Shown here: positions 1 through 64,000 of the stretch, piece by piece
Numbering within the stretch: position 1 is the first letter of the stretch
How the letters are laid out: each line of letters opens with the position of its first letter
NCBI GenBank assembly: GCA_035347995.1
Contig: DAOPQD010000005.1
Span: forward strand, 6,433-70,432
Length of the DNA: 64,000 bases
Source of the DNA: Anaerolineae bacterium
GTDB lineage: Bacteria > Chloroflexota > Anaerolineae > B4-G1 > SLSP01
Reading direction: 5' to 3'
Program-made: the position numbers and the translations under genes
The notes under the pieces: generated by a model
Seen by the model: the letters and a program-made list of their open reading frames with translations, nothing else
The model's database searches: none
What the model was told of the DNA's origin: nothing

Positions 1-281
1 AACCCGTGGCCCACCAGGGGAAGCCGCGGCAACCCCATCTGCTGCATGAATAGCGCCACCTGGGCCACGTAACTGTCAATGGAATAACGGGTGCGATTCT
101 TGTCCGAGTCCCCAAAGCCCCAGAAATCGAGCGCGTAGGCGCGATACGACGAGGACAACGCGACCATCGTCGGCACCCAGTAACGCCAGGAACCGAGCCA
201 GCCGTGCAGGAAAAGCAGCGGTTTTCCGCGGCCCAAAGCCTCGTAGTGGGCAAGGCTGCTTTCCAGAATGACGGCACTCAT
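1..281 (-). CDS. alpha/beta-fold hydrolase, N-terminal part only (gene runs off the left edge)
   Basis: Own translation of the minus strand from the ATG at 281-279 gives MSAVILESSLAHYEALGRGKPLLFLHGWLGSWRYWVPTM..YALDFWGFGDS..LVGHG. Clear paralogue of the 9133..9918 product. Absent from the ORF track because it is truncated. Confidence 0.8.
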   Translation of the reverse strand, partial: MSAVILESSLAHYEALGRGKPLLFLHGWLGSWRYWVPTMVALSSSYRAYALDFWGFGDSDKNRTRYSIDSYVAQVALFMQQMGLPRLPLVGHG

Positions 282-300
282 CCGTTCACGCTCCGCAAGT

Positions 301-678
301 TCAGGCTTTCCCGTACTGCTGCAGAATCTGCTTCACTTGTTTGATCAGCTCATCAGGCGCAAAGGGCTTGAGAATATACTGCGCCGCCCCGACGCTGAGC
401 CCTTCTTGAATTTCGCTTTCCTGGCCCTTGGCCGAAAGGAACACCACCGGCGTAGATTGCATCTCCGGTATCTGCATCAACGCGGCGCAGGCCTGATAGC
501 CGGTCATGCGCGGCATCCGCACGTCCATCAAGATGAGATCCGGCCTGACCTGCGGCGCCCTTTCCACCGCCTCGGCCCCGTTAGCCGCCAGTTCCACCTC
601 GAAACCGGCAAAGCGGAGGGTGAAGGCAATCAGCTCGCGAATATCACGTTCATCTTCGGCTACGAGGATCTTGACCAT
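301..678 (-). CDS. single-domain response regulator (CheY-like receiver)
   Basis: 125 aa. Motifs KILVAEDERDIRE, DLILMDVRMPRMTG, SAKG, ILKPF. Lies 3 nt downstream of the kinase stop. Confidence 0.9.
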   Translation of the reverse strand: MVKILVAEDERDIRELIAFTLRFAGFEVELAANGAEAVERAPQVRPDLILMDVRMPRMTGYQACAALMQIPEMQSTPVVFLSAKGQESEIQEGLSVGAAQYILKPFAPDELIKQVKQILQQYGKA

Positions 679-681
679 CCA

Positions 682-3600
682 TCACTCCTTGTTCCCGTCA
701 GCACTTTCTACCAGGCGGGAAATCTCCTCTCCCAACTCCTCCATCGAGAAAGGCTTCGTGACAAAACGTGTTGCCCCCAGCGCTTTCATCGCCGATGCGC
801 TCCCATTCCCCGGTTCGGCAAAACCCGTCATCACCACGACGGGGATGTTGGCCGTAGCGGGATGGCGCTTCAATTGTTGGAGCACCTCATAGCCATCCAT
901 GCCCGGCAACTTCAAATCCAGCAAAATCAGGGAGGGTGGCTGCTCCTGAGCCATCCGCAACGCCCGCTCACCGCGGGTCACCGTCCGCACCTGCAAGCCC
1001 TGCGCCCGCAAGGCCGTCCGCAGCAAAGTCAGGGTGTCCCGATCGTCATCTACTACCAGGACCGTGCCTTTGCCGGCCAATACCCGATTCACGACCTGCA
1101 ACAACCGGGCTTCATCCACCGGCTTGGTGAAATAATCCACCGCTCCCAATCGCAGCCCGCGATCCTGATCAAAAACCACTGAGACAATCACCACCGGGAT
1201 GGACGCCGTGTCGGGGTTGCGTTTGAGGAGCTGCAACACCTCAAAACCGTCCAGATCGGGGAGGCGGATATCCAGCGAGATCAAATCCGGCTGTTCCTGA
1301 CGCGCCAGGCGCAACGCCGCTTCCCCCGAGGCGGCCACCACAACCCGATGCCCCTCGTGTTCCAGCGTCAGCCGCAACATTTCGGCGACTTCGGGATCAT
1401 CCTCGACGACAAGAACGGTGGCCGCGGCATTCGCCCCCAATCCGGCAGGCGGACGCCCCACCGGCGCCGTCGCTTCCCCTTCCGCCAGCGGGAACGTCAC
1501 GGTGAAAATACTGCCCTCTCCCGGCTCACTTTCCACAGAAATTTGACCGCCGTGCATCTGCACCAGCGAGGCCGTGATCGCCAACCCCAGACCCGTGCCG
1601 CCCGCCTCCGACACCAGCGGGTTATCCACACGATAGAAGCGTGAGAAAATCCGGCTTTGATCCTCTGGCGAGATGCCAATGCCCGTATCGGCTACGGCGA
1701 TATGGAACATCTCCTCCCGGACATAAGCATAGATGGCGATCTCGCCGCCCAGCGGCGTGTATTTGAAGGCGTTTCCCACCAAGTTGGTGAGAATTTGCAC
1801 CATCCGATCGGGATCCCCGTAAGCCAACGGCAGGCCCTCCGGCAGAACGGTGCGGATCTGCAGCCCCTTCTCTTCAATCTTGGGCGTGAGTGTGACCGCC
1901 ACCTGCCGGATCAGCTCCGCCATGTCTACCGGCTGACAATGAAGCTCCACCTTGCCGCCCTCAATACGCGACATATCCAGCAAATCGTTCACCAGGCTCG
2001 TCAACCGATCGGTGTTGTTGCGAATGATGTTCAGGAATTGCACCTGCATGTCGGTGAGCGGGCCGGTAGCCCCCATCAACAGCAGATCCACATATCCCTT
2101 CACCGAGGTCATCGGCGTGCGCAACTCATGCGAAACCGTGGAGACAAACTCGCTCTTGGCGCGGTCGGCCTCCACCTCCGCCGTGATGTCGCGGAAGGCC
2201 GCCACGACCCCCAGGAACTCGCGGATCGGCGAGATGACCGGCGATAAATGCATACTCACGACTTGCCGCCCCAGTTCCAACCGTTCCGAGAGGAAATCAC
2301 CGCTCTGGTAGCTGCCCGGTTCCGCCTCCCACACCGCGATCTGCTCCAGCCAGCCGCGCACTTTGTCGCCGTAGAGCCCCAATACCTCACTCAGCGAACG
2401 TCCCATCGCCTGCGCGCGATTCAGCGTGAGGATGCGCTCCGCCGCCGCATTGAAGAGGATGATCTTGCCGCGAGCGTCTGCCACCAGCACGCCGTCGGCG
2501 ATGCCTTCGAGAATGGCCTGACTGCGAGCGGCTTCGTTCTGCTGGGTGCGCAGCATCGAGCCTACCCGCTCCGCCTGCTCGCGGATCAAACGATACAGCT
2601 CCGCGTTGTTGAGTGCATGACCGACCTGCACCGCGGCGGCTTCCACCAGCCGCTGATCCCCAGTGTCAAAGGCGTCCACCTCGGGCGAATGCAGAAAGAT
2701 CACGCCGACGGTTTCATCGCCGGCCGTGATCGGTACCGCAAGCACCGAGCGCGTGTCGTCCTCGATGGGAATCCAGCGCGCATCGAGACGCACGTCGGGC
2801 ACCATCGCCGATTGCCGGTTCGTGAGCACCCACCCCACCAGGCCCTCGTTGCGCTTGTAAGGCGCTCGCACACCCCCTGGCGGGACAGATTTGCCGCCCC
2901 CGACTGAGGCCCGTTGCTGCAAATGGCCCGTGTTCTGATCCAGCAGCAACACGGTCGCCCGCTCGGCGCGCACCGCGTCTTTGAGCATCGAGACCGTCTT
3001 GTGCAGCACCCGATCAATGTCGAGGCTGGCCACCAGGCCGGAGGCAATTTCGTACAGGATCGTCGAGCGGTCACGCTCAGTGCGCAGGCTATTCAGAGCT
3101 TCGGCCAGCTCCGCCGTGCGCTCTTCCACTCGCCGTTCCAGCTCCGCCGAGAAGTTCTTGACCTCCTCGAAGAGCTGCGCATTTTCCACCGCCACCGAGA
3201 TCTGGTCGGCGAGCATCGTCAACGTCGCCACCTGCAGCGGCTCGAGGATCCCGGCCTCGCGGCGTTCCGCGCTGAGCACTCCCACCGTGCGCCCGGCGAC
3301 CTGCAACGGCACAAGCAACGCCGACCCCACCGGCAACGGCCCCGGCGTGAAGCGCGGCTCGCCGCGCACGTCATCCAACGCCAACGGCATGCCGGATTCC
3401 ACGACGGCGCCCACCAGTCCTGCCCCCGGTTCCACCTGCAGCCCCTCGCCCAACAAACTCAGATCATACCCCGAGGACGCGCGCGGCGTCAGCGCCGTCT
3501 GACCCCGAGCTTGCAGGTACACCGTCGCATAATCATAGCCCAACAAATTGGTGACCGCTTGCGCCACCGTGTTGAGGACCAGCGAGAGGTCGAGTTTGGT

Positions 3601-5055
3601 CGTGATCGAGCGGCTCAGTTCGTTGAGCAACATCAGGGTGTTCAGCTGCAGCCGCAGGTTTTCCACCAGCCGGTTGTTGGCGATGACCACCCCAATCTGC
3701 GCCGCGAACAGCTCCAGGACTTCCAGGGAGGCCCGCGTCGGCGCCCGTCCGTCCAGAGGCTCGTCCACCGACAGATAGCCGACGGCATCGCCCTGCGGGC
3801 CATACAGCGGGACCAGCAACAGGTCCTGCGGATGCCACATGCCGGGGCGGCGAGCCTCAGGCAGGGCCACCTCCACCTCAAACACGTCCAGTTCCCCACG
3901 CCAGATGTGTTGCTGTTCAGCCGGAATGTAATAGCAGTTGCCGATGCGGAATTGCTCTTGCAGCAAGCGTGCGATCTGCGACCAGGGGCGGCGCACCTGC
4001 TTGAGGCGCTCCAAATCCACCAGGGGCATCCCTGCCCCGGCGACGCGCCGCACCATCTGCCCCTCAATCACGCTGATGAGCACGATCTCATAGCCGACCG
4101 CTTCTTGTGTGGCATACGCCATGTCCAACAGGGTCTCTTCGAGGGGGCGATCGGAACGCATCGTCCGCGTGGCTTCCAACAACAAGCGCATCTGCTCGGC
4201 GCGTTCCCGCACAAAGTTGCCCCGCAGCAGTTGCTCCTGATAGCGCCGATCGTTTCCCACCGCCAGCGCCGTTTCCGCCGCCAGCCCGTCCATGAAATCA
4301 ATCGCCGCCGGATTCAACGCCTGCGGTTGGCGGCAGTGCAGCACGATGGCCGCTGCCAGCTGCCCCTCATAAAAGACGGGCGACCACAATTCAGTCTGCA
4401 TCCCGGCCTGGTATGCCGGCGTCGGGTGCAGCTCGGCGAGATTGGGAATGTAGCGAGTGACTGGCTGCCGCATGAAAGCCACCAGCGAAGGGTCGGTCTC
4501 AGCATGGGCCAGTAGCTCCTCGTAAGCGGCGGAGGTGGCCTCCGGATAGCCCTGTGCCAGCGCCAGGGTAGGGAGCTCGTCGCGCCAGAGCCAGACCATC
4601 CCCGCATCCGCGTGAGTGAACCGCCGCGCTTCTTCCAGCACCAATTGGAGAATCCGCCCCAGTTCCAGCGTGCTGGCGATCTCCTGGGTGATGCGCCGCA
4701 AGGCGGCTTCCGAGGCAACGCGCCGCGCGACTTCCTGCTCCGCCGCCTGGGCGCGCCGGGCCTGCGCTTGCCATGCCGACGCCAGCGTAGCCCCGGCACC
4801 CGCTAAAAAGGCCGCCACGGCCCAATGCAACCACAGCGTCGGCGTGCGCCACACGGCCAACACCGCCAGCGCGAATAAAATGAGGGCCGTCAGCCAGACA
4901 CGCCGTCGCCCCTGCAGGCCCCCCAACACCGCCGGCAGGATCAACAGGTACAGCCCCACGGGCAGCGCGCCGCTATACAGCAGCAGCAACGCCAGCGCGC
5001 TGCTCAGCAACACCGCGCCCCATCCAGGCTGGAAAGAAGTCAACCGCTCACGCAT
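682..5055 (-). CDS. hybrid sensor histidine kinase (TM, multiple GAF, PAS, HisKA, HATPase_c, two receiver domains)
   Basis: 1457 aa. Hydrophobic N-terminus and repeated GAF-like blocks. H-box SHELRTPMTSV; N/G boxes NLVGNAFKYT, DTGIGI, GGTGLGL. Two C-terminal receivers (VLVVEDDPEV.., VLVVDDDRDT..). Confidence 0.9.
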   Translation of the reverse strand: MRERLTSFQPGWGAVLLSSALALLLLYSGALPVGLYLLILPAVLGGLQGRRRVWLTALILFALAVLAVWRTPTLWLHWAVAAFLAGAGATLASAWQAQARRAQAAEQEVARRVASEAALRRITQEIASTLELGRILQLVLEEARRFTHADAGMVWLWRDELPTLALAQGYPEATSAAYEELLAHAETDPSLVAFMRQPVTRYIPNLAELHPTPAYQAGMQTELWSPVFYEGQLAAAIVLHCRQPQALNPAAIDFMDGLAAETALAVGNDRRYQEQLLRGNFVRERAEQMRLLLEATRTMRSDRPLEETLLDMAYATQEAVGYEIVLISVIEGQMVRRVAGAGMPLVDLERLKQVRRPWSQIARLLQEQFRIGNCYYIPAEQQHIWRGELDVFEVEVALPEARRPGMWHPQDLLLVPLYGPQGDAVGYLSVDEPLDGRAPTRASLEVLELFAAQIGVVIANNRLVENLRLQLNTLMLLNELSRSITTKLDLSLVLNTVAQAVTNLLGYDYATVYLQARGQTALTPRASSGYDLSLLGEGLQVEPGAGLVGAVVESGMPLALDDVRGEPRFTPGPLPVGSALLVPLQVAGRTVGVLSAERREAGILEPLQVATLTMLADQISVAVENAQLFEEVKNFSAELERRVEERTAELAEALNSLRTERDRSTILYEIASGLVASLDIDRVLHKTVSMLKDAVRAERATVLLLDQNTGHLQQRASVGGGKSVPPGGVRAPYKRNEGLVGWVLTNRQSAMVPDVRLDARWIPIEDDTRSVLAVPITAGDETVGVIFLHSPEVDAFDTGDQRLVEAAAVQVGHALNNAELYRLIREQAERVGSMLRTQQNEAARSQAILEGIADGVLVADARGKIILFNAAAERILTLNRAQAMGRSLSEVLGLYGDKVRGWLEQIAVWEAEPGSYQSGDFLSERLELGRQVVSMHLSPVISPIREFLGVVAAFRDITAEVEADRAKSEFVSTVSHELRTPMTSVKGYVDLLLMGATGPLTDMQVQFLNIIRNNTDRLTSLVNDLLDMSRIEGGKVELHCQPVDMAELIRQVAVTLTPKIEEKGLQIRTVLPEGLPLAYGDPDRMVQILTNLVGNAFKYTPLGGEIAIYAYVREEMFHIAVADTGIGISPEDQSRIFSRFYRVDNPLVSEAGGTGLGLAITASLVQMHGGQISVESEPGEGSIFTVTFPLAEGEATAPVGRPPAGLGANAAATVLVVEDDPEVAEMLRLTLEHEGHRVVVAASGEAALRLARQEQPDLISLDIRLPDLDGFEVLQLLKRNPDTASIPVVIVSVVFDQDRGLRLGAVDYFTKPVDEARLLQVVNRVLAGKGTVLVVDDDRDTLTLLRTALRAQGLQVRTVTRGERALRMAQEQPPSLILLDLKLPGMDGYEVLQQLKRHPATANIPVVVMTGFAEPGNGSASAMKALGATRFVTKPFSMEELGEEISRLVESADGNKE

Positions 5056-5123
5056 CTTTTCCCATCAACCCCAAACAATTTTTACGTCCCAATAGGAAAA
5101 TATTGCAAAAAAAGTCCACGGAC

Positions 5124-6017
5124 TTAAGATTTCCGCGCCCGTCGGCGCGCCTCGGCTGCCGCCTCCGTCACCTCACGAATGTCAGTGAAAGGGCCCTCGT
5201 CGGCTGAAAGCATGCCGATCTGCAGGTGCATCAAGGGCACATGCTTTTCCTCACCCTTGCTGTCATGCACCACCAGGTATCCCTGCATTCGGGTCATGAA
5301 GTCGTAGTGCGTCCCCACATTCTCCTCGAAGCGCCGTTCGAGGTCCTCTTTGAGCTGCGGCATGATCGCTTTGCGGGTAATGACAATGAAGTTATCGCCT
5401 CCGATATGACCGATGAAATCCTCCGGATAGCCGAGACGCTCCACGGCCTCATTGAGCACCAGCGCCGTGAAGCGCAAGACCTCCTCGCCCGCCACGAAGC
5501 CATACACCTCGTTAAAGGCGTCCAGCCCCGGAATGCCGATGTAGAGGATGCCCCAATCCGCCAGGCGCAGCAGCTGCCGCAATTGTTGCTCGATCAGCCG
5601 GCCGCTCGGCAGGCCGGTCGTCGGGCTCGTCAGACTCTCGATCTCGGCGCGCTTGATGGTGTTCCGCACGCGCAACCGCAGCTCTTCCACGTCGAAGGGC
5701 TTGGTGATGTAGTCATCGGCACCCAACTCCAGGCCGTGGATTTTGTCGCTGCGTTCGTCTTTCTGCGTGAGGAAAAGAATGGGGATATGACTGGTACGCA
5801 GGTTGGTACGCAGCTGCCGGCAGACTTCATACCCGTCAATGTCGGGAAGCATGATGTCCAGGACGATCACATTGGGGAGCAACTGTCGCGTTGCCTCCAG
5901 CGCATCCTGTCCCCGCGGCGCAACATGCACTTCGTACTCCAGGGATCTGAAATACAGCTGTAACATGTTGGAGATGTCGGGATCGTCTTCCACTACCAGA
6001 ATACGGCCTTCACTCAT
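5124..6017 (-). CDS. response regulator with GGDEF-type output domain (signature degenerate: GGDNF)
   Basis: 297 aa. Receiver motifs ILVVEDDPDI, LDIMLPDIDG, ITKPF. The C-terminal cyclase-fold domain has IGGDNFIV where GG(D/E)EF is expected. Confidence 0.85.
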   Translation of the reverse strand: MSEGRILVVEDDPDISNMLQLYFRSLEYEVHVAPRGQDALEATRQLLPNVIVLDIMLPDIDGYEVCRQLRTNLRTSHIPILFLTQKDERSDKIHGLELGADDYITKPFDVEELRLRVRNTIKRAEIESLTSPTTGLPSGRLIEQQLRQLLRLADWGILYIGIPGLDAFNEVYGFVAGEEVLRFTALVLNEAVERLGYPEDFIGHIGGDNFIVITRKAIMPQLKEDLERRFEENVGTHYDFMTRMQGYLVVHDSKGEEKHVPLMHLQIGMLSADEGPFTDIREVTEAAAEARRRARKS

Positions 6018-6070
6018 GTCCTACCTCCTGCCCCGCGAATCCACAGTGGGTCGGGGGTGCCTTTGTGACC

Positions 6071-7147
6071 TCAGGTTGCTCGCGCTTGGGCCTTGACGCG
6101 CGCGATGGTCGCGTCAGGCAGCACCTGCTCGAAACTGCGCAGAGCCGCCAGGCGGAAGCCGTGCTTTTCCGCCACGGCGTCTATGTCCTCCATCTGCTCA
6201 AGCGTTAAGTCTTTGCCCAAAGAATAGTCCTCGAAGCGCCCTTCCAGCGCCAGGGTCATGGTCTCTGCCATACATCCAAAGGTCAACGTCGGCGGCAGCC
6301 CATAATCGAAGCCGAAATCTACCGCGCCGGGCACTTCCGCCAATCCGCCATCGAAGACAAGCACGTCATCTCGCGCCTGCGCCACCTGCCAGGAGACGTC
6401 CCTCGGACGCGAAACATCACAGACCACCGCTCCGCGACGCAAGTGCTCCGGACGCACCAGGTTCCCCCCCGCGCTGGTCACGGTGATCACCACTTCCGCC
6501 TGTTGAATATCGGCGACTTCTGTAGAAAGCCGCACCTCAGGCGCCCCGCCGGCCCGCAGTCGCTCGCCGAGGGGCTCCAGGTGTCGCAACTCACGTCCGA
6601 CCAACAGCACCGAGCCGAATTCACGCGCCAGACTTTGCGTCACGATGCTACCGATAGCCCCGGCCGCGCCGACTACCGCCAGGGTCACGGCGGCGGGATC
6701 GTACTCCATCCGCCGCACCGCCTCACGGGTCGCGCGAATGGCCAGCGCCGCGGTGTAGCTGTCGCCGGAAGTGACGGCCAGATCCAGAGCGCGGGCGATC
6801 GTCACCCCGCCATCTCCCACGACCGAGGTGTAAGCCCCTAACCCCAGGATTTGCGCCCCCAGGCGCTCCGCCATCCGTCCCGCGGCGATGATTTTACGGT
6901 ACACCTCCGTCGGCGGCAGCTGCAACATCCGCTGCACGGTGTAGGGCACGGCGAGCAGCCACCCCTCGATCTCTTTGCCCGTCGCCGCCGAGCGCACCCC
7001 CGTGACATGGGAGATGTACACCGGCGGCCAAAAACGCGAGGCAAAATCAATCACCGGCTCAGGCAACATCCGCCCCAGCAGGGGATACTTGCGTGCCACA
7101 TCGCGTTTGGCCGACAGCGGATGAATGATAAAGGCAAACGCATCCAT
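6071..7147 (-). CDS. acyl-ACP reductase (Aar)-family / shikimate-dehydrogenase-like NAD(P) oxidoreductase
   Basis: 358 aa. By-eye alignment to my recollection of cyanobacterial Aar: FAFIIHP, LGLGAYTSVV, Rossmann VVGAAGAIGS, FGCMAETMTLALEG (Cys aligned with the Aar catalytic Cys), LEQMEDIDAVAEKHGF. Confidence 0.7.
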   Translation of the reverse strand: MDAFAFIIHPLSAKRDVARKYPLLGRMLPEPVIDFASRFWPPVYISHVTGVRSAATGKEIEGWLLAVPYTVQRMLQLPPTEVYRKIIAAGRMAERLGAQILGLGAYTSVVGDGGVTIARALDLAVTSGDSYTAALAIRATREAVRRMEYDPAAVTLAVVGAAGAIGSIVTQSLAREFGSVLLVGRELRHLEPLGERLRAGGAPEVRLSTEVADIQQAEVVITVTSAGGNLVRPEHLRRGAVVCDVSRPRDVSWQVAQARDDVLVFDGGLAEVPGAVDFGFDYGLPPTLTFGCMAETMTLALEGRFEDYSLGKDLTLEQMEDIDAVAEKHGFRLAALRSFEQVLPDATIARVKAQARAT

Positions 7148-7161
7148 AAATTTTTCGTGTT

Positions 7162-8415
7162 TTAACGAGGATACAATCTTGGATGTGCGATCTCCGGATT
7201 CGGCAGCTTCCAGTGATCGCTGTCCTCGTAAGTAATATTCCGATCAATGACCCGGCGTTCAGGCGAGGCAAACAGGATCACATCGGACTCAATCATCCGC
7301 GCCGGGAAGATGACCATCCCCGAGCCAATGCGGACATGATGTCCTACCGCCGAACCGATCACCGACAGGCCGGTGTTTTCCAGGCGTCCGCCGAAGTGCG
7401 ATCGAATGGGAATAGTTGGGACCAGGTTGAAATCGGTGAAGGTGTTGCCCGCGCCGATGAACGTCTCCCGTCCCACGACGCACATCTGCAAGCAGGTATT
7501 CTGCGCCACCATGCAATCTTCCATCAGCACCGTTTCGAACAGCGAGGCGCGAAAAGGCAGGAACGTCCCGTCGCCGACGACGCTCAACAGCATCTGACAC
7601 CCGTGAGAGATATTCACATTGTCACCCAACACGCAGTTGGCGATCATGGCTCCCGCCCCAATCGTGACGTTGTTACCGATGATCGTCGGCCCCTGGATGA
7701 TTGCCGTAGGATCAATCTGACAATTCTTACCCACCTGCACCAGGGCAGAGCTCCCCAGCAGTTGCCGGCGCTCGAGCATCGCCTGCCACAACAAGCGCAG
7801 GTTCAGCCCCAAGTCCTTTTCCAGAGAGCGCTCGAAACGCGCCCCAATGGAAAAAATGCCAAACATGACGTTGGCAAAAAGAATGTGGATCCAATGCTCG
7901 ATAGAAAGGAACGCCTTGGTAGGCAGCTGATACACCAAATCGCCGTAGACGTTGGACATGTGAGTCGGCACATGGTAGTATCCCGCTTCTCGCGGCTCGG
8001 TGTGCATCACCAGCGGGCGCACCACCGGCTCGATGCCGTAGGGATAATACCACAAGTCCGCCACATACACGTTGCCCTGACGCCGAATGCCCCGCTGCAA
8101 ATAGATCGCATGTTGCGAAATGGCGGGGTCATCCAGCTCGAAGGCCACCTGACAGGCTTTCCCCAGGCTACGCGCCTGCACGATAAATTCGTCAATGAAG
8201 GGCTGATCGAAATAAAGATTCTCACGGTACACGAGCGTCTCGACGCGGTCATGCCCGATCTCGGAAAGAGAATCCACCTCCAACTCTTCGGTCGTGTAGG
8301 GTACCAGGATGTCCCGTTGATGAAGCCACAACGGCTTACACAGCACGCTCAGATCGCGCGCGGGCTCGTTGAACGGCGGTATTTTGCGTTTTTCGCGCAG
8401 GATGATTTTACGCAC
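7162..8415 (-). CDS. hexapeptide-repeat (left-handed beta-helix) protein with uncharacterised N-terminal half
   Basis: 417 aa. The C-terminal half shows imperfect [LIV]-G-x4 hexads (IIGNNVTIGAGAMIANCVLGDNVNISHGC..). I could not recognise the N-terminal ~210 aa. Confidence 0.65.
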   Translation of the reverse strand: MRKIILREKRKIPPFNEPARDLSVLCKPLWLHQRDILVPYTTEELEVDSLSEIGHDRVETLVYRENLYFDQPFIDEFIVQARSLGKACQVAFELDDPAISQHAIYLQRGIRRQGNVYVADLWYYPYGIEPVVRPLVMHTEPREAGYYHVPTHMSNVYGDLVYQLPTKAFLSIEHWIHILFANVMFGIFSIGARFERSLEKDLGLNLRLLWQAMLERRQLLGSSALVQVGKNCQIDPTAIIQGPTIIGNNVTIGAGAMIANCVLGDNVNISHGCQMLLSVVGDGTFLPFRASLFETVLMEDCMVAQNTCLQMCVVGRETFIGAGNTFTDFNLVPTIPIRSHFGGRLENTGLSVIGSAVGHHVRIGSGMVIFPARMIESDVILFASPERRVIDRNITYEDSDHWKLPNPEIAHPRLYPR

Positions 8416-8470
8416 CGAGCTGCTTCCTTATCCACCCAGCGTTACGGAACCCACCCAGCGTTACGGACGA

Positions 8471-9136
8471 TTACACCCCAGGCGTTCGCCCAATCTGGAA
8501 CGTGCAGGCGGGGTCCCCTAAGGCGATGCACGTCACTTCTGCAACCTCGAAGGGCTTGCCCCCACTTGCCCAATATAGCGTCTCCGCCAGCAATCCTGTC
8601 ATCAGAGAACAGACCGGATAGCTCGCCCGCCAGCCCCAACAAAAGCCGCACTGCTTCATGATCCAGAAGTAGCTCTCCGCCGTCTCCGACAATTGCACCT
8701 GCTGCGCCGCATAACGGTTGAGGATCTCCGCCAGGACCTCCAGGCTCAGGCGCACCCGAAAAGTGAGCGGCAGAATACGGAACATCACGTCGGCGACGCT
8801 CAGCAAGCCGCCAAAATCCTGGACGCCATACCGAAACGCGACACGCCCCGCGCGCAGGCAGAGCTGTTGCCCGCTGTGCGCCCCGTGCAATTCATCTATC
8901 GCCGTGAGCAGCTGCGCCACCGCCGTAAACGACAAGGCCGGCTCGAAGTTGGTCGGCAATGGCCGCTCGCCCAGCTCCGGAAGACGGGCCGCCGTCAACA
9001 CGGCCTTCAGGCTGTTAGCTCCGAGCACTTCCTCCAGCGACAGGAGCAAAATGCGTACGAATTTATTGGGAAAGTACCCCTCCGCGTGCGGGTCGTCACC
9101 CGCGAGCTCCGCCTCAAACCGCTGCGCCATCGTCAC
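8471..9136 (-). CDS. V4R (4-vinyl-reductase-type) domain protein
   Basis: 221 aa. C-terminal pattern CGFCWG..VCSLMTGLLAE..EVTCIALGDPACTFQI is typical of V4R domains. 4-nt overlap with the upstream hydrolase gene. Confidence 0.7.
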   Translation of the reverse strand: MTMAQRFEAELAGDDPHAEGYFPNKFVRILLLSLEEVLGANSLKAVLTAARLPELGERPLPTNFEPALSFTAVAQLLTAIDELHGAHSGQQLCLRAGRVAFRYGVQDFGGLLSVADVMFRILPLTFRVRLSLEVLAEILNRYAAQQVQLSETAESYFWIMKQCGFCWGWRASYPVCSLMTGLLAETLYWASGGKPFEVAEVTCIALGDPACTFQIGRTPGV

Positions 9137-9918
9137 TGCAGATCCAGGAAATCCTGCACAACCTGGTTAAAATGGTCTTTTTCATCCAGCATGGGAAAAT
9201 GCCCGGAGCCTTCAAAGTAATGGATCAGCGCATGTTTGACTCCGGCCTGCAACACGTTGCCCTGATGGGGATCCACGATATTGTCCTTGACCCCATAAAC
9301 GCCCATGACCGGGATGCGCAGCTCTTGTAAGCGAGGGCGCAAATCGGTAAAGCGCAAATCGCGGATGCTATCCGAAAAAGAGTTCATCGTGGTGCTGGAT
9401 AAGTCCTTTTGAAACATCTCGTACCAGGTGCGCCAGTCGCGGGCGTAAAACCGCGAGGCGATCCGCATCCCAAAAGCGAAAGCGCGCGGGAACCGATACA
9501 GCAATCCGGCAATGCGCCGGTTACCGGCCAGTTTGAGCGGCACCGCCAGCCCTGAACCGACCACGGGGGAGCCTACCACCGCCACACGCGAGACCCGCTG
9601 CGGATACATCAACGCCAGGCTCAGCGAGACGGTCCCCCCCATCGAGTGCCCCATCACCGGCGCACGCTCCACACCCAGGCGTTCCATGAACTGATTCACC
9701 ATCTCCACATATTCGCCGACGGTGAATGCCCCGTGTTTGGCCGACTCGCCAAAGCCCCAGAAATCAAGCGCGTAGGTCTTGTACCTGGAAGCCAACAGCT
9801 GCATCGTGGGAAGCCAATAGCTCCACGAACCCAACCAGCAATGCAGCAAGATCACCGGCTTGCCGCGTCCGATGGCTTCATAGTGGACGATTCCACGATC
9901 GGTGACAATGGCTACCAT
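9133..9918 (-). CDS. alpha/beta-fold hydrolase
   Basis: 261 aa. HCWLGSW oxyanion region, nucleophile elbow GHSMGG, C-terminal GSGHFP. Paralogue of the partial gene at 1..281. Confidence 0.85.
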   Translation of the reverse strand: MVAIVTDRGIVHYEAIGRGKPVILLHCWLGSWSYWLPTMQLLASRYKTYALDFWGFGESAKHGAFTVGEYVEMVNQFMERLGVERAPVMGHSMGGTVSLSLALMYPQRVSRVAVVGSPVVGSGLAVPLKLAGNRRIAGLLYRFPRAFAFGMRIASRFYARDWRTWYEMFQKDLSSTTMNSFSDSIRDLRFTDLRPRLQELRIPVMGVYGVKDNIVDPHQGNVLQAGVKHALIHYFEGSGHFPMLDEKDHFNQVVQDFLDLQ

Positions 9919-10011
9919 GACATCAATTCCGGCCTCTCCCCAGTGCTTCTATGATAACATACCTCTTGCGGCCGAAGCAAAAGGGGCCGTTGCGGTTCGG
10001 TTAAAAAACGG

Positions 10012-10551
10012 TTACTCTTCGGTCTGATCCATGACCTCGAGGATTGAATACAGGAGTTCCAGCAACACTTGCTTGACGCTCTCACGGTCGCGCGCCACGC
10101 ACGGGACGACCTTGACGCCCGGCTCAATCTTGAGCACGATGCGCAAGTCATCAGCCGGCCAGGCATCCGGTATGTCCTGCTTGTTGGCGGCGACGATGTA
10201 CGGCACAGGCGAATAGGCGCGGAAAGTGTCTAAAATGCGCTGCGCCTCGCGGAAGGTCTCCGGCCGGGTGCTGTCCACCATCACCACAAAGCCCAGCATC
10301 CCCTCAGAGAGGATTTCCCACATAAAATCGAAACGGCGCTGTCCCGGCGTGCCAAACAAATAGAGGATCAATTCCTCATCAATGGTAATGCGACCGAAGT
10401 CCATCGCCACCGTCGTCGCGTCCTTAATACGCTCGGCCCGGCTGGAGATCTTCCTTTCGGTCGAAACGACATCAATTTCACTCACACTCTGGATGAATTC
10501 GGTCTTCCCAGAAGCAAAGGGCCCCGTCACGACGATCTTCAGTGTTTGCAT
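10012..10551 (-). CDS. small Ras-like GTPase (conservon CvnD / COG2229-type ATP/GTP-binding protein)
   Basis: 179 aa. P-loop GPFASGKT, switch II FGTPGQ, NKQD specificity motif. Confidence 0.85.
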   Translation of the reverse strand: MQTLKIVVTGPFASGKTEFIQSVSEIDVVSTERKISSRAERIKDATTVAMDFGRITIDEELILYLFGTPGQRRFDFMWEILSEGMLGFVVMVDSTRPETFREAQRILDTFRAYSPVPYIVAANKQDIPDAWPADDLRIVLKIEPGVKVVPCVARDRESVKQVLLELLYSILEVMDQTEE

Positions 10552-10554
10552 GGA

Positions 10555-11415
10555 CTAGAGCTCCCGAATGCGATCAATGAGCTTGTGAATCAAGCTGCGC
10601 TTGACGTCAGGGCGACGCGCCCCCATCATGGCCTCAGGACGTTCCTTCTCCTCCGGCCGAACGCTCCGCGGCTCCCCGACCGTGGCTTCAGCCATCTGCC
10701 TCGGCGGACGAATGATTTCGACCAACCCCGCTTGCAGCAGGCCATAGACGATCTTGCGAATCTGAAATTCGCTCATGTTGTTGTACTGTGCGATCTGCCG
10801 GATGGCGTTGCGCGGATTGACGAAGGAAATCACCCGCCACTCCTCCACAGTCAGGTTCACATCCCGCAACGGGGTGTTGGGCTTCTCGGCAAATTTCAGC
10901 GCCACGTCGAGGGAAGGGATCTCTTCCTGCAGCCGTTCCCACTCTTTGAGCCGCCGGCTCCCCTCCATAATGACGTTTTCCAGGGCAATCGAGCTCACCA
11001 GCTTGCCCTGAATGGGCAACTCGTTCGGCTCGAAGCGGAACGTCCCCGCATTCCAGGAAAACACGCTGTAAGCCGTGTCCGTGATGTGTTGGCGCACGAG
11101 CTGCACCAGTTCCTGCTGCTGGACATGTCCCGACTGGATAAGCATCAGCGCCACATCCCGGTCGGGTTTGCTACCCATGTTGGTCGCAATAACGCGCGCC
11201 TGCTCCGCCGTCAACTTACCCGCTTTTTGTAGCAAAGGCAACAACGCGAGTTCCTGTCCATCCGCCGCCGCGTACACTAACGCTCCCTCGCGGAAACACA
11301 GGTAGGCCTTGCTTTGCGCACCCTCCAGGTAGAGCGTCCCCGTTTTACGGGCCAGGTTGATCAGGTTCAGCAGTTGTGTGATGCCGAAATCCTTCAAGTT
11401 GCCTTTTAGCGCCAT
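10555..11415 (-). CDS. DUF4388 (PATAN-like) domain protein with C-terminal wHTH-like region
   Basis: 286 aa. N-terminus LKGNLKDFGITQLLNLINLARKTGTLYL is the DUF4388 signature as I remember it. The C-terminal RQIAQYNNMSEFQIRKIVYGLLQAGLVEI looks like a winged helix. 3-nt gap to the GTPase gene. Confidence 0.7.
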   Translation of the reverse strand: MALKGNLKDFGITQLLNLINLARKTGTLYLEGAQSKAYLCFREGALVYAAADGQELALLPLLQKAGKLTAEQARVIATNMGSKPDRDVALMLIQSGHVQQQELVQLVRQHITDTAYSVFSWNAGTFRFEPNELPIQGKLVSSIALENVIMEGSRRLKEWERLQEEIPSLDVALKFAEKPNTPLRDVNLTVEEWRVISFVNPRNAIRQIAQYNNMSEFQIRKIVYGLLQAGLVEIIRPPRQMAEATVGEPRSVRPEEKERPEAMMGARRPDVKRSLIHKLIDRIREL

Positions 11416-11480
11416 TTCTGCCGTCCTTACTCCGATCTCAGGAAAACCAAAAGTGTGTCGTGAAAATCTTACATAACCCC

Positions 11481-11508
11481 ATTATAACTTGCTTCTAAGA
11501 GTCAGCAA
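11481..11508 (-). promoter_or_regulatory. candidate sigma70-type promoter for the DUF4388-GTPase gene string
   Basis: Minus strand reads TTGCTG-16 nt-TATAAT (perfect -10), about 65 nt upstream of the 11415 start and overlapping the recN 3' end. Confidence 0.3.
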
Positions 11509-13330
11509 ACCCGCCTTTATGCGCGGCCGCCTGCGCCAGAAGTTCTTCCGCGCCCTGCCGCGAGGCCGCGCCCTGCGTCCCCAACATCTGCGCCAGTTCC
11601 TCCAACCGCGACGCCGTTTCCAAACGCCGCACCGTGGTCACCGTGCGCCCTTCCACCACGGCCTTTTGCACGCCGTAATGGGCATCGCCAAACGCGGCCA
11701 GCTGCGGCAGATGGGTGATGCACAACACCTGATGCGCCGGCTGTGCGTCCCCCGTGGCCGCTCCCGTTGGCCGGGTCAGCCGCCAGAGCTTGGCGCCGAC
11801 AATGGCCCCAACGCGCCCGCCGATGCCCTGATCAATCTCGTCGAAAATCAACGTCGGTGTGCGATCGGCGCGCGAAAGCACCGTCTTGAGCGCCAGCATG
11901 AGCCGCGCCGTCTCTCCCCCCGAAGCAATGCGCGCCAGCGGCTTGAGTCCCTCGCCTACATTCGGCGCGATCAGGAATTCCACCTGCTCCACCCCCGTGA
12001 GATCGAAAGCGGCGGACGATACGGGAGTGTCGTCCTGGACCTCGACGTCGTCTGCCGTGACCCACACCTCCGCCGGCAGCGCCGTTTCCAGCGGCAGACC
12101 GGCGGGGTCCGTCTCACAGCGGAACGCGACGCCAAACCGCGTCCCCCCCATGCGCAGATCGGCCAGTTCCCCCTCAACGCCGGCAGCCAGCCGTCGCGCG
12201 GCATCTCGTCGCGCCGCCGACAGCGTCCCACACAGTTCCGCCGCCGCCACACTGCACGCCGCCGCCGCTTCTTCCAGCCCGGCGATGCGCTCGTCGCTGT
12301 GCTCCAGAGCTTCCAGCTCCGCCGCGATTCTGGTCGCGTAGGCCAGAATCTCAGGGATGTCGCCGCCGTATTTGCGCCGCAGGCTGTGAATCAGCGCCAG
12401 GCGCTCCTCGACCTGCTGCAGCCGGCGCGGGTTGAACTCGATGCGGCCCAGGTATTCCCGCAGGGAGCGCGCCAGATCCTCGAGCTGATACACTGCTTCC
12501 AGCCAGGCGCTCTCCTGAGAGCTCAGCGAGGGATCCACCCGCACCAGCGCGGCCATCTCCCGTTGCCCCTGGCCCAACAGATCAAGCACCGCCGGCGACT
12601 CTTCCGCGCCCTCCTCGAGCAGCGTCAGCAACGTCGCCGTCAGCGACGCCAGCTGCTCCGCATTCGCCAGGCGAACGCGCTCTGCCGCAAGCTCGTCCTC
12701 CTCGCCGATTTGCAACGCCGCGGCCGTGAGCTCCTGCAGCTGGAAGCGCAACAGGTCCTGCCGCTGCATCCGGCTGCTTTCGTCCTGGCGCAGCGCTTGC
12801 AACTCCCGCCGTACTGCCTGCAGGCGTCGGACCGCCTCAGCGACGCGCTCCCGCAATTCCCCGAGATCGGCAAAGCGATCCAGCAGCTGCACATGCTCCG
12901 CAACCCGCAGGAGGCTCAGATGCTCGCTCTGCCCGTGAATGTCCACCAACTGCTCGCCAAGCTGGCGCAACAACGCCGCCGCGACCACCGAGCCGTTGAC
13001 ACGCGCGACCGAACGGCCATTGTCGCGGAGCTCGCGACTCAGCCACAGCACATCGGCGGCCTCGCTATCCAGCCCCTCTTGCTCGAGGAGCGGCGCGAGC
13101 CGCGCCTGCTGCCCGGCGTCGAGCTGAAACATCCCTTCGACCAAGGCGCGCGTGGCGCCCTCGCGGATCGCCGTCGCATCGGCGCGCCCGCCCAGCAACA
13201 GCATCACCGCATCAATCACGATGGATTTACCGGCGCCGGTCTCCCCTGTGAGAATATTGAAACCCGGCTCCAGGTTCAAATGCAATTCGTCAATGATGGC
13301 AAAATCTCGAATATGCAGCTCTTTTAACAC
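11495..13330 (-). CDS. recN: DNA repair protein RecN
   Basis: 611 aa. LHIRDFAIIDEL..FNILTGETGAGKSI, coiled-coil middle, C-terminal ASGGETARLMLALK, LIFDEIDQGIGG. GTG start. Confidence 0.95.
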   Translation of the reverse strand: MLKELHIRDFAIIDELHLNLEPGFNILTGETGAGKSIVIDAVMLLLGGRADATAIREGATRALVEGMFQLDAGQQARLAPLLEQEGLDSEAADVLWLSRELRDNGRSVARVNGSVVAAALLRQLGEQLVDIHGQSEHLSLLRVAEHVQLLDRFADLGELRERVAEAVRRLQAVRRELQALRQDESSRMQRQDLLRFQLQELTAAALQIGEEDELAAERVRLANAEQLASLTATLLTLLEEGAEESPAVLDLLGQGQREMAALVRVDPSLSSQESAWLEAVYQLEDLARSLREYLGRIEFNPRRLQQVEERLALIHSLRRKYGGDIPEILAYATRIAAELEALEHSDERIAGLEEAAAACSVAAAELCGTLSAARRDAARRLAAGVEGELADLRMGGTRFGVAFRCETDPAGLPLETALPAEVWVTADDVEVQDDTPVSSAAFDLTGVEQVEFLIAPNVGEGLKPLARIASGGETARLMLALKTVLSRADRTPTLIFDEIDQGIGGRVGAIVGAKLWRLTRPTGAATGDAQPAHQVLCITHLPQLAAFGDAHYGVQKAVVEGRTVTTVRRLETASRLEELAQMLGTQGAASRQGAEELLAQAAAHKGGFADS

Positions 13331-13368
13331 ACGCGCCCCTCACCCCGCAGATATACTCGCGCTTCAGT

Positions 13369-13392
13369 TATACTTTCCACTATACTTTCCAC
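13369..13392. repeat. exact tandem duplication of a 12-mer (tatactttccac x2) in the recN upstream region
   Basis: Read directly: 13369-13380 is identical to 13381-13392. Confidence 0.9.
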
Positions 13393-13393
13393 G

Positions 13394-13414
13394 GTTACAA
13401 TCTTTCATTGTAAC
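13394..13414. promoter_or_regulatory. perfect inverted repeat GTTACAAT-N5-ATTGTAAC upstream of recN (candidate operator)
   Basis: Read directly. Centre is about 74 nt upstream of the recN start and abuts the 12-mer tandem. Confidence 0.35.
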
Positions 13415-13458
13415 GATTCAACCACCGACTGAGAAACGGCATAGATTTCAGAGCAATT

Positions 13459-13659
13459 GCTGAAAGAATCAAATTTGTAATACGTACCGCCTTTGCCCCC
13501 TATCCCCTTCCCCCCGCGCGCGCGGGGGGAAGGGGACTTTTTTGCCCCCTTATTTTTTCTCCCCCTCCCCAGTGCGTGCACTGGGGAGGGGCAAAAACTA
13601 CCGGTCACAAAGGTTCGTCCATTGCCGTCTGGATAGTTGACGCCAGGTTGAACAGTTAC
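13459..13659 (+). repeat. modular GC-hairpin repeat, copy A (about 200 nt)
   Basis: Colinear with 47836..48085. Shared blocks: GCTGAA.., CTTTGCCCCCTATCCCC, hairpin CCCCTTCCCCCCGCGCG..GGGGGGAAGGGG + T-run, CCCCTTATTTTTTCTCCCC, a CTCCCC..GGGGAG hairpin, ..ACAAAGGTTC.TCCAT.GCCGTC..GCCAGG.TGAACAGT.AC. Confidence 0.8.
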
Positions 13660-13969
13660 GAGATTTGAAAGATTATGGCCGTGAGCAGTATCACATCATC
13701 GAAAATTTACCAGAGATGCCGGAGACACAGGAAAAATCTGATAAGACGCCGTGTCCTCTGTGACTCCAGGGTTAAAATTATTTGCGCCGCTGAGGCCGTC
13801 TTATTTCCGATACCGTCCAATGAAAAAAAGCATATACCTGATTAGCCGAGAAAGCAAGTCCGCCGACGTTTGGAAGGCTTTGAAACAGGTCTGAGAGCTT
13901 TTGAGAGCTGCTTTATGCTAAGATGTGAGCGTTAAAAGATAGCCAGGACATCGGGAGTATAGTCTGCCT

Positions 13970-15271
13970 GTGGAACACAGTTCCCGTATTGCGGGATTTT
14001 ATAATCTGAGCGGCGCTGAACGTCTGCAGCTGGTTGCCGACTGGGCCGCGCTGAATGCCGAAGAGCAAGCCGTGCTCTCCGGCATTTTGGGCCTGGATGT
14101 GGAACACGGCGCGGCCATGATCGAGAACGTTATCGGGATCTACAGCCTGCCACTCGGCATCGCCGCCAATTTCACGGTGAACGGCCGCGACGTGCTGGTG
14201 CCCATGGTGATCGAGGAGCCGTCGGTCGTCGCGGGGGCCTCGCTGGCTGCCCGACTGGCGCGCGCCGGCGGTGGCTTCAGCGCAAGCACCGCCGAGCCGG
14301 TGATGATCGGACAGCTGCAGGTCATGGGCCTTGACGATCTCGAGGCCGCGCAGGCGCGCCTTCTGGCGGAGAAAGCGGCACTCCTGGCCCTGGCCCATGC
14401 CGTGGACCCTGTCCTCGCGCAGCTGGGCGGCGGCGCGCAAGACCTGGAAGTCCGCCTCCTGCCGGAGACGCCCGCCGGTCCCATGCTCATCGTGCACCTG
14501 CTCTACGACGTGCGCGACGCGATGGGCGCCAATGCTGTCAACACGGCCTGTGAACGCCTCGCGCCGGAAATCGCTCGGCTTACCGGCGGGAGAGTCTTCC
14601 TGCGCATTCTGAGCAACCTGGCGGATCGTCGCCTGGCGCGCGCCGGGGTCGTCATCCCCGAAAGCGCGCTGGCGTTTGATCACTTCAGCGGCGAAACGGT
14701 CGCCCTCGGCATCGAACAGGCCTGGGCCTTCGCTGCCGCCGATCCCTACCGCGCCGCGACGCACAACAAAGGCATCATGAATGGCGTGGATGCGGTCGTG
14801 CTCGCTACGGGGAACGACTGGCGCGCCATCGAAGCGGGGGCCCATGCCTACGCCGCCCGCGAGGGGCGCTACACGAGCCTCAGCACGTGGCAGCGCGATG
14901 GGAAGGGCAACCTCGTCGGCAGCCTGGAGCTGCCCCTGGCGTTGGGCATCGTCGGCGGGGCGACGCGCGTGCATCCGACGGCGCGGGTCGCGCTCAAAAT
15001 CCTGGGGGTGCAGACTGCCCGCGAGCTGGCGGAGATCGTCGCCAGCGTGGGACTGGCGCAGAATCTCGCCGCGCTCCGCGCCCTGGCGACAGAGGGCATC
15101 CAGAAGGGACACATGAGCCTGCACGCCCGGCAGGTCGCCATGGCAGCCGGCGCTACGGGAGAAGCCATCGAGCGCGTCGCCGAGGCCATGATCGCCGAGG
15201 GCGTTATCCGCGTGGATCGCGCCACGGCCTGGTTAGAGCATTTTTACCGCGAGGAGCACGGCGCCGCGTGA
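13970..15271 (+). CDS. mvaA: hydroxymethylglutaryl-CoA reductase, class II
   Basis: 433 aa. MIENVIGIYSLPLGIAANFTVNGRDVLVPMVIEEPSVVAGAS closely matches my recollection of the Pseudomonas mevalonii MvaA block. GTG start. Confidence 0.9.
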   Translation: MEHSSRIAGFYNLSGAERLQLVADWAALNAEEQAVLSGILGLDVEHGAAMIENVIGIYSLPLGIAANFTVNGRDVLVPMVIEEPSVVAGASLAARLARAGGGFSASTAEPVMIGQLQVMGLDDLEAAQARLLAEKAALLALAHAVDPVLAQLGGGAQDLEVRLLPETPAGPMLIVHLLYDVRDAMGANAVNTACERLAPEIARLTGGRVFLRILSNLADRRLARAGVVIPESALAFDHFSGETVALGIEQAWAFAAADPYRAATHNKGIMNGVDAVVLATGNDWRAIEAGAHAYAAREGRYTSLSTWQRDGKGNLVGSLELPLALGIVGGATRVHPTARVALKILGVQTARELAEIVASVGLAQNLAALRALATEGIQKGHMSLHARQVAMAAGATGEAIERVAEAMIAEGVIRVDRATAWLEHFYREEHGAA

Positions 15272-15319
15272 GGCGTCGCACCGTGTCCGGCGCGCCGAAA
15301 CTGGAATCAGGAGGTCATT

Positions 15320-16384
15320 GTGGCAGAACGTTGGACCATGCATCCACAACGCCCGGTGGGAATTGTCGGTTATGGCTCGTACGTGCCCATGTACCGCCTG
15401 CCCAATGCGGAAATCAGCCGCATCTGGGGCAGCGGCGATGAGGGGGGGCCCATCAAGGAAAAGGCCGTCGCCGGATTGGATGAGGACACAATCACCATTG
15501 CGATCGAGGCCGCGCGCAACGCTTTGAGTCGCGCCGGCATTGCTCCCGAAGACATCCGCGCGGTCTGGATAGGCAGCGAATCGCATCCCTACGCCGTCAA
15601 ACCGAGTTCGACGGTCGTGGCTGAAGCGCTCGGCACGTCCCCCTATCACCTGGCGGCGGACCTGGAATTCGCCTGCAAGGCCGGCACCGAGGCGCTGCAG
15701 GCGGCCATCGGCCTGGTCGGCTCTGGCATGGCGCGCTACGCCCTGGCCATCGGCGCGGACACGGCGCAAGGGCGGCCCGGCGATGCGCTGGAATACACCG
15801 CTGCTTCCGGCGGGACCGCCTTCATCGTAGGGCCGGCGGAGGAGGCGCTCGCGGTGCTGCGCGGGTCGCTCTCTTTCGTCACCGATACGCCCGACTTCTG
15901 GCGGCGCGCCTATCAACATTATCCCAGCCACGGCGGACGCTTTACCGGCGAACCGGCTTACTTCCACCACATTCAATCCGCTGCTGAGGCGCTGCTGGAG
16001 GAGATGGGATTGGGGCCCCAGGATTTCACCTACGCCATCTTCCATCAGCCCAACGTCAAATTCCCGGAGCGGGTAGGCAAGCGCCTGGGCTTCACCAAAG
16101 AGCAGCTGCAGCCGGGTCTGATCAGCAACCGCATTGGGAACACCTACGCCGGCGCGGCGGTGACGGGCCTCTCGGCGACGCTGGATGTCGCCAAAGCGGG
16201 GGATCGCATCCTCATGGTCAGCTTCGGCTCCGGCGCCGGCTCCGACGCTTTCGTGTGGGACGTCACGGGGGCGCTGGAAGAGCGGCGACATCACGCGCCG
16301 CTGGTACAAGACTATATCGCCCGCCGCGTGGAAATTGACTACGGTCTGTATGTCCGCTATCGCGGCAAACTGCTGGTGAAGTAG
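15320..16384 (+). CDS. HMG-CoA synthase, archaeal-type
   Basis: 354 aa. [14 protein letters not shown], condensing-enzyme core ([17 protein letters not shown]). GGAGG lies 5 nt before the GTG at 15320. Confidence 0.85.
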
Positions 16385-16393
16385 GAGGCACGG

Positions 16394-17551
16394 ATGCGCG
16401 ACGTAGCCATTATCGGCATCGGCCAGACGCCGGTTCAAGAACATTGGCCCATCAGCCTGCGGCATCTGGCGCTGGAAGCGGCGCTGAACGCGCTCCACGA
16501 TGCCAACATCGAAAAAGTGGACGCCATCTATGTCGGCAATATGCTTTCGGGTGAAATCACCGGCCAGGAGCATCTCGGCGCGTTGCTCGCCGACGAGCTG
16601 GGACAGTCGGGCGCTGAGGCTTTGAAGGTAGAAGCGGCGTGCGCTTCGGGCGCGGCGGCGCTGCGCGTGGGGATGATGGCGGTCGCCAGCGGGATGAACG
16701 ATCTGGTGTTGGTGACCGGCGTGGAGAAGATGACGGACACGTCGGGCCGTGAGACGACGGCGGCGCTGGCCATGGCGGCAGACGCGGAATATGAAGTCGC
16801 GCAGGGCGTGTCGTTTGTGAGCCTCAACGCGCTGTTGATGCGCCGCTACATGTACGAATACGGCTGGGAACGTAAGGATTTCGCCAATTTCGTGGTGACG
16901 GCGCACGCCAACGGGATGAAAAATCCCAACGCGATGTTTCACATGAAGGTGACGCCGGAACAATATGCGCATTGCGCCACCATCGCCGATCCGGTGGGCC
17001 TGCTCGACGCTTCGCCGGTCTGCGATGGAGCTGCGGCGGTAGTCCTGGCGCCCGCGGAGTACGCGCGCACCCTCAGCCCGGCGCCGATCCGCATTCGTGG
17101 GTCAGGCATCGCTACAGCGCCGATCGCCGTCCACGACCGCAAGGATCCGCTGGCGCTGGAAGCAGCGCGCCTGTCGGTCAAGCGCGCTTATGAAATGGCG
17201 AAGGTGAAGCCGCAGGACATCAGCTTCTTCGAACTGCACGACGCCTTCACCATCATGTCGGCGCTGAGCCTGGAGGCTGCCGGCTTCGCCGAGCGGGGGC
17301 AGGGCGTGCGGTTGGCGCTCGATGGGGAGATCACGCTGGAGGGGCGGATTCCCATCGCCACCATGGGCGGGCTGAAGTCGCGGGGGCATCCTGTCGGTGC
17401 GACGGGCATGTATCAGGTCGTGGAGGCCGTCCTGCAATTGCGGGGGTTGGCGGGGAAAAATCAGCTGCACCATCCGCGCCTGGGCATGACCCAGAACATC
17501 GGCGGCAGCGGCGCCACCATCATCACGACGATTTTGGAAGCGATGGGGTGA
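16394..17551 (+). CDS. acetyl-CoA acetyltransferase (thiolase), archaeal-type
   Basis: 385 aa. VAIIGIGQTP, active-site region EAACASGAAA, C-terminal GHPVGATG..NIGGSGAT. Confidence 0.9.
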   Translation: MRDVAIIGIGQTPVQEHWPISLRHLALEAALNALHDANIEKVDAIYVGNMLSGEITGQEHLGALLADELGQSGAEALKVEAACASGAAALRVGMMAVASGMNDLVLVTGVEKMTDTSGRETTAALAMAADAEYEVAQGVSFVSLNALLMRRYMYEYGWERKDFANFVVTAHANGMKNPNAMFHMKVTPEQYAHCATIADPVGLLDASPVCDGAAAVVLAPAEYARTLSPAPIRIRGSGIATAPIAVHDRKDPLALEAARLSVKRAYEMAKVKPQDISFFELHDAFTIMSALSLEAAGFAERGQGVRLALDGEITLEGRIPIATMGGLKSRGHPVGATGMYQVVEAVLQLRGLAGKNQLHHPRLGMTQNIGGSGATIITTILEAMG

Positions 17552-17646
17552 GCAGGAATGCGTAACGAGTGATGCGTCAAAGGGAACAGCCCTACACGGC
17601 GCGCATTATGTTTGACAATGCTTGATTCTCAGAAAGGAGAGCTCTC

Positions 17647-18057
17647 ATGGAAGGAAAAGTTGCTCACGATTGGCGGTTGAAGGGTCAGCGGTATCGTCTG
17701 GAGGGAGAAGAGTGCCCACATTGCAAGGCCAAGATTTTCCCGCCGCGGGACATCTGCCCGGAATGCAAGCAGCCGGCAAAGGAACCCTATCGCCTGAGCG
17801 GGCGCGGCGAGGTTTACACTTTCAGCACGCTCAACAGCGCGCCTGAGGGCTTCGAGGGGTTTGTTCCCTACACCGTGGCGCTGATTAAGCTGGAGGAAGG
17901 CCCGATGATCACGGCTCAGCTCACCGATGTGGCGCCAGAGGATGTGCGCATCGGGATGCCGGTGGAGATGGTCACCCGCAAGTTGCGCGCGCAAGGCGAC
18001 GAAGGCACGATCATCTACGGCTACAAGTTCCGCCCGGCGGGATGGGGGCACGTCTAG
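17647..18057 (+). CDS. DUF35 OB-fold / zinc-ribbon protein (thiolase-HMGS scaffold type)
   Basis: 136 aa. Zinc ribbon CPHC..CPEC followed by an OB-fold-like region. Good SD (AAAGGAGAG). Confidence 0.85.
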   Translation: MEGKVAHDWRLKGQRYRLEGEECPHCKAKIFPPRDICPECKQPAKEPYRLSGRGEVYTFSTLNSAPEGFEGFVPYTVALIKLEEGPMITAQLTDVAPEDVRIGMPVEMVTRKLRAQGDEGTIIYGYKFRPAGWGHV

Positions 18058-18083
18058 CCGATTCCCCATTGGTCACACGTCAT

Positions 18084-18133
18084 CGCCGTCTACGCGATTC
18101 CCGGATTTGGGGATCGCGTAGACGGCGTTTTTA
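18084..18133 (+). terminator. rho-independent terminator after the mevalonate-entry operon
   Basis: 15-bp perfect stem cgccgtctacgcgat / atcgcgtagacggcg followed by TTTTTA. Confidence 0.8.
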
Positions 18134-18289
18134 CTTTGGGGCACATGTAGCAGAACAGCGAAAACGCAGCTCATTGCCAGGCCCCGCCATGAATTCCGGG
18201 CCTGATACGTCAGGCCCGCTGAAGACAGTCTCCAAGCGACGCACGTGAGCGGGGGATCCGAGTGCTACCAGCGGTTTGATGGCAAAAAC

Positions 18290-18317
18290 TTGACTCTCAA
18301 ACGGTTGTCTCTATACT
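18290..18317 (+). promoter_or_regulatory. candidate promoter TTGACT-16-TATACT
   Basis: Read directly, about 130 nt upstream of the 18445 ORF. Confidence 0.35.
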
Positions 18318-18444
18318 GAAAAAAGAAGGTACCCCGTACGCCATGGCTCCCGGCCCGCCTGGTTGACTTGCCTGAAAGCAGGTCTCCGGTTATCATAGAG
18401 AAATCCATAGCAAGCGAAAAGCACGCGCCGCAAAAGGAGACTTC

Positions 18445-18855
18445 ATGCTGATCGAGCTGCTTTCGATTATCATCTTCACCTTCGCCCTGGCGCTGTTTGT
18501 GCTGGGCGGCTTCACCTTGTGGATCGAGAAGGCGCGGCGGCGCACGCTGGGCCTGGTGATGATGCTCAGCGCGCTCCTCGTTGCCGGGGGGTATGCCTTT
18601 CTGGGCAGCCGCTTCTCCATCGCCTTGCTGGGACGGTTGATCATCCTGGTGGATCTTCCCCGTTTGATGGCGACGGCCCTCGTCTACACCAGCGGCGTGC
18701 TCATCGGTCTGGCGCTGGCAGGCGGCTTGTTCCTGTGGATCTCGGGGCGCATCGTCCGTCCTACGCGGCTGGAACGTTACCTGGCGCTGTTCGTCGGCGT
18801 CACCTTGCTCATCGGTCTGCTCATCAGCCTGATGGCGATTGCCGTCAGCAGGTAA
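18445..18855 (+). CDS. hypothetical integral membrane protein (about 4 TM segments)
   Basis: 136 aa, four long hydrophobic stretches, SD AAAGGAGA. No family recognised. Confidence 0.6.
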   Translation: MLIELLSIIIFTFALALFVLGGFTLWIEKARRRTLGLVMMLSALLVAGGYAFLGSRFSIALLGRLIILVDLPRLMATALVYTSGVLIGLALAGGLFLWISGRIVRPTRLERYLALFVGVTLLIGLLISLMAIAVSR

Positions 18856-18877
18856 GAAGGACCGCTGCCATCGCAAG

Positions 18878-18967
18878 CACAAAAATGTGAGTTATGAGCG
18901 GTAAGCGGAGACTGCGACAGTTCTCGACTCACGATTCACCGATCTCTATTTGCTGAGGAGGCTCTGC
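18878..18967 (+). promoter_or_regulatory. structured 5' leader module, copy 1 (GTGAGT arm .. ACTCAC-N3-TCAC arm .. CTCTATTTGCTGAGGAGG SD)
   Basis: 57/74 positions identical by hand alignment, gap-free, to the module at 34348..34421. See findings. Confidence 0.5.
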
Positions 18968-20119
18968 ATGGTGCGTACACGCGAAGAATTGGAACGGATC
19001 GAGGACCTCACCCTCGCGCCCTATGCGATGCGCAGCGGGCACTCGCGTGGGCGCGTCTTCCCCGAAGAGGAAGCGCCTTACCGCACGGCTTTTCAGCGCG
19101 ATCGGGACCGCATCCTCCACAACACGGCCTTTCGTCGGCTGGAATACAAGACGCAGGTCTTCGTCATCCACGAGGGGGATCACTACCGCACTCGCCTGAC
19201 CCACACCCTGGAAGTCACGCAAATCGGGCGGACGATGGCCCGCGCGCTCGGCGCTAACGAGGATTTGGTGGAAGCCGTGTGCCTGGCGCATGACCTCGGA
19301 CATCCCGCCTTTGGCCATGCCGGCGAGATGACGTTGAACCGCCTGATGCAGGGACATGGCGGCTTCGATCACAATCGGCAATCACTGCGCATCGTGGAAC
19401 AACTCGCCGCGCATTACCCGGAATTCCACGGCCTCAACCTCACCTGGGAAGTCCGCGAAGGCATGGTGAAACACGAGACCGAGTACGACGTCGCCGACGC
19501 TTCCACTTTCGAGCCGGAAAAGCAGTGTACCCTCGAAGGGCAGCTGGCCAATCCTGCCGATGAGATCGCCTACACCGCTCACGACCTGGACGACGGCCTC
19601 CGCTCCGGCCTGCTGCGTCCGGAGCAACTCAACGGCCTGGCCTGGTGGGAACACCTCAAGGTCAGCCTGGGATGGGACGGCGGGCATTTCAATGACATGG
19701 TGCGCTATCGGCTGACGCGCCGCCTGCTGGGGCTGCTGGTCACCGACCTGATCGAGGCGACTTCAGCCCGGCTGGAGGCCGAGGGCTGCGCCAGCGTCGA
19801 AGACGTGCGTCAATGCCCCCAGAAAATGGTAGGACTTTCGCCCGGCGTTGCCGCTATGACCCGCGAGCTCAAACACTTCCTCTACGAAAACCTCTATCGC
19901 CATCCGCACGTCATGCGGATGCAGCTCAAGGCGGAACGGGTGATCACGGCGCTTTTCGAAGCCTACCTCAGCGAGCCGGCGCAACTGCCCTACGACGTGC
20001 AGGCCCAACTGCGAGAACGTCCTCTGGAGCGAGTGGTCTGTGACTACATCGCCGGCATGACCGATCGCTACGCGCTACAAGAATATGCCAAACTCTTCGA
20101 TCCTATGACGGCAGTGTGA
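18968..20119 (+). CDS. dGTPase-like dNTP triphosphohydrolase (HD domain)
   Basis: FQRDRDRILH, RLTHTLEVTQIGR, HDLGHPAFGH, C-terminal DYIAGMTDRYA. ATG at 18968 follows a GAGGAGG SD. Confidence 0.85.
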   Translation: MVRTREELERIEDLTLAPYAMRSGHSRGRVFPEEEAPYRTAFQRDRDRILHNTAFRRLEYKTQVFVIHEGDHYRTRLTHTLEVTQIGRTMARALGANEDLVEAVCLAHDLGHPAFGHAGEMTLNRLMQGHGGFDHNRQSLRIVEQLAAHYPEFHGLNLTWEVREGMVKHETEYDVADASTFEPEKQCTLEGQLANPADEIAYTAHDLDDGLRSGLLRPEQLNGLAWWEHLKVSLGWDGGHFNDMVRYRLTRRLLGLLVTDLIEATSARLEAEGCASVEDVRQCPQKMVGLSPGVAAMTRELKHFLYENLYRHPHVMRMQLKAERVITALFEAYLSEPAQLPYDVQAQLRERPLERVVCDYIAGMTDRYALQEYAKLFDPMTAV

Positions 20120-21042
20120 ACATGATTCGTACTGAACATTTGACCAAACGTTTCGGCCCCTTGTTGGCAGTAGAGGACCTGAATCTGCACGTCGAGCGGG
20201 GCGAGGTTTTCGGCTTTCTAGGGCCGAACGGCGCGGGCAAGACGACGACGCTGCGGATGCTCGCCGCCCTCATCGCGCCGACTTCCGGCGCAGCATGGAT
20301 CAACGACCGGCGCGTGGGGCAGGATGACGAAGCCATCCATGCCAGCATCGGCCTGCTCACCGAGACGCCGGGGCTCTATCCCCGCCTGAGCGCCAAAGAG
20401 AATCTGAGTTTCTTTGCCAAACTGCACGGCGTGGAAGACATCCCCGGCCAGGTGCGGAAATACCTCACGCTGCTCGAACTCTGGGAACGGCGCTCCGAGC
20501 CGGTAGGCGGTTTCTCCAAAGGGATGCAGCAGAAGCTGGCGATTGCCCGGGCCCTGCTGCACGAGCCGCCGGTCCTCTTCCTCGACGAGCCGACCTCGGC
20601 GCTGGACCCCGAAGCCGCGCGCCTCGTCCGTGATTTTATCGAGACCCTCAAAGGGGAAGGGCGCACCATCTTCCTGTGCACCCACAACCTGGAGGAAGCC
20701 GATCACCTCTGCGATCGAGTCGCGGTGATCAAACAGCGGCTCATTCGAGTAGACGCGCCGGACGCGCTGCGGCAAGACCTGTATGGGCGCTCGGTGCGGG
20801 TGCAGCTGCGGGAAGTCACGCCGGAGATCCTCGCCGCCGTGCGCGCGCTCCCCTTCGTCACCGCCGTCACAGAGGCGCCCCAAGGGTTACGGGTGGCGCT
20901 GGATGAGCCTGAAACGCACAATCCCGAGCTCATCCACGCGCTGACGACAGCCGGCGCGGCCATTCAGTTCGTGGAACGGGAATCGCATTCTCTTGAGCAG
21001 GTCTACCTCGATCTGCTGCACGAGTCGGAGGCAACAGCATGA
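20116..21042 (+). CDS. ABC transporter ATP-binding protein
   Basis: GPNGAGKTT, signature FSKGMQQKLAIA, Walker B LFLDEPTSALD. GTGA overlap with the upstream stop (alternative ATG at 20122). Confidence 0.9.
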   Translation: MNMIRTEHLTKRFGPLLAVEDLNLHVERGEVFGFLGPNGAGKTTTLRMLAALIAPTSGAAWINDRRVGQDDEAIHASIGLLTETPGLYPRLSAKENLSFFAKLHGVEDIPGQVRKYLTLLELWERRSEPVGGFSKGMQQKLAIARALLHEPPVLFLDEPTSALDPEAARLVRDFIETLKGEGRTIFLCTHNLEEADHLCDRVAVIKQRLIRVDAPDALRQDLYGRSVRVQLREVTPEILAAVRALPFVTAVTEAPQGLRVALDEPETHNPELIHALTTAGAAIQFVERESHSLEQVYLDLLHESEATA

Positions 21043-21836
21043 ATCGCAAACGCTTGCAAGCCGTGATCGAAAAAGAATGGCTCGATATGCGCAAGAACAA
21101 AATGGTGCTCAGCATGATGGCTCTGCTGCCTTTGCTGCTCGTCGGCATGATTTTGGGGACGGTCTACTTCATGGAGCGCGCCCCCGACTCTGAATACGAT
21201 CCGGCGACCGGGGACAGCGGCATGGCCTTGCCGCCTGAATTGGAGGCGCTGGGTTACAAAGAGGGGACCATCATCCTGTTGAACGATCAGTACATGTTCT
21301 ATCTGCTGCTCATTCCCCTGACCTTGCCGGTCTACGTCGCCGCGTACAGCATCATCGGCGAGAAGGAGACTCGCAGTCTGGAGCCGCTGCTGGCGACGCC
21401 GGTGAGCACGGCCGAGCTGCTGGTGGGGAAAACCATCTCGGCAGCGGCGCCGGCGATCGTCTTGACCTGGCTCAGTTTTGTGTTGACCGCCGTGGGGCTG
21501 AACTTCATTGCCAGCCCCACAGTATTGGCCTATTGGGTGCGCCCCGTTTGGTCATTGAGCATGGCGTTGCAGACGCCTTTCCTGGCAGTGCTATCCACCG
21601 CTTCTGGCGTCATCGCCTCGTCACGGCTCAACGATCCGCGCGCCGCACAGCAGGTGACGGGGTTGTTCATCGTGCCGCTCATCGCCCTGAGCTTAATCGT
21701 GCTGATGGGGAAGGTCTACCTCAACCTGCAGTTGATGAGCTGGGCGACCCTGCTGATTGCGGCAGTGACGGTCGGCGTGCTCTGGCTGGCAATCCGCCTG
21801 TTTCAGCGGGAAACGATCCTGACGCGCTGGAAATAG
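21039..21836 (+). CDS. ABC-2 type transporter permease
   Basis: 265 aa, about 6 hydrophobic segments, ATGA overlap with the ATPase gene. Confidence 0.8.
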   Translation: MNRKRLQAVIEKEWLDMRKNKMVLSMMALLPLLLVGMILGTVYFMERAPDSEYDPATGDSGMALPPELEALGYKEGTIILLNDQYMFYLLLIPLTLPVYVAAYSIIGEKETRSLEPLLATPVSTAELLVGKTISAAAPAIVLTWLSFVLTAVGLNFIASPTVLAYWVRPVWSLSMALQTPFLAVLSTASGVIASSRLNDPRAAQQVTGLFIVPLIALSLIVLMGKVYLNLQLMSWATLLIAAVTVGVLWLAIRLFQRETILTRWK

Positions 21837-21873
21837 GCGCCCGTCGCGCCGGCCATTGCCCCAAGACCTCGCC

Positions 21874-22191
21874 TCACGCGCGGATCATCACCAGCAGCAT
21901 CTTGAGCGGCGAGAGCGCCTTCAGCCCATGCGGTTCATGCGCGGGCATGATCAGCATCTCGCCAGCGTTGACCGTGAAAGGTTTGCCGGAAACGGTGATC
22001 TCGACCGCGCCCTCGAGCGCATAGACCAGCGCATCGTAAGGCGCGGTGTGCTCGCTGAGCCCCTGATCCACGTCGAAGGCGAACAGCGTCACCGTGCCGG
22101 CGCTGCGGCTCACAATCTCGCGGCTCACCACCGCGCCGGGCTGCACCGCGATCAAAGCATCCAATGATTGTACCTGGGGTTGTGTCATCAT
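21874..22191 (-). CDS. cupin domain protein
   Basis: 105 aa. Cupin motifs LSEHTAPYDALVYALEG and AGEMLIMPAHEPHGL. Confidence 0.8.
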   Translation of the reverse strand: MMTQPQVQSLDALIAVQPGAVVSREIVSRSAGTVTLFAFDVDQGLSEHTAPYDALVYALEGAVEITVSGKPFTVNAGEMLIMPAHEPHGLKALSPLKMLLVMIRA

Positions 22192-22304
22192 AGCCTCCTC
22201 TTCCGAATTCTGCCTTCAAAATAGCAGAAAAGCAAATCCAAAACTACGACAAAAGTCGTGGCGCCCTTGATCTACCCAAACTCCCAACCCCCGTGGGATG
22301 GCCT

Positions 22305-24824
22305 TCAATACCCCACGTAGATCTCCTTCAATAGCTTCGTCGTCGCGCCCTTGGCGCCCGGCTCGCTTTCCCCCACCGGCCCCACGCACGAGGGACAGCC
22401 CTCGGTGCAGGGACAAGTCTGCACGCGCTCCAGCGCCGCCGCAGCGATCTGCTCCCACAGCCCCAGCAGGCGGGGACTCAGGCCCACGCCGCCCGGCGCG
22501 GTGTCGTAGAGGATAATGGAGGGCTGCCCCGATTCCGCATCCCGCGCCTGCACCGAGGCCCCCAGGTCACCGGGATCGCACATGAGGAATACGGGCGCGA
22601 GATTCCGCAGCAGATAGGACAGGCCGCTCAGCGCCGTCCGCGCGCCGCGCGCCCGCTCCACTTTGGCGTGACAGAGCGCACACAACGTCAGCAGGTTTTC
22701 GGGGGCGTGCGCCAATCGCAGCGCCACCGAGGGCGGATACTGCGCGAGAAACGTCCGCAGCGGCGTGAGGTGATGCACCTCCAGCGGCGCTTCGGGGCGG
22801 GCTGGCGCCCCGCACAGGCGGCAGGTGTGGGCGTCGCGGGATAAAATCGTCTCGCGGATTTTGGGCCACTCCGGGCCATAATCCAGCGGCGCGACATGCA
22901 CCCCCTCCTCTGCCAGCAGCTCTACCAGCGTCTCCGCCAGCGTCACCCGGCAGGCCTCCGTCTCGAGCAGCTGCTCCGGCAGATCCATGTCCCCCCAGCC
23001 GAGGGTCTCGTGATTGGCCAGGCTCACCCGCCGGTACGAGGTGGGTTTGCTGTGGACCAACACCTCCTCATCAGTGAGCGTGAGCGCCCCGCGCGGCAGC
23101 GTCTCCCGCAGCGCCAGTCGTTCCACGGAAATCGCCGCTGCCGCGAGGGTATAGTAATCATAGTCGCCGGGCTGCGCCTGCGCCAGCCCGCGCTCCCAAT
23201 CCAGTGCCGTGATGAGATAGGGCGTCCCGCCATGGAAGTAGATCGCCCCCTCATGCACCATGGCCGCGGCGCTTGGACGGTCCATGAGGCCCAGCGTCTC
23301 CCCCGCCGTCGTCTGGATGATCACGTTGTCGGCGGTCGTCGTGCGCAACGAGACGCTCTGCGCAGGATAAGTCTCCCCCACCCAGGTAAAGCGCTCCGCA
23401 CTGCGGTGGAGCACGCCCTCCGCACTGAGTGCTTCGAGCAACGGCGCCACATCCGGCAGCGAGCCGAAAGATTCATCGCGCTCGAAGGGCAGCTCAAAGG
23501 CGGCGCAGGCCAGATGCGAGCCGAGCACCGCCAGCGCGTCGGCGTTCAGACGGGCCTCCTCCGGCGAACGCACGAAGAAATACTCCGGGTGCGTCACCAG
23601 GTATTGATCCAACGGCGCCGGCGTAGCGATCAACACCGACAGCGAGACGCCGGCCCGGCGTCCGGCGCGGCCCATCTGCTGTCGCGTCGCCGCGATGGTG
23701 CCGGGATAGCCCACCAGCACCGACGCATCCAGCGCGCCAATGTCAATGCCGAGCTCCAGGGCGTTGGTGGCGACCACCACCCGGGTGCGGCCCTCGCGCA
23801 GATCCCGCTCGATGGTGCGGCGCTCGTGCGGGAGATAGCCGCCGCGATAGCCCTGGATCACCTCAGCCGGGAAGCCGGCGCGCGCGGCCCGTTCCCGCAG
23901 CTCGCGCAACAGGAGTTCCACCGTCAGCCGCGATCGCGCGAAGACGATAGTCTGCACGCCGGCCTGCAACAGCCGCAGGGTGAGGAACACGGCCTCGGCG
24001 CTGGCGCTGGCGCGCAACCCCAGCTCCGCGTCCAGCAGCGGTGGATTGTAGCACAGCACATGTCGCCCGCCGTAGGGCGCCCCATCGGCCTCCACCGGGG
24101 TGACCGGCGCCTCCCACAGGGATTCGGCCAGCTGCTGTGGATTGGCGATCGTCGCGGAGGCGCCGATGAAGCGCGGCGCCGCGCCGTAGAAGGCCGCCAC
24201 ACGGCGCAGGCGACGCAACACGTTGGCGATGTGGCTGCCAAAGACGCCCCGGTAGGTATGCAGTTCATCGAGCACCACGTAGCGCAAGCCGCTCAGGAAC
24301 CGCAGCCATTGGGTGTGGTGCGGCAGAATGCCCAGGTGCAGCATGTCGGGGTTGGAGACGAGAATGCGCGCCTCCTTGCGGATGGCGGCCCGGCGGCTCT
24401 GCGGGGTGTCGCCGTCGTAGGGGCGCAGGGCGAGCGGTGCCTGCAGCTGGCCGATCCAGGCTTCCAGCGCCGCGATCTGATCGTGGGCCAGCGCCTTGGT
24501 GGGGAAGAGCAGCAGCGCGGTGGCGGTGGGATCGCGCAGCAGCGTGTGGAGCAGCGGCAGCGTGTAGCCCAACGTCTTGCCGGAAGCCGTCCCCGTGGCG
24601 AGCACCACATTTTCCCCGCGCAGGACCGCTTCCACGGCGCAGGCCTGATGGGTGTAAAGCGCAGGAATGCCCAGCGCGCGCCCGGCGGCGCTGAGCCGCG
24701 GATCCAGCTCGGCGGGCCAGGTGACGGTCTGCGCCGCCTGCGCCGGTAACGTGCGCCATGCTGTCACATTGCGGATGAAGCGCGGGTCCTCACGCAGTAC
24801 GGAGAGCAGGGATTCCAGAGCCAT
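22305..24824 (-). CDS. DExH-box helicase of the MrfA/YprA (DUF1998) type with an internal HNH-nuclease-like insert
   Basis: 839 aa. Walker A TGTASGKT, VLDELHTY, helicase C motifs (GYRGGY, TNALELGIDIG, QQMGRAGRR). HNH-like CRLCG..EVHHL..NLLTLCALCH at nt 22668-22823. C-terminal Cys cluster CPCTEGCPSC. Confidence 0.9.
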   Translation of the reverse strand: MALESLLSVLREDPRFIRNVTAWRTLPAQAAQTVTWPAELDPRLSAAGRALGIPALYTHQACAVEAVLRGENVVLATGTASGKTLGYTLPLLHTLLRDPTATALLLFPTKALAHDQIAALEAWIGQLQAPLALRPYDGDTPQSRRAAIRKEARILVSNPDMLHLGILPHHTQWLRFLSGLRYVVLDELHTYRGVFGSHIANVLRRLRRVAAFYGAAPRFIGASATIANPQQLAESLWEAPVTPVEADGAPYGGRHVLCYNPPLLDAELGLRASASAEAVFLTLRLLQAGVQTIVFARSRLTVELLLRELRERAARAGFPAEVIQGYRGGYLPHERRTIERDLREGRTRVVVATNALELGIDIGALDASVLVGYPGTIAATRQQMGRAGRRAGVSLSVLIATPAPLDQYLVTHPEYFFVRSPEEARLNADALAVLGSHLACAAFELPFERDESFGSLPDVAPLLEALSAEGVLHRSAERFTWVGETYPAQSVSLRTTTADNVIIQTTAGETLGLMDRPSAAAMVHEGAIYFHGGTPYLITALDWERGLAQAQPGDYDYYTLAAAAISVERLALRETLPRGALTLTDEEVLVHSKPTSYRRVSLANHETLGWGDMDLPEQLLETEACRVTLAETLVELLAEEGVHVAPLDYGPEWPKIRETILSRDAHTCRLCGAPARPEAPLEVHHLTPLRTFLAQYPPSVALRLAHAPENLLTLCALCHAKVERARGARTALSGLSYLLRNLAPVFLMCDPGDLGASVQARDAESGQPSIILYDTAPGGVGLSPRLLGLWEQIAAAALERVQTCPCTEGCPSCVGPVGESEPGAKGATTKLLKEIYVGY

Positions 24825-24938
24825 GCGCCTATTGTAGCGTAGTCAATGCAGTTGACCAGGACAACAAATTCAGTAAAATCAGGGACGTGGCAACGCCTCC
24901 CTTGTTGCCCCCATCTTATCACTGGAGGTTTTGTGAAC

Positions 24939-26348
24939 ATGCAGGCCGCACTCGTAGAGGAACATGTCCCTTTGAAGAGTCGCATTGCCATCTCAGCGGG
25001 AGATGCAGCAACCGGCATCCTCCAATCGCTGGCGGCGTCCGGGGCGCTGACGTATTACTTCGTCAGCCTGCGTGGGCTGGACCCCAAACTGGCGGGGACC
25101 GTCTGGTTGCTGTTTGGCATCTGGAATGCGGTTAATGACCCACTCTTCGGTTACATCAGTGACCGCACCAAAAGTGCCCTGGGGCGGCGCATCCCCTACA
25201 TCCGCTATGGCGCTCCCCTCTTCGTGTTGGGATTTATCCTCTTCTGGGTCGTGCTCCCCGGCATCGGCAACAGCCAGACCGCCCTCTTCATCCAGCTGCT
25301 GATAGGACTGTTCATCTATGACGTCCTCTACACCGCCATCGCGACCAGTTTCTGGGTCATGCCCTACGAGGTGGCCGTTTCCAACAAAGCGCGGGGCACC
25401 ATCTACATCTGGAAAATCATCTTCATGGTATTCACGCTCGTCGTGCCGTTTGCCGTAGAGGCCACGATTAAGCCAGAGGTAGGCGATGAAGCCGGCATTT
25501 TGCTCTTCCGCTGGGTGATGATCGGATTGGGTGTGGTAATGGGGCTGATCATTTTCTTCAGCACGTTCTTCTTCAAAGAAAAACAGTACATCCAGGAAGA
25601 GGAGCAATTCAATTTCGTCACGTCCTTCAAAGAATGCTTCACCAACCGCTCCTTCGTCGTTTTTGAGGTCTTGAGCTTCACCGTGATGTTCACGCAAACG
25701 GCGCTGATGACGGGTGTCTGGTATTACTTCGACATGCTGAACATGCCTCGCGCCCCCATGCTCGGCGCCCTGGCAGCCGGCATCGTGTTGGGCATCGTCG
25801 CCTGGATTCAGCTGCGGGATCGCTGGGGCATCAAACGCTGCACGCAGGCCTTCACCCTCCTGTTTGCGGTCGGCTGTGTTCTGGTGATGCTCTTCGGGCG
25901 CAATGTGATCCTGGGAACGGCGGGCTTCTTCCTCTTTGGGATCGGGTTCTCCGGCGGGATGTATTTGATTCCACTCATGAACGGCGACGTCGTGGATATG
26001 GACGAACACCGCACGGGGCTCCGCCGCGAAGGGATGTATGCAGGCATCAACAGCTTCATCACCAAACCGGCGATCAGTCTCGCGGCATGGGCATTGCTGA
26101 ACATCATGAAGGCTTACGGCTACAACGAAAATCTCCCTGCCGCAGCGCAGTCTTACTCCGCCGGGACCGGCGTGTTGATCGGTTGGGCTGGCCCAACAGC
26201 GCTGTTGTTGATCCTGTCATTCCTCTCGTTGTTCATGTACCCGCTGGCGGGCGCGGAATGGGAGCAGATCAAACTCAATCTGGCCAAAGCTCACGCCGAG
26301 AAGGAACGTGCGTACCTGGAAACGCACGGCTATAAGTTTGTCAAATAA
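24939..26348 (+). CDS. MFS / GPH-family (glycoside-pentoside-hexuronide type) transporter
   Basis: About 12 hydrophobic segments. DPLFGYISDRT..GRRIPY is the GPH-type loop motif. ATG at 24939 has GGAGG about 10 nt upstream; the track ORF starts earlier at 24846. Confidence 0.8.
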   Translation: MQAALVEEHVPLKSRIAISAGDAATGILQSLAASGALTYYFVSLRGLDPKLAGTVWLLFGIWNAVNDPLFGYISDRTKSALGRRIPYIRYGAPLFVLGFILFWVVLPGIGNSQTALFIQLLIGLFIYDVLYTAIATSFWVMPYEVAVSNKARGTIYIWKIIFMVFTLVVPFAVEATIKPEVGDEAGILLFRWVMIGLGVVMGLIIFFSTFFFKEKQYIQEEEQFNFVTSFKECFTNRSFVVFEVLSFTVMFTQTALMTGVWYYFDMLNMPRAPMLGALAAGIVLGIVAWIQLRDRWGIKRCTQAFTLLFAVGCVLVMLFGRNVILGTAGFFLFGIGFSGGMYLIPLMNGDVVDMDEHRTGLRREGMYAGINSFITKPAISLAAWALLNIMKAYGYNENLPAAAQSYSAGTGVLIGWAGPTALLLILSFLSLFMYPLAGAEWEQIKLNLAKAHAEKERAYLETHGYKFVK

Positions 26349-26498
26349 CCCTCCATCCGCTATCTGGGACGGCGGCCTTCCTCCACACGCTGCCGTCCCA
26401 GGCAGCGTTGGAACCGCGTCCAAAGAAGCGCCCGCAAACCAGAGCCTCATCAACAAGATTTTACGCGCGCGGCTGGAGGAGAGATAAAGCGCGGCGCA

Positions 26499-26526
26499 TT
26501 GACATCAAAGACGAGTATAGTATAAT
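26499..26526 (+). promoter_or_regulatory. near-consensus sigma70 promoter TTGACA-16-TATAAT
   Basis: Both hexamers are perfect. Located about 190 nt upstream of the 26715 start. Confidence 0.45.
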
Positions 26527-26714
26527 CCGCCCCGTTTGTGTGAAACATGGGCCGGGTGCTCTCTGGCAGAGAGCGGGCCGATGGCTCGTTGAAACGTTAA
26601 GGATGGTGGAGCTTGTAAAACTACCCGATCGTGCGCCTTCTTCTCGTCCTTAAGTTGTCCAACGGTATTTTTGTCCCTATTCAATTTGTTCAGGACTGAG
26701 AAGGAGAGCACAGG

Positions 26715-27767
26715 ATGTCATTGCAGCTGTATGTCTTGCGGATAGTAGCCAGCGTCGTAGTCGGCACCTCGGTTTTAACGTTGATTGGCCCCCTGGTAGG
26801 TGAGGTAGTAGCCACCCTCCCGCCCCTGTTCCTCGCGAAAGCCCGTTACGCACCAGACTCACTGGCCCTCCCTTACGAAGAGGTCGCTTTTCCCACCGCG
26901 GAGGGTCTGATCTTGCGTGGGTGGTTTTTCCCCACCGAACAACCGAACGCCCCGGCGGTGCTGTACGCCCCCTCTACGGCCCACGACCAACGCTCCGGCC
27001 TTTCGCTGGTCACGGCCCTTCACCACGCCGGTTATCAAGTGTTGCTGTTCAGCTATCGCGGCCAGGCTCGCAGTGAAGGGAACTATTTCGGCTTCACCTA
27101 TGGCTTTGCCGAGAGCGAGGACGTAGACGCTGCGGTGCGCTTCCTCTACGAGACCAGGGGCATTCACCGCATCGGGGCGATTGGCCACTCCGTCGGCGCC
27201 GTGTCCATCATCCTGAGCGCGGCACGCAATCCCCGGCTGGGAGCCGTCGTCGCCGCGTCGCCCTTCAATTGTGTGGACGAAGTGTGGCAGACCAGCCGCC
27301 CGTCATGGCTCCCCGGCTTCGTGTTCGATTTCATCCTCCGCCTCTCAGAGTTGCGCAAGGGATTTAGCCGCTCTGCGGTCTGCCCGCTGAAGGTTGTGAG
27401 CGAGATTGCCCCTCGCCCCGTGTTGATCATTCAAGGCACCCGCGATCAGCACATCACAGAGCAGCAAATGGAATCTCTGTTCGCCGCTGCAGCAGAACCC
27501 AAGACCTTGTGGCTGATAGAAGGAGCCACCCATGCCGACGTCCGCTCTCCGATGTTAGACGTCTTAATGTCGGACGTGATTGCCTTCCTGGATGATGCAC
27601 TGCGCGAGGAACTCCCCGCTCCGGAATGGGCTGCCGCTGCAGAGGTCAGCGGGGTAACAGGCGATAGCACAATCGAGGCGCAGGGGATACCGGAGCGCGC
27701 TTTGGCATTCGGCGCGGGGCAGCCGTGGCAGTCAAGGGTGCGCCTCCGCCCGCTCGTGCAGAGATAA
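26715..27767 (+). CDS. alpha/beta hydrolase (N-terminal TM anchor)
   Basis: 350 aa. Nucleophile elbow GHSVGA, hydrophobic N-terminus, SD GAAGGAG. Confidence 0.8.
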   Translation: MSLQLYVLRIVASVVVGTSVLTLIGPLVGEVVATLPPLFLAKARYAPDSLALPYEEVAFPTAEGLILRGWFFPTEQPNAPAVLYAPSTAHDQRSGLSLVTALHHAGYQVLLFSYRGQARSEGNYFGFTYGFAESEDVDAAVRFLYETRGIHRIGAIGHSVGAVSIILSAARNPRLGAVVAASPFNCVDEVWQTSRPSWLPGFVFDFILRLSELRKGFSRSAVCPLKVVSEIAPRPVLIIQGTRDQHITEQQMESLFAAAAEPKTLWLIEGATHADVRSPMLDVLMSDVIAFLDDALREELPAPEWAAAAEVSGVTGDSTIEAQGIPERALAFGAGQPWQSRVRLRPLVQR

Positions 27768-27829
27768 ACACAGATTTCTCCCGCTTGTACCGCCACCATG
27801 GCGAGAGGCTCCTGCAAGAATAGAGAGCC

Positions 27830-27876
27830 GTGAGTCGAGAGCCGTCACAACCTCTGCTCATGGCTCTCACGTTTTT
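27830..27876 (+). terminator. hairpin + T-run terminator built from the GTGAGTCG.GAGCCGT / GGCTCTCAC palindromic unit
   Basis: gagagcc..ggctctc stem followed by acgTTTTTAtt. The 5' arm shares GTGAGTCG-GAGCCGT with the leader module at 34348. Confidence 0.6.
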
Positions 27877-28044
27877 ATTCCCTGTGGGGTGCCGCAGGAA
27901 TATCTCAACTCCTCAAAGGATAAAAACGACCATTCCCAAAGCAATCTGCGCCGCCGTGAAACATATCCGCGTGAAAACGCGTCTTGCACAAACTGCAAAA
28001 AGTGGTAAATTGTATCGGAATACACACTCTGGCGGCGATACACC

Positions 28045-29094
28045 ATGGATCATCCAACCTGGACGCGACGGGAGTTCTTACAGCTGGGGCTGGGCGCGCT
28101 GACAGCGCTGCTCACGCCGCCCTTTCTGCCGGATGACGCTAACCTGCTGACGCACTGGCTGAGTAAGAAAGCGGCCATGCTGCCCGGCGCCGAGCCGCCG
28201 CCCGCCACACTAGGCCGCATCATCAGCTGGTATCAACAGGCCGTGCGGCAGGAACCCTCGCCCAACGCTCCGCTGGTCACCTGGAAGAGCCATGACACCG
28301 TCATCCCGCTCTACAGCGCCGTTGCCGGCGACCCGCCCTGGCCTACCAACCCCATCTGGTATCAGACCGAGGAAGGCTACATTCACAGCGGCTTCGTCCA
28401 GCCCGTGGAAAACGACCGCCAGACAGAGGTGCTCACCGACATCGCCCCGCCCGGTTTTTGGGCCGAAGTGTGCGTCCCCTACGCCGAGGCCCGGCAGCAG
28501 CCCGGCGGCTCTTATGTGCTCCGTCGGCTCTACTACCAGACCGTGTACCGCGTCATCGCGGCGACGCGCGACGCCGCCGGCGAATGGTGGTATCGCCTTC
28601 AGGAAGGCATCACCTGGTCCCCGGGGCCGTATGTCCCCTTCTGGTCAGTACGACGGATTGCGCCCACGGAGCTGACGCCCATCTCGCCGGGGCAACCCGA
28701 CAAATGGATCCAGATTGACATCCGCAATCAGATGCTCACCTGTTATGAGGGCGACCGGGCCGTATTCAGCACCGCCGTCGCCTCGGGGACGGCCAGAACG
28801 CCCACGCCCTTGGGCGAATTCCGCATCCTCTACAAACGCCACACCCGGCGCATGGTCGGCGAGGATTATGATCTTACCGGCGTGCCCTTTCCGACGTACT
28901 TCACCCGCAGCGGCGTTGCCATCCACGGCACCTACTGGCACAACGATTACGGACGGCGCTACAGTCATGGCTGCCTCAACGTTCCCAGCCGCGCCGCGAT
29001 GTGGGTTTTCCGGTGGACCGATCCCCAGGTCCCCTATGACCTGGAGACGATGGACGCACCCCCCAACACTGGCACACGGGTGGTAGTGAGCTAA
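28045..29094 (+). CDS. L,D-transpeptidase (YkuD domain) with Tat-type signal
   Basis: N-terminus TRREFLQLGLGAL. C-terminus IHGTYWHNDYGRRYSHGCLNV (HG..SHGC motif). Confidence 0.85.
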   Translation: MDHPTWTRREFLQLGLGALTALLTPPFLPDDANLLTHWLSKKAAMLPGAEPPPATLGRIISWYQQAVRQEPSPNAPLVTWKSHDTVIPLYSAVAGDPPWPTNPIWYQTEEGYIHSGFVQPVENDRQTEVLTDIAPPGFWAEVCVPYAEARQQPGGSYVLRRLYYQTVYRVIAATRDAAGEWWYRLQEGITWSPGPYVPFWSVRRIAPTELTPISPGQPDKWIQIDIRNQMLTCYEGDRAVFSTAVASGTARTPTPLGEFRILYKRHTRRMVGEDYDLTGVPFPTYFTRSGVAIHGTYWHNDYGRRYSHGCLNVPSRAAMWVFRWTDPQVPYDLETMDAPPNTGTRVVVS

Positions 29095-29549
29095 TGCCGC
29101 CCGACGCCGCGCGTGACACAGAGGACGGGGGGATTGAACGCGAAAGCGCCCGCGCTTCCTCAGCCGGGACCATGCACCGGCTAGGACGAGCGCGCTTCCA
29201 GCAATTCGTCGTCGAGGCTTTCGAAGCGCTGCCCGCGACATTCCGCGAAAAACTGGAAAACGTGGAAATTGTTGTGGAAGGGTGGCCCGATGCGGAGACA
29301 TTGCGCCAGGCGCACGTCAGTCAGCCGATAGGATTGCTGGGCTTCTATCATGGCGTGCCGCAGACGCGCCGTACTCACCATTACGGGCTGGTGCTGCCCG
29401 ACAAAATCAGCCTGTACTTCTATCCCATCGTCCTGCGTTGCGTCAGCGAGGACGAGGTGCGTGACCTGGTGCAGCACGTGCTGTACCACGAGATCGCACA
29501 TCATTTCGGCATTGATGACGACCGCCTCCAGGAGCTCGGCGCTTACTGA
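29094..29549 (+). CDS. small zinc-metallopeptidase-like protein (DUF1025-type, HExxH)
   Basis: LENVEIVVEGWPD and HEIAHHFG. The start is uncertain: ATG 29094 overlaps the upstream stop, and the internal ATG at 29172 (MHRLGRARF..) is equally plausible. Confidence 0.7.
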   Translation: MPPDAARDTEDGGIERESARASSAGTMHRLGRARFQQFVVEAFEALPATFREKLENVEIVVEGWPDAETLRQAHVSQPIGLLGFYHGVPQTRRTHHYGLVLPDKISLYFYPIVLRCVSEDEVRDLVQHVLYHEIAHHFGIDDDRLQELGAY

Positions 29550-29601
29550 GACGGCTTGCGGCTCACGGAGGCACACGAACACCCCGTGATGATTTTCCCC
29601 T

Positions 29602-30561
29602 CTAATGGCCAGATGCGGACGCCGGCTCTGCCTCAAGCCCGATCTCGGCCAGAAAAGCCCCCAACTCGCGGTCGTAGGCTTCCGGGTCCGTCGCCAAAGA
29701 CTGCGCATGGTCCGCGCCGGGCGCCAGGTACAGCCGCTTGACGCCGGGTTTGCGCTTGAAAAGCGCCTCGCTGGCTGCCGGCGGGATGTAAGCATCCTCC
29801 GCGCCGTGGATGAATAGGATCGGCGTCTCCACCTGCCCGATGACAGCAATGGGCGAAGCCTGGCCAAAAAACCAGCCGGCGCGCAGCCACGTGATCAGGC
29901 TGGCGAGCGGCAACAACGGCCATGCCGGCAGGTGATATTCCACTTTGAGGCGATAGGCGAACTGCTCGCGCGCGCTGGCATACGGACAATCCGCCACGGC
30001 GAAGGCGATGCGCGGATCTATCGCCGCATGTTGGAGCACCGTCGCCGCTCCCATGGATTCGCCGTGCGTGCCGATCACGCCCTCCGCCCCACAGCGCGTT
30101 ATCACCCAATCCACACACGCTTTGAGATCGTCCTTCTCGTAGAAGCCAAAGGAAGTGTTGCGGCCGCCGCTGCCGCCGTGATGGCGATGATCGTACAGGA
30201 GCACGTTGTAGCCGCGACGGTAGAAGAGCACCGCATACTTCACCGAGCCGTAAAGCGTCCAGGTGATGCCGTGCGCCAGGATGACCGTGCGCCTCGAGCC
30301 TGGGACGGGCGCGTAGAGCGCATGGAGCTCATAGCCGTGGGGCGAGGGGATCCACACCTCCTCTCGGGGCCAGCTGCCGAAGCCTTCCGGGGTGATACTC
30401 CCGTGTTCCACTTCCCAATCGTAGCTGTATTCCAGAGAATGCGTGCGCGGGAAAATGACGACGCCAGAAAAAAATCTGGCGGCGAAAATCACCAATCCCA
30501 CCAACACCCCCAGAACGATCCATAGCCCCATAGGCTCACTCCAACCGATGAAAGATGGCAT
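29602..30561 (-). CDS. alpha/beta hydrolase (N-terminal TM anchor)
   Basis: 319 aa. GESMGA nucleophile elbow, HGAEDAYIP, ADH. Confidence 0.8.
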   Translation of the reverse strand: MPSFIGWSEPMGLWIVLGVLVGLVIFAARFFSGVVIFPRTHSLEYSYDWEVEHGSITPEGFGSWPREEVWIPSPHGYELHALYAPVPGSRRTVILAHGITWTLYGSVKYAVLFYRRGYNVLLYDHRHHGGSGGRNTSFGFYEKDDLKACVDWVITRCGAEGVIGTHGESMGAATVLQHAAIDPRIAFAVADCPYASAREQFAYRLKVEYHLPAWPLLPLASLITWLRAGWFFGQASPIAVIGQVETPILFIHGAEDAYIPPAASEALFKRKPGVKRLYLAPGADHAQSLATDPEAYDRELGAFLAEIGLEAEPASASGH

Positions 30562-30636
30562 TCAAAAACGCCGTTTTGCGTCCTCGCCCTTGCCGCGCGG
30601 CTTCACACCGGGCTTCCGCCGCTGCCGGCGCTCGCG

Positions 30637-31071
30637 CTACGCGGACGACATCAAATAGATGGCGACAAGCGACAGCCCCAGGCCCACAAACTGCTTGGGG
30701 GTGATCGGCTCTTCGAGGGTGAGAGCCGCCAGCAACACCGTGATGACGGGATACATCGCCGTGAGCGGGATCACCACCGAAGTCTGCCCCTTGTTCACGG
30801 CCATGAGCATGAAGAGGGTCCCCACCGTGCCCGCGACACCGGTCAGCACTGAAAACAACACGCCGCGCGGGTGAAAGGTCAGCCGCACCTCCAGCACGGC
30901 CAACAACACGATGCTGGAAAGCAGGGTGCCGAGGTTCTGATACAGCAACGCTGTTCGCGGTTCCAGATGTTGCGTCGCCAGTTTAGGGAAATATCCCCAG
31001 AAGCCAAAGGTGAAGGTGGCCAGCAGCGCCCAAGTGACCCAGGAAGGCATGAGCCCTTCACTCCCCGGCAT
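30637..31071 (-). CDS. small EamA/DMT-like membrane protein
   Basis: 144 aa, about 4-5 TM segments, EamA-like C-terminus (LTLEEPITPKQFVGLGLSLVAIYLM). Confidence 0.65.
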   Translation of the reverse strand: MPGSEGLMPSWVTWALLATFTFGFWGYFPKLATQHLEPRTALLYQNLGTLLSSIVLLAVLEVRLTFHPRGVLFSVLTGVAGTVGTLFMLMAVNKGQTSVVIPLTAMYPVITVLLAALTLEEPITPKQFVGLGLSLVAIYLMSSA

Positions 31072-31618
31072 ACACGAAGTTGTTGTCGGCCTCGGCCAGC
31101 AACGGCTGACGCGCGTCCTTGGCGGAGAGCAGCGGCTCGGCGACAGGCCATCGCACGCCGATAGCGGGATCGTTCCACAAAATGCCGCGATCCAGCGCCT
31201 GGACGTATTCCGCCGTCGCCTGATAGATCACGTCCACCTCCGCGCTGAGCACACAGAAGCCATGCGCGAAGCCCGCCGGAAGATACAGCAGGCGATGGTT
31301 CTCCGCCGAGAGGGTCTCGCCTACCCACTGTCCATACGTTGGAGAGCCGCGCCGAATGTCCACGGCCACATCGTAGATTTCGCCCCGCACCACCGTGACC
31401 AGCTTGCCCTGGGCGGCGGGCTGCTTCTGAAAGTGCAGGCCGCGCAGCACGGCGTGGGTAGAATGGGAATGATTCGTCTGCACAAAGGGCGGGAATCCCG
31501 CCTCCGTGAATTCCGACAGACGATAGGTCTCCAGAAAGAAACCGCGCTCATCGGTAAAAGTCCGCGGCTCGACGAGAATGACCTCGGAAAGGGCAAGCGG
31601 AATAAATTTGAAAGGCAT
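31058..31618 (-). CDS. rfbC: dTDP-4-dehydrorhamnose 3,5-epimerase
   Basis: Starts MPFKFIPLALSEVILVEPRTFTDERGFF. Also LRGLHFQ, KLVTVVRGEIYDVAVDIR, AGFAHGF. The longer track ORF (to 31798) has a non-homologous N-terminal extension. Confidence 0.9.
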   Translation of the reverse strand: MPFKFIPLALSEVILVEPRTFTDERGFFLETYRLSEFTEAGFPPFVQTNHSHSTHAVLRGLHFQKQPAAQGKLVTVVRGEIYDVAVDIRRGSPTYGQWVGETLSAENHRLLYLPAGFAHGFCVLSAEVDVIYQATAEYVQALDRGILWNDPAIGVRWPVAEPLLSAKDARQPLLAEADNNFVYAGE

Positions 31619-31656
31619 GACGTTGCTCCTGAAAGAAATTTCCATAGGATGAGGGA

Positions 31657-32703
31657 TCACGCACCCGGCACGTGCCGCCGTACCAGACGCGCCAGCCGCA
31701 AGGCCCAAGGATACAGGGGACTGAGCGACTTCTCCCACAGCCCCACAAAGCGCACGATCCGTCCGCCGAAACCGCGCTTGAAACGGTAGACGCCCCACAA
31801 GCCGTCGTTGCGCGTCGCAAATTCCGCCTCGAGCGTTTCCTCATCGGCGTCGGGGATGCCCCACAAATCATAAGTCGTGCAGCCACGGCGCCGCGCCCAC
31901 CGCATGGCTTCCCATTGCAGGGCATACGTCGGCATCCATTCCCGGCAACGCTCCGAAGAGGCGCCGTAGAAGTACCAGGCCTTCGCGCCCCAGGCAAAGA
32001 CCATCAGCGCGGCGACCGTCTCACCCGCAACGTCGGCCAGCAGCAGCGCCGCCTGCCCCACGGGCTGAAATTGCTCCAGGGCGCGCCGATAATACGCCTC
32101 GCTGTGAATGGCGAAACCGTCGCGCTGCCCCGTTTCCACCATCAGCCGATAAAAGGCGGGGAGCTCCTCCGGACCGCCCTCGCGCACGGCGACACCCTTG
32201 CGCGCCGCTAGCCGGATGTTGTAGCGCGTCTTCTGCTTCATCTGCGCGAGGAGCGCCTCCTCGTCGCTGGCGAGGTCCACCACGATCGTCTGTCGCGGTT
32301 GGATCGTGCGCGCGGCGGGCCGATAGCCCAACGACGCGAGCAGGGCGCGACTGGCAGGATCATCGGGCAGCTCCGGCTCCAGCCACAGCGCCAACGCCCG
32401 TTTGCGGCGCGCTGTCCGTTCCACGGCCTGCACGAGCTCCCGCACCGGCGCTGCAGCGCGCCACTCCACCACGGGGCCGCGCGGCACATAGGCCAGCGTC
32501 GCCGCCTGGCTCAAGGCCCAGCGGCGGGTGAGCAACAGCGCTCCCCCCGCCAGCTGCTCCGCGCTTCCCAACGTCACCAGCTGCGAGTCCCAATCGAAGG
32601 CGGACTTCAACGCCCCCCAGCGCGAGGTCTGCAGCACCGTCCCATAGGGATGACGCGCCACCCACTGATCCCAGACTTCCGGCACGACGGGCGCAGGCGT
32701 CAC
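31657..32703 (-). CDS. FemAB-family peptidoglycan interpeptide-bridge peptidyltransferase-like protein
   Basis: VLQTSRWGALKSAFDW, YNIRLAARKG, AKAWYFYGASS. GTG at 32703 gives a GTGA overlap with the upstream methyltransferase stop. Confidence 0.75.
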   Translation of the reverse strand: MTPAPVVPEVWDQWVARHPYGTVLQTSRWGALKSAFDWDSQLVTLGSAEQLAGGALLLTRRWALSQAATLAYVPRGPVVEWRAAAPVRELVQAVERTARRKRALALWLEPELPDDPASRALLASLGYRPAARTIQPRQTIVVDLASDEEALLAQMKQKTRYNIRLAARKGVAVREGGPEELPAFYRLMVETGQRDGFAIHSEAYYRRALEQFQPVGQAALLLADVAGETVAALMVFAWGAKAWYFYGASSERCREWMPTYALQWEAMRWARRRGCTTYDLWGIPDADEETLEAEFATRNDGLWGVYRFKRGFGGRIVRFVGLWEKSLSPLYPWALRLARLVRRHVPGA

Positions 32704-33539
32704 ACTTTTTCCCCCACCACCAACAAGCCAGCGCCCACCCCGCCTTCCGGGACATCCATCTCGTAGGCGCGACGCCAGCTCCGGCTCAGGCGACGTACCA
32801 CTTCGCGCCGGAGGAGGGGCTGAAATCCCAGCCACCGCAGTCGCGGCGATGCCAGCCAGTGATACAAGGGACGCCGGGGCTCAGTAATGCCAAAATCGGC
32901 GTTGCTCTTGTCCCACATGGCCGCGACGCTCGCCGGCAGGTAATAACGCGCGGCGAGCAAGCGGATGCCCGCCCGCTCCAGCAACGCCGCCCATTCCTGG
33001 GGAGAATGGTAGTGATAATGCTCCAGCCGCTCGTCAATGTGTCGCGCATACAGTTCCGCCCCGTCGAAATCGCCCACTGCCGCGCAGTTCCGATAACCGG
33101 ACAGTAAGCGACGGAAAGCATCGCTCGGCACGGTAGTGATGAAACGCCCCCCCGGCCGCAACACCCGGCCGCTCTCCTGCAGCACCGGCTCCACATCAGG
33201 GATATGTTCCAGCACCGAATTGCTGAAGACGGTACCGAAACTGCCGCTGCGATAGGGCATGGCGTTTCCATACGCCTGCTGCACGCTGACGTATCTGCCG
33301 CTGGCAGCTCCCTGCCGCAGCTGTTCCCACCAGGGATCGAAGCCCGCCTCAAGCGGCGCTTCGCCATCGAAAAGCACGCTAGCGATCAGGCCATCGCCGC
33401 AACCCAGGTCGAGAATCGGCCGCAGGAAGGATTCGCACGCGAGGGTGCGCAGTTCCACCGAACGCCACAGCGCCACGGGCGGCGCGAACCAGTATGCCTC
33501 CAACAGCCGGGTCAGATAATCACGATTAGGAACTGGCAT
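32700..33539 (-). CDS. class I SAM-dependent methyltransferase
   Basis: Motif I ILDLGCGDG. Start taken at MPVPNRDYL (ATG at 33539). Confidence 0.8.
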   Translation of the reverse strand: MPVPNRDYLTRLLEAYWFAPPVALWRSVELRTLACESFLRPILDLGCGDGLIASVLFDGEAPLEAGFDPWWEQLRQGAASGRYVSVQQAYGNAMPYRSGSFGTVFSNSVLEHIPDVEPVLQESGRVLRPGGRFITTVPSDAFRRLLSGYRNCAAVGDFDGAELYARHIDERLEHYHYHSPQEWAALLERAGIRLLAARYYLPASVAAMWDKSNADFGITEPRRPLYHWLASPRLRWLGFQPLLRREVVRRLSRSWRRAYEMDVPEGGVGAGLLVVGEKV

Positions 33540-33612
33540 ACATTCCTTCCTGGAAGAGGCTTCAAAAGCGCCTGGCGAAATGGAAAACACGCCCCCTTTG
33601 GGGCAGCAGAGC

Positions 33613-33918
33613 TCAAAGCTCGTGCTGATTGATGAGGCGGGTCAGCTCGTCGGCGTGCACGTAATGGGTCACGGTGATGGATTGCTGGCGCACGCCGGGA
33701 ACGCTGCCTACGGCCTGTTTGATGTCGGCTGCCAGGCTCAACGCCAGCGGGCACAGCGGCGAGGAGGGCCGAAAGCTGTAGCTCACCCTGCCGGTCAGCT
33801 CGTCAACTTCGAGATCCTCCACCAGCTGCATCCGCAGCACGTCCACCCCTGTCTCCGGGTCAATCACTTCTACCAGCTTCAACAGGATTTGTTCCCGCAG
33901 CGTCGCTTCAAGATTCAT
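33613..33918 (-). CDS. DUF59 / Fe-S assembly (SufT/MIP18-like) protein
   Basis: 101 aa. VIDPETGVDVLRMQLV..SSPLCPLA is the DUF59 pattern. Confidence 0.8.
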   Translation of the reverse strand: MNLEATLREQILLKLVEVIDPETGVDVLRMQLVEDLEVDELTGRVSYSFRPSSPLCPLALSLAADIKQAVGSVPGVRQQSITVTHYVHADELTRLINQHEL

Positions 33919-34044
33919 GGCGCTTCATCCTTTGGCTAAATTAAGGCGTGCTCTGAATGGCCTTATTTTACCCCAAGTTGCAGGAATGCCTATCTCCAAA
34001 CTTTGATTGGACTTCCGCGCCATTTGTGGTACATTGGGGACGTT

Positions 34045-34080
34045 GGGCCGCACAACTGCATGAGCGCGGCCCTCTTTTAT
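34045..34080 (+). terminator. terminator-like hairpin early in the PfkB-kinase leader (possible attenuator)
   Basis: gggccgc-14 nt-gcggccc followed by TCTTTTAT. It lies just downstream of a candidate TTGGAC-17-(TGg)TACATT promoter at 34007-34035. Confidence 0.4.
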
Positions 34081-34100
34081 GGAAATCCATGGGAGACGCC

Positions 34101-34196
34101 ATGTGCTGGCGCACATCATCCAAGGATGAAAAGGTGAGTCGTGAGCAGCGACGGCGACGGCTCACGGGTCGGCCGGGGATGGAATCCCCAGCCTGA
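34101..34196 (+). CDS. leader small ORF 1 (31 codons, MCWRTSSKDEKVSRE..), speculative
   Basis: GGGAGA lies 5 nt upstream. The first 15 codons are paralogous to sORF2, with mostly conservative changes. It runs into leader-module copy 2a. Confidence 0.25.
   Translation: MCWRTSSKDEKVSREQRRRRLTGRPGMESPA
34124..34166 (+). promoter_or_regulatory. leader module, short copy 2a (GGATGAAAAGGTGAGTCGTGAGC..GCTCACG hairpin)
   Basis: The 23-nt 5' box is identical to copy 2b. 7-bp stem cgtgagc/gctcacg with a 13-nt loop. Confidence 0.45.
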
Positions 34197-34314
34197 CAGG
34201 AGCCAAGCGCGCTGAAGCGCGCTATTTGAGGACGTAGCAGCCCGGGGGCCAGGAATTTCTGATCTGATGCGTGAAATTCGTGTTCATTCGGGGCCCATTT
34301 TCTGAGGAGTTAAC

Positions 34315-34365
34315 ATGTTCTTCCGGCACACCACCGAGGATGAAAAGGTGAGTCGTGAGCCGTGA
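34315..34365 (+). CDS. leader small ORF 2 (16 codons, MFFRHTTEDEKVSREP), speculative
   Basis: Strong SD GAGGAG 5 nt upstream. The stop codon lies inside the 5' arm of module copy 2b. Confidence 0.3.
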   Translation: MFFRHTTEDEKVSREP

Positions 34366-34427
34366 ACCGCGACTGCAACGACTCTCTACTCACGGCTCAC
34401 GGAGCTCTACTTGCTGAGGAGAAAACG
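34338..34427 (+). promoter_or_regulatory. structured 5' leader module, copy 2b (full length)
   Basis: GTGAGTCGTGAGCCGTGA..TCACGGCTCACG can form a perfect 12-bp stem. It is followed by CTCTACTTGCTGAGGAG and then the ATG. Confidence 0.5.
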
Positions 34428-35381
34428 ATGCAAATCATCGTCACCGGCTCGATTGCGTTTGATTATCTGATGTCCTTTCCGGGGCATTTCACCGATCATC
34501 TGCTCATGGAGCGCGTCGGCAAGGTCAGCCTGAGTTTTCTGGTAGACGAGATGCGCCGCGTGCGCGGCGGCTGCGCTGCCAACATCGCCTATAATCTGGC
34601 ACTGCTGGGTGAGCGTCCCGCCATGATGGCGACCGCCGGACAGGACTTCGAAGACTATCGCAGCTGGCTTGAAGACCATGGCGTGGACACCCGCCTCACC
34701 CGCACCATCCCCGACGTTTTCACGGCGTCCTTCTTCGTCAACACCGACCTGGACCAAAACCAGATCGCTACTTTCTACACCGGCGCGATGGCGTATGCCC
34801 GGGAACTCTCGTTCCACGATTTGAAACCACGCCCCGATATGGTCATCCTCTCGCCCAACGACCCCATCGCCATGGACAAGTACGCCGTGGAGTGTAAGAC
34901 GCTCGGCATTCCCTACATCTACGATCCGGGACAACAAGTGGTGCGCGTCGGCGCTGATTCACTCTGTCTGGGACTGGAGGGCGCGGACATCCTCATCCTC
35001 AACGACTACGAATTCGAATTGCTCAAGACCCGCACGGGCCTCACGGATGCGCAAATTCGCGCCGCCGTCAAGCAAGCAGTCATCATCACCCGCGGCGCGG
35101 ATGGCTCCGAAATCTGGAGCGACCGCCGCGTCACGGTGCCCGTCGTCCCTCCCCAGCAGATCGCCGATCCGACCGGCGTGGGCGATGCCTATCGCGCGGG
35201 GCTCCTCAAGGGATTGGCGCTCGGGCTTCCCTGGGAGGTCTGTGGACGCATCGGCGCGCTTGCGGCGACCTACACGCTGGAATGCGTCGGACCGCAGAGC
35301 CAGCATTACACCCTGGCGGAGTTCAAGACGCGGTACCAGGAGCATTTTGGGGAAGATACATTTACGGAGAAGATTGGGTAA
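34428..35381 (+). CDS. PfkB-family carbohydrate/nucleoside kinase (adenosine-kinase-like by context)
   Basis: GGCAANIAYNLALLG and DPTGVGDAYRAG (PfkB signatures). Immediately upstream of ahcY. Start at MQIIVTGS (SD GAGGAG). Confidence 0.85.
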   Translation: MQIIVTGSIAFDYLMSFPGHFTDHLLMERVGKVSLSFLVDEMRRVRGGCAANIAYNLALLGERPAMMATAGQDFEDYRSWLEDHGVDTRLTRTIPDVFTASFFVNTDLDQNQIATFYTGAMAYARELSFHDLKPRPDMVILSPNDPIAMDKYAVECKTLGIPYIYDPGQQVVRVGADSLCLGLEGADILILNDYEFELLKTRTGLTDAQIRAAVKQAVIITRGADGSEIWSDRRVTVPVVPPQQIADPTGVGDAYRAGLLKGLALGLPWEVCGRIGALAATYTLECVGPQSQHYTLAEFKTRYQEHFGEDTFTEKIG

Positions 35382-35449
35382 AGCATAATGCGTGATACGT
35401 AACATTCATCAAATATAAGAGATGTCATGTGTTAGCGTATACTATCAAG

Positions 35450-36789
<1,340 letters not shown>

Positions 36790-36812
36790 GTCCTCCCCGC
36801 ATGAATCAGTGC

Positions 36813-36850
36813 AGCCCCCGAAGCGTCTCCCGTGCTTCGGGGGCTTTTGT
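36813..36850 (+). terminator. rho-independent terminator after ahcY
   Basis: gcccccgaagc / gcttcgggggc stem followed by TTTTGTGTG. Confidence 0.8.
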
Positions 36851-36943
36851 GTGCGCGCCCCGTTCCCTAAGCGGCAAGAGAGCCGGACGCCCCTCACGGC
36901 CTGAACAAAGATCACAGATCAGTCAAAATCCTATATTTGCTTA

Positions 36944-36985
36944 TTGACAATACTGTGTGATATATTGTATAATACAAAGTACAGC
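36944..36985 (+). promoter_or_regulatory. padR promoter (TTGACA-18-TATAAT) overlapped by palindrome TTGTAT-A-ATACAA
   Basis: Read directly: -35 at 36944-49, -10 at 36968-73. The inverted repeat spans the -10. Confidence 0.5.
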
Positions 36986-37002
36986 AAGAGAGGAGACACG
37001 CC

Positions 37003-37335
37003 ATGGAGGAAATCATCCAAAATCTGATTCTGGAACTGCGGCGAGGGACGCTCATCCTCAGCGTGCTCAGCCAGCTGCGCGAGCGGCAATACGGCTACGC
37101 GCTCAAAGAGCGGCTCGTGGAACAAGGGGTGGAAATTGATCAGGGGACGCTCTATCCCCTCCTACGTCGGCTAGAAAAGCAAGGGCTGCTGGATAGTGAG
37201 TGGGACGTGAGCGAAGCGCGTCCGAGGCGCTATTACGTCCTCAGCGAGCAGGGGCGCGAGGTGCTGACGATCATGGTCGCCGAATGGCAACAGCTGGTCA
37301 GCGTCATGGAACAGGTGTTAGCGGCGGATAAGTAA
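37003..37335 (+). CDS. PadR-family transcriptional regulator
   Basis: 110 aa. ILSVLSQ..YGYAL, GTLYPLLRRLEKQGLL, RRYYVLSEQG. Confidence 0.9.
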   Translation: MEEIIQNLILELRRGTLILSVLSQLRERQYGYALKERLVEQGVEIDQGTLYPLLRRLEKQGLLDSEWDVSEARPRRYYVLSEQGREVLTIMVAEWQQLVSVMEQVLAADK

Positions 37336-37365
37336 AAGCTCACCCCGTGGACTGCCGCGAACGCG

Positions 37366-38046
37366 GTGACGGAGGCGCGGGCTCTATTTTCGAAGGAGAC
37401 GGCGCCAGAGTCCATTAACATTCTGGCAGTCTTCGGCGGACTCATCGTCCAGTACCTCGGCGCGGCGACCAGCGCCCTGGGATTCACGACGCTCATCTTC
37501 GCCATTCTGGAGCGGACGCTTTCCGAGGAAGATCTCACCGATCTCCAGGACGAGGAAAAATGGGATCCCCGCAAGCTGCCGCCGGTTGAGGATTCCAATC
37601 GCATCCAACCGGTGAGCATGGTCGCGGGCATCTGCTTCACCGTCCTGGCACTGTTGCTCTTCAACCTGTTTGCAGATCGGTTGGGCATCATCTACACCCA
37701 AACAGAGGGAGGATGGAAGGTCATCCCCGTGCTCAGCCCGGCAGCCATCAAAACCTTCCTGCCGCTGTGGAACCTCAGCTGGGTGCTGACGCTGGCGCTA
37801 GACGTGGCGGTCTTGCAACAACGGCGATGGAACACGACCACACGCTCGCTGGAGCTGGGGCTGAAAGGATTCACCCTCTACATCCTGGTGCGGATGTTTT
37901 CCGGCCCGGTGCTGGGGAAGCCGTTCGAGATGGAAGTGATCGAGCAAGTCCTGACGCAGGTGTATCGCTGGGCGCTGATCTTCGGCATCATCGGCACCGT
38001 CGTGGAGATCGCCCAATCCGGCTACCGGCTGATCCGCCAGCGCTGA
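37366..38046 (+). CDS. membrane protein partnered with PadR
   Basis: 226 aa, several TM segments, GTG start. Family not recognised. Confidence 0.6.
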   Translation: MTEARALFSKETAPESINILAVFGGLIVQYLGAATSALGFTTLIFAILERTLSEEDLTDLQDEEKWDPRKLPPVEDSNRIQPVSMVAGICFTVLALLLFNLFADRLGIIYTQTEGGWKVIPVLSPAAIKTFLPLWNLSWVLTLALDVAVLQQRRWNTTTRSLELGLKGFTLYILVRMFSGPVLGKPFEMEVIEQVLTQVYRWALIFGIIGTVVEIAQSGYRLIRQR

Positions 38047-38051
38047 GCTGC

Positions 38052-38087
38052 CGAGAGGAGTGAGCAGTGCCGTCGGCTCACTCCTCT
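38052..38087. terminator. 13-bp perfect hairpin between convergent genes (bidirectional terminator candidate)
   Basis: gagaggagtgagc-10 nt-gctcactcctctc. It contains the same GTGAGC/GCTCAC core as the leader and terminator units. Confidence 0.55.
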
Positions 38088-38114
38088 CTTCACATCTGTC
38101 CAACGGGAAGGGCT

Positions 38115-38657
38115 TTAGCGGCGCGTCCTCAGATAATGGGCATAGCGCTCACACGAACGCTCGATTTCCGCCTCCGCGACGGCGCGCCCTTCCCAACCCC
38201 GCGCCGTCGCCTTCACCCCCTGCAGGTCTTTGTAGACGGTGAAGAAATGCGCGACTTCTTCCAGAAAATGCGGCGGGATGTCCTTCAGCTCGCGGTAGAC
38301 GTCAAAAAGGGGATCGGTCGCGGGAACCGCCAGGATCTTGTCATCGTGCAGCTCGCCATCCAACATGCGGAAAATGCCCACCGGGCGGGCCTCGATGATC
38401 GCGCCGGAGGCCGTCGGCTCATTCGTCATCACCAACACGTCGGCGGGATCGCCGTCTTCGTACACGGTGCGCGGGATGAAACCGTAGTCTCCGGGATAGT
38501 GCAGCGAGGAGAACAGCACCCGATCTAGCTTGACGAACCCGCCTTCCAGGTCATAGACGAACTTGTTGCGCGAGCCCTTGGGGATCTCCACGACGACATA
38601 GACGACATCCAATCCTGCCCCGGGGCCGGGCGTTAATTCATGCCAGAGATTTGCCAT
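38115..38657 (-). CDS. ppa: inorganic pyrophosphatase (family I)
   Basis: VVEIPKGSRNK.E, HYPGDYGFIP, EDGDPADVLV. Start at MANLWHEL; an alternative ATG lies 15 nt upstream. Confidence 0.9.
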   Translation of the reverse strand: MANLWHELTPGPGAGLDVVYVVVEIPKGSRNKFVYDLEGGFVKLDRVLFSSLHYPGDYGFIPRTVYEDGDPADVLVMTNEPTASGAIIEARPVGIFRMLDGELHDDKILAVPATDPLFDVYRELKDIPPHFLEEVAHFFTVYKDLQGVKATARGWEGRAVAEAEIERSCERYAHYLRTRR

Positions 38658-38752
38658 AGCCCATACCTCCACTCATGGCTCACAGATGGTCTCACTGATG
38701 CATCCAGCAGCGCTCTTCGCGGTGAATGCCGAGGCCCTTTCCCTCGCGCGCC

Positions 38753-39775
38753 TCAGAACAGCGTTCCCTGCTCGGTGCGGGTGTAGGGAAGACCCAGGTG
38801 CTCATAGGCCAGGCGCGTCGCCGTCCGACCGCGAGGCGTGCGATCGAGGAACCCCAGCTGCAAGAGATAGGGTTCCACCACGTCCATGATGGTGTCGGCT
38901 GCTTCGCCGATGGAAGCGGCGATGGTTTCCAGGCCCACGGGGCCGCCATCGAATTTCGCGATGATGGCGCGCAGCACGCGGCGGTCGAGGTCATCGAGGC
39001 CCATGGCGTCAATCTCCAGGAGCGCCAGCGCCTCGGCAGCCAGCCCGGCGGTGATGACGCCATCGCCGCGCACCTGCGCGTAATCGCGCACCCGCCGCAA
39101 CAGGCGCAGCGCCACGCGCGGCGTCCCCCGTCCGCGGCGGGCGATCTCATCGCGTCCTTCCGGCGCCATCTGCACCTTCAGCGCGCGCGCGGCCCGTTCC
39201 ACAATCTCGGCCAGCGCCGCCTGCTCGTAGAAATCAAGCCGGTAGACGGCACCAAAACGGGTGCGCAGCGGAGCCGAAAGCAGCGCCAGCCGTGTCGTCG
39301 CGCCGATGATGGTGAAGTGCGGCAGGCTCAGGCGCACCGTCCGCGCGCCGGGCCCCTGCCCAATGACGAGGTCCAGCGCGAAATCCTCCATGGCCGGATA
39401 GAGGATCTCCTCCACCACCTTGCCCAGGCGATGAATTTCATCAATGAAAAGCACTTCTTTTTCGCGCAGGTTGCTCAGAATGGCGGCGAGGTCGCCGGGG
39501 CGCTCGATGGCCGGCCCGGCGGTGATGCGAATGGGCGCGCCCATCTCGTTGGCGCAGATGTGCGCCAGGGTCGTCTTCCCCAGGCCGGGGGGACCGTAGA
39601 AGAGCGTGTGCTCGAGCGCTTCGTTGCGTCCCTGCGCCGCCGCGATAAGGATGCGGAGATTCTCACGCACGCGCTCCTGTCCGATGAGATCATCCAGGTG
39701 TTGCGGACGCAACGCCCGATCCAGGGCCGCCTCTTCCGGTTCAGCTTCGGGTGATAGATTGCGATTATGACTCAT
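38753..39775 (-). CDS. ruvB: Holliday junction helicase RuvB
   Basis: [31 protein letters not shown]-terminal winged helix. Confidence 0.95.
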
Positions 39776-39867
39776 CGTGTTTTCCAGTATTTGCGCACAG
39801 GTTCAGCGCCGCAGACATGCCCGCCTTCCATCCGGTTCGAGAGGACCGGGACTGCCTGAAATCGAAA

Positions 39868-40559
39868 TCAAGCCCCACACCATTCGCGGCGCAGGATGCC
39901 GTAGAGCACCATGTCGCCGACTTCCCCATCGCGGAACAGGAATTCGCGGAAAACGCCCTCGCGCCGGAAACCCAGGCGCTCGCAGTCTGTCGGAGCAAGA
40001 AATGCCATCCCTAAATTGGCGGATTTTTGCGGCAGAAGTGGGGCGCAAGGCCCGAACCAAAGGTTAAGATCGTGCTTGAGTGGGACAGCACTCCGCAAAA
40101 CGTGTTCTCCCCGACAGACTGCTCGTAGAGCGCGATTGCCGGCGCATTGTCGGCAAAGACGGTGAGCTGTACGCGGCGCAAATTGAGCTCGCGGAAGGCA
40201 AAATCCAGCCCCAGCGTCATCGCGGCATAGCCGTAGCCCTGCCCGCGATACCCCGGCTCGCCGATGCCCAGGCTGATCCAACCGGTGCCATGATTCCAGA
40301 AAATGCCGTCCACTTCCAGGTAGCCGATGAGCGCGTCGTTTTCCAGAAGCCGCACCGCAAACGGGAACGCCGTCGGCGATTGTTGCTGCTCCTCGATGTA
40401 CTTGATCACCTCGGCGACGGTTTTGGGCATCGCCGGGGAGGCGTCATACCGGCGCATGAAGTCCGCGTCCTCATACCAGCGGGCGATGAGCGGATAATCT
40501 GCCGGGGTCACTGCCGCCAGCCGTACCCGCTCATCGCGCAGGAGGGGGACACAGCTCAT
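39868..40559 (-). pseudogene. GNAT (RimJ/RimL-like) N-acetyltransferase interrupted by a 138-bp insertion
   Basis: The N-terminal half (MSCVPLLRDERV..AIALYE) is in one frame and the C-terminal half (LGFRREGVFREFLFRDGEVGDMVLYGILRREW) in another. Removing 39983-40120 plus one GCTCG copy restores ..ALYERLGFRREG.. in frame. Confidence 0.75.
39983..40120. mobile_element. MITE-like insertion (10-11-bp terminal inverted repeats, 5-bp direct flank duplication)
   Basis: cagtctgtcgg (39983-93) and ccgacagact (40111-20) are reverse complements. GCTCG occurs at 39978-82 and 40121-25. No ORF inside. Confidence 0.6.
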
Positions 40560-40954
40560 GCCGCCGCCTTGGCCGGGGGTCGAGACAAGGCCCACTCCGG
40601 CGGGCGCTGCGGCAGGACATAGAGGAAATAGGTGCAGGGCAACGCCACGAGGGGTAGCACGACGCAGCCAATCCCCAGCAAGACGCGCGCCGTATCGTTG
40701 CCGGCCCGGTTCAGGATGATGTGGCTCAGGTAGAAGAGTTGCAGCGCCAGCCGGAACCACGAGCCGCCGACGGCGATGAGCATGAAGATCATGAAGATGA
40801 AGAAGAAAAGCGGCCCTGGAGTGTCGCCCCGCCCCCCCGTCAGCGGCGCGAGCGCCATCAACATCAGCCACGTGACAAACATCGCCAGCGGGTAGATCAC
40901 CACCCATAGGGTCGCGATTCCCACCAGGATCTTGAGCGGTTGCGAGAGTTTCAT
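40556..40954 (-). CDS. hypothetical integral membrane protein
   Basis: 132 aa, about 4 TM segments, ATGA overlap with the GNAT start. Confidence 0.6.
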   Translation of the reverse strand: MKLSQPLKILVGIATLWVVIYPLAMFVTWLMLMALAPLTGGRGDTPGPLFFFIFMIFMLIAVGGSWFRLALQLFYLSHIILNRAGNDTARVLLGIGCVVLPLVALPCTYFLYVLPQRPPEWALSRPPAKAAA

Positions 40955-40966
40955 AACGGCTCCTTT

Positions 40967-41383
40967 CTAAAGATGATAATCGCCCGCAGCTTCGGGCTGA
41001 TAGAGAATCTCCAGCACCCGCAGGTGACTGATGCCCGCGGGCACTTCCCATTCAAAGGTATCGCCCACGCGATATCCCAGCATGGCCATCCCGATAGGCG
41101 CGAGCACCGAAACCTTGTCCTGTGCAGGATCGGCATCCTCCGGGAAAACCAGCGTGACCGTCATCTCCTCCTCGAATTCCAAATCATACAAACGAGCTTT
41201 CGAGTTCATGGTGATGACATCCGGCGGGACCTCGGTGGGCGCGACGATCTGTGCGCGAGCCAGCTCCCCTTCCAGGCGGCGTAAGGCGTCGCGGTTGGCA
41301 TAACCGGTGCGGTGCAATTCGTCAATCAGTTCAGATAGACGGTGCTTGTCGAATTCGGTGATGTAAATAGCACGTTCGTTCAT
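40967..41383 (-). CDS. rnk: GreA/GreB-family protein, Rnk-like (regulator of nucleoside diphosphate kinase)
   Basis: 138 aa. C-terminal GreA-type domain VSVLAPIGMAMLGYRVGDTFEWEVPAG; short N-terminal helical part as in Rnk. Confidence 0.75.
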   Translation of the reverse strand: MNERAIYITEFDKHRLSELIDELHRTGYANRDALRRLEGELARAQIVAPTEVPPDVITMNSKARLYDLEFEEEMTVTLVFPEDADPAQDKVSVLAPIGMAMLGYRVGDTFEWEVPAGISHLRVLEILYQPEAAGDYHL

Positions 41384-41402
41384 CGAAAAACTCCCAATTC
41401 AA

Positions 41403-41894
41403 TCAATGTTGACGCAGAAACTGACCCAGGTCAGGGTTCTGCTGAATGGCAAAATTTCCATGCCCGAAGGCGTGCAGCAATCTCCGCGATTGAGGGCTGT
41501 GAAATTGGGGAGCAGAGCCGCGCGTGCAAATATACGCCTTCCAAGTCGTTTGTTGTCGAAGCGGTTGAGCATGATTAGCGTTGAAATGCGGCGCAAGCGA
41601 TTGCAGCGTGTTGATGACTTGCTCGATGGCATGCGTGATATCGCTTCCCTTCAGCTCTACAATGCAAATGGTAGTGGACGCGCTTCCCTCAGGCGTGTAG
41701 AAAACCAATAGATCGCTCAAGGCGCCGCAGATGTGCAGTTCGGCACGCAAGGCACAGGGACGATTTGTCTGATCGTCAATGGCAAACCATTTCCAAGTCT
41801 CACCCTGGCGCGGGGTAACGCGCACGACAATACCTCTTTCTCTGTAAGCATTTCCTGGGTGCCGACAGCGTTCGCGCATGGTTGAACAAGGCAT
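41403..41894 (-). CDS. hypothetical 163-aa protein with a PD-(D/E)xK-like motif (predicted restriction-endonuclease fold)
   Basis: ..LSDLLVFY-x13-ICIVELKGSDITHAIEQV... 2 nt downstream of the ATPase stop. AT-richer than its flanks. The ORF call is firmer than the nuclease assignment, which rests on motif spacing only. Confidence 0.55.
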   Translation of the reverse strand: MPCSTMRERCRHPGNAYRERGIVVRVTPRQGETWKWFAIDDQTNRPCALRAELHICGALSDLLVFYTPEGSASTTICIVELKGSDITHAIEQVINTLQSLAPHFNANHAQPLRQQTTWKAYICTRGSAPQFHSPQSRRLLHAFGHGNFAIQQNPDLGQFLRQH

Positions 41895-41896
41895 CG

Positions 41897-43315
41897 TTAC
41901 TCAACCGCTCCCACAACATCAAGGACATCAAAATAAATTTGAGAAATACGGTCAGAAACCCGCCCAAAAGTGCCCCAGTCAATATCGCCCTGTTCATCCA
42001 GAATGCTGTGCGCGGTCCCCTTCTCAAAAAGGTAAACCGCAACTTGTGCCTGTGAGAGTAAGGCCGCCTCACGTTTCAGGAAGAAATGCTCAGCGGCTTC
42101 AGCAGGTCTTGGATGGCGTGCACCGGCTATCAGGTTGGCCAGGTGATCCACCACATACGGGCTATGGGTAGTGGCCATCACATTGATCCCGGCATTGACC
42201 ATCATGCCGAGGAATTCCACTAACCGTACCTGGGCTTCCGGATGAAGATTCATTTCGGGTTCATCAATCACCACTAAATCGCCTTCAGTGGCCAAATACC
42301 GCAGATAAAATACCAGCGGCGCCAATTCTTTGACCGCTGAAGAGGCTGCATTGATACCCAATGCCCCGCCAGGAATCGAGAAATGGATGCGTCGTTCGAT
42401 ACTTGGCTCCGGAGTGGAAAAGTCAACCTTTCCCCCCAATAAGTCATGTTCCAAAATTTCGGCAAGCCGCAGGTATTCGTTGATCTCAGGCTCTTGGCGC
42501 GCCTGCTGTTCCCGTTGAACGCGCGTGCCAGTCAAAAGAGCGGTCGTCATCCACCCCTGGTAAATAGTAATAGGAAAATTCACCATGGTGCGTTTTAGAT
42601 TCTCTGTCAAATCCGCATAAGATTGCATAGTCGAGCCATACCCAGGCAAGCCCCGCAATAATTGTCCAACTTGTTCTAACTGGGGGAAAAAACCACTACG
42701 TTCTGTGGGAAACGGCCAAACGAAGGCATATAAACAACGGTGTAACGCGGCAAAGATATTTCGGGCCACAAATTCACGGATGATGGTAGGATGTAGATTC
42801 GAGGCTTCGCCTTCGGTGTAAAAGTACAACGTTGTATTGCCAGTTTCTTTTAGCGCGCGCAAAACACCGCCGACCTGGTCTTTGACTTTCAGCTCAGCTA
42901 ATTTGTCCCATTTTTCTGAAGTATAATCTACTGTGACTTGTAGCTGTGTTTGTTTGAAATTGGTAACTGGCGCGCCAATCACGGTTGGGAGCCAATCTTG
43001 AGCAAGTCTGGCAATGCCGTCAAAGTACATCTCCCCATAGCGTTCCGCAAACGTCAATAAATCAACCTGAGAATTTCCTTTTCTTGATAATTCTTCAATA
43101 ATAGTTTCTATAACAGGATAATTCTCTGAAGTTTTTTGTTCTTTGAACGCATTTAAGTATTCTAACCAGCCATAACCGAATAGCCCCAGAAGGTTAGCAA
43201 TGGCATTTGCGGTCCAGGTTTTTCCCGCATTGCTAGGGCCAACAAAAATCGTCAGTGGGCGCAGTGCTATCTCGGCGTTTTCAACCGGGCCTAAATTTCT
43301 AATACTTATTTTCAT
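41897..43315 (-). CDS. ABC-type (AAA_15/AAA_21-like) ATPase with long helical insert
   Basis: 472 aa. Walker A GPSNAGKT, Walker B/D-loop LVVIDEPEMNLHP, H-loop ATTHSP. AT-rich 5' end. Confidence 0.85.
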   Translation of the reverse strand: MKISIRNLGPVENAEIALRPLTIFVGPSNAGKTWTANAIANLLGLFGYGWLEYLNAFKEQKTSENYPVIETIIEELSRKGNSQVDLLTFAERYGEMYFDGIARLAQDWLPTVIGAPVTNFKQTQLQVTVDYTSEKWDKLAELKVKDQVGGVLRALKETGNTTLYFYTEGEASNLHPTIIREFVARNIFAALHRCLYAFVWPFPTERSGFFPQLEQVGQLLRGLPGYGSTMQSYADLTENLKRTMVNFPITIYQGWMTTALLTGTRVQREQQARQEPEINEYLRLAEILEHDLLGGKVDFSTPEPSIERRIHFSIPGGALGINAASSAVKELAPLVFYLRYLATEGDLVVIDEPEMNLHPEAQVRLVEFLGMMVNAGINVMATTHSPYVVDHLANLIAGARHPRPAEAAEHFFLKREAALLSQAQVAVYLFEKGTAHSILDEQGDIDWGTFGRVSDRISQIYFDVLDVVGAVE

Positions 43316-43329
43316 GATTTTTACTTTCT

Positions 43330-45972
43330 CTACTTCCGCGACTTGCGCCCCTTAGGTTCCCCCGTCACGAGCCGCTGCCACTCGTACAATTTGGTCAGCG
43401 CCTCGAGTGGGGTGAGGCTGTTCACATCCAGCGTGCGCAGCGCCTCGATCACGGGGTGCTCTTTGGCGATGAGCAGCGGCTGGAACGGTTCCGGTTCCGC
43501 CGCGCCGGGCCGAAATTCGCCGCTCTCCAGCTGCACCAGCAACGCCTCGGCGCGATGGACGACCGGCGCGGGCACGCCCGCCAACCGCGCGACGTGAATG
43601 CCATAAGAGCGATCCGCCCCTCCCGGCGCCACCCGGTGCAGAAAAACCACGTCCTTCCCCTCTTCGACCACCGCCAGGTTGAAGTTACGGACGTGCGGGA
43701 GATGCTCTTCCATCTCGATGAGCTCGTGGTAGTGCGTGGCGAACAGGGTGCGCGCCCGGCGCTCCGGGTGATTGTGAAGATATTCTACCACAGCCCACGC
43801 AATTGCCATCCCGTCATAGGTGCTCGTGCCGCGCCCGATCTCGTCCAGAACCAGCAGGCTTTGCGGTGTGGCGTGATTGAGAATCGCGGCCGTTTCCACC
43901 ATCTCCACCATGAATGTGGATTGTCCCGCCGCCAGCTCGTCGGAGGCACCGATGCGCGTGAAGATGCGATCCGCTATGCCGATCTGCGCCGCGTCCGCCG
44001 GCACAAAACTGCCGATTTGCGCCATCAACACGATGAGTGCGCTTTGACGAAGGAACACTGATTTCCCGGCCATGTTAGGGCCGGTGATGATGTGGATCCG
44101 ACTGTCCTCATCCATCCGCAAGTCGTTGGGGACAAAGGGCGTCTTGAGCGTGCGTTCCACCACGGGATGCCGCCCGGCGCGGATATCGAGCACTGGCGCG
44201 GACGTGAGGGTGGGACGGACGTAGTGATAACGCGCGGCGACTTCCGCCAGCGCCGCCGCCACATCGAGCCGGGCCAGCGCCGCGGCGAGTGCCAGCAGCT
44301 CCGCCGCGTGAGCGGCCACCTGCGCACAGAGCTCGCGGAACAGCCGCGCCTCCAGCTCGTTGATGCGCTCCTCGGCATTGAGCACCAGGCTTTCGTATTC
44401 TTTGAGCTCCGGCGTGATGTAGCGCTCCGCGTTGACCAACGTCTGTTTGCGGATGTAATCCGCCGGCACGGCCCCGGCATTGGCGTGCGTGACCTCGATG
44501 TAGTAGCCAAAGACCTTATTGTAGCCCACCTTCAGGGTCTTGATGCCCGTGCGCGCGCGTTCCTTGCCCTCCAGGGCAGCGATCCACTCACGGGCGTCCC
44601 GGCTCGCCAGGATGATGCCATCGAGTTCGGCGGAAAAGCCGGGGCGGATGAGGCCGCCGCCATTCGCCTGCGGCGGGGGGTCGTCTACCAGCGCCGCCGC
44701 GATGAGCGCGGCCACCTCGGGCAAGGGCGCCAGGCCTTCGGTCAGCGCCGCAAAGCCCGGGGGCGCAGTCCGCGCCTCTGCCACGAGGGCGCACAGCTCA
44801 GGCACCGTCTCCAGCGCGGCGCGGATGCCGACGAGGTCACGAGGAGGCGCTTTCCCCGCCGTGACGCGATTGACCATCCGCTCCAGGTCGGGGACTGGTT
44901 TGAGCAAACGGCGCACGGAGGCCCGCAACAAGCCCTCTTCCACCAGCCCCTGCACCTGATCCAGGCGCGTCTCCAGGGCGGTGATGTCGAGCAACGGACG
45001 TTGCAGCCGGTGCAGCAGCAGCCGGCCGCCCATCGCCGTCAACGTCATATCGAGCACCCCCAGCAACGAACCGTGCTTCTCGCCGCGCAAGGTCTCCGTG
45101 AGTTCCAGATTGCGCCACGTCGCCGGATCCATCGCCATGAAGTGCCCGGTCGAATACGTCATCAGCCCCACGATCTGCGGCAGCATCCCCTGCTGCGTCT
45201 CCTGCAGATACGCCAGGATCGCGCCGGCAGCCCGCACCGCCAGCGGCTTGCCCTCGCAGCCGAAGCCCTCCAGCGTGCGCACCCCGAAATGTTCCAGGAG
45301 CGTTTGCCGCGCGGTCGTCTCCTCGAAGCGGTAAGCGGCCCACGGCGTGAAATGCGCCGGCAACGACCCGGCGAGCGCCTCTTCGGGGGATGTTTCTGGC
45401 TGATCGGAAGCGCGCTCCTTCCACGAGCCGACCTTGGGGAAAAGCACCTCACGCGGCTGAAGGCGCGCCAATTCCTGCCGCGCCGCCGCGAGGATGTCGC
45501 CATCCTCGCTGAGCTGGGTCGCGCCGAACTCGCCGGTGGAAATCTCCGCGTAGGCGATGCCCGCGCGTTCGCCCTCGATCACCACAGCGGCGAGGTAATT
45601 CGGACGTTTCTCGTCGAGCAGTGCCGGCTCGATGAGCGTGCCGGGCGTGACAACGCGCTCGATGCGGCGCTCCATCGGCCCACGACCGTCAGGCTCGCCT
45701 ACCTGCTCGGCAAGCGCCACACGATAGCCTTTCTCGATGAGGCGGGCGACGTAGTTTTCTACCGCGTGATAGGGCACCCCCGCCATCGGAATGCGCACGC
45801 CCTTCGCCACCGGGCGCGAGGTGAGGACAATATCCAGCTCCCCGGCCACCAGTTCGGCGTCGGCGTCGAAGGTCTCATAGAAATCGCCCAGCCGGAAGAA
45901 CAGGATAGTGTCCGGATAGCGGGCTTTCAATTCCAAATATTGCTTGCGGATGGGGGTCGTGTCTTCACTCAT
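43330..45972 (-). CDS. mutS: DNA mismatch repair protein MutS
   Basis: Starts MSEDTTPIRKQYLELKARYPD. Also GPNMAGKS, STFMVEM, DEIGRGTSTYDG. The track ORF extends 35 codons further upstream without homology. Confidence 0.95.
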   Translation of the reverse strand: MSEDTTPIRKQYLELKARYPDTILFFRLGDFYETFDADAELVAGELDIVLTSRPVAKGVRIPMAGVPYHAVENYVARLIEKGYRVALAEQVGEPDGRGPMERRIERVVTPGTLIEPALLDEKRPNYLAAVVIEGERAGIAYAEISTGEFGATQLSEDGDILAAARQELARLQPREVLFPKVGSWKERASDQPETSPEEALAGSLPAHFTPWAAYRFEETTARQTLLEHFGVRTLEGFGCEGKPLAVRAAGAILAYLQETQQGMLPQIVGLMTYSTGHFMAMDPATWRNLELTETLRGEKHGSLLGVLDMTLTAMGGRLLLHRLQRPLLDITALETRLDQVQGLVEEGLLRASVRRLLKPVPDLERMVNRVTAGKAPPRDLVGIRAALETVPELCALVAEARTAPPGFAALTEGLAPLPEVAALIAAALVDDPPPQANGGGLIRPGFSAELDGIILASRDAREWIAALEGKERARTGIKTLKVGYNKVFGYYIEVTHANAGAVPADYIRKQTLVNAERYITPELKEYESLVLNAEERINELEARLFRELCAQVAAHAAELLALAAALARLDVAAALAEVAARYHYVRPTLTSAPVLDIRAGRHPVVERTLKTPFVPNDLRMDEDSRIHIITGPNMAGKSVFLRQSALIVLMAQIGSFVPADAAQIGIADRIFTRIGASDELAAGQSTFMVEMVETAAILNHATPQSLLVLDEIGRGTSTYDGMAIAWAVVEYLHNHPERRARTLFATHYHELIEMEEHLPHVRNFNLAVVEEGKDVVFLHRVAPGGADRSYGIHVARLAGVPAPVVHRAEALLVQLESGEFRPGAAEPEPFQPLLIAKEHPVIEALRTLDVNSLTPLEALTKLYEWQRLVTGEPKGRKSRK

Positions 45973-45978
45973 ACGCGC

Positions 45979-46007
45979 ATTATACCCGTGGGATAAAAAT
46001 CGGGCAA
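45979..46007 (-). promoter_or_regulatory. mutS promoter TTGCCC-17-TATAAT positioned for a leaderless transcript
   Basis: Perfect -10 at 45984-45979 (minus strand). Only 6 nt (gcgcgt) separate it from the ATG at 45972, and there is no SD. Confidence 0.45.
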
Positions 46008-46078
46008 GAATCACCGGAGGGCAAAATCGCTCTGGGGGGGCGCAGTCGCCCGTGACGTCTCGACGCGGGATAACCAAC

Positions 46079-46106
46079 AGTCCCCCTGAAGCGCTCCAGG
46101 GGGACT
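46079..46106 (-). terminator. hairpin downstream of the LysM gene (weak terminator candidate)
   Basis: agtccccctg / cagggggact 10-bp stem. The following minus-strand tract GTTGGTTAT is only moderately U-rich. Confidence 0.35.
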
Positions 46107-46128
46107 ATCTTGAGGATCAAGGGGACGG

Positions 46129-46668
46129 CTATTCGGGCAAGTGCAATTCCTGACCCACGCGGATGAGGTTGGGGTCCTTGATCTGATCGCGGTTGAGTTC
46201 GAAGATCTCCGGCCAGCGGGCGGCGCTGCCCAGCTGTTCCCTGGCGATCTTGCTCAGGCTGTCGCCGGGCTTGACCACATAAGTCCGCTTTTTAGCCTCC
46301 GCGGCAGCCTGGACCGCTGCAGCGCGTTCCTCCGCAATCCGGGCTGCTTCCTCAGCCAGCTGCTTCTCCAACTCCTGTTTGCGCGCCGCCGCTTCCGCCT
46401 CGAACTTCGCATGGGAAGCCGCCACACGCGCCTGAGCCTCAGCGGCCTTAACGGCCTCTTCGGCCTCTTTAGCCTTGCGCTCCGCTTCAGCCGCCCGCGC
46501 CTCAGCGAGTTGACGCAAGGCCGCTTCACGCGCCGCTTCAGCCTTGGCTTCTTCCGCGGCCTTGGCAGCTTCTGCAGCGGCCTCTTTCTCATCGCGCGTG
46601 GTCAGCGCATCAACAGCCCTGTCAAACAACCCGGGCTTCTTTTTTTTCTCCTCTTCAGCCATTTCCAT
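46129..46668 (-). CDS. LysM domain protein with Ala/Glu/Lys-rich coiled-coil N-terminus
   Basis: C-terminus YVVKPGDSLSKIAREQLG..RWPEIFELNRDQIKDPNLIRVGQEL is a LysM domain. Confidence 0.85.
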   Translation of the reverse strand: MEMAEEEKKKKPGLFDRAVDALTTRDEKEAAAEAAKAAEEAKAEAAREAALRQLAEARAAEAERKAKEAEEAVKAAEAQARVAASHAKFEAEAAARKQELEKQLAEEAARIAEERAAAVQAAAEAKKRTYVVKPGDSLSKIAREQLGSAARWPEIFELNRDQIKDPNLIRVGQELHLPE

Positions 46669-46713
46669 TCCTCCTCTACTAAAATGTTTGATCGTATGAA
46701 GTATGAACTGGAA

Positions 46714-47529
46714 CTACTTGCGACCCAGAAAAGCCTGCAACATACTCTGCGCGATCAGGCTACCCGCTGCGGCGCGCGGCGTCACAGGTTTCTGAGTCTG
46801 CCCACCCAACAAGGCTTTGATCAAAGCCTGCTGCATGGCCTGTGAAGAGTCGGCGCCCGTCTGCCGGGCCTGGAAGTAAGCGATGCCGGCAGGGAGCAAC
46901 CGCTCCAGTACCTCCCCCAGGTCAAGGGTGTCGTCCTGAGCGGGAGCCGTTGGCTGCGCCGGCGGGGGAGGCGCCGTCTGTGAGGGCGACACGCCTATCA
47001 GCCCCTTCAACAGATCCATCAAGCTCCCGCCTGACGTAGGTTGCGGCTCAGGAGCTGGCTCCGGCTGCGCCTGCCGGGCACCGGCCATGCCCAACACCAT
47101 ATCGAGCACGCTTTCCGTCGGCTGCCCTTCCTGCGGATTGCCGGTTGCCGGCACAGCTCCCAGAAGCGATTCGATCAACGTCATCACGTCGCCCTGTTCC
47201 AGCGACGTATGTCCACCCAGCTTTTGGGCGGCCTGAGCTAAACCCTGGCTGTAATAAGGGCTGGTTCCACCTCGCCCCTGCACCTGCAACGTCTCAGCGG
47301 CGCGCTGCAGCGCCTCAGCAGGCGGTTTGTCTCCCTGCGAGGACAGCGCCCCGGTGATGATTTGCAGGTTCTGCACCATATTGTCGCCGTGATTGCCATT
47401 GAAACCATCCAGCGCATTGATTTCTTCTCGCTGCGCCGCCACACTGCGAAGTGCGGCTCCAAAAAGGTCGGCAAGAGTTGGGGAAGTTTGTGATTTAACC
47501 GTCTCTGACATAGCGCCTCCATCACTCAT
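46714..47529 (-). CDS. hypothetical protein, weak DAK2/DhaL-like N-terminal motif
   Basis: 271 aa. INALDGFNGNHGDNMVQN resembles the DhaL LD..GDGDHG.NM motif. Pro/Gln-rich linker. Function uncertain. Confidence 0.55.
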   Translation of the reverse strand: MSDGGAMSETVKSQTSPTLADLFGAALRSVAAQREEINALDGFNGNHGDNMVQNLQIITGALSSQGDKPPAEALQRAAETLQVQGRGGTSPYYSQGLAQAAQKLGGHTSLEQGDVMTLIESLLGAVPATGNPQEGQPTESVLDMVLGMAGARQAQPEPAPEPQPTSGGSLMDLLKGLIGVSPSQTAPPPPAQPTAPAQDDTLDLGEVLERLLPAGIAYFQARQTGADSSQAMQQALIKALLGGQTQKPVTPRAAAGSLIAQSMLQAFLGRK

Positions 47530-47835
47530 CGCTCTGAAAGAAGAACAGTGGCGTGCCAGACGTCACCCTGGCGAACTTTGACTGCAGGAGTAACAACGTT
47601 ACCTTCATCTTAGCGGAGTTCATAATAATGTCAATACCCCGGACATCAATTCAAAATGCATTATTTTAACATATAACAAAATATCCCATGGCCCCGACGT
47701 CTCAAGAAGCCCGCCCGGCGCCGGGGCGACTTTCTCCGGGATGTTTCTGCGACCACAGCCGATACACCCAGCAATAGCCTTTGTAGAGGTAACTGTTCAG
47801 CCACTGACTAAAAAACGCAAGATTTCCTGGTGATC

Positions 47836-48085
47836 GCTGAAGATTGAGAATCAACTTTTGCCCCCTATCCCCTGGCCCCTTCCCCCCGCGCGCGGGGGGA
47901 AGGGGAACTTTTTTTGTGGGGTTTTGCAGGCGGGCTACGCCCGCCTGCAAAACCCCTTATTTTTTCTCCCCCTCCCCAACGGCGCAAACGCCGTTGGGGA
48001 GGGGGCAGGGGGTGGGGCAAAAGCTACAGCTTACAAAGGTTCATCCATCGCCGTCGAGCTACCTGGCGCCAGGCTGAACAGTCAC
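47836..48085 (+). repeat. modular GC-hairpin repeat, copy B (about 250 nt, carries one extra hairpin module)
   Basis: Colinear with 13459..13659. The extra perfect 17-bp hairpin at 47918-47956 is absent from copy A. The right end overlaps the stop codon of the pentapeptide gene. Confidence 0.8.
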
Positions 48086-48936
48086 TTGTAGAGAATATCA
48101 GGAGCAAAACAGAACGTCAGCCCTCCCACAAGCGCCGCCGGGACGCCGCCGATGAGTAAGCCTCGCGTTTCGGGGAGTTGAAGCCAGGCCGTCATTGCCA
48201 CCATCAGCCACAGGAAAAGCGCCAGCGAGAATGGCACGATGGCAGCAAAAACGCTGAGCCTGGTGAATAACGGCATGAGCCGGCTTTCCAGAGCCTTGGG
48301 ATTCCGCAAACCGCGCACCAGCAGCCAGATGCGTCCGGAAATCTGGGCGTCGCGTAAATCCGTGCCACCGACCGTCGTGCGATCCCAGATAGCGCCTTCC
48401 AGGTGCGCCCCTTTCAAAACCGTGTGCTGGAATTTCGCCCTCAGGAGAATGGCGCCCTCCAAATCGGCGCCGGTCAAATCGGCATAGGCGAGATCCGCCC
48501 CGCTAAGATCGGCGCGCAGGAAGGTGGCCCCGCGCAAATCCGCGCCAACAAGGTTCGCCCCGGTCAGGGTAGCATGATCCAAGACAGCGCCGGGCAGCTG
48601 CGCCCGTTGCAGCATGGCCGCGCTCAGGTCAGCATGTTCAAGGTTGGCGTGCGCCAGCGCCGCGCTGGTGAGATTCGCCTCACAGAACATCGCGCCGGCA
48701 GCCTGGGCCGTCTCTAAATCCGCGTGGACGAGACTGGCTTTGGTGAAATCGGCCTGGTGCAGATTCAGGTTGCGCAATCTGGCATTATCAAGGCGCGCGT
48801 GGCAGAATCTGGCCCCCGCGAGTTCACACTTCTCGAAAGCCGCCTCTCGCAAATCCGCATACGCAAAATCGCGGAGGGTGAAATCTTCCCCTTTAAATGT
48901 CTGGCCAAAGAACTGCTTATCTGTCGCGCCTGCCAT
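48082..48936 (-). CDS. pentapeptide-repeat protein with C-terminal TM segments
   Basis: 284 aa. Long run of A(D/N)LxG-type pentads (ADLRGATFLRADLSGADLAYADLTGADLEGA). Confidence 0.85.
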   Translation of the reverse strand: MAGATDKQFFGQTFKGEDFTLRDFAYADLREAAFEKCELAGARFCHARLDNARLRNLNLHQADFTKASLVHADLETAQAAGAMFCEANLTSAALAHANLEHADLSAAMLQRAQLPGAVLDHATLTGANLVGADLRGATFLRADLSGADLAYADLTGADLEGAILLRAKFQHTVLKGAHLEGAIWDRTTVGGTDLRDAQISGRIWLLVRGLRNPKALESRLMPLFTRLSVFAAIVPFSLALFLWLMVAMTAWLQLPETRGLLIGGVPAALVGGLTFCFAPDILYK

Positions 48937-49057
48937 CTTCCCCTCCTTATCATGCCGCGCCTGAAACGCCGCTCACATCTTAGTACAGCAAGACATCGCG
49001 GATATATCAACGCGGATTGAATGTTGACCTCACCACCGCAACGGACAATGCTCCGAC

Positions 49058-50032
49058 TCAAGCGTAGACTTGAGGGTTGACGCAATGCGGCAGGCGTTCG
49101 CCGCGCAGGCCCGCCAGCAGGTTTTCGGCAGCGAGGACGGCCATCCGCGTGCGCGCAGTGACACTGGCGCTAGCGATGTGCGGCGTGATGAGGCAATTGG
49201 GCAGTCCTACCAGCGGATGGGTCGGCGGCAGCGGCTCGGGATCGGTCACATCGAGCGCGGCGCCGGCGATCCAGCCCTCGCGCAACGCCTGGAGCAGCGC
49301 CTCCTGTTGCACCACCGCCCCACGCGCCGTGTTGATGAGGATCGCGGTAGGCCGCATCCTTCGCAGCTCGCGCGCCCCGATCAGACCGCGCGTCTCCGGC
49401 GTGAGCGGGCAGTGGAGGCTCACGAAATCCGCCTCAGCCAACAACGTCTCCAAGGGCACACACTCCGCGCCCAGCGCTGCCCCTTCCGCCTTGCAGCGCG
49501 GGTCGGTGAACAGGACCCGCATGGCAAACCCCTTGCCGCGCCGCGCCATCGCCTGCCCGATGCGGCCCAGTCCGATCACGCCGAGCGTCGCGCCCCAGAC
49601 ATCCTGACCCAGCAACGTCTGCGGTCCCCACGTATGCCATTCGCCCTGCCGGACGTTGGCGCTGCCCTCCGGGAGGCGTCGCGCCGCCGCCATCAACAAG
49701 GCGAAGGCGAAATCAGCGGTCGCGTCGGTGAGGACGTCGGGGGTATTGCCCACGGGAATGCGCCGCGCCGTCGCCGCGGCGACGTCAATGTTGTCATAGC
49801 CCACGGCATATTGGCTGATGACGCGCAAGCGCGGGGCGGCGGCCAGAAGCGCCGCATCAATCGGATCCGAAAGCAGGGTAAGCAGCCCTTCCGCCTCGGC
49901 GACGGCCTCCAGCAACGTCTCGCGGGGCACCGGCAGAGGCGAGGGCCAGACCTGGACTTCGCCTTCGGCCCGGAGCAAGTCCAGGCCGGCAGCGGGAATT
50001 TGGCGGGTGACATAGATGCGAGGGCGGTTCAT
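49058..50032 (-). CDS. D-2-hydroxyacid dehydrogenase (glyoxylate/hydroxypyruvate reductase-like)
   Basis: 324 aa. [35 protein letters not shown]. Confidence 0.9.
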
Positions 50033-50477
50033 GGTCGGATTCCTCCTTTTGGGAAAATGCCCCTTGTCAAAATGCCTGTTTCAGTGTACACTTGTTGAGT
50101 ATACGGTTGGTGGCGGATTTGACAAACCGACCGCATGAAAGAGCTTTTTTCCGGCAATCATTGCCGCCGCCAGGAATTGAATGCCGTTTTGAGCCGCGCC
50201 GGACTGCTACTGGAGTAGAAAGCGCAGTTCAAGACTCTCAGGGTGACACACCCTGACGCTGGAAAGCTGTAGCCGTTGACGAACCCCGGCCGGGGATAAA
50301 TCAGGTTTTGCGCGAGGCCGGGTTCAAGCATTGACCAGCTACCTCAGACAGGCTCTTAGCCTTAAAGGGTTTATGCGACTGCTGCCAGATAAAGGGTAGG
50401 GCAGCGGCAAGAGGGTTAAGAGAAAGATGGTGTAGGCCGTTCCCAACACTTTGGGGAACGGTGGTTTGTGCTATACA

Positions 50478-50517
50478 ACACGGCTACGGCCTTCTGGCTG
50501 TAGCCGTGTCTGTTTTG
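50478..50517 (+). terminator. terminator-like hairpin 9 nt upstream of the recX start
   Basis: acacggctac / gtagccgtgt stem followed by CTGTTTTGG. It closes a roughly 490-nt ORF-free region. Confidence 0.45.
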
Positions 50518-50525
50518 GAGAGTGC

Positions 50526-51167
50526 ATGAGCGGAAGGATCACCGCCCTGGAACCGCAGAAGCATTCCAGTGAGCGGGTCAACGTGTATCTGGATGGGGAA
50601 TTCGCGTTTGGGTTGGCTCTCAGCGCCGCAGTATCGCTGCACCTCGGGGAAACCCTCACTGACCCCGAGATTGCCGCGCTAAAGGCCACCGATGAAGTGG
50701 AACGCGCCCGCGAGAAAGCGTTAAATTATCTCTCATATCGCCCGCGCAGCGAGGCTGAAGTCCGACGCTATCTCGAGGAACGGGAATTCTCCCCCCAGAC
50801 CGTGGATGAGGTCATCGAGCGTCTTTGCCAGGTGGGGTTGATAGATGACGATGCTTTCGCCAGATTCTGGGTCGAGAACCGCAGCCGGTTCCGTCCCCGA
50901 GGCGAACGCGCGTTGGCGCAGGAATTGCGACAGCACGGCATTGCTCCCGCGGTCATCACCAAAGCATTGGGCGATTATGATGCCGTCGCGGCAGCCGAGA
51001 CGTATGCCCGCGAGCAAGCGCGGCGGTTAGCCGGCTTGCCCCCTGAACAATTCCGTCGCCGTCTGGCTGAACGCCTGGCACGTCGTGGCTTTGCGTATGA
51101 CCTCATTGAAGACCTCCTCACGCGCTATGCCTCTCCCGATGCCATCAATCTAGAAATCGAGGAGTGA
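50526..51167 (+). CDS. recX: recombination regulator RecX
   Basis: Starts MSGRITALEPQ. Also RVNVYLDGEFAFGL, ALNYLSYRPRSEAEVRRYL, three-repeat helical layout. Confidence 0.85.
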   Translation: MSGRITALEPQKHSSERVNVYLDGEFAFGLALSAAVSLHLGETLTDPEIAALKATDEVERAREKALNYLSYRPRSEAEVRRYLEEREFSPQTVDEVIERLCQVGLIDDDAFARFWVENRSRFRPRGERALAQELRQHGIAPAVITKALGDYDAVAAAETYAREQARRLAGLPPEQFRRRLAERLARRGFAYDLIEDLLTRYASPDAINLEIEE

Positions 51168-52702
51168 AATACATGGAATGGATCTACGCAGTCATCGCAG
51201 CACTGCTGGGATTGGCTATTGGCGGAGCGGTCGGCTACTTCTTCCGCCAACAGCAATATCAACAGCAAATGGGGAATCTGGAGGGCATGCGCAAGCGGCT
51301 CTTGGAGGAATCCGAGAAGCAAGCGCGCGAAATCGTGCTCGCCGCACGCGACGAGAGCTACCGCCTGCGAGAGGAGGCCGACAAGGAGCTCGAGACGCGC
51401 CGCACGCAGTTGCGACAGGAAGAAGAACGCCTGCAACGCCGGCGGGAACAGCTGGACCAGCGCCAGGAACAGATGGACCGCAAAGAGCAGGCGCTGAACA
51501 AACGGCAGAGCACCGTTGACAAGCGCTGGAACGAGTTGGAAAAACTGGAGACCCAACGTCGGGAAGAATTGGAGCGGGTCGCCAATCTTTCTACTGAAGA
51601 AGCGCGCAACATTCTGCTGGAGCAGGTAGCGCAGGAGACCCGGCAGGACATGGCGCGGGTGATCCGCGAAGAGGAGTTCTACGCTCAGGAAGAGGCCGAG
51701 CGGCGGGCGCGACAGATCATCACCACGGCGGTGCAGCGCATCGCCGGCGAGCAGGTGGCGGAACTGACCACCAAGACCATCGAAATCCCCTCCGACGAAC
51801 TCAAAGGTCGCATCATCGGGCGCGGCGGACGCAACATCCGCGTCTTCGAGCAAAAAGCCGGCGTGGATGTGATTGTGGATGACAGCCCTGAGGTGATCAC
51901 CATCTCGTCCTTCGACCCCATCCGGCGCGAGGTGGCGGCGCGAACGATGCACAAGCTCGTCGCCGATGGACGCATCCACCCGGCGCGCATCGAGCAATTG
52001 CTGGCGAAATCCCGCAAGGAAGTGGCGGACACGATCCGCGAACAGGGCGAGCGCGCCGTCTATGAGGCGGAAGTGCCGGGCCTGCATCCTGAAATCGTCA
52101 AACTGTTGGGACAGCTCTACTTCCGCACCAGCTACGGCCAGAATCAGCTGGCACATTCGATCGAGGTTGCCAAGCTCGCCAGCCTGTTGGCGGCAGAGCT
52201 CGGCGCTGACGAGAAAATCTCCCGCATGGGAGGGCTGCTGCACGACCTGGGAAAGGCCGTGGATTTTGAGGTCGAGGGCACCCACGCGGCCATCGGGGCC
52301 GAAATCGCCCGGCGGTACGGCGTGCCCGAGACGGTGGTCAACTGCATTGAGGGGCACCATCACGAAGTGGATCAGACGTCCCTGGAGGCGGTGCTCGTCG
52401 AAGCGGCCGATGCCATCTCTGGCGCACGCCCCGGGGCGCGGCGCGAAAGCCTGGAGCACTACATCAAGCGCATCCGCACGCTGGAGGAAATCGCCCACTC
52501 CTTCAACGGCGTCGAGGAATCCTACGCGATCCAGGCCGGGCGCGAGGTGCGCATCATCGTCAAGCCCGGCGAGATTGATGACCTGGATGCCCTGCGGCTT
52601 TCCCGCGAGGTCGCCCGCAAGATCGAGGACACGCTGCAATATCCGGGGCAGATCAAGGTGACGGTGATCCGCGAGACGCGCTCGGTAGAATACGCCAAGT
52701 AA
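51164..52702 (+). CDS. rny: ribonuclease Y
   Basis: 512 aa. N-terminal TM helix, coiled coil, KH (LKGRIIGRGGRNIR), HD domain (HSIEVA..LLHDLGKA). Confidence 0.9.
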   Translation: MKYMEWIYAVIAALLGLAIGGAVGYFFRQQQYQQQMGNLEGMRKRLLEESEKQAREIVLAARDESYRLREEADKELETRRTQLRQEEERLQRRREQLDQRQEQMDRKEQALNKRQSTVDKRWNELEKLETQRREELERVANLSTEEARNILLEQVAQETRQDMARVIREEEFYAQEEAERRARQIITTAVQRIAGEQVAELTTKTIEIPSDELKGRIIGRGGRNIRVFEQKAGVDVIVDDSPEVITISSFDPIRREVAARTMHKLVADGRIHPARIEQLLAKSRKEVADTIREQGERAVYEAEVPGLHPEIVKLLGQLYFRTSYGQNQLAHSIEVAKLASLLAAELGADEKISRMGGLLHDLGKAVDFEVEGTHAAIGAEIARRYGVPETVVNCIEGHHHEVDQTSLEAVLVEAADAISGARPGARRESLEHYIKRIRTLEEIAHSFNGVEESYAIQAGREVRIIVKPGEIDDLDALRLSREVARKIEDTLQYPGQIKVTVIRETRSVEYAK

Positions 52703-52725
52703 GCACGGGCTTCCCGAACGTCCAT

Positions 52726-52758
52726 CCGGCGCAGCGACGCAGCTGCGCCGGATTTTTT
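52726..52758 (+). terminator. rho-independent terminator after rny
   Basis: ccggcgcagc / gctgcgccgg perfect 10-bp stem followed by ATTTTTTAA. Confidence 0.8.
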
Positions 52759-53085
52759 AACCGTCGGCAGCGGGGGACTCCAGCCGCGGCAGACGGACCC
52801 GCACCGCGCTGCCCTCCTCCGGCCAGCTCTCGATGGTGATGACGCCATGCAGCCCTTCGACCAGGGCTTTGGCGATCGGCAGTCCCAACCCGAATCCCGC
52901 AGCCTCCGTAGCCGCGTCCCGGTAAAAGCGGTCGAAGACGGGCGGCAGCAGCTCCGGCGCGATGCCCGGCCCTCCATCGCGCACTTCGAGCAGCACAGAC
53001 GTGGCTTCCACCGTGACGGTGACCGTGATGGGACCTTGCGAGTGCTTCGGCGACGGGATCGAGGAACAGCGCGTTGGGGTCGGCG
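52757..53085 (-). pseudogene. remnant of a histidine-kinase gene (HATPase_c fragment only)
   Basis: G1/F/G2 boxes are intact (VRDGGPGI, FDRFYR, GFGLGLPI). The N-box region is frameshifted and shortened (ADPNAL in one frame, KHS in another). No HisKA or sensor part upstream. Confidence 0.6.
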
Positions 53086-53189
53086 CCAAGCCGTGACCCC
53101 GCGCAGAACGCGCACACTTGTCAGACTTCCAAGAGTGAGTATACTGAAAACACTGGCGTATGACAGTAACTCGCACACGAGGGAATAAC

Positions 53190-54125
53190 ATGAATCCACG
53201 GTTCTCAGTTGTAGCCCCAGTATTTAATGAAGAAGCGCTGATCGAGGAATTCTACCAGCGCGTCCGCAATGTGATGGAAGGGATAGGCGAGCCGTGGGAG
53301 CTCGTGCTCGTCAACGATGGCAGCCGCGACCGCTCCCCGCAGCTGCTGGATCAACTTTACGCCCAAGACCCCGAACATGTCGTCGTCCTCCATTTCTCCC
53401 GCAATTTTGGGCACCAGCTGGCCATCACCGCCGGGTCGGATTACGCCCGCGGGGACGCCGTGACCGTCATTGATTCCGACCTGCAAGATCCGCCGGAGGT
53501 CATCCCCGAATTTATCGCCAAATGGCGCGAGGGATACGAGGTCGTCTACGGCGTGCGCGCTGAACGCGAGGGGGAGACGTGGTTCAAGCTCTTCACCGCC
53601 GACCTCTTCTACCGGCTCATCCAGGCGCTCACGGATGTCGTCATCCCCATGGAAGCGGGCGATTTCCGCCTGCTGGACCGCAAGGTGGTGGAAGTGATGC
53701 GGGAGATGCACGAGGGGCACCGCTTCGTGCGCGCGATGGTGTCGTGGGTCGGCTTCCGGCAGATCGGCGTGCCCTATCGCCGGTTAGCGCGCAAAGCGGG
53801 GGAGAGCAAGTATCCCTTCCGCAAGATGTTTCGGCTGGCGCTGGACGCCATCACGGGCTTCTCCTTCCTCCCCCTGAAGCTGGCCCTGTGGTGCGGCGCG
53901 CTGGCCACGGTCGCCGGGCTGATCATGGCGCTGGTATTACTCATCCTGCGGCTCAACGGCAGCATGCCCCTCGCCGGACAAGGACTCACCGCCAGCCTCG
54001 TCCTCTTCATGGGCGGCGTGCAGCTCCTGGTCATGGGCATCTTGGGCGAGTACCTCGGACGCATCTACGATGAAGTCCGGCGCCGTCCGCTATACATCAT
54101 CCGCGAAATCAAACGCCAGGAATAA
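53190..54125 (+). CDS. family 2 glycosyltransferase (polyprenol-phosphate glycosyltransferase-like, C-terminal TM pair)
   Basis: FSVVAPVFNEE, VNDGSRD, DSDLQDPP, two C-terminal TM helices. Confidence 0.85.
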   Translation: MNPRFSVVAPVFNEEALIEEFYQRVRNVMEGIGEPWELVLVNDGSRDRSPQLLDQLYAQDPEHVVVLHFSRNFGHQLAITAGSDYARGDAVTVIDSDLQDPPEVIPEFIAKWREGYEVVYGVRAEREGETWFKLFTADLFYRLIQALTDVVIPMEAGDFRLLDRKVVEVMREMHEGHRFVRAMVSWVGFRQIGVPYRRLARKAGESKYPFRKMFRLALDAITGFSFLPLKLALWCGALATVAGLIMALVLLILRLNGSMPLAGQGLTASLVLFMGGVQLLVMGILGEYLGRIYDEVRRRPLYIIREIKRQE

Positions 54126-54190
54126 GTGCCGCAGCTGCTTTCCCTGGAAAGTCTGTTTTCAACAATGAGCTTTATCACAAGGAGCATCAC

Positions 54191-55666
54191 ATGGGCCTCT
54201 GGGAAGCATATTACACCGCCACCAGCGTCGAAGAAGCGGTGCGCCTGCTCGCCGAGTATGGGGAGCGCGCGCGCATCGTCGCCGGCGGCACCGATTTGCT
54301 CATCGAGATCGAGCATCAGACGCGCACGCCTGCCGTGCTCATTGACATCACCCGCATTGGCGGATTGGACGAGCTCCGCCTGCGGGATGACGGCCTCATC
54401 CATCTGGGACCGATGGTGACGCACGCGCAGGCAGCCGCCTCGCCACTGCTCCAGGAGCACGCCCTGCCGCTGGCCCAGGCCTGTTGGGGGGTCGGCGCGC
54501 CGGCGCTCCGCAACCGGGGCACCCTCGCCGGGAATCTGGTCACCGCCTCGCCGGCCAACGATACCATCACCGCGCTCCGTGCCCTCGACGCCCATGTCAC
54601 CCTGCGAAGTGCGCACGGCGAACGGCAGGTCCCCCTCGCCGATTTCTACACCGGCGTGCGGCGTACCATCATGGAACCCGAAGAGCTGCTCGTAGGGATC
54701 AGCTTTAAGCCCCTCAAAGAGTCGTATCAAGGGATTTATCTCAAGCTGGGACTGCGGCGCGTCCTTGCCATTGCCGTCACGAATGTCGCCATCGTGCTCG
54801 GCCTCGAGGGAGAACGGGTGAGCGAAGCGCGCCTGGCGCTGGGGAGCGTCGCCCCCACCATCATCCGCGCGCCTGAAGCCGAAGCAGCGCTGCACGGACA
54901 GCCGCTGGATGAAGCGCACATCGCCCAGGCGGCGGAGCTGGCAGCGCAAGCCGCACGGCCCATTGATGACGTGCGCGGCTCCGCCTGGTTCCGCAAGGAA
55001 GAGGTGGCCGCGCTGGTCCGGCGGGGCCTGCAGGCCCTGGCGCGCCATGAACCGCGACTCGACCTGCCCCAACCCGAAACGATGCCGCTGTTGTGGGGCA
55101 AATCCCGCTGCCGTCCGCGACTGGCCGGCCCCACGATCGCCCATCACAGCGAGGGCGAGGAGCCCATCCAGTTCACCGTCAACGGTGAGAATGTCGCCGT
55201 GCGCGGCGCCAACGGCACCACCCTGCTGCATCTCCTGCGCGATGACCTGGGACTCACGGGCACCAAAGTCGGCTGCGAGGAGGGCGAATGCGGCGCCTGC
55301 ACCGTCTGGATGGACGGCGTCGCCGTGCTGGCGTGTCTTACCCCCGCGCCGAGAGCGCACGGGACCAACATCGTCACCATCGAGGGGCTCTCCAAAGGCG
55401 AGTCCCGGCATCCCGTCCAGGAGGCTTTTGTGGAGGAAGACGCCGTCCAGTGCGGCTATTGCACGCCGGGCTTCGTGATGAGCGCCGCGAAGCTATTGGA
55501 AGAACGTCCGCATCCCAGCCGGGAGCAAATTGTCGCCGCCCTCAGTGGCAATCTCTGCCGCTGCACGGGCTACTACAAGATCATCACCGCTGTGGAAAAC
55601 GCCAGCCGGCAACTAAGCGAGAAGCGAGCAGACGCCAGCGATGAAACGCACAGTGCCGACAGTTGA
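54191..55666 (+). CDS. xanthine-dehydrogenase-family FAD-binding subunit fused to a [2Fe-2S] subunit
   Basis: N-terminus AGGTDLL.. (CoxM-like). C-terminus GCEEGECGACTV..CGYCTPGF..NLCRCTGY (CoxS-like). Confidence 0.85.
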   Translation: MGLWEAYYTATSVEEAVRLLAEYGERARIVAGGTDLLIEIEHQTRTPAVLIDITRIGGLDELRLRDDGLIHLGPMVTHAQAAASPLLQEHALPLAQACWGVGAPALRNRGTLAGNLVTASPANDTITALRALDAHVTLRSAHGERQVPLADFYTGVRRTIMEPEELLVGISFKPLKESYQGIYLKLGLRRVLAIAVTNVAIVLGLEGERVSEARLALGSVAPTIIRAPEAEAALHGQPLDEAHIAQAAELAAQAARPIDDVRGSAWFRKEEVAALVRRGLQALARHEPRLDLPQPETMPLLWGKSRCRPRLAGPTIAHHSEGEEPIQFTVNGENVAVRGANGTTLLHLLRDDLGLTGTKVGCEEGECGACTVWMDGVAVLACLTPAPRAHGTNIVTIEGLSKGESRHPVQEAFVEEDAVQCGYCTPGFVMSAAKLLEERPHPSREQIVAALSGNLCRCTGYYKIITAVENASRQLSEKRADASDETHSADS

Positions 55667-57371
55667 CGCGGATCGCATCAACCTCTACCTGCGAACCTAC
55701 TATTCCCTGCTCCGCACTACCGAGGAGGTGCAAATCCGCACGCTGGAAGAGACGCACACCTCGCTGCACTCCATCCTGCACCAGGGAGCCAGGGAGATGG
55801 CGGTGGATATGTCCGCCTTCATCTACAGCGGCCTGCGCCTCCCTCAATGCATTCGGGACACCCGGTTGATCGTGTTGGGACAGACCGAGGAGGTTTTTCG
55901 GCGCCGCGGCTTCGCCGACTTCAGCTCCTGGACGCCGGTGTCGGCGCCGGGGCGCCGGCGCCGGATGCTCTACGACGGCAAAGAGACCCTCGCCGCCTTC
56001 ATCGCCAGCATCTCCGACGTGGATGACCTCATTCCCATCCTCGTCGCCTTTCAGATCGAATGGAATAAGATTCACCTGCTGATCACGCAGGCGGGATTGC
56101 AGGGGCGTGTGGCCGCCTGGGCGGAAACAAGAGCCGCCGACACCACATTGAACGAAGAGCTGCAGAAGGCGCTGGGCATCACCGCCGAAGAGTGGGAACG
56201 GCTCACGCGCGTCTGGGGCGCCGACCTGCCAGGATTCCTGGCGGACATCGCCGCACGCCGCAAACGGATGGCCGTGCGGCTTCTCGCCGGTTCGTATGTG
56301 GATTACCGACGCGCGACGCAGCGATGGTGGTGGCACGTGAGCGACAACGCTCCCATTGACCTGCAAGACCGGGACGTCTACTTCGTCTCCAGCAACACGC
56401 ACAGCCTGACCAACATGCTCACCGGTTTCGCCCAACGGCACGAGCAGCTGCTCATGGATTACATCGCCCATTGCGGCGACGTCGAGCTGCAGACAGAGGC
56501 GCACCACATCCAGCAGGGGGTCGTCCGCAGCAATTGGGCGAATTTCCTCTACTACGTGCTCAAGAAGTACCTGGCGACCCCAGAGGGCGCGGCCTTGTCG
56601 CAGGAACGCAAAGAATATGAAGCGGCTCACGGCGTCACCCGCATCCCCAGCAGCCAGACCTTCGACCTCGAGGCGCAGGTGATTGAGCTGGCGCGCCTCG
56701 ACCCGCAAGTGGTAGATCGGCGACTGCGGGATTTGCCGCTGGAACGCCTGGCGGACAGCAAATCCGTCATCCTCAACATTGATTATCCGTTGGGATTTGC
56801 CGCCTATCATTTGCTCTCGCGCATCGTGGCGAACGTGGGCGACCTGCGCGGCCTCTACGTCATCGGCAAAGCCGCCACGCTCAACGCGCGCATCGGCGAT
56901 GTGTTGATCCCCAACGTGGTCTATGACGAGCATTCGCACAATACCTATCTTTTCAACAATGTTTTCACGGCCACGGATGTGGCGTGCTATGCCGTCTACG
57001 GGGACGTGCTCGACAATCAACGCGCGCTGACGGTGTGGGGGACTTTCCTGCAGACCGAAGCCTACATGAAGGGCTTCCTCGACGCCGGCTACACCGACGC
57101 AGAAATGGAAGCCGGGCCCTATCTCTCGGCGGTCTACGAATTCATCCGCCCGCGCCGCTATCCTACCGATGAAGTGGTCAATCTGTACCGCACGCCCTTC
57201 GAGATCGGCATCCTGCACTACGCCTCGGACACGCCCATCAGCAAGGGACAGAACCTGGGCGCGCAGAATCTCTCGTACTACGGCATGGATCCGACGTATG
57301 CGGCGACGGTGGCCGTGCTGCGCCGCATCTTCACTCTGGAAACGGCGGACTTGCCCCGAGCCGACAAATAA
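55641..57371 (+). CDS. hypothetical 576-aa protein with a C-terminal nucleoside-phosphorylase-like (PNP_UDP_1-like) region
   Basis: NIDYPLGFAAYHLLSRIVANVGDLRGLYVIGKAATLNARIGDVLIP resembles the phosphorylase-superfamily core. N-terminal ~380 aa not recognised. 26-nt overlap with the upstream gene. Confidence 0.55.
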   Translation: MKRTVPTVDADRINLYLRTYYSLLRTTEEVQIRTLEETHTSLHSILHQGAREMAVDMSAFIYSGLRLPQCIRDTRLIVLGQTEEVFRRRGFADFSSWTPVSAPGRRRRMLYDGKETLAAFIASISDVDDLIPILVAFQIEWNKIHLLITQAGLQGRVAAWAETRAADTTLNEELQKALGITAEEWERLTRVWGADLPGFLADIAARRKRMAVRLLAGSYVDYRRATQRWWWHVSDNAPIDLQDRDVYFVSSNTHSLTNMLTGFAQRHEQLLMDYIAHCGDVELQTEAHHIQQGVVRSNWANFLYYVLKKYLATPEGAALSQERKEYEAAHGVTRIPSSQTFDLEAQVIELARLDPQVVDRRLRDLPLERLADSKSVILNIDYPLGFAAYHLLSRIVANVGDLRGLYVIGKAATLNARIGDVLIPNVVYDEHSHNTYLFNNVFTATDVACYAVYGDVLDNQRALTVWGTFLQTEAYMKGFLDAGYTDAEMEAGPYLSAVYEFIRPRRYPTDEVVNLYRTPFEIGILHYASDTPISKGQNLGAQNLSYYGMDPTYAATVAVLRRIFTLETADLPRADK

Positions 57372-57401
57372 TCTACCGGGTGACTTACACAGGAGTACGC
57401 G

Positions 57402-59648
57402 ATGAAAAAAACTTACGTTGGTGAAGCGCATCCCCGCATTGACGGCCTCGCCAAGGTCACGGGGCAGGCACCCTATTCCGGCGATTTCAACATGGAGGGC
57501 CAGCTGCACATGAAACTGCGCTTCGCCGGCCGCCCGCACGCGCGGGTGCTCGGCGTGGACGCCAGCAAGGCCCTGGCTGTGCCCGGCGTTGTCGCGGTCT
57601 TCACCTCACGGGATGTGCCCGTGAACGAATACGGCCTGCAATATCCCGATCAACCGGTGCTGTGCGGCCCTGGCGATCCCAAAGAGGGCACCGATATCGC
57701 TCGTTTTGTGGGCGATCAAATCGCGGCGGTGGTCGCGGAGACCGAAGAAGCCGCGGCCAGGGGACGCGATCTCCTCGAGGTGGACTTCGAGGAGTTGCCG
57801 GCCGTGACCGATCCGCGCGCCGCGCTGGAACCGGGTGCGCCCATCCTGCACCCCGCCTACCCCGGCACCCCCATCCACCCGGAGCTGATCTTCGAGGGCA
57901 ACCTCGCCTCGCGGCATCGCATCCGGCGGGGCGATGTAGACGCCGCCTGGGATCAGGCCGCTGTCATCGTCGAATCGGACTACGAGATTCCGGGGCAGGA
58001 GCACGCCTTCCTGCAGCCTGAAGCGGCGCTCGCTTACATAGATGAAGCGGGGCGCGTGACTATCATCGCCAGCACGCAATGGATTCACGAGGACCGCCGT
58101 CAGATCGCGCACGCGCTGGGGCTGCCCGAAGAGCAGGTGCGGATCATTCTGCCTGCCATTGGCGGCGCTTTTGGGGGCAAAGAAGACCTCTCCGTGCAGA
58201 TCGTCGCCGCGCTGGCCGCGATGAAATTGCAACGTCCCGTCAAAATCGTGTGGACGCGGCGCGAGTCCATCATCGGACATCACAAACGCCATCATGTCTT
58301 TGCCCGCGCGCGCTGGGCGGCGGATGCCGAAGGGCGACTTCTGGCCGCCGAGACCCAGGTCGTCGCCGACGCCGGCGCTTACGTGTACACCACCAACAAG
58401 GTCCTGGGCAATCTGTTGCTCACCGTCAACGGCGCCTACCGCATCCCGAACGTCAAGACCGAGGTGCTGGGAATCTACACCAACAACGTGCCGGGCGGCG
58501 CTTTCCGGGGCTTCGGCGCGCCGCAGGGCAATTTCATCGCCGAATCGCAGATGAACAAACTGGCCGAGGCTCTGGGACTCGATCCGGTGGAAATCCGCCT
58601 GCGCAATCTCGTCCATGACGGCGACCCGATGCCGTGGGGCAAACCGCTCCCCGATGACGGGCGCGGGCTGGAGGAAAGCCTCCTCGCGGCGGCGCGAGCG
58701 CTGGGCTGGGAACAAACGCCGCAGGGCTGGCGCGCTCCCCGGGTCGAGCCGCGCCCCGGCGATCCACCCACCCGGCGGCGGGGGGTGGGGATCGCCCTGG
58801 CGTTCAAAAACGTGGGGTTTTCCTTCGGCTATCAGGAAAATGCCTGGGCCGCCATCGAATTGCGCGGCGATGCCGAGATCGAAAGCGCGACCGTCTTCGC
58901 CGCCAGCGCCGATGTGGGACAGGGAACGCGCACGGTGATCCGACAGATGGCAGCGGAGGCGTTGGGAGTTCCCATCGAGCGTGTCGAGGTGGCCGCCGCC
59001 GATAGCGCGATCACCCAAAGCTCCGGCTCCTGCTCCGCCTCGCGGATGACGTTTATGATCGGCAATGCAGTCCGGGGGGCGGCGGCCGCGGCGCTGGAGA
59101 AATGGCGCGCGGAGGAACGTCCCGCCAGGGCTGAAGTCACCTATCTCGCGCCGCAGACTACGCCCATTGATCCGCTGACCGGCTACGGACATCCCAATTT
59201 CTCGTATGGCTACGTCGCTCTCGGCGTGGACCTCAGCATTGACACGGAGACGGGGGAGCTGCACGTGGCCAAAGTCGCCTGCGCCAACGATGTCGGACAG
59301 GCGATCAATCCCCGGCTGGTGCAAGGGCAAATCGAGGGCGGGGTCATCCAGGCGCTGGGCTGGACCACCACGGAGCACTTCATCGAGAAAGACGGCCGGC
59401 CGCTCACCGATTCGCTCAGCACGTATCTGATTCCCACCATCGCCGATATTCCCGATCAGCTAGAGACGCTCATCCTCGAGAATCCAGAACCCAACGGTCC
59501 GTGGGGCGCTCGCGGCATGGGGGAGATGCCCTTCATCCCAATGGCAGCGGCCATGCATCAGGCAGTGCATGAGGCGACGGGCGTCTGGTACAACCGCTTC
59601 CCCTTCAACGCCGAGCGGATTTTGCGCGGAATTAAGGGGATCTATTGA
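57402..59648 (+). CDS. xanthine-dehydrogenase-family molybdopterin-binding large subunit
   Basis: 748 aa. GEAHPRIDGLAKVTGQAPY, GGAFGGKE, GFGAPQ, GEMP. CoxL/XdhB-like throughout. Confidence 0.9.
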   Translation: MKKTYVGEAHPRIDGLAKVTGQAPYSGDFNMEGQLHMKLRFAGRPHARVLGVDASKALAVPGVVAVFTSRDVPVNEYGLQYPDQPVLCGPGDPKEGTDIARFVGDQIAAVVAETEEAAARGRDLLEVDFEELPAVTDPRAALEPGAPILHPAYPGTPIHPELIFEGNLASRHRIRRGDVDAAWDQAAVIVESDYEIPGQEHAFLQPEAALAYIDEAGRVTIIASTQWIHEDRRQIAHALGLPEEQVRIILPAIGGAFGGKEDLSVQIVAALAAMKLQRPVKIVWTRRESIIGHHKRHHVFARARWAADAEGRLLAAETQVVADAGAYVYTTNKVLGNLLLTVNGAYRIPNVKTEVLGIYTNNVPGGAFRGFGAPQGNFIAESQMNKLAEALGLDPVEIRLRNLVHDGDPMPWGKPLPDDGRGLEESLLAAARALGWEQTPQGWRAPRVEPRPGDPPTRRRGVGIALAFKNVGFSFGYQENAWAAIELRGDAEIESATVFAASADVGQGTRTVIRQMAAEALGVPIERVEVAAADSAITQSSGSCSASRMTFMIGNAVRGAAAAALEKWRAEERPARAEVTYLAPQTTPIDPLTGYGHPNFSYGYVALGVDLSIDTETGELHVAKVACANDVGQAINPRLVQGQIEGGVIQALGWTTTEHFIEKDGRPLTDSLSTYLIPTIADIPDQLETLILENPEPNGPWGARGMGEMPFIPMAAAMHQAVHEATGVWYNRFPFNAERILRGIKGIY

Positions 59649-59668
59649 ACATTAAAGGGGAATGAAAA

Positions 59669-61078
59669 ATGTATCTCAAAAAAATCCGATTAAAAAACAT
59701 CAAATGTTTCTCGGATATCACCCTGGATTTTTCACCGGAGGGACAGCCGCGGCTTTGGACTGTGATTCTCGGACAGAACGGATTAGGCAAAAGCACCTTG
59801 CTTCAAGCTATTGGCATTGTATTGGCCGGCCCCATAGCTATACGTGAATTGCTCCCTGTAGCCGAAGGATGGGTGAAACGCGACTGCCCCTATGGAGAGA
59901 TTGAAGCCGAGCTTTTGTGGACCGAAGGCGATGCACAAATTCCAAAATGGCCCAAAAAAACGCCCTACACTGTAAAATACGCCATAGTTGGTGAAGATAT
60001 AGACAATGGAAGCCTGCCTTCTAATCTGGCGTCACAATATACTGGCGTTCCAATTGTGACAGAATGGGCGGGGGACGGCATTTCTAAAAAACAGGAAAAT
60101 ATTTCTAAGGATTTGAATCGCCTGAGACAGACAGCCTACGCGGAGGGAAAGACCGGCTGGCTGGGGTGCGGATATGGACCTTTCAGGCGTTTGAGTGGCG
60201 GAGCACAGAATGCAGATAGAATTTTGTATTCTGGTAGAAAATCTGCCCGCTTCATCACCTTATTCAGAGAAGACGCAGCCCTCACAAATGCCACCGAGTG
60301 GCTAATCTCACTCTACAACACCGGGCGAGATGGAAATGAATTAAGCCAGCGGACCTTGAGACAGGTAAAACGAATTTTCGAAGCCGAATTCTTACCTCGC
60401 CCTGCAGAATTGTTAGTAAATGCTCAATCAGCGCTTCTAAGGATTGAGGGACATAATCCGGTTCCTTTTCGAGACTTGAGTGATGGATATCGAAGTATGC
60501 TGGCGATGGGGATTGACCTGCTAAGATGGGTTAGCGTAGCTTTTCCAGAAAAAGAAGATCTCATGGAGGTCGCTGGGGTAGTGGTCATTGATGAACTCGA
60601 TGCCCATGCCCATCCCGCATGGCAACGTGAGATCGGCCATTGGCTACGACGAAAATTTCCAAAATTACAATTTATCATTGCAACCCATAGTCCTTTTTTG
60701 GCACAAGTCGCAGATGAACCCGGCGGGAATATTGTTTTAGTCCAGACCGAAGCAGGGGTACAAAAACGCGATGATGTGGAACTGGTTGAAGCCTGGCGAG
60801 CAGACCAAATTCTTACAGATCTTATGGAATTAAACTCTACTCGCTCACCAGAAGTGGATCGAAAAATCCATAAACTCAATGAATTAAGTCAAAAACGGGA
60901 AGCATTAGAGCAAAAACAGGAAAGGCTCCCCCCAGCACAAGAGGATGAATACCAACAACTCAGACTATGGGTTGAACAACTCCCGCCAGCCATTGAGGAT
61001 CCATGGCAACGGCGGCAGGCAGAAAGGGTTCAACAAGAAATCGCCCAAGCGCTTCCACAACTAGAGGAGCTTGAATGA
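59669..61078 (+). CDS. ptuA: Septu-type PtuA-like ABC/AAA ATPase
   Basis: 469 aa. IRLKNIKCF, Walker A GQNGLGKST, Walker B VVVIDELDAHAHP, H-loop ATHSP. AT-rich. Confidence 0.75.
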   Translation: MYLKKIRLKNIKCFSDITLDFSPEGQPRLWTVILGQNGLGKSTLLQAIGIVLAGPIAIRELLPVAEGWVKRDCPYGEIEAELLWTEGDAQIPKWPKKTPYTVKYAIVGEDIDNGSLPSNLASQYTGVPIVTEWAGDGISKKQENISKDLNRLRQTAYAEGKTGWLGCGYGPFRRLSGGAQNADRILYSGRKSARFITLFREDAALTNATEWLISLYNTGRDGNELSQRTLRQVKRIFEAEFLPRPAELLVNAQSALLRIEGHNPVPFRDLSDGYRSMLAMGIDLLRWVSVAFPEKEDLMEVAGVVVIDELDAHAHPAWQREIGHWLRRKFPKLQFIIATHSPFLAQVADEPGGNIVLVQTEAGVQKRDDVELVEAWRADQILTDLMELNSTRSPEVDRKIHKLNELSQKREALEQKQERLPPAQEDEYQQLRLWVEQLPPAIEDPWQRRQAERVQQEIAQALPQLEELE

Positions 61079-61830
61079 TAAAAGTTCGCCGTGGGCCACA
61101 ACCGGAAGGATTTCATGAACGAGCGATTAGCTGGCAAACTCGCTTTGAGCAAGAGCGAGAAAGTAATCCTTCGCTTACCATCACAAGATTCTGGGACAGA
61201 ATCCGAAATGAAATCCGCGCAGATGCAGAGCACCTATATCATGTTTCGCATGGGAAATGTGCTTTCTGTGAAAGTTACATGGCTGATGTATCTACCCCAC
61301 ACATAGAACACTATCGCCCCAAGAGCAAATTTCCGGAGCTGGCATTCGTTTGGGACAACTGGTTACTGTCATGCCAATGCTGCAATGGCAAAAAATGGGG
61401 ACACTTTCCAATATGTGAAGATCTGCCATGTTTGATAGATCCTGGAAATGAAGATCCAGAAATGCACATAACCTTCGAAGGATACACTCCAATCTCAAAA
61501 ACACCGCGTGGCGAAAAAACGATTGAATTGCTCGGGTTAAGACGAAGTCCCCTGGAAGACGAACGTAGCCGATGGTTAAACTATGTCAGCATATTATTGC
61601 TGAGCTGGTGTAATACTAAAGATTCAATGCTAAAAGACGAAATACGCGAGCTGCTTATCTGGGCCATGCAAGATGAGGCGCCATACGCCGCAATGACACG
61701 CTGCTTCTTGCAAAAGTATGCCCCGCGATTGGCTTCAAAAGCACATCCCCCTGTAACCTGCCCCAGGCCCTTGATGCGTATTCAAGAGCTAGTTGAACAA
61801 TGGAGTCATGAATTCGTTGGACTCGAGTGA
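61075..61830 (+). CDS. ptuB: Septu-type PtuB-like HNH endonuclease
   Basis: 251 aa. CAFCE..HIEHYRPKS..NWLLSCQCCN (HNH with two CxxC knuckles). ATGA overlap with the ATPase gene. Confidence 0.75.
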   Translation: MIKVRRGPQPEGFHERAISWQTRFEQERESNPSLTITRFWDRIRNEIRADAEHLYHVSHGKCAFCESYMADVSTPHIEHYRPKSKFPELAFVWDNWLLSCQCCNGKKWGHFPICEDLPCLIDPGNEDPEMHITFEGYTPISKTPRGEKTIELLGLRRSPLEDERSRWLNYVSILLLSWCNTKDSMLKDEIRELLIWAMQDEAPYAAMTRCFLQKYAPRLASKAHPPVTCPRPLMRIQELVEQWSHEFVGLE

Positions 61831-62437
61831 GAAGAGCCTCCGTTTCGGAGTCTTGGGCGGGAGCTTTGATCCGCCGCATTACGGCCATCTGGCGCTGGCG
61901 GAGACCGCGCGGGTGCAGCTGCAACTGGCGCGCGTGCTGTTCGTCCCAGCGGGAGAGCCGCCTCACAAAACGGACGTGGATTTGAGCCCGATTGCGAAAC
62001 GGGTCGCGCTCGTCCAGGCCGCCATCGCCGACAACGGCTCCTTCGCCCTCTCCCGCGTGGATGTGGATCGCGCCGGCCCCCATTACACGGTGGACATGCT
62101 GCGCCTGCTGCGCACGGAATTCCCGCAGGTGACCGACTGGTTTCTGCTGCTCGGCGAGGATTCGCTCCACGATTTTCTGAGCTGGCGCGCGCCAGAGGAA
62201 ATCCTCGAGCTGGCAGAACTCGCGGTGATGCGGCGCCCCGAAAAGCCCGCGCCGCTTGAGACATTGCAGGAACGCCTTCCCACGCTGGAGCGGCGGCTCA
62301 CCTGGTTGGATGTGCCACCGCTCCACCTCAGCGCCACCGAACTACGGCGCCGCGTCCGCGAGGGGTTGCCCCTGCGTTACCTGGTCCCGTTGCCGGTAGA
62401 GGTACTGATCCGCAAACACCAGCTCTACACGGGCTGA
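61808..62437 (+). CDS. nadD: nicotinate-nucleotide adenylyltransferase
   Basis: FGVLGGSFDPPHYGHL and SATELR. ATG at 61808 overlaps the ptuB-like 3' end by 23 nt; TTG alternatives lie at 61793 and 61817. Confidence 0.9.
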   Translation: MNSLDSSEKSLRFGVLGGSFDPPHYGHLALAETARVQLQLARVLFVPAGEPPHKTDVDLSPIAKRVALVQAAIADNGSFALSRVDVDRAGPHYTVDMLRLLRTEFPQVTDWFLLLGEDSLHDFLSWRAPEEILELAELAVMRRPEKPAPLETLQERLPTLERRLTWLDVPPLHLSATELRRRVREGLPLRYLVPLPVEVLIRKHQLYTG

Positions 62438-64000
62438 TCCGCCAGCTCTAACGCGCCGTTCGCCGGCATTGCCAGTGGCTCCATCTGCAGCTGCACCAGA
62501 TTGAGGTGCCGATACAGCCCCTCTTGCGCGATCAGTTCCCGATGCGTCCCCATCTGCACGATGGTGTTGCCCTCCAGCACCACGATCTTGTCGGCGTTGC
62601 GCACCGTCGAGAGGCGATGCGCGATGATCAACGTCGTGCGCCCCACCATCAACCGCTCCAGCGCCTGCTGAATCAGCAGCTCCGTTTCGGTGTCCACCGA
62701 TGAAGTCGCCTCGTCCAAAATGAGGATGGGCGCATTTTTGAGCACGGCTCGCGCGATCGCCAGGCGCTGCTTCTGCCCGCCGGAAAGTTTCACCCCACGT
62801 TCGCCGATGAGGGTGTCGTAGCCATTGGGCAGCCGCCTGATGAAATCATGCGCATTGGCGACCTGCGCGGCGCGGAGAACTTCTTCCTCCGTGGCGTCCG
62901 GCTTCCCGAAAAGGATGTTTTCTCGCGCCGTGCCGTGGAAGAGAAACACGTCCTGCAACACAATGCTGATCTGCCGGCGCAGATACTCGAGCTTGAGCGC
63001 CCGCAGGTCGTAGCCATCGAGGGTGATGCTTCCCTCGCAGACGTCGTAGAAGCGAGGGATGAGGCTTGCCAGGGTGGTTTTGCCCACGCCCGTCGGTCCC
63101 ACCAACGCCACCACACCGTGCGCGGGAATCTCCAGGTTGATGTGTTCCAACACCGGTTCGCCCTCGTTGTACCAGAAACTCACATCGTGGAAAGCGATCG
63201 CGCCCTGGATCGGGGTCGGCAGCTCCCTCGCGTCCGGCGCTTCCACGACCGTCGGCTGCTCGTTGAGCAACTCCGAGACGCGCTCGGCGCCGGCGAGCGC
63301 TTCCTGCACCCCTTCCCATGCATCCGCCAGAACGCGGATGGGCTGATAAAACAGGTCGAGGTAAAGGTAAAAGGCGACCCAATCCTCCAGCGGCAAGACT
63401 TGCTGCAGCACCAATCGCCCGCCGAAGTAGATCATCAAAATCACGCCCAGGGAGGAGGTGAACTCCACGAAGGGGTGGAAGGTCGCCATGAGCCGCAGCG
63501 CACGCAACAGGGCGTCCCGGTACCGGGCGATGTGTTCCCCCACGTGTCCCGCCTCCAGCTCCTCACGCGTGAAGGCCTTGATCTCCCGAATGCCGGCGAT
63601 GTTGTCGTTGAGCGTGGCGTTGAGCTCGCCCAGCTCCTTCTGTCGCACCACGAATGCGGGACGAACGTAGCGGGCGAAACTGCGCATCGAGAGGATAATG
63701 AAAGGCACCGGGATCAGGCTGAGCAGCATCAACTGCCAGTTGATGGTGACGAGGACCGCCGTCACGCCGATCAAAGTGAGCGCATTGACGGTAATATCGG
63801 GGATAGCATGCGCGATGAGGCGCTCGAACATGTCCGAATCGTTCACCACGCGCGACATCAGTTGCCCGGTCTGTTTGTCCTCATAGAAGCGCAGCGACAG
63901 GCGCTGCAGGTGCACATAAATCTGATGCCGCACGTCCGCGACGACGCCCCATCCCGCGACATGTCCCATGTAGCTCCGCACGAACTGCAATCCGCCGCGG
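62425..64000 (-). CDS. ABC exporter, fused permease/ATPase (MsbA-like), N-terminus beyond the right edge
   Basis: TMD then GPTGVGKTT, LSGGQKQRLAIARA, ILILDEATSSVD. The reading frame is open to nt 64000. Confidence 0.85.
   Translation of the reverse strand, partial: RGGLQFVRSYMGHVAGWGVVADVRHQIYVHLQRLSLRFYEDKQTGQLMSRVVNDSDMFERLIAHAIPDITVNALTLIGVTAVLVTINWQLMLLSLIPVPFIILSMRSFARYVRPAFVVRQKELGELNATLNDNIAGIREIKAFTREELEAGHVGEHIARYRDALLRALRLMATFHPFVEFTSSLGVILMIYFGGRLVLQQVLPLEDWVAFYLYLDLFYQPIRVLADAWEGVQEALAGAERVSELLNEQPTVVEAPDARELPTPIQGAIAFHDVSFWYNEGEPVLEHINLEIPAHGVVALVGPTGVGKTTLASLIPRFYDVCEGSITLDGYDLRALKLEYLRRQISIVLQDVFLFHGTARENILFGKPDATEEEVLRAAQVANAHDFIRRLPNGYDTLIGERGVKLSGGQKQRLAIARAVLKNAPILILDEATSSVDTETELLIQQALERLMVGRTTLIIAHRLSTVRNADKIVVLEGNTIVQMGTHRELIAQEGLYRHLNLVQLQMEPLAMPANGALELADQPV

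Follow-up and report, generated by a model that had tools for sequence, protein, structure and literature searches.

The tandem modules in a PfkB kinase-ahcY leader of an Anaerolineae bacterium probably belong to a gene-oriented, modular interspersed repeat family

Introduction

The 64,000-nt stretch of DNA analyzed here (the window; Anaerolineae bacterium, contig DAOPQD010000005.1) carries a PfkB-family kinase gene (34428..35381, + strand; Pfam PF00294, E = 2e-37) followed by ahcY, which encodes S-adenosylhomocysteine hydrolase (35530..36789, + strand; Pfam PF05221 and PF00670). The kinase is called "adenosine kinase" in some source names. In the leader of the kinase gene two mini-ORFs each enter a copy of a hairpin module, and the question raised by this locus is whether the leader is a regulator dedicated to these two genes. 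A SAH riboswitch commonly precedes ahcY, and a first-pass annotation made from the sequence had proposed either translation-coupled attenuation or duplication of a regulatory cassette.

Results

Organization of the kinase-ahcY leader

The promoter, the hairpins, both mini-ORFs and the modules that the first-pass annotation had listed for this leader are all present where it had placed them. The promoter-like site (TTGGAC-17-TACATT) with an extended -10 (TGgTACATT) lies at 34007..34035 on the + strand; a consensus scan made no call there (7/12 matches). It is followed on the + strand by a GC hairpin and a U-rich stretch (34045..34080), of which the arms GGGCCGC and GCGGCCC and the 14-nt loop occupy 34045-34072 and TCTTTTAT occupies 34073-34080. 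A terminator scan of 33850-34500 gave zero calls, the 5' GC hairpin included, and no intrinsic terminator was found in it after the hairpins of the repeat units described below, where a U-rich tract starts 8-10 nt after the hairpin.

Between the 5' GC hairpin and the kinase start codon lie three modules, all on the + strand. The first, unit 2a (34086..34167), is the 5' half only of a repeat unit (nhmmer 34086-34163, model positions 4-88, 39.6 bits) and consists of an SD-like GGGAGA, an ATG at 34101, a mini-hairpin ATGTGC/GCACAT (34101-34116), the A-rich GGATGAAAAGG, GTGAG heptads and the hairpin CGTGAGC..GCTCACG. The second, module X (34168..34294), is another recurrent repeat module, recognized by its inverted repeats and by its recurrence in other loci, with hairpins GGCCGGGGATGGAATCCCCAGCC (34171-34193) and AGCGCGC-TGAA-GCGCGCT (34206-34223). 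About 70 nt of it are nearly invariant in L067, L037 (twice), L047 and L059, the junction of the 5' half of unit 2a with module X recurs in L023, L037 (twice), L047 and L067, and a comparison of module X with Rfam gave no credible match. The third, unit 2b (34295..34427), is a full-length copy, delimited by nhmmer (34299-34424, model positions 3-128, 112 bits) and by its fold. It comprises ATTTTCTGAGGAG, an ATG at 34315, the 5' part, a core hairpin (34348-34400) and CTCTACTTGCTGAGGAG (34405-34421), from which the kinase gene takes its SD. The 23-nt block GGATGAAAAGGTGAGTCGTGAGC, reported earlier as identical in both modules, indeed occurs exactly twice, at 34124-34146 and 34338-34360, and this match is well beyond chance (0/100 shuffles).

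A modular repeat unit with five copies in the window

The repeat unit is ~110-135 nt long. It opens with an SD-like site and ATG, followed by a mini-hairpin and an A-rich stretch, then by a (GUGAGNN)n/(NNCUCAC)n hairpin, and closes with CUCUAUUUUCC and GAGGAG. One to four GUGAGNN heptads are paired with one to three (usually two) NNCUCAC heptads. The unit is modular, with a 5' part, heptads (n = 1-4) and a 3' part, any of which may be found alone or recombined.

An nhmmer search of the window with a profile of the unit returned five copies, namely 1, 2a, 2b, 3 and one on the minus strand. Copy 1 (18863..18967, + strand; nhmmer 18863-18965, 91 bits) precedes an HD/HD_assoc (dGTPase-like) gene, as identified by Pfam. 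Copy 3 (35418..35529, + strand; nhmmer 35418-35523, 72.5 bits) is an AT-rich variant with one heptad and precedes ahcY. Both had been said to have no upstream ATG, which is correct for copy 1, from which the 5' ATG part is missing, but not for copy 3, where an ATG opens the reading frame ATG-TGT-TAG (35427-35435). Copy 4 (27800..27917, - strand; nhmmer 27917-27805, 75.9 bits), in which ATA replaces ATG, had not been named in the first-pass annotation, which lists copies 1, 2a, 2b and 3. It runs antisense to a hydrolase gene, into whose 3' end it points, and is apparently an orphan; the 117-aa ORF behind it matches no Pfam family and overlaps, on the opposite strand, the hydrolase domain.

Distribution of the repeat family

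Approximately 45 further distinct copies of the unit were collected from Anaerolineae digester MAGs and metagenomes; these loci were gathered by searching for the unit itself, and any copy number per genome is an extrapolation. A strict pattern of the unit was found among 185,579 species genomes at 8 loci, all in one Anaerolineae MAG, while the other 27 strict-pattern loci in these genomes resemble chance matches. In metagenomes the strict pattern gave 40 loci, mostly with bare contig identifiers; one contig name indicates activated sludge.

The units sit directly 5' of the start codons of unrelated housekeeping genes, frequently in tandem, and in ~42 of 47 distinct units a long ORF or another unit begins a few nt after the SD of the unit. 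Pfam confirmed HD-dGTPase-like, PfkB and AhcY proteins downstream; the N-termini of other downstream ORFs resemble, by reading, DUF59, DegT, GreA, MFS, FolB, glucokinase, acyl-CoA carboxylase, MCM, GYD and lipoprotein sequences. An association with methyl-cycle genes was not found, as units precede HD-dGTPase-like (by Pfam) and GreA-, MFS-, FolB- and glucokinase-like genes (by N-termini). Tandem arrays and module mosaics occur among the collected units, and some copies are truncated, orphaned or antisense. Literature searches on leader repeats in Anaerolineae or Chloroflexi yielded nothing relevant to the unit family. Taking these observations together, we consider it probable that the modules of the kinase-ahcY leader are members of a lineage-specific, gene-oriented, modular interspersed repeat family that donates ribosome binding sites. 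The earlier proposal of a duplicated cassette stands loosely, in that 2a and 2b both belong to the family, but not as a local duplication of an operon regulator.

The same leader in related genomes

The sequence TTTGTGGTACATT is retained in relatives whose kinases are 94%, 88% (two lineages), 72% and 68% identical, and its spacing to the 5' GC hairpin is a constant 9-10 nt in all of them. The arms of this hairpin are conserved and its loop is variable, with one compensatory change (C-G to U-A) in L093; in the 72% and 68% relatives it lies 8-12 nt upstream of the kinase SD. As judged from sequence comparison, the putative promoter and the 5' stem-loop are the ancestral, conserved portion of the kinase-ahcY leader and its sole conserved elements. 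The 5' GC hairpin is probably a 5'-terminal mRNA stem-loop rather than a terminator.

The modules behave differently. In the 94% relative (L070), both flanks are 94-96% identical to the window, and positions 34112-34401 give way to 454 nt of unrelated sequence, another interspersed repeat among it; the window/L070 junctions show no evident target-site duplication. Before ahcY, L070 carries the same unit with four heptads versus one in the window, and the units of L044 and L052, which precede a same-sequence protein, differ by 14 nt. No unit was detected by nhmmer (E < 0.01) in either spacer of the 88% relatives (L084, L085, L089) and of the 72% and 68% relatives, and the spacer before ahcY in the 88% relatives is only 43 or 79 nt. 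What unit-free relatives retain is the extended -10 promoter, the 5' GC hairpin and the U-rich tract behind it, and nothing else of the leader. Presence or absence of units and variation in heptads and modules between close strains were thus found, as is known for MIRUs. In other Anaerolineae (L091, L086), different tandem-repeat hairpins with a U-rich tract and SD are present before the same genes. Several contigs begin just upstream of unit 2b, at 34281-34282 inside module X, and the units may break metagenome assemblies.

The comparison of orthologous leaders, suggested earlier as a check on attenuation, went against it: the promoter and first hairpin are kept, and the mini-ORFs and modules are absent. 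Because the repeat is scattered before unrelated genes and absent in close relatives, the leader is unlikely to be a dedicated kinase-ahcY attenuator.

Mini-ORFs of the repeat units

Mini-ORF 1 (34101..34196, + strand) reads MCWRTSSKDEKVSREQRRRRLTGRPGMESPA and then a stop at 34194-34196, giving 31 codons behind GGGAGA. Mini-ORF 2 (34315..34365, + strand) reads MFFRHTTEDEKVSREP and then TGA at 34363-34365, giving 16 codons behind GAGGAG, which is the modal form of the family. Its TGA falls in the third GTGAG heptad within the 5' arm of the 34348-34400 hairpin; this placement of the stop had been noted before and holds for the modal 16-codon form as well. A ribosome terminating there would therefore open the hairpin. 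The modal stop lies ~60 nt upstream of the gene start. A few mini-ORFs extend to the SD, for example in L052 (stop in GCUGAGGAG), and a -4 overlap with the start of the host gene was not found.

Of 39 distinct copies, 26 have ATG as the start codon of the mini-ORF, and the others have AGG, ACG, CTG, CCG, ATA or AAG; the ATG columns (A 0.94, T 0.78, G 0.97) are flanked by columns that are at least as conserved. The mini-ORFs have 2 to 68 codons, or 179 in one copy without ATG; three copies have 2 codons, and differences fall on the codon positions as 27/21/29, an excess at third positions being absent. In L070 the unit matching mini-ORF 1 has AGG for ATG and the next unit reads ATG-TGC-TAG. The peptides vary across copies (MFFRHTTEDEKVSREP, MCWRTSS.., MC-stop), and no runs of regulatory codons were seen in the mini-ORFs. 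All three frames contain a stop in 36 of 40 units; on average 2.9 frames are closed, against 2.29 in shuffled sequences. This excess is equally strong on the antisense strand, so the all-frame stops may simply stem from the heptad sequence. From the pattern of sequence variation, the mini-ORFs are best read as by-products of the repeat consensus and not as conserved or regulatory leader peptides, and the caution in the first-pass annotation that the peptide may be incidental was well placed.

RNA folding and riboswitch searches

The sense strand folds better than the antisense strand in 26 of 36 units, with means of -24.6 versus -21.6 kcal/mol (Wilcoxon p = 0.0013, which overstates independence as the units are related). 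RNAalifold returned no consensus structure on a MAFFT alignment of the units because variation in heptad number spoils the alignment, and unit structures were taken from single-sequence folds. The predicted unpaired probability of the SD has a mean of 0.42 and exceeds 0.5 in 14 of 40 units. Since the SD is not clearly exposed in these folds, the rebuilding of an open ribosome binding site by the unit is no more than a conjecture. An H-type pseudoknot between two GUGAG and two CUCAC elements was considered and rejected, as a nested long hairpin accounts for the pairing.

At gathering thresholds, Rfam gave no match in the whole window, including to SAH (RF01057) or any SAM/SAH class. At E <= 10, only one weak isrK-like match was obtained over 33800-34600, and scanning by E-value yielded nothing beyond weak, chance-level matches to isrK, NrsZ and sR23 in 33800-34600 and in L067 9100-9700. 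A SAM/SAH or nucleoside riboswitch, suggested by the ahcY, PfkB and HD-dGTPase-like contexts, was rejected in view of the GreA-, MFS-, FolB-, glucokinase- and lipoprotein-like contexts read from N-termini.

Discussion

A two-layered leader

We propose that the leader consists of two layers, an ancestral core and a lineage-specific insertion of ~345 nt. The core would comprise the extended -10 promoter, the GC hairpin located ~3-4 nt past the likely transcription start, and the U-rich tract; in the 72% and 68% relatives it would lead directly into the kinase SD. The 5' hairpin could protect the mRNA end or form part of the native translation-initiation region. The insertion would be made up of three interspersed modules, the 5' half-unit 2a, module X and the full unit 2b. 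With its 3' end a unit would provide the ribosome binding site for the gene behind it, or for a further unit where units lie in tandem, and a start codon may in this way be occupied by a unit while the gene stays active. The 5' ATG of the unit would capture the resident SD, the UGA-rich heptads would close that reading frame (modal ORF of 16 codons, stops in three frames), and the unit hairpin, U-rich tract and SD would recreate a native-like initiation region. If units act in this manner, the mini-ORFs derive from the repeat consensus, and whatever effect the units have on expression, be it by way of mRNA stability or of translation efficiency, would be general, with no specificity for SAH or adenosine.

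Alternative explanations

Strict co-orientation and exact placement at start codons could instead reflect a selected function, beyond tolerated insertion. One such function is that of a domesticated translation cassette under positive selection, in which the short upstream ORF delivers ribosomes and the hairpin stabilizes or insulates the mRNA, raising or standardizing expression. The well conserved SD-ATG spacing of the mini-ORF (AGGAG columns 0.78-0.89), the hairpin, U-rich tract and SD layout shared with the native leader, and the corresponding arrangements in L091 and L086 are consistent with this, and delivery of ribosomes by short ORFs is an established idea (PMC12548453; PMC4833913). 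However, the modal stop is too distant from the gene start for classic termination-reinitiation coupling, the ATG is frequently lost, and relatives express the same genes without units, and we regard such a cassette as unlikely.

Slightly less likely still is that the unit is the cis-regulatory RNA of a large post-transcriptional regulon, in which an RNA-binding protein reading the 7-nt-spaced GAG repeats, a small ligand or a physical signal controls access to the SD. HutP and TRAP, which bind periodically spaced triplets, provide a precedent. The strict sense orientation and fixed distance to the start codon argue for such a role, as do the RNA-level hairpin with G-U pairs, the GUGAG heptads, which outnumber their CUCAC partners and leave some unpaired, and the SD partly paired in predicted ensembles. 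On the other hand, the functions of the downstream genes are incoherent, unit presence and module content vary between 94% identical genomes, relatives at 88% have no units, some copies are truncated, orphaned or antisense, and no Rfam family is matched; the near-identity of copies, loops too, suggests recent spread over old functional constraint.

These two ideas meet in a mobile repeat that was co-opted as a standard translation-initiation cassette heading a large fraction of the housekeeping operons in one Anaerolineae lineage, and that a trans-acting factor reading the GUGAG heptads could tune jointly. Its parts would be the proposed 16-codon ribosome-capturing ORF, the heptad hairpin, the U-rich tract and the SD. 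We give this scenario a low probability, similar to that of the regulon; if true, it would represent a genome-wide post-transcriptional regulon built by repeat spread.

The reading that the mini-ORFs are leader peptides whose translation melts the hairpins, with transcriptional or translational attenuation of the PfkB kinase-ahcY operon, draws on the good SD spacing of both mini-ORFs, on the stop in the 5' arm of a stable hairpin at the third heptad, and on GCACAU, which by reading of the sequences can pair with upstream AUGUGC or, in some copies, with downstream AUGUGAG, but is very improbable and largely refuted by the orthologous leaders, as this leader lacks units in the 88%, 72% and 68% relatives and has other modules in their place in the 94% relative, the start codon is lost in 13 of 39 copies, codon runs, codon-position signal and a hairpin with U-run terminator after the units are all lacking, and the unit also precedes unrelated genes.

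Implications

Interpreting the modules as an interspersed repeat removes a tempting annotation, the kinase-ahcY leader being neither a mini-ORF attenuator nor a tandem riboswitch. The family is apparently undescribed, with no Rfam match and nothing from literature searches. Its members follow the orientation of the genes, end precisely at start codons, carry a ribosome binding site of their own and turn over between near-identical genomes. To our knowledge this combination is uncommon among bacterial interspersed repeats, MIRUs being the main precedent. Its units generate spurious small ORFs and can mimic tandem riboswitches in motif screens.

Comparison with known systems

The position in a 5' leader, the short ORF overlapping a hairpin RNA and the downstream ahcY are reminiscent of trp/his attenuators and of the SAH riboswitch. 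In contrast to the attenuators, the units have neither regulatory codons nor a terminator and are not conserved in orthologous leaders; in contrast to the riboswitch, they match no Rfam SAH (RF01057) or SAM/SAH class and precede unrelated genes.

In organization, the nearest analogues of the unit family would be MIRU and BOX elements. MIRUs are described as inserting at start codons and as carrying an internal ORF that is coupled to the gene they enter (PMC12548453). Like the units, they are short interspersed repeats, co-oriented with flanking genes, often tandem and variable in copy number between strains, and with their small internal ORF the host gene can still be translated after an insertion (PMC12548453); co-oriented placement at start codons was found for ~42 of the 47 distinct units. 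The resemblance is drawn from organization alone, as MIRUs belong to another phylum and are probably unrelated to the units in sequence. Whereas the MIRU ORF has a -4 overlap with the host gene, the ORF of the Anaerolineae unit stops ~60 nt upstream and is followed by the unit's own hairpin, U-rich tract and SD, and besides whole units the variable subunit is a 7-nt heptad within the hairpin.

BOX elements of Streptococcus pneumoniae (boxA-boxB(n)-boxC) are modular composites whose internal subunits vary in number; they are predicted to form strong RNA hairpins, and their length differs from strain to strain (PMC3049150). The units likewise have an A-B(n)-C build, variable subunits and hairpin folding. 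BOX elements also cluster or nest with other repeat families and generate spurious small ORFs, and one of them is flanked by two T boxes within a regulatory 5' UTR (PMC3049150). They are found in excess between convergent genes and give the next gene no ribosome binding site, whereas the Anaerolineae units are nearly always sense-oriented and end at a start codon.

Structure of the kinase leader and its repeated unit

The leader of the PfkB-family kinase-ahcY operon carries the promoter-like site, hairpins, two mini-ORFs and SD-like sites that the first-pass annotation described, all of them recovered at the positions given here. A promoter-like sequence (TTGGAC-17-TACATT, 34007-34035) with TGG directly 5' of the -10 is followed by a GGGCCGC/GCGGCCC hairpin (34045-34072) and then TCTTTTAT. 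Mini-ORF 1 (31 codons) starts at 34101 with GGGAGA upstream, two GC hairpins lie at 34171-34193 and 34206-34223, and mini-ORF 2 (16 codons) starts at 34315 with GAGGAG upstream and ends with TGA at 34363-34365, in the 5' arm of a hairpin at 34348-34400. Downstream lie the genes for the PfkB-family kinase (ATG at 34428) and AhcY. A simple consensus scan of 33850-34500 called neither the promoter-like sequence nor any terminator. The 23-nt block noted as identical in the two module copies of the leader indeed occurs exactly twice in the 64 kb, whereas 100 shuffles gave no match.

After the first hairpin, the leader consists of consecutive repeat modules: 2a (the 5' half of a unit of about 110-135 nt), module X and 2b (a full unit). 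Relaxed patterns identified the same element in three further places in the window: before an HD/HD_assoc phosphohydrolase gene (18863-18967, copy 1), before ahcY (35418-35529, copy 3) and, with ATA instead of ATG, on the minus strand between plus-strand hydrolase and YkuD genes (27917-27800). The latter copy aims antisense into the 3' end of the hydrolase gene, the 117-aa ORF behind it had no Pfam match, and it appears to be an orphan. A profile made from 35 aligned instances (A2) gave exactly five matches in the window, in which 2b is full length (112 bits) and 2a covers model positions 4-88 only. Rfam at gathering thresholds gave no match in the whole window, and an Rfam E-value scan of the leader gave nothing credible. 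As a separate observation, a lone 3' part of a unit (CTATTTTCGAAGGAG, 37384-37398) lies in front of the ORF that follows the PadR gene; at this site the related locus L070 has about 360 extra nt (3943-4302), including N-terminal coding sequence missing from the window, and therefore the window gene may be truncated or rearranged.

A strict pattern applied to 185,579 species, each represented by one genome, gave eight loci in a single Anaerolineae MAG; the remaining strict-pattern loci, outside that MAG, are apparently chance matches. In metagenomes, a tighter pattern gave 40 loci, mostly with bare contig identifiers, one contig name mentioning activated sludge. Window, MAG and metagenome loci together yielded 43 distinct unit instances, among which L063 and L074 look like chance matches. 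The consensus begins with (A/G)GGAG, 5-6 nt and ATG TTCCTGCGGCACACCACCG, or ATG TGCTGGCGCACATCATCC in a second flavour. It continues with ..AATGAAAATG, one to four copies of GTGAGNN, apical AGAGGCTGCRAC GRCTCTC, KA and CTCAC (GGCTCAC), and ends with TGCTCTCTATTTTCC, GAGGAG, 5-12 nt and the ATG of the real gene or the next unit. In single-sequence folds, GUGAG and CUCAC heptads are predicted to pair with each other, forming a long, imperfect hairpin. For 26 of 36 units the predicted fold is more stable on the sense than on the antisense strand (means -24.6 vs -21.6 kcal/mol; Wilcoxon p = 0.0013, a generous value since the units are related), as expected for a structure formed in RNA with the help of G-U pairs.

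Orthologous leaders

Anaerolineae/Chloroflexi digester MAGs, e.g., ADurb.Bin222, encode proteins with 100% identity to the kinase. Four loci with an identical kinase (L076-L079) have the window's leader apart from a 1-nt indel, and the unit in the kinase-ahcY spacer as in the window. In L070, which is 94-96% identical on both flanks, window 34112-34401 is replaced by 454 unrelated nt. The first leader unit of L070 has AGG for ATG and a different hairpin flavour, the second reads ATG-TGC-TAG, and its spacer holds the same unit as the window with four heptads vs one. The replacement also includes (591-878, opposite orientation) an approximately 290-nt interspersed repeat with many G-tract and C-tract hairpins, found in the window at 47788-48085 and 89-93% identical in L039, L040, L042, L045, L059, L060, and L066. 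In two lineages with an 88% identical kinase (L084/L085 and L089), the promoter, first hairpin and FeS(-)/kinase/ahcY synteny are kept, and both the leader and the spacer (43 or 79 nt) are without the unit. Relatives at 72% (L087/L088) and 68% (L093) keep the extended -10 and the hairpin, followed by the kinase SD 8-12 nt further, and their spacer also is without the unit. Searches with nhmmer found no unit in the 88, 72, and 68% relatives at E < 0.01. The units are thus lineage-specific insertions.

Translation-coupled attenuation, proposed in the first-pass annotation, is unsupported by these leaders: mini-ORFs and modules are missing at 88, 72, and 68% identity, and the first hairpin is kept without the mini-ORFs, an outcome that the first-pass annotation itself had named as counting against its model. 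The module hairpins were lost along with the mini-ORFs. In L093, a C-G pair in the stem of the first hairpin has become U-A, a compensatory change. The first hairpin begins about 3-4 nt past the expected transcription start and directly adjoins the SD in some relatives, leaving no room for an antiterminator. It is therefore read as a putative 5'-terminal stem-loop, a type of structure that protects bacterial mRNAs, rather than as an early terminator.

Several independent short-read contigs (L080-L083, Logan) start at window 34281-34282, 147-148 nt ahead of the kinase ATG. This point is in module X, about 14 nt short of unit 2b, and such starts would fit assemblers breaking at repeats. An AATGCGT-type heptad repeat lies just 3' of the kinase stop (window 35385-35405, L070 1933-1975), with about 1-4 copies between strains, and there is a 7-nt difference between L080 and L081 in the kinase-ahcY spacer. 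More distant Anaerolineae have other tandem repeats that form hairpins ahead of pfkB or ahcY, with a U-rich tract and an SD after them [(GGTGGTT)n/(AACCACC)n, L091 1411-1503; (TGCGTAC)n/(GTACGCA)n, L086 1320-1560]; the class may use this layout more widely.

The mini-ORFs

Of 39 distinct 5' parts, 26 have ATG at the start position, five AGG, three ACG, two CTG, and one each CCG, ATA and AAG. Conservation of the start-codon columns (A 0.94, T 0.78, G 0.97) is at least equalled by flanking columns. The modal mini-ORF has 16 codons (MFLRHTTxxENVSxEx) and terminates at the third-heptad UGA, which agrees with the earlier remark that mini-ORF 2 stops within the 5' arm of the hairpin. A 2-codon form (ATG-TGY-TAG/TGA) occurs in window copy 3, L070 and L065, and other ATG-bearing copies have 8, 9, 11, 13, 31, 44, 50, or 68 codons. 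Departures from the consensus at codon positions 1, 2 and 3 (27, 21, and 29) gave no sign of selection on the peptide in the larger subfamily. The C/F, W/F and S/T replacements regarded as conservative arise because two nucleotide flavours of one RNA or DNA segment are translated in the same reading frame.

Gene context and proposed origin

In about 42 of 47 distinct units, a long ORF or a further unit begins a few nucleotides 3' of the unit SD. The units are co-oriented with genes, and their end provides the SD used by the downstream gene. Judged by eye from their N-termini, these ORFs resemble DUF59 FeS-assembly, DegT, GreA, MFS, lipoprotein, acyl-CoA carboxylase, glucokinase, FolB, methylmalonyl-CoA mutase and GYD proteins; HD-dGTPase-like, PfkB and AhcY are Pfam-based assignments. 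Units often occur in tandem, two or three in a row, and are also joined to other recurrent modules such as module X (34168-34294); about 70 nt of module X hardly vary across five other loci (A3), with copies at L067 9280-9480, L037 (twice), L047 and L059. Its apical loop is inverted in one copy, at other loci it runs on to a hairpin and then a U-run, and it had no match in Rfam.

The suggestion of a duplicated regulatory cassette is right only insofar as the copies belong to a repeat family dispersed through the genome, and we regard the units as a variant of gene-oriented interspersed repeats. A unit at a start codon would be tolerated if its ATG captures the resident SD; UGA-bearing heptads could close the frame so opened, and hairpin, U-rich tract and SD may rebuild the native-leader architecture. 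Two tests of this reading had a weak or neutral outcome. Of 40 units, 36 have every frame closed by a stop (shuffle mean 2.29 frames), and likewise on the antisense strand. In predicted ensembles the unit SD is not clearly unpaired, with a mean unpaired probability of 0.42. That the units form a co-opted, factor-controlled translation cassette common to many operons is improbable. A metabolite riboswitch is unlikely, since the genes behind the units have mixed functions and do not belong to one metabolic pathway.

Comparison with known repeat families

No description of the Anaerolineae units was found in Rfam or in the literature, the latter searched within a limited library. BOX elements consist of A-B(n)-C modules, vary in length from strain to strain, nest with other repeats, give rise to spurious ORFs and can reside in a regulatory 5' UTR (PMC3049150). 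The units share this modularity, length variation, nesting, spurious ORFs and regulatory 5' UTR residence, but BOX elements are without the start-codon placement. In organization, the closest analogue is the MIRU, described as a start-codon insertion that carries its own ORF, to which the host gene is coupled (PMC12548453); unlike the MIRU, which has a -4 overlap, the units bring an SD.

Follow-up and report, generated by a model that had tools for sequence, protein, structure and literature searches.

A 139-bp MITE-type element interrupting a GNAT acetyltransferase gene in an Anaerolineae population

Introduction

Correia elements of Neisseria and Nezha elements of cyanobacteria are MITEs of 100-160 bp with terminal repeats and hairpin transcripts, located in or beside genes, and the Correia elements duplicate TA. 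MITEs of the IS630/Tc1-mariner type (Stowaway-like) have CAGT-type termini, a CTAG target context and a size of about 100-150 bp. IS630 and IS870 themselves insert into CTAG and duplicate TA, and a central dinucleotide other than TA is unusual for IS630/Tc1. Ends starting with GG or GA are typical of the IS5 group (ISfinder tables).

For IS5, the TSD logos give 5'-YTAR-3' with a length of 4 bp (PMC5009759). ISXo1 of Xanthomonas oryzae uses a 4-bp CTAG or TTAG target and shows frequent precise excision restoring gene function (bioRxiv 10.1101/2023.04.27.538605). Among the IS4-related "emerging" families, ISH3, reported from archaea only, has the end consensus CRGT and direct repeats of 4-5 bp, its duplications being typically 5 bp and flanked by A and T; IS701 has duplications of exactly 4 bp and the end consensus ---YACT-Y--YR (De Palmenaer et al. 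2008, PMC2266710).

In the window (the whole 64-kb stretch of Anaerolineae DNA that was analyzed here), a GNAT gene is interrupted by a short element that shares traits with each of these systems. Like IS5-group MITEs, it is small, has terminal inverted repeats and no transposase, and belongs to a family with a 4-bp, CTAG-preferring duplication. Unlike them, the window copy sits at CGAG instead of YTAR, 7 of the 28 relatives with matched flanks have CTCG or CGAG, and the termini begin with CAG, not GG or GA; no IS5-family partner of the element was found among the fetched loci. The CAGT... ends and the 4-bp duplication fit the CRGT ends and 4-5-bp repeats of ISH3, whereas the A...T flank preference was not seen and the elements studied here all lie in bacterial MAGs. 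The 4-bp duplication also fits IS701, but the IS701 end consensus does not fit the element. With IS630/Tc1-mariner MITEs it has in common the CAGT-type termini, the CTAG context and the size, yet with a 2-bp duplication the window copy would have duplicated GA/TC, and 9 of the 28 matched relatives would likewise be non-TA. It resembles Correia and Nezha elements in size class, terminal repeats, hairpin-forming transcript and insertion in or beside genes, while its termini are unrelated to theirs and no sequence similarity is expected. Overall, the element fits ISH3 in its ends and repeat length, and IS5 in its target preference.

Results and discussion

Structure of the element

The features of the locus are listed in Table 1. 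The terminal inverted repeats are perfect over 11 bp, or over 12 bp with the ambiguous G/C at 39982 and 40122, and extend imperfectly to about 17-19 bp. This agrees with the 10-11 bp given in a preliminary description of the sequence, which had also noted the internal ttttgcgg/ccgcaaaa repeats; its MITE-like insertion of 138 bp is likewise recovered, with the length corrected to 139 bp. On the minus strand, the sequence reads GCG CTC TAC GAG, then CAGTCTGTCGG...CCGACAGACTG, then CGAG CGC CTG GGT.

Table 1. Features of the interrupted GNAT locus (positions in the window).
Feature	Position	Strand	Remark
MITE, 139-bp non-autonomous, without transposase coding capacity	39983..40121		Equals the 143-nt gap against orthologue L054 minus one duplication copy
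Left terminal inverted repeat CAGTCTGTCGG	39983..39993	+	Same 11-mer terminates 47 elements in other genomes
Right terminal inverted repeat CCGACAGACTG	40111..40121	+	Perfect complement of CAGTCTGTCGG
Target-site duplication copy 1, CTCG (gene strand CGAG)	39979..39982	+	4-bp length from family statistics
Target-site duplication copy 2, CTCG (gene strand CGAG)	40122..40125	+	End of codon 145 and codon 146 (GAG) of GNAT
Internal 8-bp inverted repeat TTTTGCGG / CCGCAAAA	40025-32 and 40093-100		Contributes to the long hairpin of the whole element
GNAT 5' part, codons 1-146 (M1...E146)	40122..40559	-	ATG overlaps stop of upstream 132-aa ORF (ATGA)
GNAT 3' remnant, codons 147-182 (RLGFRREGV...WCGA) and stop	39868..39978	-	Aligns with solved GNAT structures over the junction
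Current ORF: 146 GNAT residues and 36-aa element-encoded tail (QSVGENTF...KNPPI)	40011..40559	-	Stops at TAG inside the element
46-aa ORF (MAFLAPTDC-ERLGF...)	39868..40008	-	ATG in the element, 2 nt past the upstream TAG, in frame with the 3' remnant
ruvB, next gene downstream, context only	38753..39775	-	Not part of the element

The longest internal frames of the element comprise 46-48 codons, and their sole match was the GNAT product itself. The insert had been described as lacking an ORF, which holds for transposase coding; it does, on the other hand, supply the TAG (40013-40011) at which the truncated ORF ends, and an ATG (40008-40006) that opens a 46-aa ORF in frame with the 3' remnant. 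An Rfam scan of 39600-40600 (E up to 10) left the element unmatched and gave three weak chance matches in the flanks. Additionally, no sigma-70-like promoter was detected inside or near the element, and terminator-like matches occurred only at the 3' end of the GNAT gene.

As RNA, the element was computed to fold into a long hairpin of -55 to -58 kcal/mol (z -2.5 to -3.1), and the computed fold of its single-stranded DNA has -30.6 kcal/mol (z -2.7). A hairpin between short direct repeats is a classical substrate for transposase-independent precise excision by replication slippage, and such an excision would restore the GNAT gene, as the preliminary description noted.

In agreement with the preliminary description, no other copy of the element was present in the window, even with 3 mismatches allowed over 17 nt, and the two 11-mers are the only near matches to the terminal motif there. 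A control is provided by positions 22400-22411 and 22547-22558, where the 12-bp arms CCTCGGTGCAGG and CCTGCACCGAGG pair perfectly across a 135-nt spacer inside an intact 839-aa ORF; this repeat arose by chance, and a MITE cannot be deduced from inverted repeats of this kind alone. Because an inverted repeat alone does not exceed chance, the case for a MITE rests on combined evidence, and its significance comes from a trio of observations, namely that a duplication flanks the repeat, that the gap relative to orthologues is exactly 143 nt and that relatives exist elsewhere.

The interrupted GNAT gene and its orthologues

The insertion falls exactly at the boundary of codons 146 and 147 in the minus-strand GNAT gene. 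A 143-nt deletion, in any of three equivalent partitions, produces a single 182-aa ORF with the junction ...NAPAIALYE/RLGFRREGV... and a full-length GNAT profile match, bearing out the earlier proposal that a RimJ/L-type GNAT has been split and that precise removal restores its frame. The coverage of Pfam Acetyltransf_3 changes from 1-133 in the gene as it stands to 1-138 of 138 in the restored product (E 1.5e-21), and that of Acetyltransf_4 from 2-131 to 2-154 of 155. The restored GNAT aligns over the junction with solved GNATs, for example with residues 91-177 of 2vi7, and PDB GNAT matches reached down to 1.4e-15. In an alignment with ten homologues, the junction ALYE/RLGF (motif LYE.LGF) fell in the most conserved block, in which L144, Y145 and E146 are invariant and L148, G149 and F150 nearly invariant. 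The AlphaFold model of the restored protein (pLDDT 87) has the expected order of strands and helices and places residue 146 inside helix 139-148 (alpha4), while the last two long strands of the predicted fold, 151-162 and 165-175 (beta6 and beta7), are encoded by the 36 codons of the 3' remnant. With its full-length Acetyltransf_3 match and a modeled GNAT fold including the acetyl-CoA loop, the restored protein is predicted to be a RimJ/RimL-like GNAT.

Gene callers reported the current 182-aa product in four contigs carrying the insertion (L001, L002, L004 and L005), and the database protein P0003 is the same product; the 46-aa gene was called in L001, L003, L004 and L006. Judging from the gene break, the acetyltransferase is most likely inactive, because helix alpha4 is broken, a nonsense tail is attached and the beta6/beta7 codons are orphaned.

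The closest full-length homologues of the GNAT are 82-84% identical and uninterrupted, and the names of the homologues suggest Anaerolineae. At the locus of one of them (P0002), the upstream order of MutS, a Rnk/GreA-like gene, a 132-aa gene and then GNAT is the same as in the window, and the DNA alignment with this orthologue (L054) contained one clean 143-nt gap, at the element plus one CGAG copy. The extra nucleotides are thus no conserved coding sequence of GNAT orthologues, a case that the preliminary description had considered, as the orthologues are without the insertion. The empty site that it had suggested looking for in related GNAT genes is clean in L054, whereas all six sampled strain contigs carry the element. 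No intact GNAT allele closer than 84% identity was found among 5.8 billion protein clusters.

Strain distribution and age

Six independent contigs carry the insertion (JGI 3300025708, 3300009675 and 3300006593; NCBI GCA_029565275.1, GCA_040364335.1 and GCA_002069935.1). The ruvB product is identical in sequence on 20 contigs; at all six places fetched the element was present, and the distance from the GNAT stop to ruvB was 236 nt. Compared with the window, L001 and L004 show no difference over 19-21 kb and L002 has 5 differing positions, while L003, L005 and L006 show 0.6-0.7% divergence over 8-19 kb. The diverged strains L003 and L006 have one substitution inside the element (window 40028), and in both of them the GQGYGY acetyl-CoA loop of the interrupted GNAT is shortened in frame by 6 nt. 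Between strains, 4 synonymous and 2 non-synonymous changes occur in the GNAT 5' fragment, a number too small to demonstrate decay or to rule it out, and the 3' remnant contains no stop, frameshift or substitution.

Since strains 0.6-0.7% apart share the insertion, it predates the divergence of the sampled strains. The best reading is that it occurred once, before these strains diverged, and is now fixed. The recent age assumed in the preliminary description is accordingly doubtful, considering also the single substitution in the element and that no intact allele was found.

The nucleotides absent from L003 and L006 are GGCTAC at window positions 40233-40238, one unit of a tandem GGCTAC-GGCTAT, with which Gly-Tyr is lost from GQGYGY. 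This is the sole coding-region indel in the 19 kb compared.

Relatives in other genomes

When 596 Gb of sequence, with one genome for each species, was scanned for CAGTCTGTCGG-N(102-132)-CCGACAGACTG, 47 loci were obtained, compared with a chance expectation estimated at about two matches; one of the loci (L043), without a duplication, looks like such a chance match. The hosts of these relatives belong to Chloroflexia, Thermoflexales, other Chloroflexota, Alpha- and Gammaproteobacteria, Verrucomicrobia, Synergistaceae, Desulfovibrionaceae and Magnetococcales, and include a Mycobacteriaceae MAG. Identical 4-bp flanks were found in 28 of the 47 relatives, where about 0.2 would be expected by chance, and consisted of CTAG (18), CTCG (4), CGAG (3) and one each of TTAA, GTAG and CAAG; in another 14 relatives, the 4-bp flanks differ at one position.

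The preliminary description had proposed a 5-bp duplication, GCTCG. This repeat is indeed present at 39978-39982 and 40121-40125, but its fifth base already belongs to the right inverted repeat, as the terminal G, and a 5-bp repeat in the same partition occurs in only 6 of 47 relatives. Such a frequency is what a freely varying fifth base would give, and the target duplication is thus CTCG in the window, 4 bp long. CGAG/CTCG is a minority target site of the element family, and the window copy sits there.

In the Yes70-08 MAG there are 26 copies, and 24 of these, located at different sites, reach 97.8% identity or more. Transposition of elements with such ends is evident from these near-identical copies. 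Chloroflexota-type relatives have the extended ends CAGTCTGTCGGAGAGAA... and ...TCTCTCCGACAGACTG in common, with unrelated interiors, as is usual where MITEs have arisen independently of each other from related insertion sequences. Relatives with the same termini and duplications were also found in the intergenic DNA of many genomes. A literature search for the 11-mer terminus returned unrelated primer sequences only, and BLASTN of 18 concatenated family members and one Acidovorax member against 72,556 plasmids gave no real match; a match on a Halomonas plasmid (H4) was rejected as a relative, being without the family termini.

Further peculiarities were noted among the loci of this collection. 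A Chloroflexota MAG contig (L052, DAIMXP010000069.1) contains two family members, at 4815-4963 and 5187-5335, about 220 bp apart. One of them has a variant terminus, CAGCCTGTCGG/CCGACAGGCTG, on both ends, and the terminal repeats have therefore changed together. In the Yes70-08 MAG, a repeated segment lies at L021 4441-5703, L036 2060-2636 and L051 215-955; translated comparison gave stretches of 48-77 aa with 66-98% identity, and the segment may be a different repeat or mobile element.

Search for further copies and an autonomous partner

An exact scan of JGI metagenome contigs with the 20-nt left end, its flank set to skip the GNAT locus, found one chance coding-region match; the scan needs an exact end and misses a quarter of the possible flanks. 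A search with the six-frame peptides of the element against 5.8 billion protein clusters, which detects only copies under called ORFs, found only the truncated GNAT (P0003). Combined, these results suggest that the element is a solitary copy in this lineage, and it is probably immobile at present. Because no further copy of the window subfamily was found, its status as a MITE rests on relatives in other genomes and not on copies in this one.

The insertion had been taken to imply an active or recently active partner in the genome. We recovered no further copy and no transposase-bearing element with these termini: none of about 150 fetched loci contained a full-length element with these termini and a transposase gene, and an all-against-all ORF comparison of the 47 family loci identified no multi-copy transposase. 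Terminus-pattern scans of viral contigs gave mostly chance matches inside genes (e.g., L055 and L059). The search proposed earlier, for an IS with the same inverted repeat and a 5-bp duplication, led only to three fragments at contig ends (L056, L057 and L058), in a family whose duplication is 4 bp. These viral-collection contigs carry apparent real element ends with CTAG flanks, all truncated where the contig stops, which is common for IS copies that are repeated. BLASTN of the three putative IS ends against 72,556 plasmids gave no real match.

In L056, an ATG (MSTPR...) lies about 55 nt inside the element end. In L057, an ORF ending in ...LAYNCKRLHNLRAA and a stop codon terminates about 50 nt before the element end and CTAG, with 14 C-terminal residues available. 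The two fragments are hints of coding relatives. The 14 residues (...AYNCKRL) are, as we take it, similar to the ends of DDE_Tnp_1 (IS4/IS5-type) transposases and not to those of IS630. The parent is most likely an element of the IS4/IS5 superfamily with a 4-bp duplication.

A zinc-ribbon ORF adjoining a family end in L044 was rejected as a partner, as it is part of an IS1-family element nested there. Homologous IS1 elements are bounded by inverted repeats of their own (GGGAGTGTT...), and this repeat also separates the L044 ORF from the family end; the L044 peptide gave no match in a protein search. In this Magnetococcales MAG contig (JADGAP010000268.1), positions 1-428 represent a longer family relative interrupted by the IS1-family insertion sequence, whose N-terminus is InsA-like with a zinc ribbon and whose own inverted repeat is GGGAGTGTTAACC...; the contig begins inside the insertion sequence.

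Origin of the insertion and alternative explanations

The 139-bp segment is very probably a non-autonomous cut-and-paste (DDE-type) MITE that inserted once at CGAG and is now fixed. In the transposase chemistry that we infer, an enzyme supplied in trans would bind the conserved termini (CAGTCTGTCGGA...), make a 4-nt staggered cut at CGAG between GNAT codons 146 and 147 and join the element ends, and gap repair would then generate the 4-bp target duplication. The insertion would thereby break helix alpha4, leaving a 146-aa N-terminal fragment with a 36-aa nonsense tail and orphaning the codons of beta6 and beta7.

The same sequence could be partitioned as a MITE of the IS630/Tc1-mariner type, 141 bp long with 12-bp repeats (GCAGTCTGTCGG), in a C-NN-G target of which the central 2 bp (GA/TC) were duplicated. 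The 12-bp inverted repeat is perfect, and at CNNG targets the 2-bp and 4-bp models predict identical sequence; the mismatched flanks, counted by hand, need about 11 extra changes with a 2-bp and about 14 with a 4-bp duplication, which is non-discriminating. The TTAA/TTAA and GTAG/GTAG flanks, however, fit a 4-bp duplication with the element ends unchanged, the central dinucleotide is TC, GA or AA at the non-TA third (9 of 28) of matched sites, and the C-terminus in L057 was judged closer to DDE_Tnp_1 ends. We consider this type of element unlikely. That the 139 nt are instead removed or skipped at the RNA or translation level, as a small intron, a translational bypass or a programmed frameshift, is next to impossible. 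The CGAG on both sides could in principle provide take-off and landing codons (GAG), and the element is predicted to fold into a stable hairpin, but it matched no Rfam family, introns included, it is much shorter than a group I or II intron, the would-be take-off codon is not followed by a stop, and the occurrence of the same termini and duplications in intergenic DNA is the mark of a DNA transposon and not of a recoding signal specific to one gene. An assembly or chimera artefact, with the insertion absent from the organism, was a concern of the preliminary description and can be set aside, because six independent assemblies, from different samples and assemblers, carry the identical structure; the strain-level polymorphism around and inside the element also contradicts it, and its probability is negligible.

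Another reading concerns the fate of the gene. The 182-aa and 46-aa products might be translated by reinitiation at TAG-GG-ATG inside the element and reassemble into an active two-piece enzyme, which would explain why the locus has been retained intact. The ATG at 40008 is in frame with the remnant and 2 nt past the upstream stop, the 46-aa ORF was called in four assemblies, and the remnant is undamaged among strains, with a similarity to orthologues that roughly equals that of the remaining protein. Yet fewer than one change would be expected in 111 nt at 0.7% divergence, and the intact remnant therefore says nothing on selection. Furthermore, the ATG has no Shine-Dalgarno sequence at normal distance, the break inside helix alpha4 adds 36 and 9 foreign residues, and the 6-nt GQGYGY deletion of the variant strains fits relaxed constraint at least as well. 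A functional two-piece enzyme is very unlikely on these grounds. Also very unlikely is a broader proposal, in which the elements of ~125-155 bp ending in CAGTCTGTCGGA...TCCGACAGACTG would form an undescribed multi-phylum MITE superfamily whose transposase would not be among the readily recognised partners, none having been recovered here, and the fixed insertion in this lineage would have created a stably retained two-piece GNAT gene (TAG-GG-ATG) and not a dead one.

Other features of the window

Two further regions of the window were recorded. At 41403-43315 (minus strand), a 472-aa AAA_15/AAA_21 ATPase, which matches the defence models PD-T4-4_A (E 5e-49) and PDC-M47A (E 1e-46), precedes a 163-aa protein that belongs to no Pfam family and matches only PDC-M29B, weakly. 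Both genes are located between mutS and the Rnk/GreA-like gene and are missing from the orthologous locus L054; the small gene beside the ATPase varies by strain, with 158, 163 or 140 aa, or is not called. This is probably an inserted two-gene anti-phage cassette. In addition, intergenic DNA at 13503-13597 and at 47876-48005 contains clusters of perfect GC-rich hairpins with T runs behind them. The two clusters have sequence in common, e.g., CCCCTTCCCCCCGCG/CGCGGGGGGAAGGGG and CTCCCCCTCCCCA..., and look like a repeated terminator-like or REP-like module of 2-3 hairpins.

Conclusions

The disruption of the GNAT gene by a MITE insertion is a real but ordinary feature of this genome and matters little except for annotation. 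A single GNAT pseudogene interrupted by a mobile element is the proper annotation of the locus, in place of the present calls of a 182-aa GNAT and a 46-aa hypothetical gene; the insertion also offers a convenient marker of the lineage in this digester-type Anaerolineae population. At the level of the family, the terminus CAGTCTGTCGGA together with the CTAG-biased 4-bp duplication defines a group of MITEs in several phyla, and this terminus could be used for repeat masking or for finding the parent insertion sequence.

Follow-up and report, generated by a model that had tools for sequence, protein, structure and literature searches.

The closest described relatives of the locus considered here are WonAB and PD-T4-4. 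Adams et al. (2025, PMC12137116) report WonAB as a validated anti-phage system of the V. cholerae WASA-1 prophage, in which neither gene is dispensable for defence, nor are the ATPase motifs or WonB K71, and protection is lost in the WonA K34A, WonA R182A, and WonB K71A mutants. According to the same paper, WonAB acts as lysis-independent abortive infection once phage replication starts, and an 'OLD-ABC ATPase + novel REase' had been predicted by Krishnan et al. (2020). PD-T4-4 is also a validated anti-phage system (Vassallo et al. 2022, PMC9519451), and has been classed as PD-(D/E)xK plus P-loop NTPase (10.1101/2025.07.10.664194). It protects E. coli, and higher-order complexes are formed.

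The locus lies in a 64,000-nt stretch of an Anaerolineae (Chloroflexota) genome, hereafter the window, and consists of an ATPase gene and a small gene placed between mutS and rnk. A preliminary description had read the two as an undescribed pairing of an ABC-type ATPase with an REase-fold effector that could be assigned to no named system. The architecture in that reading stood, whereas its novelty did not, as WonAB and PD-T4-4 are published. We consider it likely, from the comparisons below, that the pair is a divergent member of the WonAB family, a two-gene anti-phage module acquired by horizontal transfer. The locus is laid out as follows:

40967..41383, minus strand: rnk, downstream flank, outside the module (Pfam Rnk_N and GreA_GreB)
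41403..41894, minus strand: small REase-fold gene, WonB-like (PD-(D/E)xK variant), 163 aa (ORF)
41895..41896, minus strand: 2-nt spacer from the ATPase stop to the small-gene start (TAA-CG-ATG)
41897..43315, minus strand: ABC ATPase gene, WonA-like, 472 aa (ORF; Pfam AAA_15/AAA_21)
43330..45972, minus strand: mutS, upstream flank, outside the module (Pfam MutS_I-V, five domains)

The gaps first described, 14 nt from the mutS stop to the ATPase gene (43316-43329) and 19 nt from the small gene to the rnk start (41384-41402), proved exact, with all genes on one strand and both flanking genes confirmed by Pfam. The 2-nt spacer, which also occurs in the nearest relative of the pair (locus L116), suggests translational coupling of the ATPase and the small gene. 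A simple consensus scan of the coding strand from the mutS stop to rnk detected neither a sigma-70-like promoter nor an intrinsic-terminator-like site, in agreement with the earlier view that the pair has no such elements of its own, and the same kind of scan placed promoter-like hexamers 5′ of mutS at 46007-45979 (minus strand). The latter gene, which starts at 880 aa in most gene calls of related contigs and at 907 aa in some, is probably the source of the ATPase/nuclease transcript. Also as first described, mobility genes were absent from the called genes within ~6 kb around the pair, on any same-species contig. The neighbours in the Anaerolineae window were housekeeping genes, with no defence island there, and the mutS-pair-rnk arrangement did not vary across the same-species contigs and was shared by a sister lineage, with both ORFs intact throughout. 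Every contig with an identical Rnk, and the sister lineage, carried the pair, and no uninterrupted mutS-rnk junction (empty site) was found among them. Calls of a '140-aa' small gene in some contigs reflect start-codon choice only; a truncation was ruled out, the ORF being intact at 163 aa.

The 472-aa ORF encodes an ABC ATPase with a full set of intact nucleotide-binding motifs, and the ORF itself and the motifs named for it at the outset were all recovered. Residue invariance refers to our ATPase alignment, A2:

43217..43240, minus strand: Walker A GPSNAGKT, residues 26-33 (G26, G31, and K32 invariant)
42689..42709, minus strand: PTERSGF, residues 203-209 (E205 and R206 invariant; the latter occupies the Q-loop position and pairs with WonA R182 in the alignment)
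42326..42343, minus strand: ABC-signature-like SSAVKE, residues 325-330 (S325 and E330 invariant; aligns with WonA SSGQQE)
42239..42277, minus strand: Walker B and D-loop LVVIDEPEMNLHP, residues 347-359 (I350-E354 and N356-P359 invariant; E352 corresponds to WonA E300)
42158..42175, minus strand: H-loop ATTHSP, residues 381-386 (H384 and S385 invariant; H384 corresponds to WonA H333)

The signature region as a whole reads SSAVKELAPLVFYL (residues 325-338), and K32 is the equivalent of WonA K34. Pfam assigned the protein to AAA_15 (3e-20) and AAA_21 (8e-17). Its AF2 model (pLDDT 85.7) adopted an ABC fold nearest to PtuA, Rad50, and AriA, with low structural similarity to PARIS/Gabija/Septu/OLD-type structures (TM 0.3-0.38), and continued past the H-loop in a C-terminal extension (residues about 400-472, with a helix at 451-471). 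The top PDB sequence match was the OLD-family nuclease 6p74 (1e-10).

The 163-aa ORF, located 2 nt downstream, was present as first described, with a motif run of LSDLLVFY...ICIVELKGSD...ITHAIEQVINTLQ. The D..(D/E)xK reading previously given to it was not a chance match: in a 109-member family alignment, D61 and E80 were invariant, K82 was present in 108 members, and Q92 in 104. These four residues aligned with WonB D53, E69, K71, and Q81, respectively, and define the following feature:

41619..41714, minus strand: predicted catalytic core D61 ... E80-L-K82 ... Q92 (conservation and WonB alignment)

All residues invariant in their families were kept in both the window ATPase and the small protein. 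One position beside the core departed from the norm, as the window protein has Ser60 where 104 of the 109 family members, and all seven aligned canonical WonB proteins, have Cys. The AF2 model (pLDDT 91.4), together with the conserved core, bore out the proposed REase-like fold, and the small gene product is a PD-(D/E)xK variant of that fold with D61/E80/K82/Q92 as its conserved core. Neither Toprim nor HNH was found in it with Pfam or PADLOC. DAO and DUF7666 matches fell below threshold and were dropped.

At the level of profiles, both proteins were connected to WonAB. Using hhalign, the small-protein alignment (A1) matched canonical WonB with 97.8 % probability (E 9.3e-13) and its catalytic columns in register, a link that took an alignment of several WonB sequences to become decisive, and A2 matched V. 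cholerae WonA with 97.7 % probability (E 2.4e-12). The small ORF, earlier regarded as belonging to no placeable family, is therefore WonB-like by profile-profile comparison, and the pair, by its homology to WonAB/PD-T4-4, matches a named system in substance. A further connection came from Nostoc sp. 5183, whose pair is entered as a WonAB hit in Supplementary Table 4 of PMC12137116 and belongs to the same subfamily as the window pair. The window ATPase was 33 % identical to the Nostoc 'WonA' (E 1e-68) and the window small protein 39 % identical to its partner (E 1e-33). Chloroflexota were absent from the matches listed in that table.

We gathered related loci with A2, since A1 was too diverse to serve as a seed. 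A small-family ORF, intact or fragmented, lay directly downstream on the same strand in 76 of 77 assessable genome loci, and the remaining one (L047) held N- and C-terminal remnants of the small gene. The two genes are strictly co-conserved and inherited as a fixed cassette, ATPase then nuclease, in answer to the check for co-conservation proposed earlier. The cassette was carried by cyanobacteria, Chloroflexota, gammaproteobacterial (giant) sulfur bacteria, Desulfobacterales, and methanogenic archaea. A pattern-limited scan with one genome per species recovered no fewer than 321 ATPase relatives, and an exhaustive HMMER search gave 217 representatives of the small-protein family. A variable, defence-island context had also been proposed as a check. 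Neighbours did vary across loci (94 neighbours with 135 Pfam families), some of them being defence genes, but the window neighbours are housekeeping genes and recognisable defence genes made up only about one-tenth of immediate neighbours elsewhere, as a raw share. A conserved third gene beside the pair was looked for in the other loci, and none was found. We also weighed and set aside a phage-borne origin, for which there were only seven weak or moderate relatives on viral contigs and five partial matches in a phage collection.

The composition of the pair set it apart from its surroundings, as had been noted. The ATPase gene (GC 0.475, GC3 0.47) and the small gene (GC 0.535) were AT-richer than mutS (GC 0.658, GC3 0.82) and the whole window (GC 0.614), with the lowest value over 400 nt (0.42) at 42800-43199. 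The L116 pair was AT-rich too (GC 0.46 vs 0.64). Comparison with the sister lineage (L093) delimited one further feature:

42270..43329, minus strand: AT-rich, highly divergent allelic segment (identity and GC relative to L093)

This segment takes in the 14-nt spacer after mutS and the first ~350 codons of the ATPase gene, which encode the Walker A lobe and the helical insert, and was only 62-82 % identical to L093, as against 93-100 % for mutS and 90-95 % for the 3′ third of the ATPase gene and the small gene. Its GC was 0.33-0.52 in the window versus 0.49-0.58 in L093. Divergence at synonymous sites (dS) from the sister lineage was 1.06 for the ATPase, 0.20 for the nuclease, and 0.12 for mutS, while dN/dS was 0.08 in the ATPase gene and 0.28 in the nuclease gene. 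Purifying selection acts on the two genes in the Anaerolineae lineage. The pair looks horizontally acquired. The insertion is common to the two sister lineages, yet the N-terminal two-thirds of the ATPase differs sharply between them, as would be expected from swapping of the sensor part under phage pressure.

That the pair represents an ATPase-nuclease system new in its own right, with no relation to any named one, could be argued from the want of any credible Pfam or NCBIfam family for the small protein, from a word-index protein search that returned its own cluster only (and just 15 proteins when run with A1), and from a PDB sequence search with A1 that found no match and no close solved structure. 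The profile-profile homology to WonA and WonB refutes this in substance, as do the same-subfamily Nostoc pair among published WonAB hits and the PADLOC matches to PD-T4-4_A, PDC-M47A, and PDC-M29B, and we hold it to be extremely improbable. We deem it unlikely, though less so, that the pair is PD-T4-4 in the strict sense, meaning the E. coli ECOR58 genes and the PD-T4-4_A/B models of PADLOC and DefenseFinder. PD-T4-4_A was indeed the best PADLOC match of the ATPase (PDLC04033, 5.4e-49; PDLC04032, 1.6e-28), but the PDLC04033 model was matched in two stretches, the top one at residues 319-433, and PDC-M47A (1.2e-46) was matched end to end (1-434 vs 1-411 of 461). A bona fide PD-T4-4 on the E. 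coli plasmid pSCU-105-5 (A 3e-123, B 1e-43) has an identical gene order, and its B protein shows CD...DLK...QI on the family profile; the window ATPase, however, shared no more than 24.7 % identity with the A protein of that plasmid, and hhalign of A1 against single plasmid PD-T4-4_B-like proteins was weak (3 % for PD-T4-4_B, 45 % for the other). Although 10 of the 109 small-family members weakly matched PD-T4-4_B, the window protein had no match to those models at E <= 1, nor did it match PDC-M47B, which some family members reach. Its sole PADLOC match was a weak one to PDC-M29B (5.3e-5, about half of the model), which 48 of the 109 members match and which is also the best and sole PADLOC match of V. 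cholerae WonB, placing the nuclease nearer to WonB/PDC-M29B. As between the PDC-M47 and PDC-M29 candidates, the best matches of the window A and B proteins fall in different systems, and a literature search found no paper naming either one. PADLOC v2 would probably miss the window pair, given that PDC-M29B (E 5e-5) is the one model within reach of the small protein.

The remaining alternatives concern function. A decaying, non-functional leftover of an old insertion would be in keeping with the split or truncated gene in about one-eighth of homologous loci (L024, L038, L039, L046, L047, L084, L089) and with the rare C60S beside the predicted catalytic Asp. The intact ORFs in same-species contigs and the sister lineage, the retention of all invariant family residues, and the low dN/dS values at dS 1.06 and 0.20 all speak against it, and we judge it very unlikely. 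Domestication for MutS-linked host DNA metabolism, in which the mutS-rnk position would itself be functional (for example, as an ATP-controlled nicking/processing module in mismatch repair or anti-recombination), draws on the tight same-strand spacing with no promoter or terminator detected for the pair, on the constancy of the arrangement, and on purifying selection. Yet a search of 80 other genomes or loci showed no MutS or Rnk homologue less than 8 kb away from the pair, the nearest relative sits within an unrelated ferredoxin/formate-dehydrogenase operon, the composition is foreign and the allele mosaic, and both proteins have homologues with a validated anti-phage function; the chance that domestication is correct seems to us minimal. 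Hardly more probable is a cassette co-opted to work with MutS within the mutS-rnk unit, whether in ATP-gated nicking/anti-recombination or with MutS-detected lesions as the defence trigger. A milder version, which combines promoter-less landing in housekeeping operons with recombinational swapping of the N-terminal sensor lobe of the ATPase, jointly shares that very low estimate.

Under the preferred reading as a WonAB-family module, a defence role of the window pair and of its ~40 %-identity subfamily is inferred by homology. Extrapolating from WonAB and PD-T4-4, the ATPase would dimerise head to head around ATP and act as infection sensor and regulator, with the small nuclease docked on it. 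The onset of phage DNA replication would then lead to ATP-dependent activation and to cutting of nucleic acid by the nuclease, which in turn may block late phage development and arrest the infected cell (abortive infection). Co-transcription with mutS has two grounds, the 14/2/19-nt spacing and the lack of promoter- or terminator-like sites in what was a crude consensus scan. They point to a cassette without a promoter of its own and to read-through from mutS into rnk, which would result in constitutive low-level expression of the cassette. Promoter-less cassettes would reside in housekeeping operons, mutS-rnk here and ferredoxin/formate dehydrogenase in L116.

In comparison with WonAB, the window pair has the same organisation, a two-gene operon with ATPase then nuclease, adjacent and co-directional. 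Its ATPase shares with WonA the Walker A, the Arg at the Q-loop position, the signature, the Walker B/D-loop, and the H-loop, and the WonA residues that were mutated, K34, R182, E300, and H333, are matched in it by K32, R206, E352, and H384; it differs in being longer, with a larger helical insert (E352 vs WonA E300). PADLOC ranked PD-T4-4_A/PDC-M47A (~1e-47) over PDC-M29A (1.5e-10) for the window ATPase, an order that is reversed for WonA. The small protein carries the WonB signature C-D ... E-L-K-G-x-D ... A-x-x-Q, with K82 aligned to the essential K71, and at 163 aa compares with 120-170 aa in the canonical WonB proteins aligned here. Unlike WonB, it has a conserved extra N-terminal segment (MPFNxLLL...G-T-S-x-x-E), and S60 replaces the conserved Cys of the signature. 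Unlike the prophage system, the pair is chromosomal and within a housekeeping operon, and its subfamily is rare on viral contigs (the seven matches) and is carried by Chloroflexota, cyanobacteria, and methanogenic archaea.

PD-T4-4 similarly joins an ABC (AAA_15/21) ATPase to a small PD-(D/E)xK protein that follows it, and the B proteins have a common CD...(D/E)LK...QI motif, but PD-T4-4 is known from an ICE-like element and small plasmids of Enterobacteria. PARIS (AriAB), Gabija (GajA), Septu/retron PtuAB, and OLD also pair or fuse an OLD-type ABC ATPase sensor with a nuclease effector, and provide the nearest solved structures and sequence matches for the window ATPase; sequence similarity to them was confined to the Walker B/H-loop region (E 1e-10 to 1e-5), and their effectors are of the Toprim or HNH type instead of the REase fold. 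A large WonAB-related subfamily escapes Pfam and NCBIfam, and probably PADLOC v2, overlooked by annotation because the small nuclease is too divergent, and an HMM built from A1 could fill this gap. The current picture of ABC-ATPase/nuclease defence systems is unchanged by the window pair, which, given a described and validated family (WonAB, related to PD-T4-4), would be an added member and not a new kind of system.

The pair lies between mutS and rnk, where the ORFs, spacers and neighbors given in the preliminary description were borne out by the ORF list and Pfam searches, and every motif it had quoted was found in the sequence:

40967..41383, minus strand, rnk (Pfam Rnk_N + GreA_GreB)
41403..41894, minus strand, small ORF, 163 aa (ORF list)
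41897..43315, minus strand, ATPase ORF, 472 aa (ORF list)
43330.., minus strand, mutS (Pfam MutS_I-V)

Spacers were 14 nt (mutS to ATPase), 2 nt (ATPase to small gene) and 19 nt (small gene to rnk). The pair is foreign by composition, confirming its reported AT-richness: GC content was 0.475 in the ATPase gene (GC3 0.47) and 0.535 in the small gene, compared with 0.658 in mutS (GC3 0.82) and 0.614 in the window as a whole. In agreement with the earlier claim that the pair has no promoter or terminator of its own, a simple consensus scan of the coding strand from the mutS stop to rnk recovered no promoter- or terminator-like sites, and the spacing suggests that the pair is probably expressed via read-through from mutS in this genome. 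Separately, a TTG at 46077 offers a long start for mutS (915 aa), while gene calls on related contigs mostly begin at an ATG at 45972 (880 aa) and some give 907 aa. The top promoter-like hexamer pair, TTGCCC-17-TATAAT (10/12) at 46007-45979, falls inside the longer reading (45973-46077), which favors the 880-aa start.

All contigs with an identical small protein or an identical Rnk had the order mutS-ATPase-small gene-rnk, as did the sister lineage (L093), in which the ATPase is 84% identical; no empty site (mutS-rnk lacking the pair) was found among them, and both ORFs were intact in each. A truncated '140-aa' small gene in some gene calls was rejected, as it reflected only start-codon choice in an intact ORF. 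Relative to the sister lineage, the ATPase had a dN/dS of 0.08 and the small gene one of 0.28, indicating functional constraint on both. Divergence was concentrated in segment 42270-43329 (versus L093:5987-7050), which covers the 14 nt between mutS and the ATPase gene plus the first ~350 ATPase codons and was 62-82% identical, in contrast to 93-100% in mutS and 90-95% in the 3′ third of the ATPase gene and the small gene. Within this segment GC content was 0.33-0.52 in the window and 0.49-0.58 in L093. By gene, dS between the lineages was 1.06 for the ATPase versus 0.12 for mutS. The pattern looks like a recombinational replacement of the N-terminal (sensor) part of the ATPase, one of whose breakpoints coincides exactly with the mutS stop codon. 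The 5′ two-thirds of rnk (41100-41383) also diverged between the two lineages (70-84% nucleotide identity, dS 0.86), flanked on its upstream side by the small gene and on its downstream side by orf132, both at ~90-95% identity; this is a second recombination patch, separate from that in the ATPase.

The ATPase matched AAA_15 (3e-20) and AAA_21 (8e-17) in Pfam and had hundreds of full-length relatives at ~40% identity. Across 47 aligned sequences, Walker A residues G26, G31 and K32, E205-R206, the signature-like S325...E330, Walker B/D-loop residues I350-E354 and N356-P359, and H-loop residues H384 and S385 were invariant. The AF2 model (pLDDT 85.7) showed a head of the ABC type that carries a large helical insertion; the closest solved structures were PtuA, Rad50, AriA and SMC heads, with low TM scores (0.3-0.38), and the closest solved chain by sequence was an OLD-family nuclease (1e-10), around the Walker B and H-loop only. 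The small protein had no family in Pfam or NCBIfam, and a word-index protein search returned only its own cluster, while an exhaustive HMMER search recovered 217 cluster representatives, nearly all ~160 aa. In an alignment of 109 of these relatives D61 and E80 were invariant, and K82 (108/109), E32 (107/109) and Q92 (104/109) nearly so. Its AF2 model was confident (pLDDT 91.4), with D61 just ahead of strand 62-67, E80 ending strand 74-81, K82 directly after it and Q92 in the long helix that comes next; structural similarity to solved REases was moderate. The described anatomy of an ATPase with a small nuclease-like partner was thus right.

Scanning one genome per species with the ATPase alignment revealed at least 321 relatives, and 80 loci were examined. 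The two genes proved co-conserved, a check the preliminary description had named: a small-protein ORF, intact or fragmented, lay directly downstream on the same strand in 76 of the 80. Three of the other four ended at contig ends, and L047 (9400-9700) retained remnants of the small gene (N-terminal MPFNTL, C-terminal DLGNFLRG). Roughly one in eight homologous loci was degraded, namely L047 and six with a split small gene or ATPase (L024, L038, L039, L046, L084 and L089). Carriers were cyanobacteria, Chloroflexota, Thiomargarita/Beggiatoa-like Gammaproteobacteria, Desulfobacterales and methanogenic archaea. Archaeal carriers were common (Methanothrix, Methanomicrobiales, Methanosarcinales/ANME-2c), and the methanogenic and related loci were as follows:

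L011, L012, L014, L015, L035, L041, L054, L058
L073-L075, L080, L082, L085, L089, L090

Some Chloroflexota had two copies on separate contigs (L039 and L061 in MAG CAVTLG01; L068 and L076 in MAG DATLSI01), and the cassette was rare on viral contigs. Neighboring genes were not conserved, with 135 Pfam families across 94 immediate neighbors, mostly housekeeping; the few defense genes among them were type I restriction, MADS, type IV restriction and pAgo-like. Of the variable (defense-island) contexts that the preliminary description proposed to look for, the variability was seen; the locus in the window is itself not a defense island. In none of the 80 loci did a MutS or Rnk homolog lie 8 kb or less from the pair. 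In the closest non-conspecific relative, L116 (1615-3515), a co-directional 470 + 161-aa pair (ATPase 56% identical, same 2-nt spacer) lies between ferredoxin/FlpD and formate-dehydrogenase-like molybdopterin genes and is likewise AT-rich (GC 0.46 versus ~0.64 in the flanks), making it a second case within a housekeeping gene string, with no obvious promoter or nearby mobility gene. The varied neighbors, the absence of MutS and Rnk elsewhere and the L116 setting therefore indicate a self-contained, mobile two-gene cassette, and its mutS-rnk position is lineage-specific.

The pair has intact ATP-binding and hydrolysis motifs, a conserved nuclease core, strict pairing and purifying selection. 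WonAB, from the V. cholerae WASA-1 prophage, comprises an OLD-type ABC ATPase and a 'variant PD-(D/E)xK' protein, has a relative in the 'OLD-ABC ATPase + novel REase' operon (Krishnan et al. 2020, as cited in PMC12137116), and needs both genes, with WonA K34, R182, E300 and H333 and WonB K71 essential (PMC12137116). By analogy, an ATPase dimer would sense an infection cue arising once phage DNA replication has begun, and ATP binding and hydrolysis would control a bound nuclease, whose activity may block late phage development and lead to arrest of the cell, an abortive infection in which DNA is not degraded wholesale. WonAB homologs were described as mainly Gram-negative bacterial (PMC12137116); the subfamily's range extends into archaea and Chloroflexota. 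The small protein also exposes an annotation gap, being missed by Pfam, NCBIfam and probably PADLOC, and the remaining point of interest is the mosaic of alleles seen in the sensor part of the ATPase.

The preliminary description had considered the system undescribed and assignable to no named one. Neither view held, as the architecture is already in the literature (PD-T4-4, WonAB) and a subfamily pair from Nostoc sp. 5183 is among the published MacSyFinder WonAB matches with sequences (PMC12137116, Supplementary Table 4). This clear subfamily member was 39% identical to the window small protein (E 1e-33) and 33% to the ATPase (E 1e-68). Using hhalign, the small-protein alignment matched that of seven canonical WonB proteins (97.8% probability, E 9.3e-13), pairing D61-D53, E80-E69, K82-K71 and Q92-Q81, and the ATPase alignment matched V. 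cholerae WonA (97.7%, E 2.4e-12). Invariant among the seven WonB were D40, C52, D53, E69, K71, G72, A78 and Q81. The window nuclease differs in being a longer form and in codon 60 (41715-41717), directly before the catalytic Asp, which encodes Ser here and in the sister lineage (3/109 relatives), as opposed to Cys (the 'CD' motif) in 104/109 relatives and all seven WonB. In PADLOC, both the window small protein and V. cholerae WonB (1.2e-9) matched PDC-M29B only, whereas the ATPase leaned towards PD-T4-4_A (5.4e-49) and PDC-M47A (1.2e-46, end to end), followed by AriA, NsnB, Old, GajA and PtuA; its PDC-M29A match (1.5e-10) was far weaker than those two (about 1e-47). Some other small-protein family members also touched PDC-M47B and PD-T4-4_B. 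These cross-matches reflect either differing histories of the components or PADLOC models that cut one continuum arbitrarily. PD-T4-4 was recovered by functional selection in E. coli (PMC9519451), and its class combines a PD-(D/E)xK nuclease and a P-loop NTPase in higher-order complexes (10.1101/2025.07.10.664194). The bona fide system on E. coli pSCU-105-5, a 4.8-kb Col plasmid (L091:1352-3350; A 3e-123, B 1e-43), has an A protein that shares just 24.7% identity with the window ATPase and a B protein sharing only the motif with the small protein. Another related pair, also on a clinical plasmid, E. faecium AUS0004_p1 (L092:2995-4925; PD-T4-4_A 1e-65, PDC-M47B 2e-7), adjoins a Txe/YoeB-family toxin-antitoxin pair and resolvase/transposase genes. 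Together, the Nostoc entry, hhalign, PADLOC and PD-T4-4 comparisons place the pair, as judged from sequence, as a divergent member of the WonAB/'OLD-ABC + novel REase' family, and so as a new example, forming a subfamily at most, of a type of system already known and validated.

Follow-up and report, generated by a model that had tools for sequence, protein, structure and literature searches.

In this study, which was based on a 64-kb stretch of Anaerolineae DNA (hereafter the window, meaning the whole stretch), we examined two overlapping genes that lie between a xanthine dehydrogenase (XDH)-type operon and nadD and that very probably encode a type I Septu anti-phage system which stands alone and does not depend on a retron. 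We put the probability of this explanation as a whole, including the embedding of the pair among housekeeping genes and the history of its insertion as set out below, at about 0.88.

Assignment of the gene pair

The first gene, ptuA (59669-61078, + strand), encodes a 469-aa ABC/SMC-type ATPase that matches the Pfam families AAA_21, AAA_15 and AAA_23 as well as PADLOC PtuA1, and the second, ptuB (61075-61830, + strand), encodes a 251-aa HNH nuclease that matches Pfam HNH and PADLOC PtuB1. The two open reading frames are adjacent on one strand and share the ATGA at 61075-61078. PtuA carries the Walker A motif GQNGLGKST (residues 35-43, with K41), the ABC signature LSDGYR (residues 270-275), the Walker B motif VVVIDELDAHAHP (residues 304-316, with D309 and E310) and the H-loop ATHSP (residues 338-342, with H340), and its C-terminus is a helical tail of about 70 aa. 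In PtuB, the motifs CAFCE (residues 62-66), HIEHYRPKS (residues 76-84) and NWLLSCQCCN (residues 95-104) were found along with a Cys4 zinc site formed by C62, C65, C100 and C103, and an alignment of 36 sequences showed that these four cysteines, H79 and N95 are invariant. An earlier, sequence-only reading of this DNA had described a 469-aa ATPase with the Walker A and H-loop motifs and, overlapping it by ATGA, a 251-aa HNH protein with the three PtuB motifs; both reading frames and all of these motifs were found as it claimed.

Septu membership was judged with individual PADLOC HMMs. PtuA matched the PtuA1 profile PDLC00295 at 5.7e-90, with residues 1-458 placed on profile positions 1-441 of 451, and fifteen more PtuA1 profiles matched it below 1e-30, while PtuB matched the PtuB1 profile PDLC00337 at 6.3e-45 over profile positions 1-213 of 216. 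Both scores are high and do not lie below the Septu thresholds. In the PDB, the sequence matches of PtuA included Septu PtuA 8ee4 and the PtuA of retrons Ec78 and Ec83, and these matches are confined to the C-terminal half of its ATPase domain; PtuB matched solved PtuB chains. Moreover, the AlphaFold2 model of PtuB (pLDDT 91) has a helical C-terminal domain, its top seven Foldseek matches were all PtuB chains and its best full-length superposition was on E. coli Septu 8eea_G (TM 0.64/0.68). The proposal that an ATPase combined with an HNH protein represents Septu is therefore borne out by the full-length PtuA1 and PtuB1 matches, the sequence matches to solved chains and the PtuB fold. It had also been proposed that the HNH protein is of the TIGR02646 type; an HNH domain of the PtuB type is indeed present, with the Pfam HNH match (22.1 bits) over its 21.4 cut-off, but the score against NCBIfam TIGR02646, 47.2 bits, is slightly under the 52.15-bit cut-off. 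PtuB shares just 16-25% identity with its characterised E. coli counterpart, which leaves room for a trigger and a substrate other than those of the E. coli Septu.

Because homologous proteins also occur in other systems, two different identities were weighed. It is highly improbable that ptuAB serves a type I-A retron (Ec78/Eco7-like) as its effector, controlled by a reverse transcriptase and msDNA from another locus of the genome. Although the PADLOC profiles ATPase_I-A (2.3e-39) and HNH_I-A (7.6e-17) match as well, and the best PDB sequence matches include the PtuA/PtuB of retrons Ec78 and Ec83, the scores for PtuA1 (300 versus 134 bits) and PtuB1 (152 versus 60 bits) are far above those for the retron profiles, and the NCBIfam retron-Ec78 equivalogs reached 129.6 against a cut-off of 500 and 50 against a cut-off of 150. 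No Rfam family was matched anywhere in the 64-kb window, the adjoining genes are XDH and nadD, and PtuA has 469 aa compared with the ~550 aa of the retron PtuA, whose N-terminal extension of ~80 aa it lacks (PMC12819146). Hardly more probable is a non-Septu combination of an ATPase and a nuclease, for example type IV methyl-directed restriction or an OLD/Gabija-like system. The absence of a Toprim domain and the PtuB fold, which fits PtuB chains over the full length including the helical C-terminal domain, speak against it; the PADLOC mREase_IV profiles do match both proteins (5.3e-33 and 1.4e-13), but far more weakly and partially, and what is left in its favour is that the ABC-ATPase N-terminus of PtuA is also similar to OLD-family and Rad50 proteins.

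The junction and its breakpoints

The pair that we assign to Septu stands in a co-directional gene order of GT2, XDH_FS, DUF6909, XDH_L, ptuA, ptuB and nadD. XDH_L (57402-59648, + strand), which encodes the XDH-family molybdopterin-binding large subunit (Pfam MoCoBD_1, MoCoBD_2 and Ald_Xan_dh_C), ends with a stop codon at 59646-59648, and ptuA starts 20 nt past it, exactly as the sequence-only reading had stated. In this spacer (59649-59668, + strand), a purine-rich Shine-Dalgarno-like AAAGGGGAA, which is kept in the related filled locus L086, precedes the ATG of ptuA. The segment was correctly noted to be AT-rich: the GC content of ptuAB is 0.47 compared with 0.65 in XDH_L and 0.66 in nadD, and its GC3 is 0.42-0.43 compared with 0.78-0.83 in the host neighbours, which means that the cassette has about half of the host value.

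The limits of the foreign low-GC segment (~59630-61840, + strand, ~2.2 kb) were drawn from relatives with an empty site. BLASTN homology to two such contigs, L065 and L097, stops at 59629 and restarts at 61841, and ~91 nt of the ancestral junction were replaced by the foreign segment. A comparison of the XDH_L tails across 20 relatives showed that the C-terminal codons read RGIKGIY* in the window compared with the ancestral RGL[KR]GK*. On the + strand, no promoter- or terminator-like site was found from the XDH_L stop to nadD, and the same is true for the empty junction; a candidate promoter of the XDH operon lies at 53118-53145. Because there is no promoter- or terminator-like site of its own and the genes form a co-directional string, ptuAB most likely owes its transcription to read-through from the promoter of the XDH operon, as its spacing also suggests.

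The cassette has no mobility gene of its own, and a search for direct or inverted terminal repeats in 59560-61900 found none. A transposon-like or integron-like mechanism was dropped because of this lack of terminal repeats at the cassette ends, and a tRNA or RNA attachment site was rejected as there are no tRNA genes and no Rfam families anywhere in the window. A plasmid or phage vehicle was also considered; the best PtuA matches were at most 31% identical on plasmids and partial on phages, and no vector was identified. Elsewhere in the window, a second ATPase cassette is situated between mutS and rnk.

Consequences for nadD

The gene downstream of the pair, nadD, is a housekeeping gene of NAD biosynthesis and is normally essential. 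It encodes a nicotinate-nucleotide adenylyltransferase (61808-62437, + strand; 209 aa; NCBIfam NF000840, 183 bits with a cut-off of 150), and the 209-aa product is also the one that the gene callers picked. The candidate starts, TTG 61793, ATG 61808 and TTG 61817, all precede the ptuB stop at 61828-61830, which confirms that the 3' end of the pair overlaps the nadD start region; NF000840 aligns from residue 14 of the 214-aa reading frame that opens at TTG 61793. A start downstream of the overlap, which had been named as a finding that would refute the sequence-only inference, was looked for and exists in frame solely as TTG 61853, which would truncate the conserved RFGVLGGSFDPPH core. We prefer ATG 61808 as the predicted start in the window; it lies 23 nt inside ptuB in the other (+1) frame. 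The filled lineage L099 keeps this ATG, but L086 has CTG in its place and also a TTG that corresponds to 61817. The presence of this TTG in L086 speaks for TTG 61817 as the start, which was nevertheless rejected since L099 keeps ATG 61808 without the TTG. The gap between a GGAG and ATG 61808 is 2 nt only, and the RNA structure at the ptuB/nadD overlap was no more stable than that of shuffled sequences (z = 0.47).

Codons 1-11 of nadD (61808-61840) consist of the last 23 nt of ptuB in the other frame and 10 further nt, and the N-terminus of the predicted NadD reads MNSLDSSEKSL-RFGV in the window compared with MSSRPV-RFGV in the empty-junction relatives. This derived N-terminus is common to the window, L086 and L099. 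Judging from the alignment with the empty junctions, the insertion removed the XDH-nadD spacer together with the presumable ribosome-binding site, the start codon and the first six codons of nadD. As the predicted start is inside ptuB, the translation signals of nadD would be supplied by the defence cassette. The suggestion that the 5' end of nadD was remodelled by the insertion thus holds, with 11 foreign codons in place of the MSSRPV start.

Relatives and evolutionary history

In 15 related Anaerolineae loci of the state-mapped tree, XDH_L is followed directly by nadD, and the junctions of L079 and L085, both of which are outside that tree, are empty too. The empty L065 is ~96% identical in DNA to the window, and L097 is an additional empty contig of the L065 lineage. 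A metagenome scan for empty junctions in the window's own population yielded a single contig, which belongs to the sister lineage, and no cassette-free contig that encodes the exact PtuA or XDH_L of the window was found, every such contig being filled. Septu is present at the XDH-nadD junction in the window, L086, L087 and L099, whereas the same junction has HicB-HicA in L074 and a HEPN protein with a nucleotidyltransferase (HEPN-MNT) in L063. An apparent truncation of PtuA in L013 (a 193-aa call) was dismissed as a gene-caller artefact, as the DNA encodes the full protein with 100% identity. Comparison with relatives that lack the insert therefore showed that not all members of the lineage have the pair, and its description as acquired and accessory is supported by the 15 empty relatives, L065 among them, and by the halved GC3.

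The view that the pair reflects a recent one-off insertion did not survive this comparison; the insertion is old and patchy. The same cassette junction is found in the L099 lineage, whose NadD is 83% identical to that of the window, and a related cassette is present at the XDH-nadD site in a lineage with 61% NadD identity. The PtuA proteins encoded at this junction fall into a single clade, and empty-junction lineages fall between the cassette-bearing ones. Recent acquisition, as read from the un-ameliorated GC content, was rejected since the L099 and L087 cassettes are equally AT-rich at a saturated synonymous distance. The direction of the change in base composition varied with the outgroup: the base changes counted with L099 as the outgroup were 63 AT>GC versus 26 GC>AT, and with L087 as the outgroup 46 versus 47.

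The pair is under purifying selection, with dN/dS values against L086 of 0.073 for ptuA and 0.185 for ptuB, which are comparable to those of the neighbouring genes, and both reading frames are intact in length in four lineages. Purifying selection together with patchy presence implies that homologous recombination via the conserved genes on either side has swapped filled and empty alleles. Additionally, simple deletion could not have produced the filled/empty pattern, which also points to allele exchange.

Two other accounts of this history have to be compared with a single old insertion followed by exchange. Little probability attaches to the cassette being a decaying or silent remnant that has no current defence role and is kept solely through the nadD start inside it. 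The cassette lacks its own promoter, and a 3' deletion of ptuB would remove the nadD start, which would shield part of the cassette regardless of defence; such anchoring, however, would shield just the last ~25 nt of ptuB, whereas dN/dS is 0.07 across all of ptuA and 0.19 across ptuB, the reading frames are of full length in all four lineages and the catalytic residues are all intact. A tenable, albeit less probable, history is that of two acquisitions at the junction, one in the window, L086 and L099 and the other in L087, with the empty state being ancestral. In L087, the distance from the ptuB stop to the conserved nadD core is 64 nt and not 10 nt, ptuB and nadD do not overlap and the XDH tail is different. 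In the XDH tree, lineages with an empty site stand between L087 and the clade of the window; GC3 is still ~0.4 in both cassettes, and other modules demonstrably land at this junction. Against this, the L087 PtuA clusters with those of the window, L086 and L099 to the exclusion of ~55 other close homologues, and the divergence of the cassettes follows that of the host genes. Moreover, the empty L065 (96% in nucleotides) is bracketed by the filled window and L099 (NadD 83%), so some allele exchange is needed regardless of the number of acquisitions.

Implications

The Septu system itself is an ordinary known type, its embedding is just mildly unusual and, as Septu is well characterised, the system in the window is no novelty in kind. 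With it, confident Septu calls now reach uncultured, high-GC Anaerolineae of a sort that metagenome assemblies often contain; their habitat may be sludge digesters, as the MAG and sample names suggest. The empty alleles provide base-pair breakpoints for the insertion of a defence cassette without mobile-element scars. The insertion appears to have rebuilt the 5' end of a gene for NAD biosynthesis that is normally essential, its predicted new start and first 11 codons coming from the nuclease gene in another frame, and the XDH-nadD junction was reused in other genomes by HicBA and HEPN-MNT modules. These observations are relevant to the spread and persistence of defence genes outside classical islands and are incremental to what is known about hotspots that are flanked by core genes.

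A broader scheme, which we consider rather unlikely in its full form, is that small promoterless defence or toxin cassettes enter the short spacers between co-directional housekeeping genes in these Anaerolineae and spread among relatives via flanking recombination, and that here the capture of the nadD start entrenched the pair. If this is true, the pair would be removable only by replacement of the whole allele and never by simple deletion, which amounts to genetic entrenchment. Such entrenchment could explain the long retention and strong purifying selection of the pair, and also its lasting foreign composition, with a GC3 of ~0.4 in hosts of ~0.8 in which the synonymous sites are saturated. 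The mutS-rnk ATPase cassette suggests that this mode of insertion is general.

Probable mechanism and comparison with known systems

In 2018, Doron et al. reportedly described Septu (PtuAB) in its stand-alone form from E. coli and Bacillus, and the Septu structures 8EE4, 8EE7 and 8EEA are said to originate from Li et al. in 2024. By analogy with characterised Septu, the anti-phage action of the window PtuAB would most likely follow the same mechanism. The ABC-type ATPase PtuA would oligomerise into a platform via its ATPase heads, its helical C-terminal extension would restrain the PtuB HNH nuclease and phage infection would release or activate this nuclease. In the summary given by PMC12819146 (citing Li et al. 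2024), the stand-alone PtuAB assembly is a hexamer that resembles an inflammasome and nicks DNA, and this nicking is reported to be inhibited by ATP. Furthermore, the Walker A and B motifs are required for defence by Septu Ec-B88 (PMC13096335).

Like stand-alone Septu, the window pair consists of two genes that overlap and run in the same direction. In both, the ATPase is of the ABC type, has a similar length (465 aa in 8ee4 and 469 aa in the window) and carries the Walker A and B, signature and H-loop motifs, and the HNH nuclease (215-250 aa) combines a Cys4 zinc site with a C-terminal domain that is helical. The window pair differs in its host, an uncultured member of the Anaerolineae (Chloroflexota), in its location inside a string of housekeeping genes rather than in a defence island or mobile element, and in the predicted start codon of an essential gene that lies inside ptuB. 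One position of the signature motif is Y in the window PtuA, L in the E. coli Septu and Q in the retron PtuA. The PtuA and PtuB of type I-A retrons (Ec78/Eco7, Ec83) are homologous to those of the window, and the layout of the HNH active site is shared, but no reverse transcriptase, ncRNA or msDNA adjoins the window pair. The N-terminal extension and the helical flap with which the retron PtuA binds the retron (PMC12819146) are both missing from the window PtuA.

Defence hotspots that are flanked by core genes, such as cDHS1 and cDHS2 of Pseudomonas aeruginosa (PMC10250203) and those of E. coli (PMC10121019), offer a second comparison. As in these hotspots, a fixed core-gene junction holds varied cargo, which is Septu, HicBA, HEPN-MNT or nothing, mobile-element scars are absent and the proposed route is lateral exchange via flanking homology. 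The hotspot islands have a median size of 26 kb, whereas the cassettes here are two-gene units of 0.8-2.2 kb; in addition, the site is in a co-directional string whose gaps do not exceed 20 nt, and the cassette appears to have overwritten the 5' end of the essential gene downstream.

Identity and setting of the ptuAB pair

The analysed locus carries ptuA (59669-61078, + strand, a 469-aa ORF) and ptuB (61075-61830, + strand, a 251-aa ORF with its stop at 61828-61830), which overlap by ATGA. A 20-nt gap separates ptuA from the stop codon (59646-59648) of XDH_L, which encodes a 748-aa molybdopterin-binding subunit of the XDH family (Pfam MoCoBD_1/2 and Ald_Xan_dh_C). On the other side, the nadD reading frame (NCBIfam NF000840, 183 bits vs a cut-off of 150) begins at 61793 and so before the ptuB stop. 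The GC content of the ptuAB segment was 47% compared to 65-66% in both flanks, and its GC3 was 0.42-0.43 compared to 0.78-0.83. These coordinates and values confirmed the sequence-only reading with regard to the two ORFs, their overlap and spacing, the AT-richness of the segment and the overlap of its 3' end with the nadD start region; all of the motifs that it had quoted were also found in place.

Based on the profile searches, the pair is a genuine stand-alone Septu system, the kind of which is already known. PtuA matched PADLOC PtuA1 (5.7e-90, profile positions 1-441 of 451) and PtuB matched PtuB1 (6.3e-45, positions 1-213 of 216), and this near-full coverage supports the Septu assignment that had been proposed from the sequence. 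The TIGR02646 model named along with it scored 47.2 bits, which is near the cut-off of 52.15 but formally under it. In Pfam, PtuA matched AAA_21, AAA_15 and AAA_23, and PtuB matched HNH just over the cut-off. The zinc site of PtuB (C62, C65, C100, C103) and its HNH catalytic positions (H79, N95) were invariant in a 36-sequence alignment. In the PDB, the sequence of PtuB matched PtuB/TIGR02646 chains. The best seven Foldseek matches of its AlphaFold2 model (mean pLDDT 91) against the PDB were all PtuB chains, and the best full-length superposition was with E. coli Septu PtuAB 8eea_G (TM 0.64/0.68). The PDB sequence matches of PtuA included Septu PtuA (8ee4 and related entries) as well as the PtuA chains of retrons Ec78 and Ec83. 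The reading of the pair as a retron module was rejected: the PADLOC retron profiles scored far lower (ATPase_I-A 134 bits, HNH_I-A 60 bits), the NCBIfam retron equivalogs were far under their cut-offs, and PtuA has 469 aa, as in the stand-alone protein, compared to approximately 550 aa in retron PtuA. No Rfam family was matched and no tRNA gene was found in the 64-kb window.

All of the contigs that encode exactly these proteins, which came from many metagenome assemblies, share the order GT2, XDH_FS (the FAD/2Fe-2S subunit gene), DUF6909, XDH_L, ptuA, ptuB and nadD, with an ABC exporter encoded in opposite orientation after nadD. The DUF6909 protein (55641-57371, 576 aa, Pfam 2.7e-217, no NCBIfam match), whose gene overlaps the upstream one by 26 nt, lies between the FAD/2Fe-2S and molybdopterin subunit genes in nearly all Anaerolineae relatives and is therefore likely to serve the XDH-type enzyme as an uncharacterised accessory subunit or in its maturation.

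Insertion and remodelling of nadD

Scanning species-representative genomes with XDH_L yielded 67 loci, nearly all from Anaerolineae or Thermoflexia MAGs. In 15 of these, nadD directly follows XDH_L (spacer 5-140 nt) and neither PtuA nor PtuB is encoded between them, which shows that the pair is accessory rather than universal at this junction, as had been expected. The closest such empty site (L065) and L097, an empty metagenomic contig belonging to that lineage, both with approximately 96% DNA identity to the window, lose homology after 59629 and regain it at 61841; 2,211 nt of the window thus stand in place of approximately 91 nt of the empty allele. Because XDH_L ends in RGIKGIY* in the window and in RGL[KR]GK* in the empty alleles and outgroups, the left insert edge must lie within its last few codons. 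The right edge is 10 nt past the ptuB stop, and PtuB is complete to its family-typical C-terminus (...LE*). Terminal direct or inverted repeats were not found at the cassette ends, nor were mobility genes in the insert.

Some of the empty spacers had features of their own. That of L085 (762-900) is a long imperfect palindrome with tandem GGAGTAA/TTACTCC units, e.g., taaggagtaaggagtaaggag...ctactccctactccctactcc; this type also occurs in L038, L030, L035, L040 and L079 of the same subclade, and in L058 and L059 a perfect GC-rich hairpin between A and T runs is found instead. These structures could be terminators, attenuators or recombination-prone elements.

The sequence-only reading also suggested that the insertion had remodelled the nadD 5' end, and the comparison of alleles bears this out at base-pair resolution. 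The empty allele has AGGAG, 6 nt and an ATG, and encodes MSSRPV-RFGVFGG, whereas NadD of the window begins with MNSLDSSEKSL-RFGVLGG. In the window, nadD has lost its original ribosome-binding site, its start codon and its first six codons; the present first 11 codons (61808-61840) consist of the last 23 nt of ptuB in another frame and the 10 foreign nt after its stop. The gene callers mostly chose a 209-aa product starting at 61808. This ATG is kept in the filled locus L099 but is CTG in L086, also filled, in which a TTG corresponding to 61817 is present. A start past the overlap had been named as evidence against remodelling, but the only in-frame candidate, TTG 61853, is unlikely because its use would remove the conserved strand ahead of GGSFDPPH. 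Whichever start is used, the nadD translation signals are predicted to sit in foreign DNA.

No sigma-70-like promoter or intrinsic-terminator-like site was found on the + strand from the XDH_L stop to nadD, which makes read-through from the XDH operon the simplest model for the transcription of ptuAB and nadD. Scanning of the region at 53-64 kb gave only one good promoter-like site on the + strand, upstream of the GT2 gene (53118-53145). The empty L097 junction had neither type of site, and the RNA around the ptuB/nadD overlap was not predicted to be unusually structured.

Age, distribution and maintenance

Apart from the window, three loci are filled with ptuAB. In L086 (host approximately 96% DNA identity), the same cassette has identical junctions and has diverged from that of the window (93-95.5% nt identity) similarly to the flanks (95-96%). 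L099 is more distant (NadD 83%, PtuA 81%, PtuB 72% identity), but its junction has the same geometry (stop codon, 10 nt, then CGTTTCGG) and its NadD has the same derived N-terminus (MNSQNLFEKPL-RFG), and therefore the insertion is older than the split between the two. At this divergence, NG86 returned a finite dS for neither ptuA nor ptuB, which means that the synonymous sites of the cassette are saturated; the nadD dS is 0.83. L087 (XDH_L 74%, NadD 61%, PtuA 75%, PtuB 61%) has ptuAB in the same place but with differing junction sequences and no overlap, and a second, independent gain is possible there; the four PtuAs nevertheless form one clade, (L087,(L099,(L086,window))), in a neighbour-joining tree of approximately 58 close homologues, and the next relatives (63-70% identity) have unrelated contexts. 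After nadD, L087 also carries a toxin-like DUF4258 gene (10808-11146), in the position that the convergent ABC exporter takes in the window.

In a neighbour-joining XDH tree without support values, empty loci were interleaved with the filled ones: L065, L019 and L097 fell inside the clade of the window, L020 and L022 were sister to it, and L024 was next to L087. The ancestral XDH tail is still present in the empty alleles, as are 58-91 nt of GC-rich sequence missing from the filled ones, so deletion from a filled allele cannot have produced an empty one. To account for the pattern, filled and empty alleles must either have been swapped, in whichever direction, through homologous recombination in XDH_L and nadD, or have coexisted as a presence/absence polymorphism of very long standing.

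The dN/dS values between the window and L086 (ptuA 0.073, ptuB 0.185; neighbouring housekeeping genes 0.057-0.165) and the catalytic residues, which are all intact in the four lineages, argue against a silent remnant and suggest that the pair is maintained. The ptuA dS (0.28) was approximately twice that of ptuB and the flanking genes (0.13-0.14), which could reflect a local mutation-rate difference or a small recombination tract. Despite synonymous saturation, cassette GC3 remains 0.35-0.49 in all four lineages compared to 0.75-0.81 in host genes. Selection for AT-rich or rare codons and slow amelioration from a lower starting GC are both possible, and polarised substitution counts pointed in opposite directions depending on which of the two available outgroups was used.

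Comparison with other insertions and known systems

The XDH_L-nadD junction is a landing site for different small modules: HicB-HicA in L074 (9438-10126), a locus with an N-run and a duplicated stretch resembling an assembly artefact, and a HEPN protein with a nucleotidyltransferase (MNT) in L063 (~6840-7543), in which XDH_L is apparently frameshifted near its 3' end. Within the window, a second two-gene low-GC cassette (41403-43315, minus strand, GC 0.41-0.55, GC3 0.47 and 0.55 vs 0.81 in mutS) encodes a 472-aa ATPase (AAA_15/AAA_21; PADLOC PD-T4-4_A 5.4e-49; PDC-M47A 1.2e-46, full length) and a second protein of 163 aa that matched PDC-M29B weakly. On the same strand, the cassette is flanked by mutS (43330-46077) and by an rnk/greA-like gene (40967-41383), with gaps of approximately 14 and 19 nt. 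In L098 (MutS 88% identical), rnk directly follows mutS, so this cassette is also an insertion with the same promoterless, in-string architecture. The mutS of the window has no intein; four Anaerolineae MutS homologues (P0125, P0145, P0160, P0173) of approximately 1,320-1,360 aa with LAGLIDADG/intein-type domains (PF14528, PF14890) suggest intein-containing alleles in relatives.

By homology to characterised Septu, the pair may act in the same way. According to the account in PMC12819146, which cites Li et al. 2024, stand-alone PtuAB forms a hexameric, inflammasome-like assembly that nicks DNA, reportedly under inhibition by ATP, and whose presumed triggers are phage proteins. Defence by Septu Ec-B88, which shows abortive-infection-like behaviour, requires the PtuA Walker A/B and PtuB H-N-H motifs (PMC13096335), all of which are present here.

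The modest interest that the locus adds to a known kind of system comes from the base-pair-resolved rebuilding of the 5' end of an essential gene, from several small modules having used the same junction and from a distribution that implies allele exchange. Similar defence hotspots between core genes are known from Pseudomonas and E. coli, where transfer via flanking homology, leaving no mobile-element scars, was proposed (PMC10250203, PMC10121019), but the present junction is much smaller in scale and lies inside a gene string.
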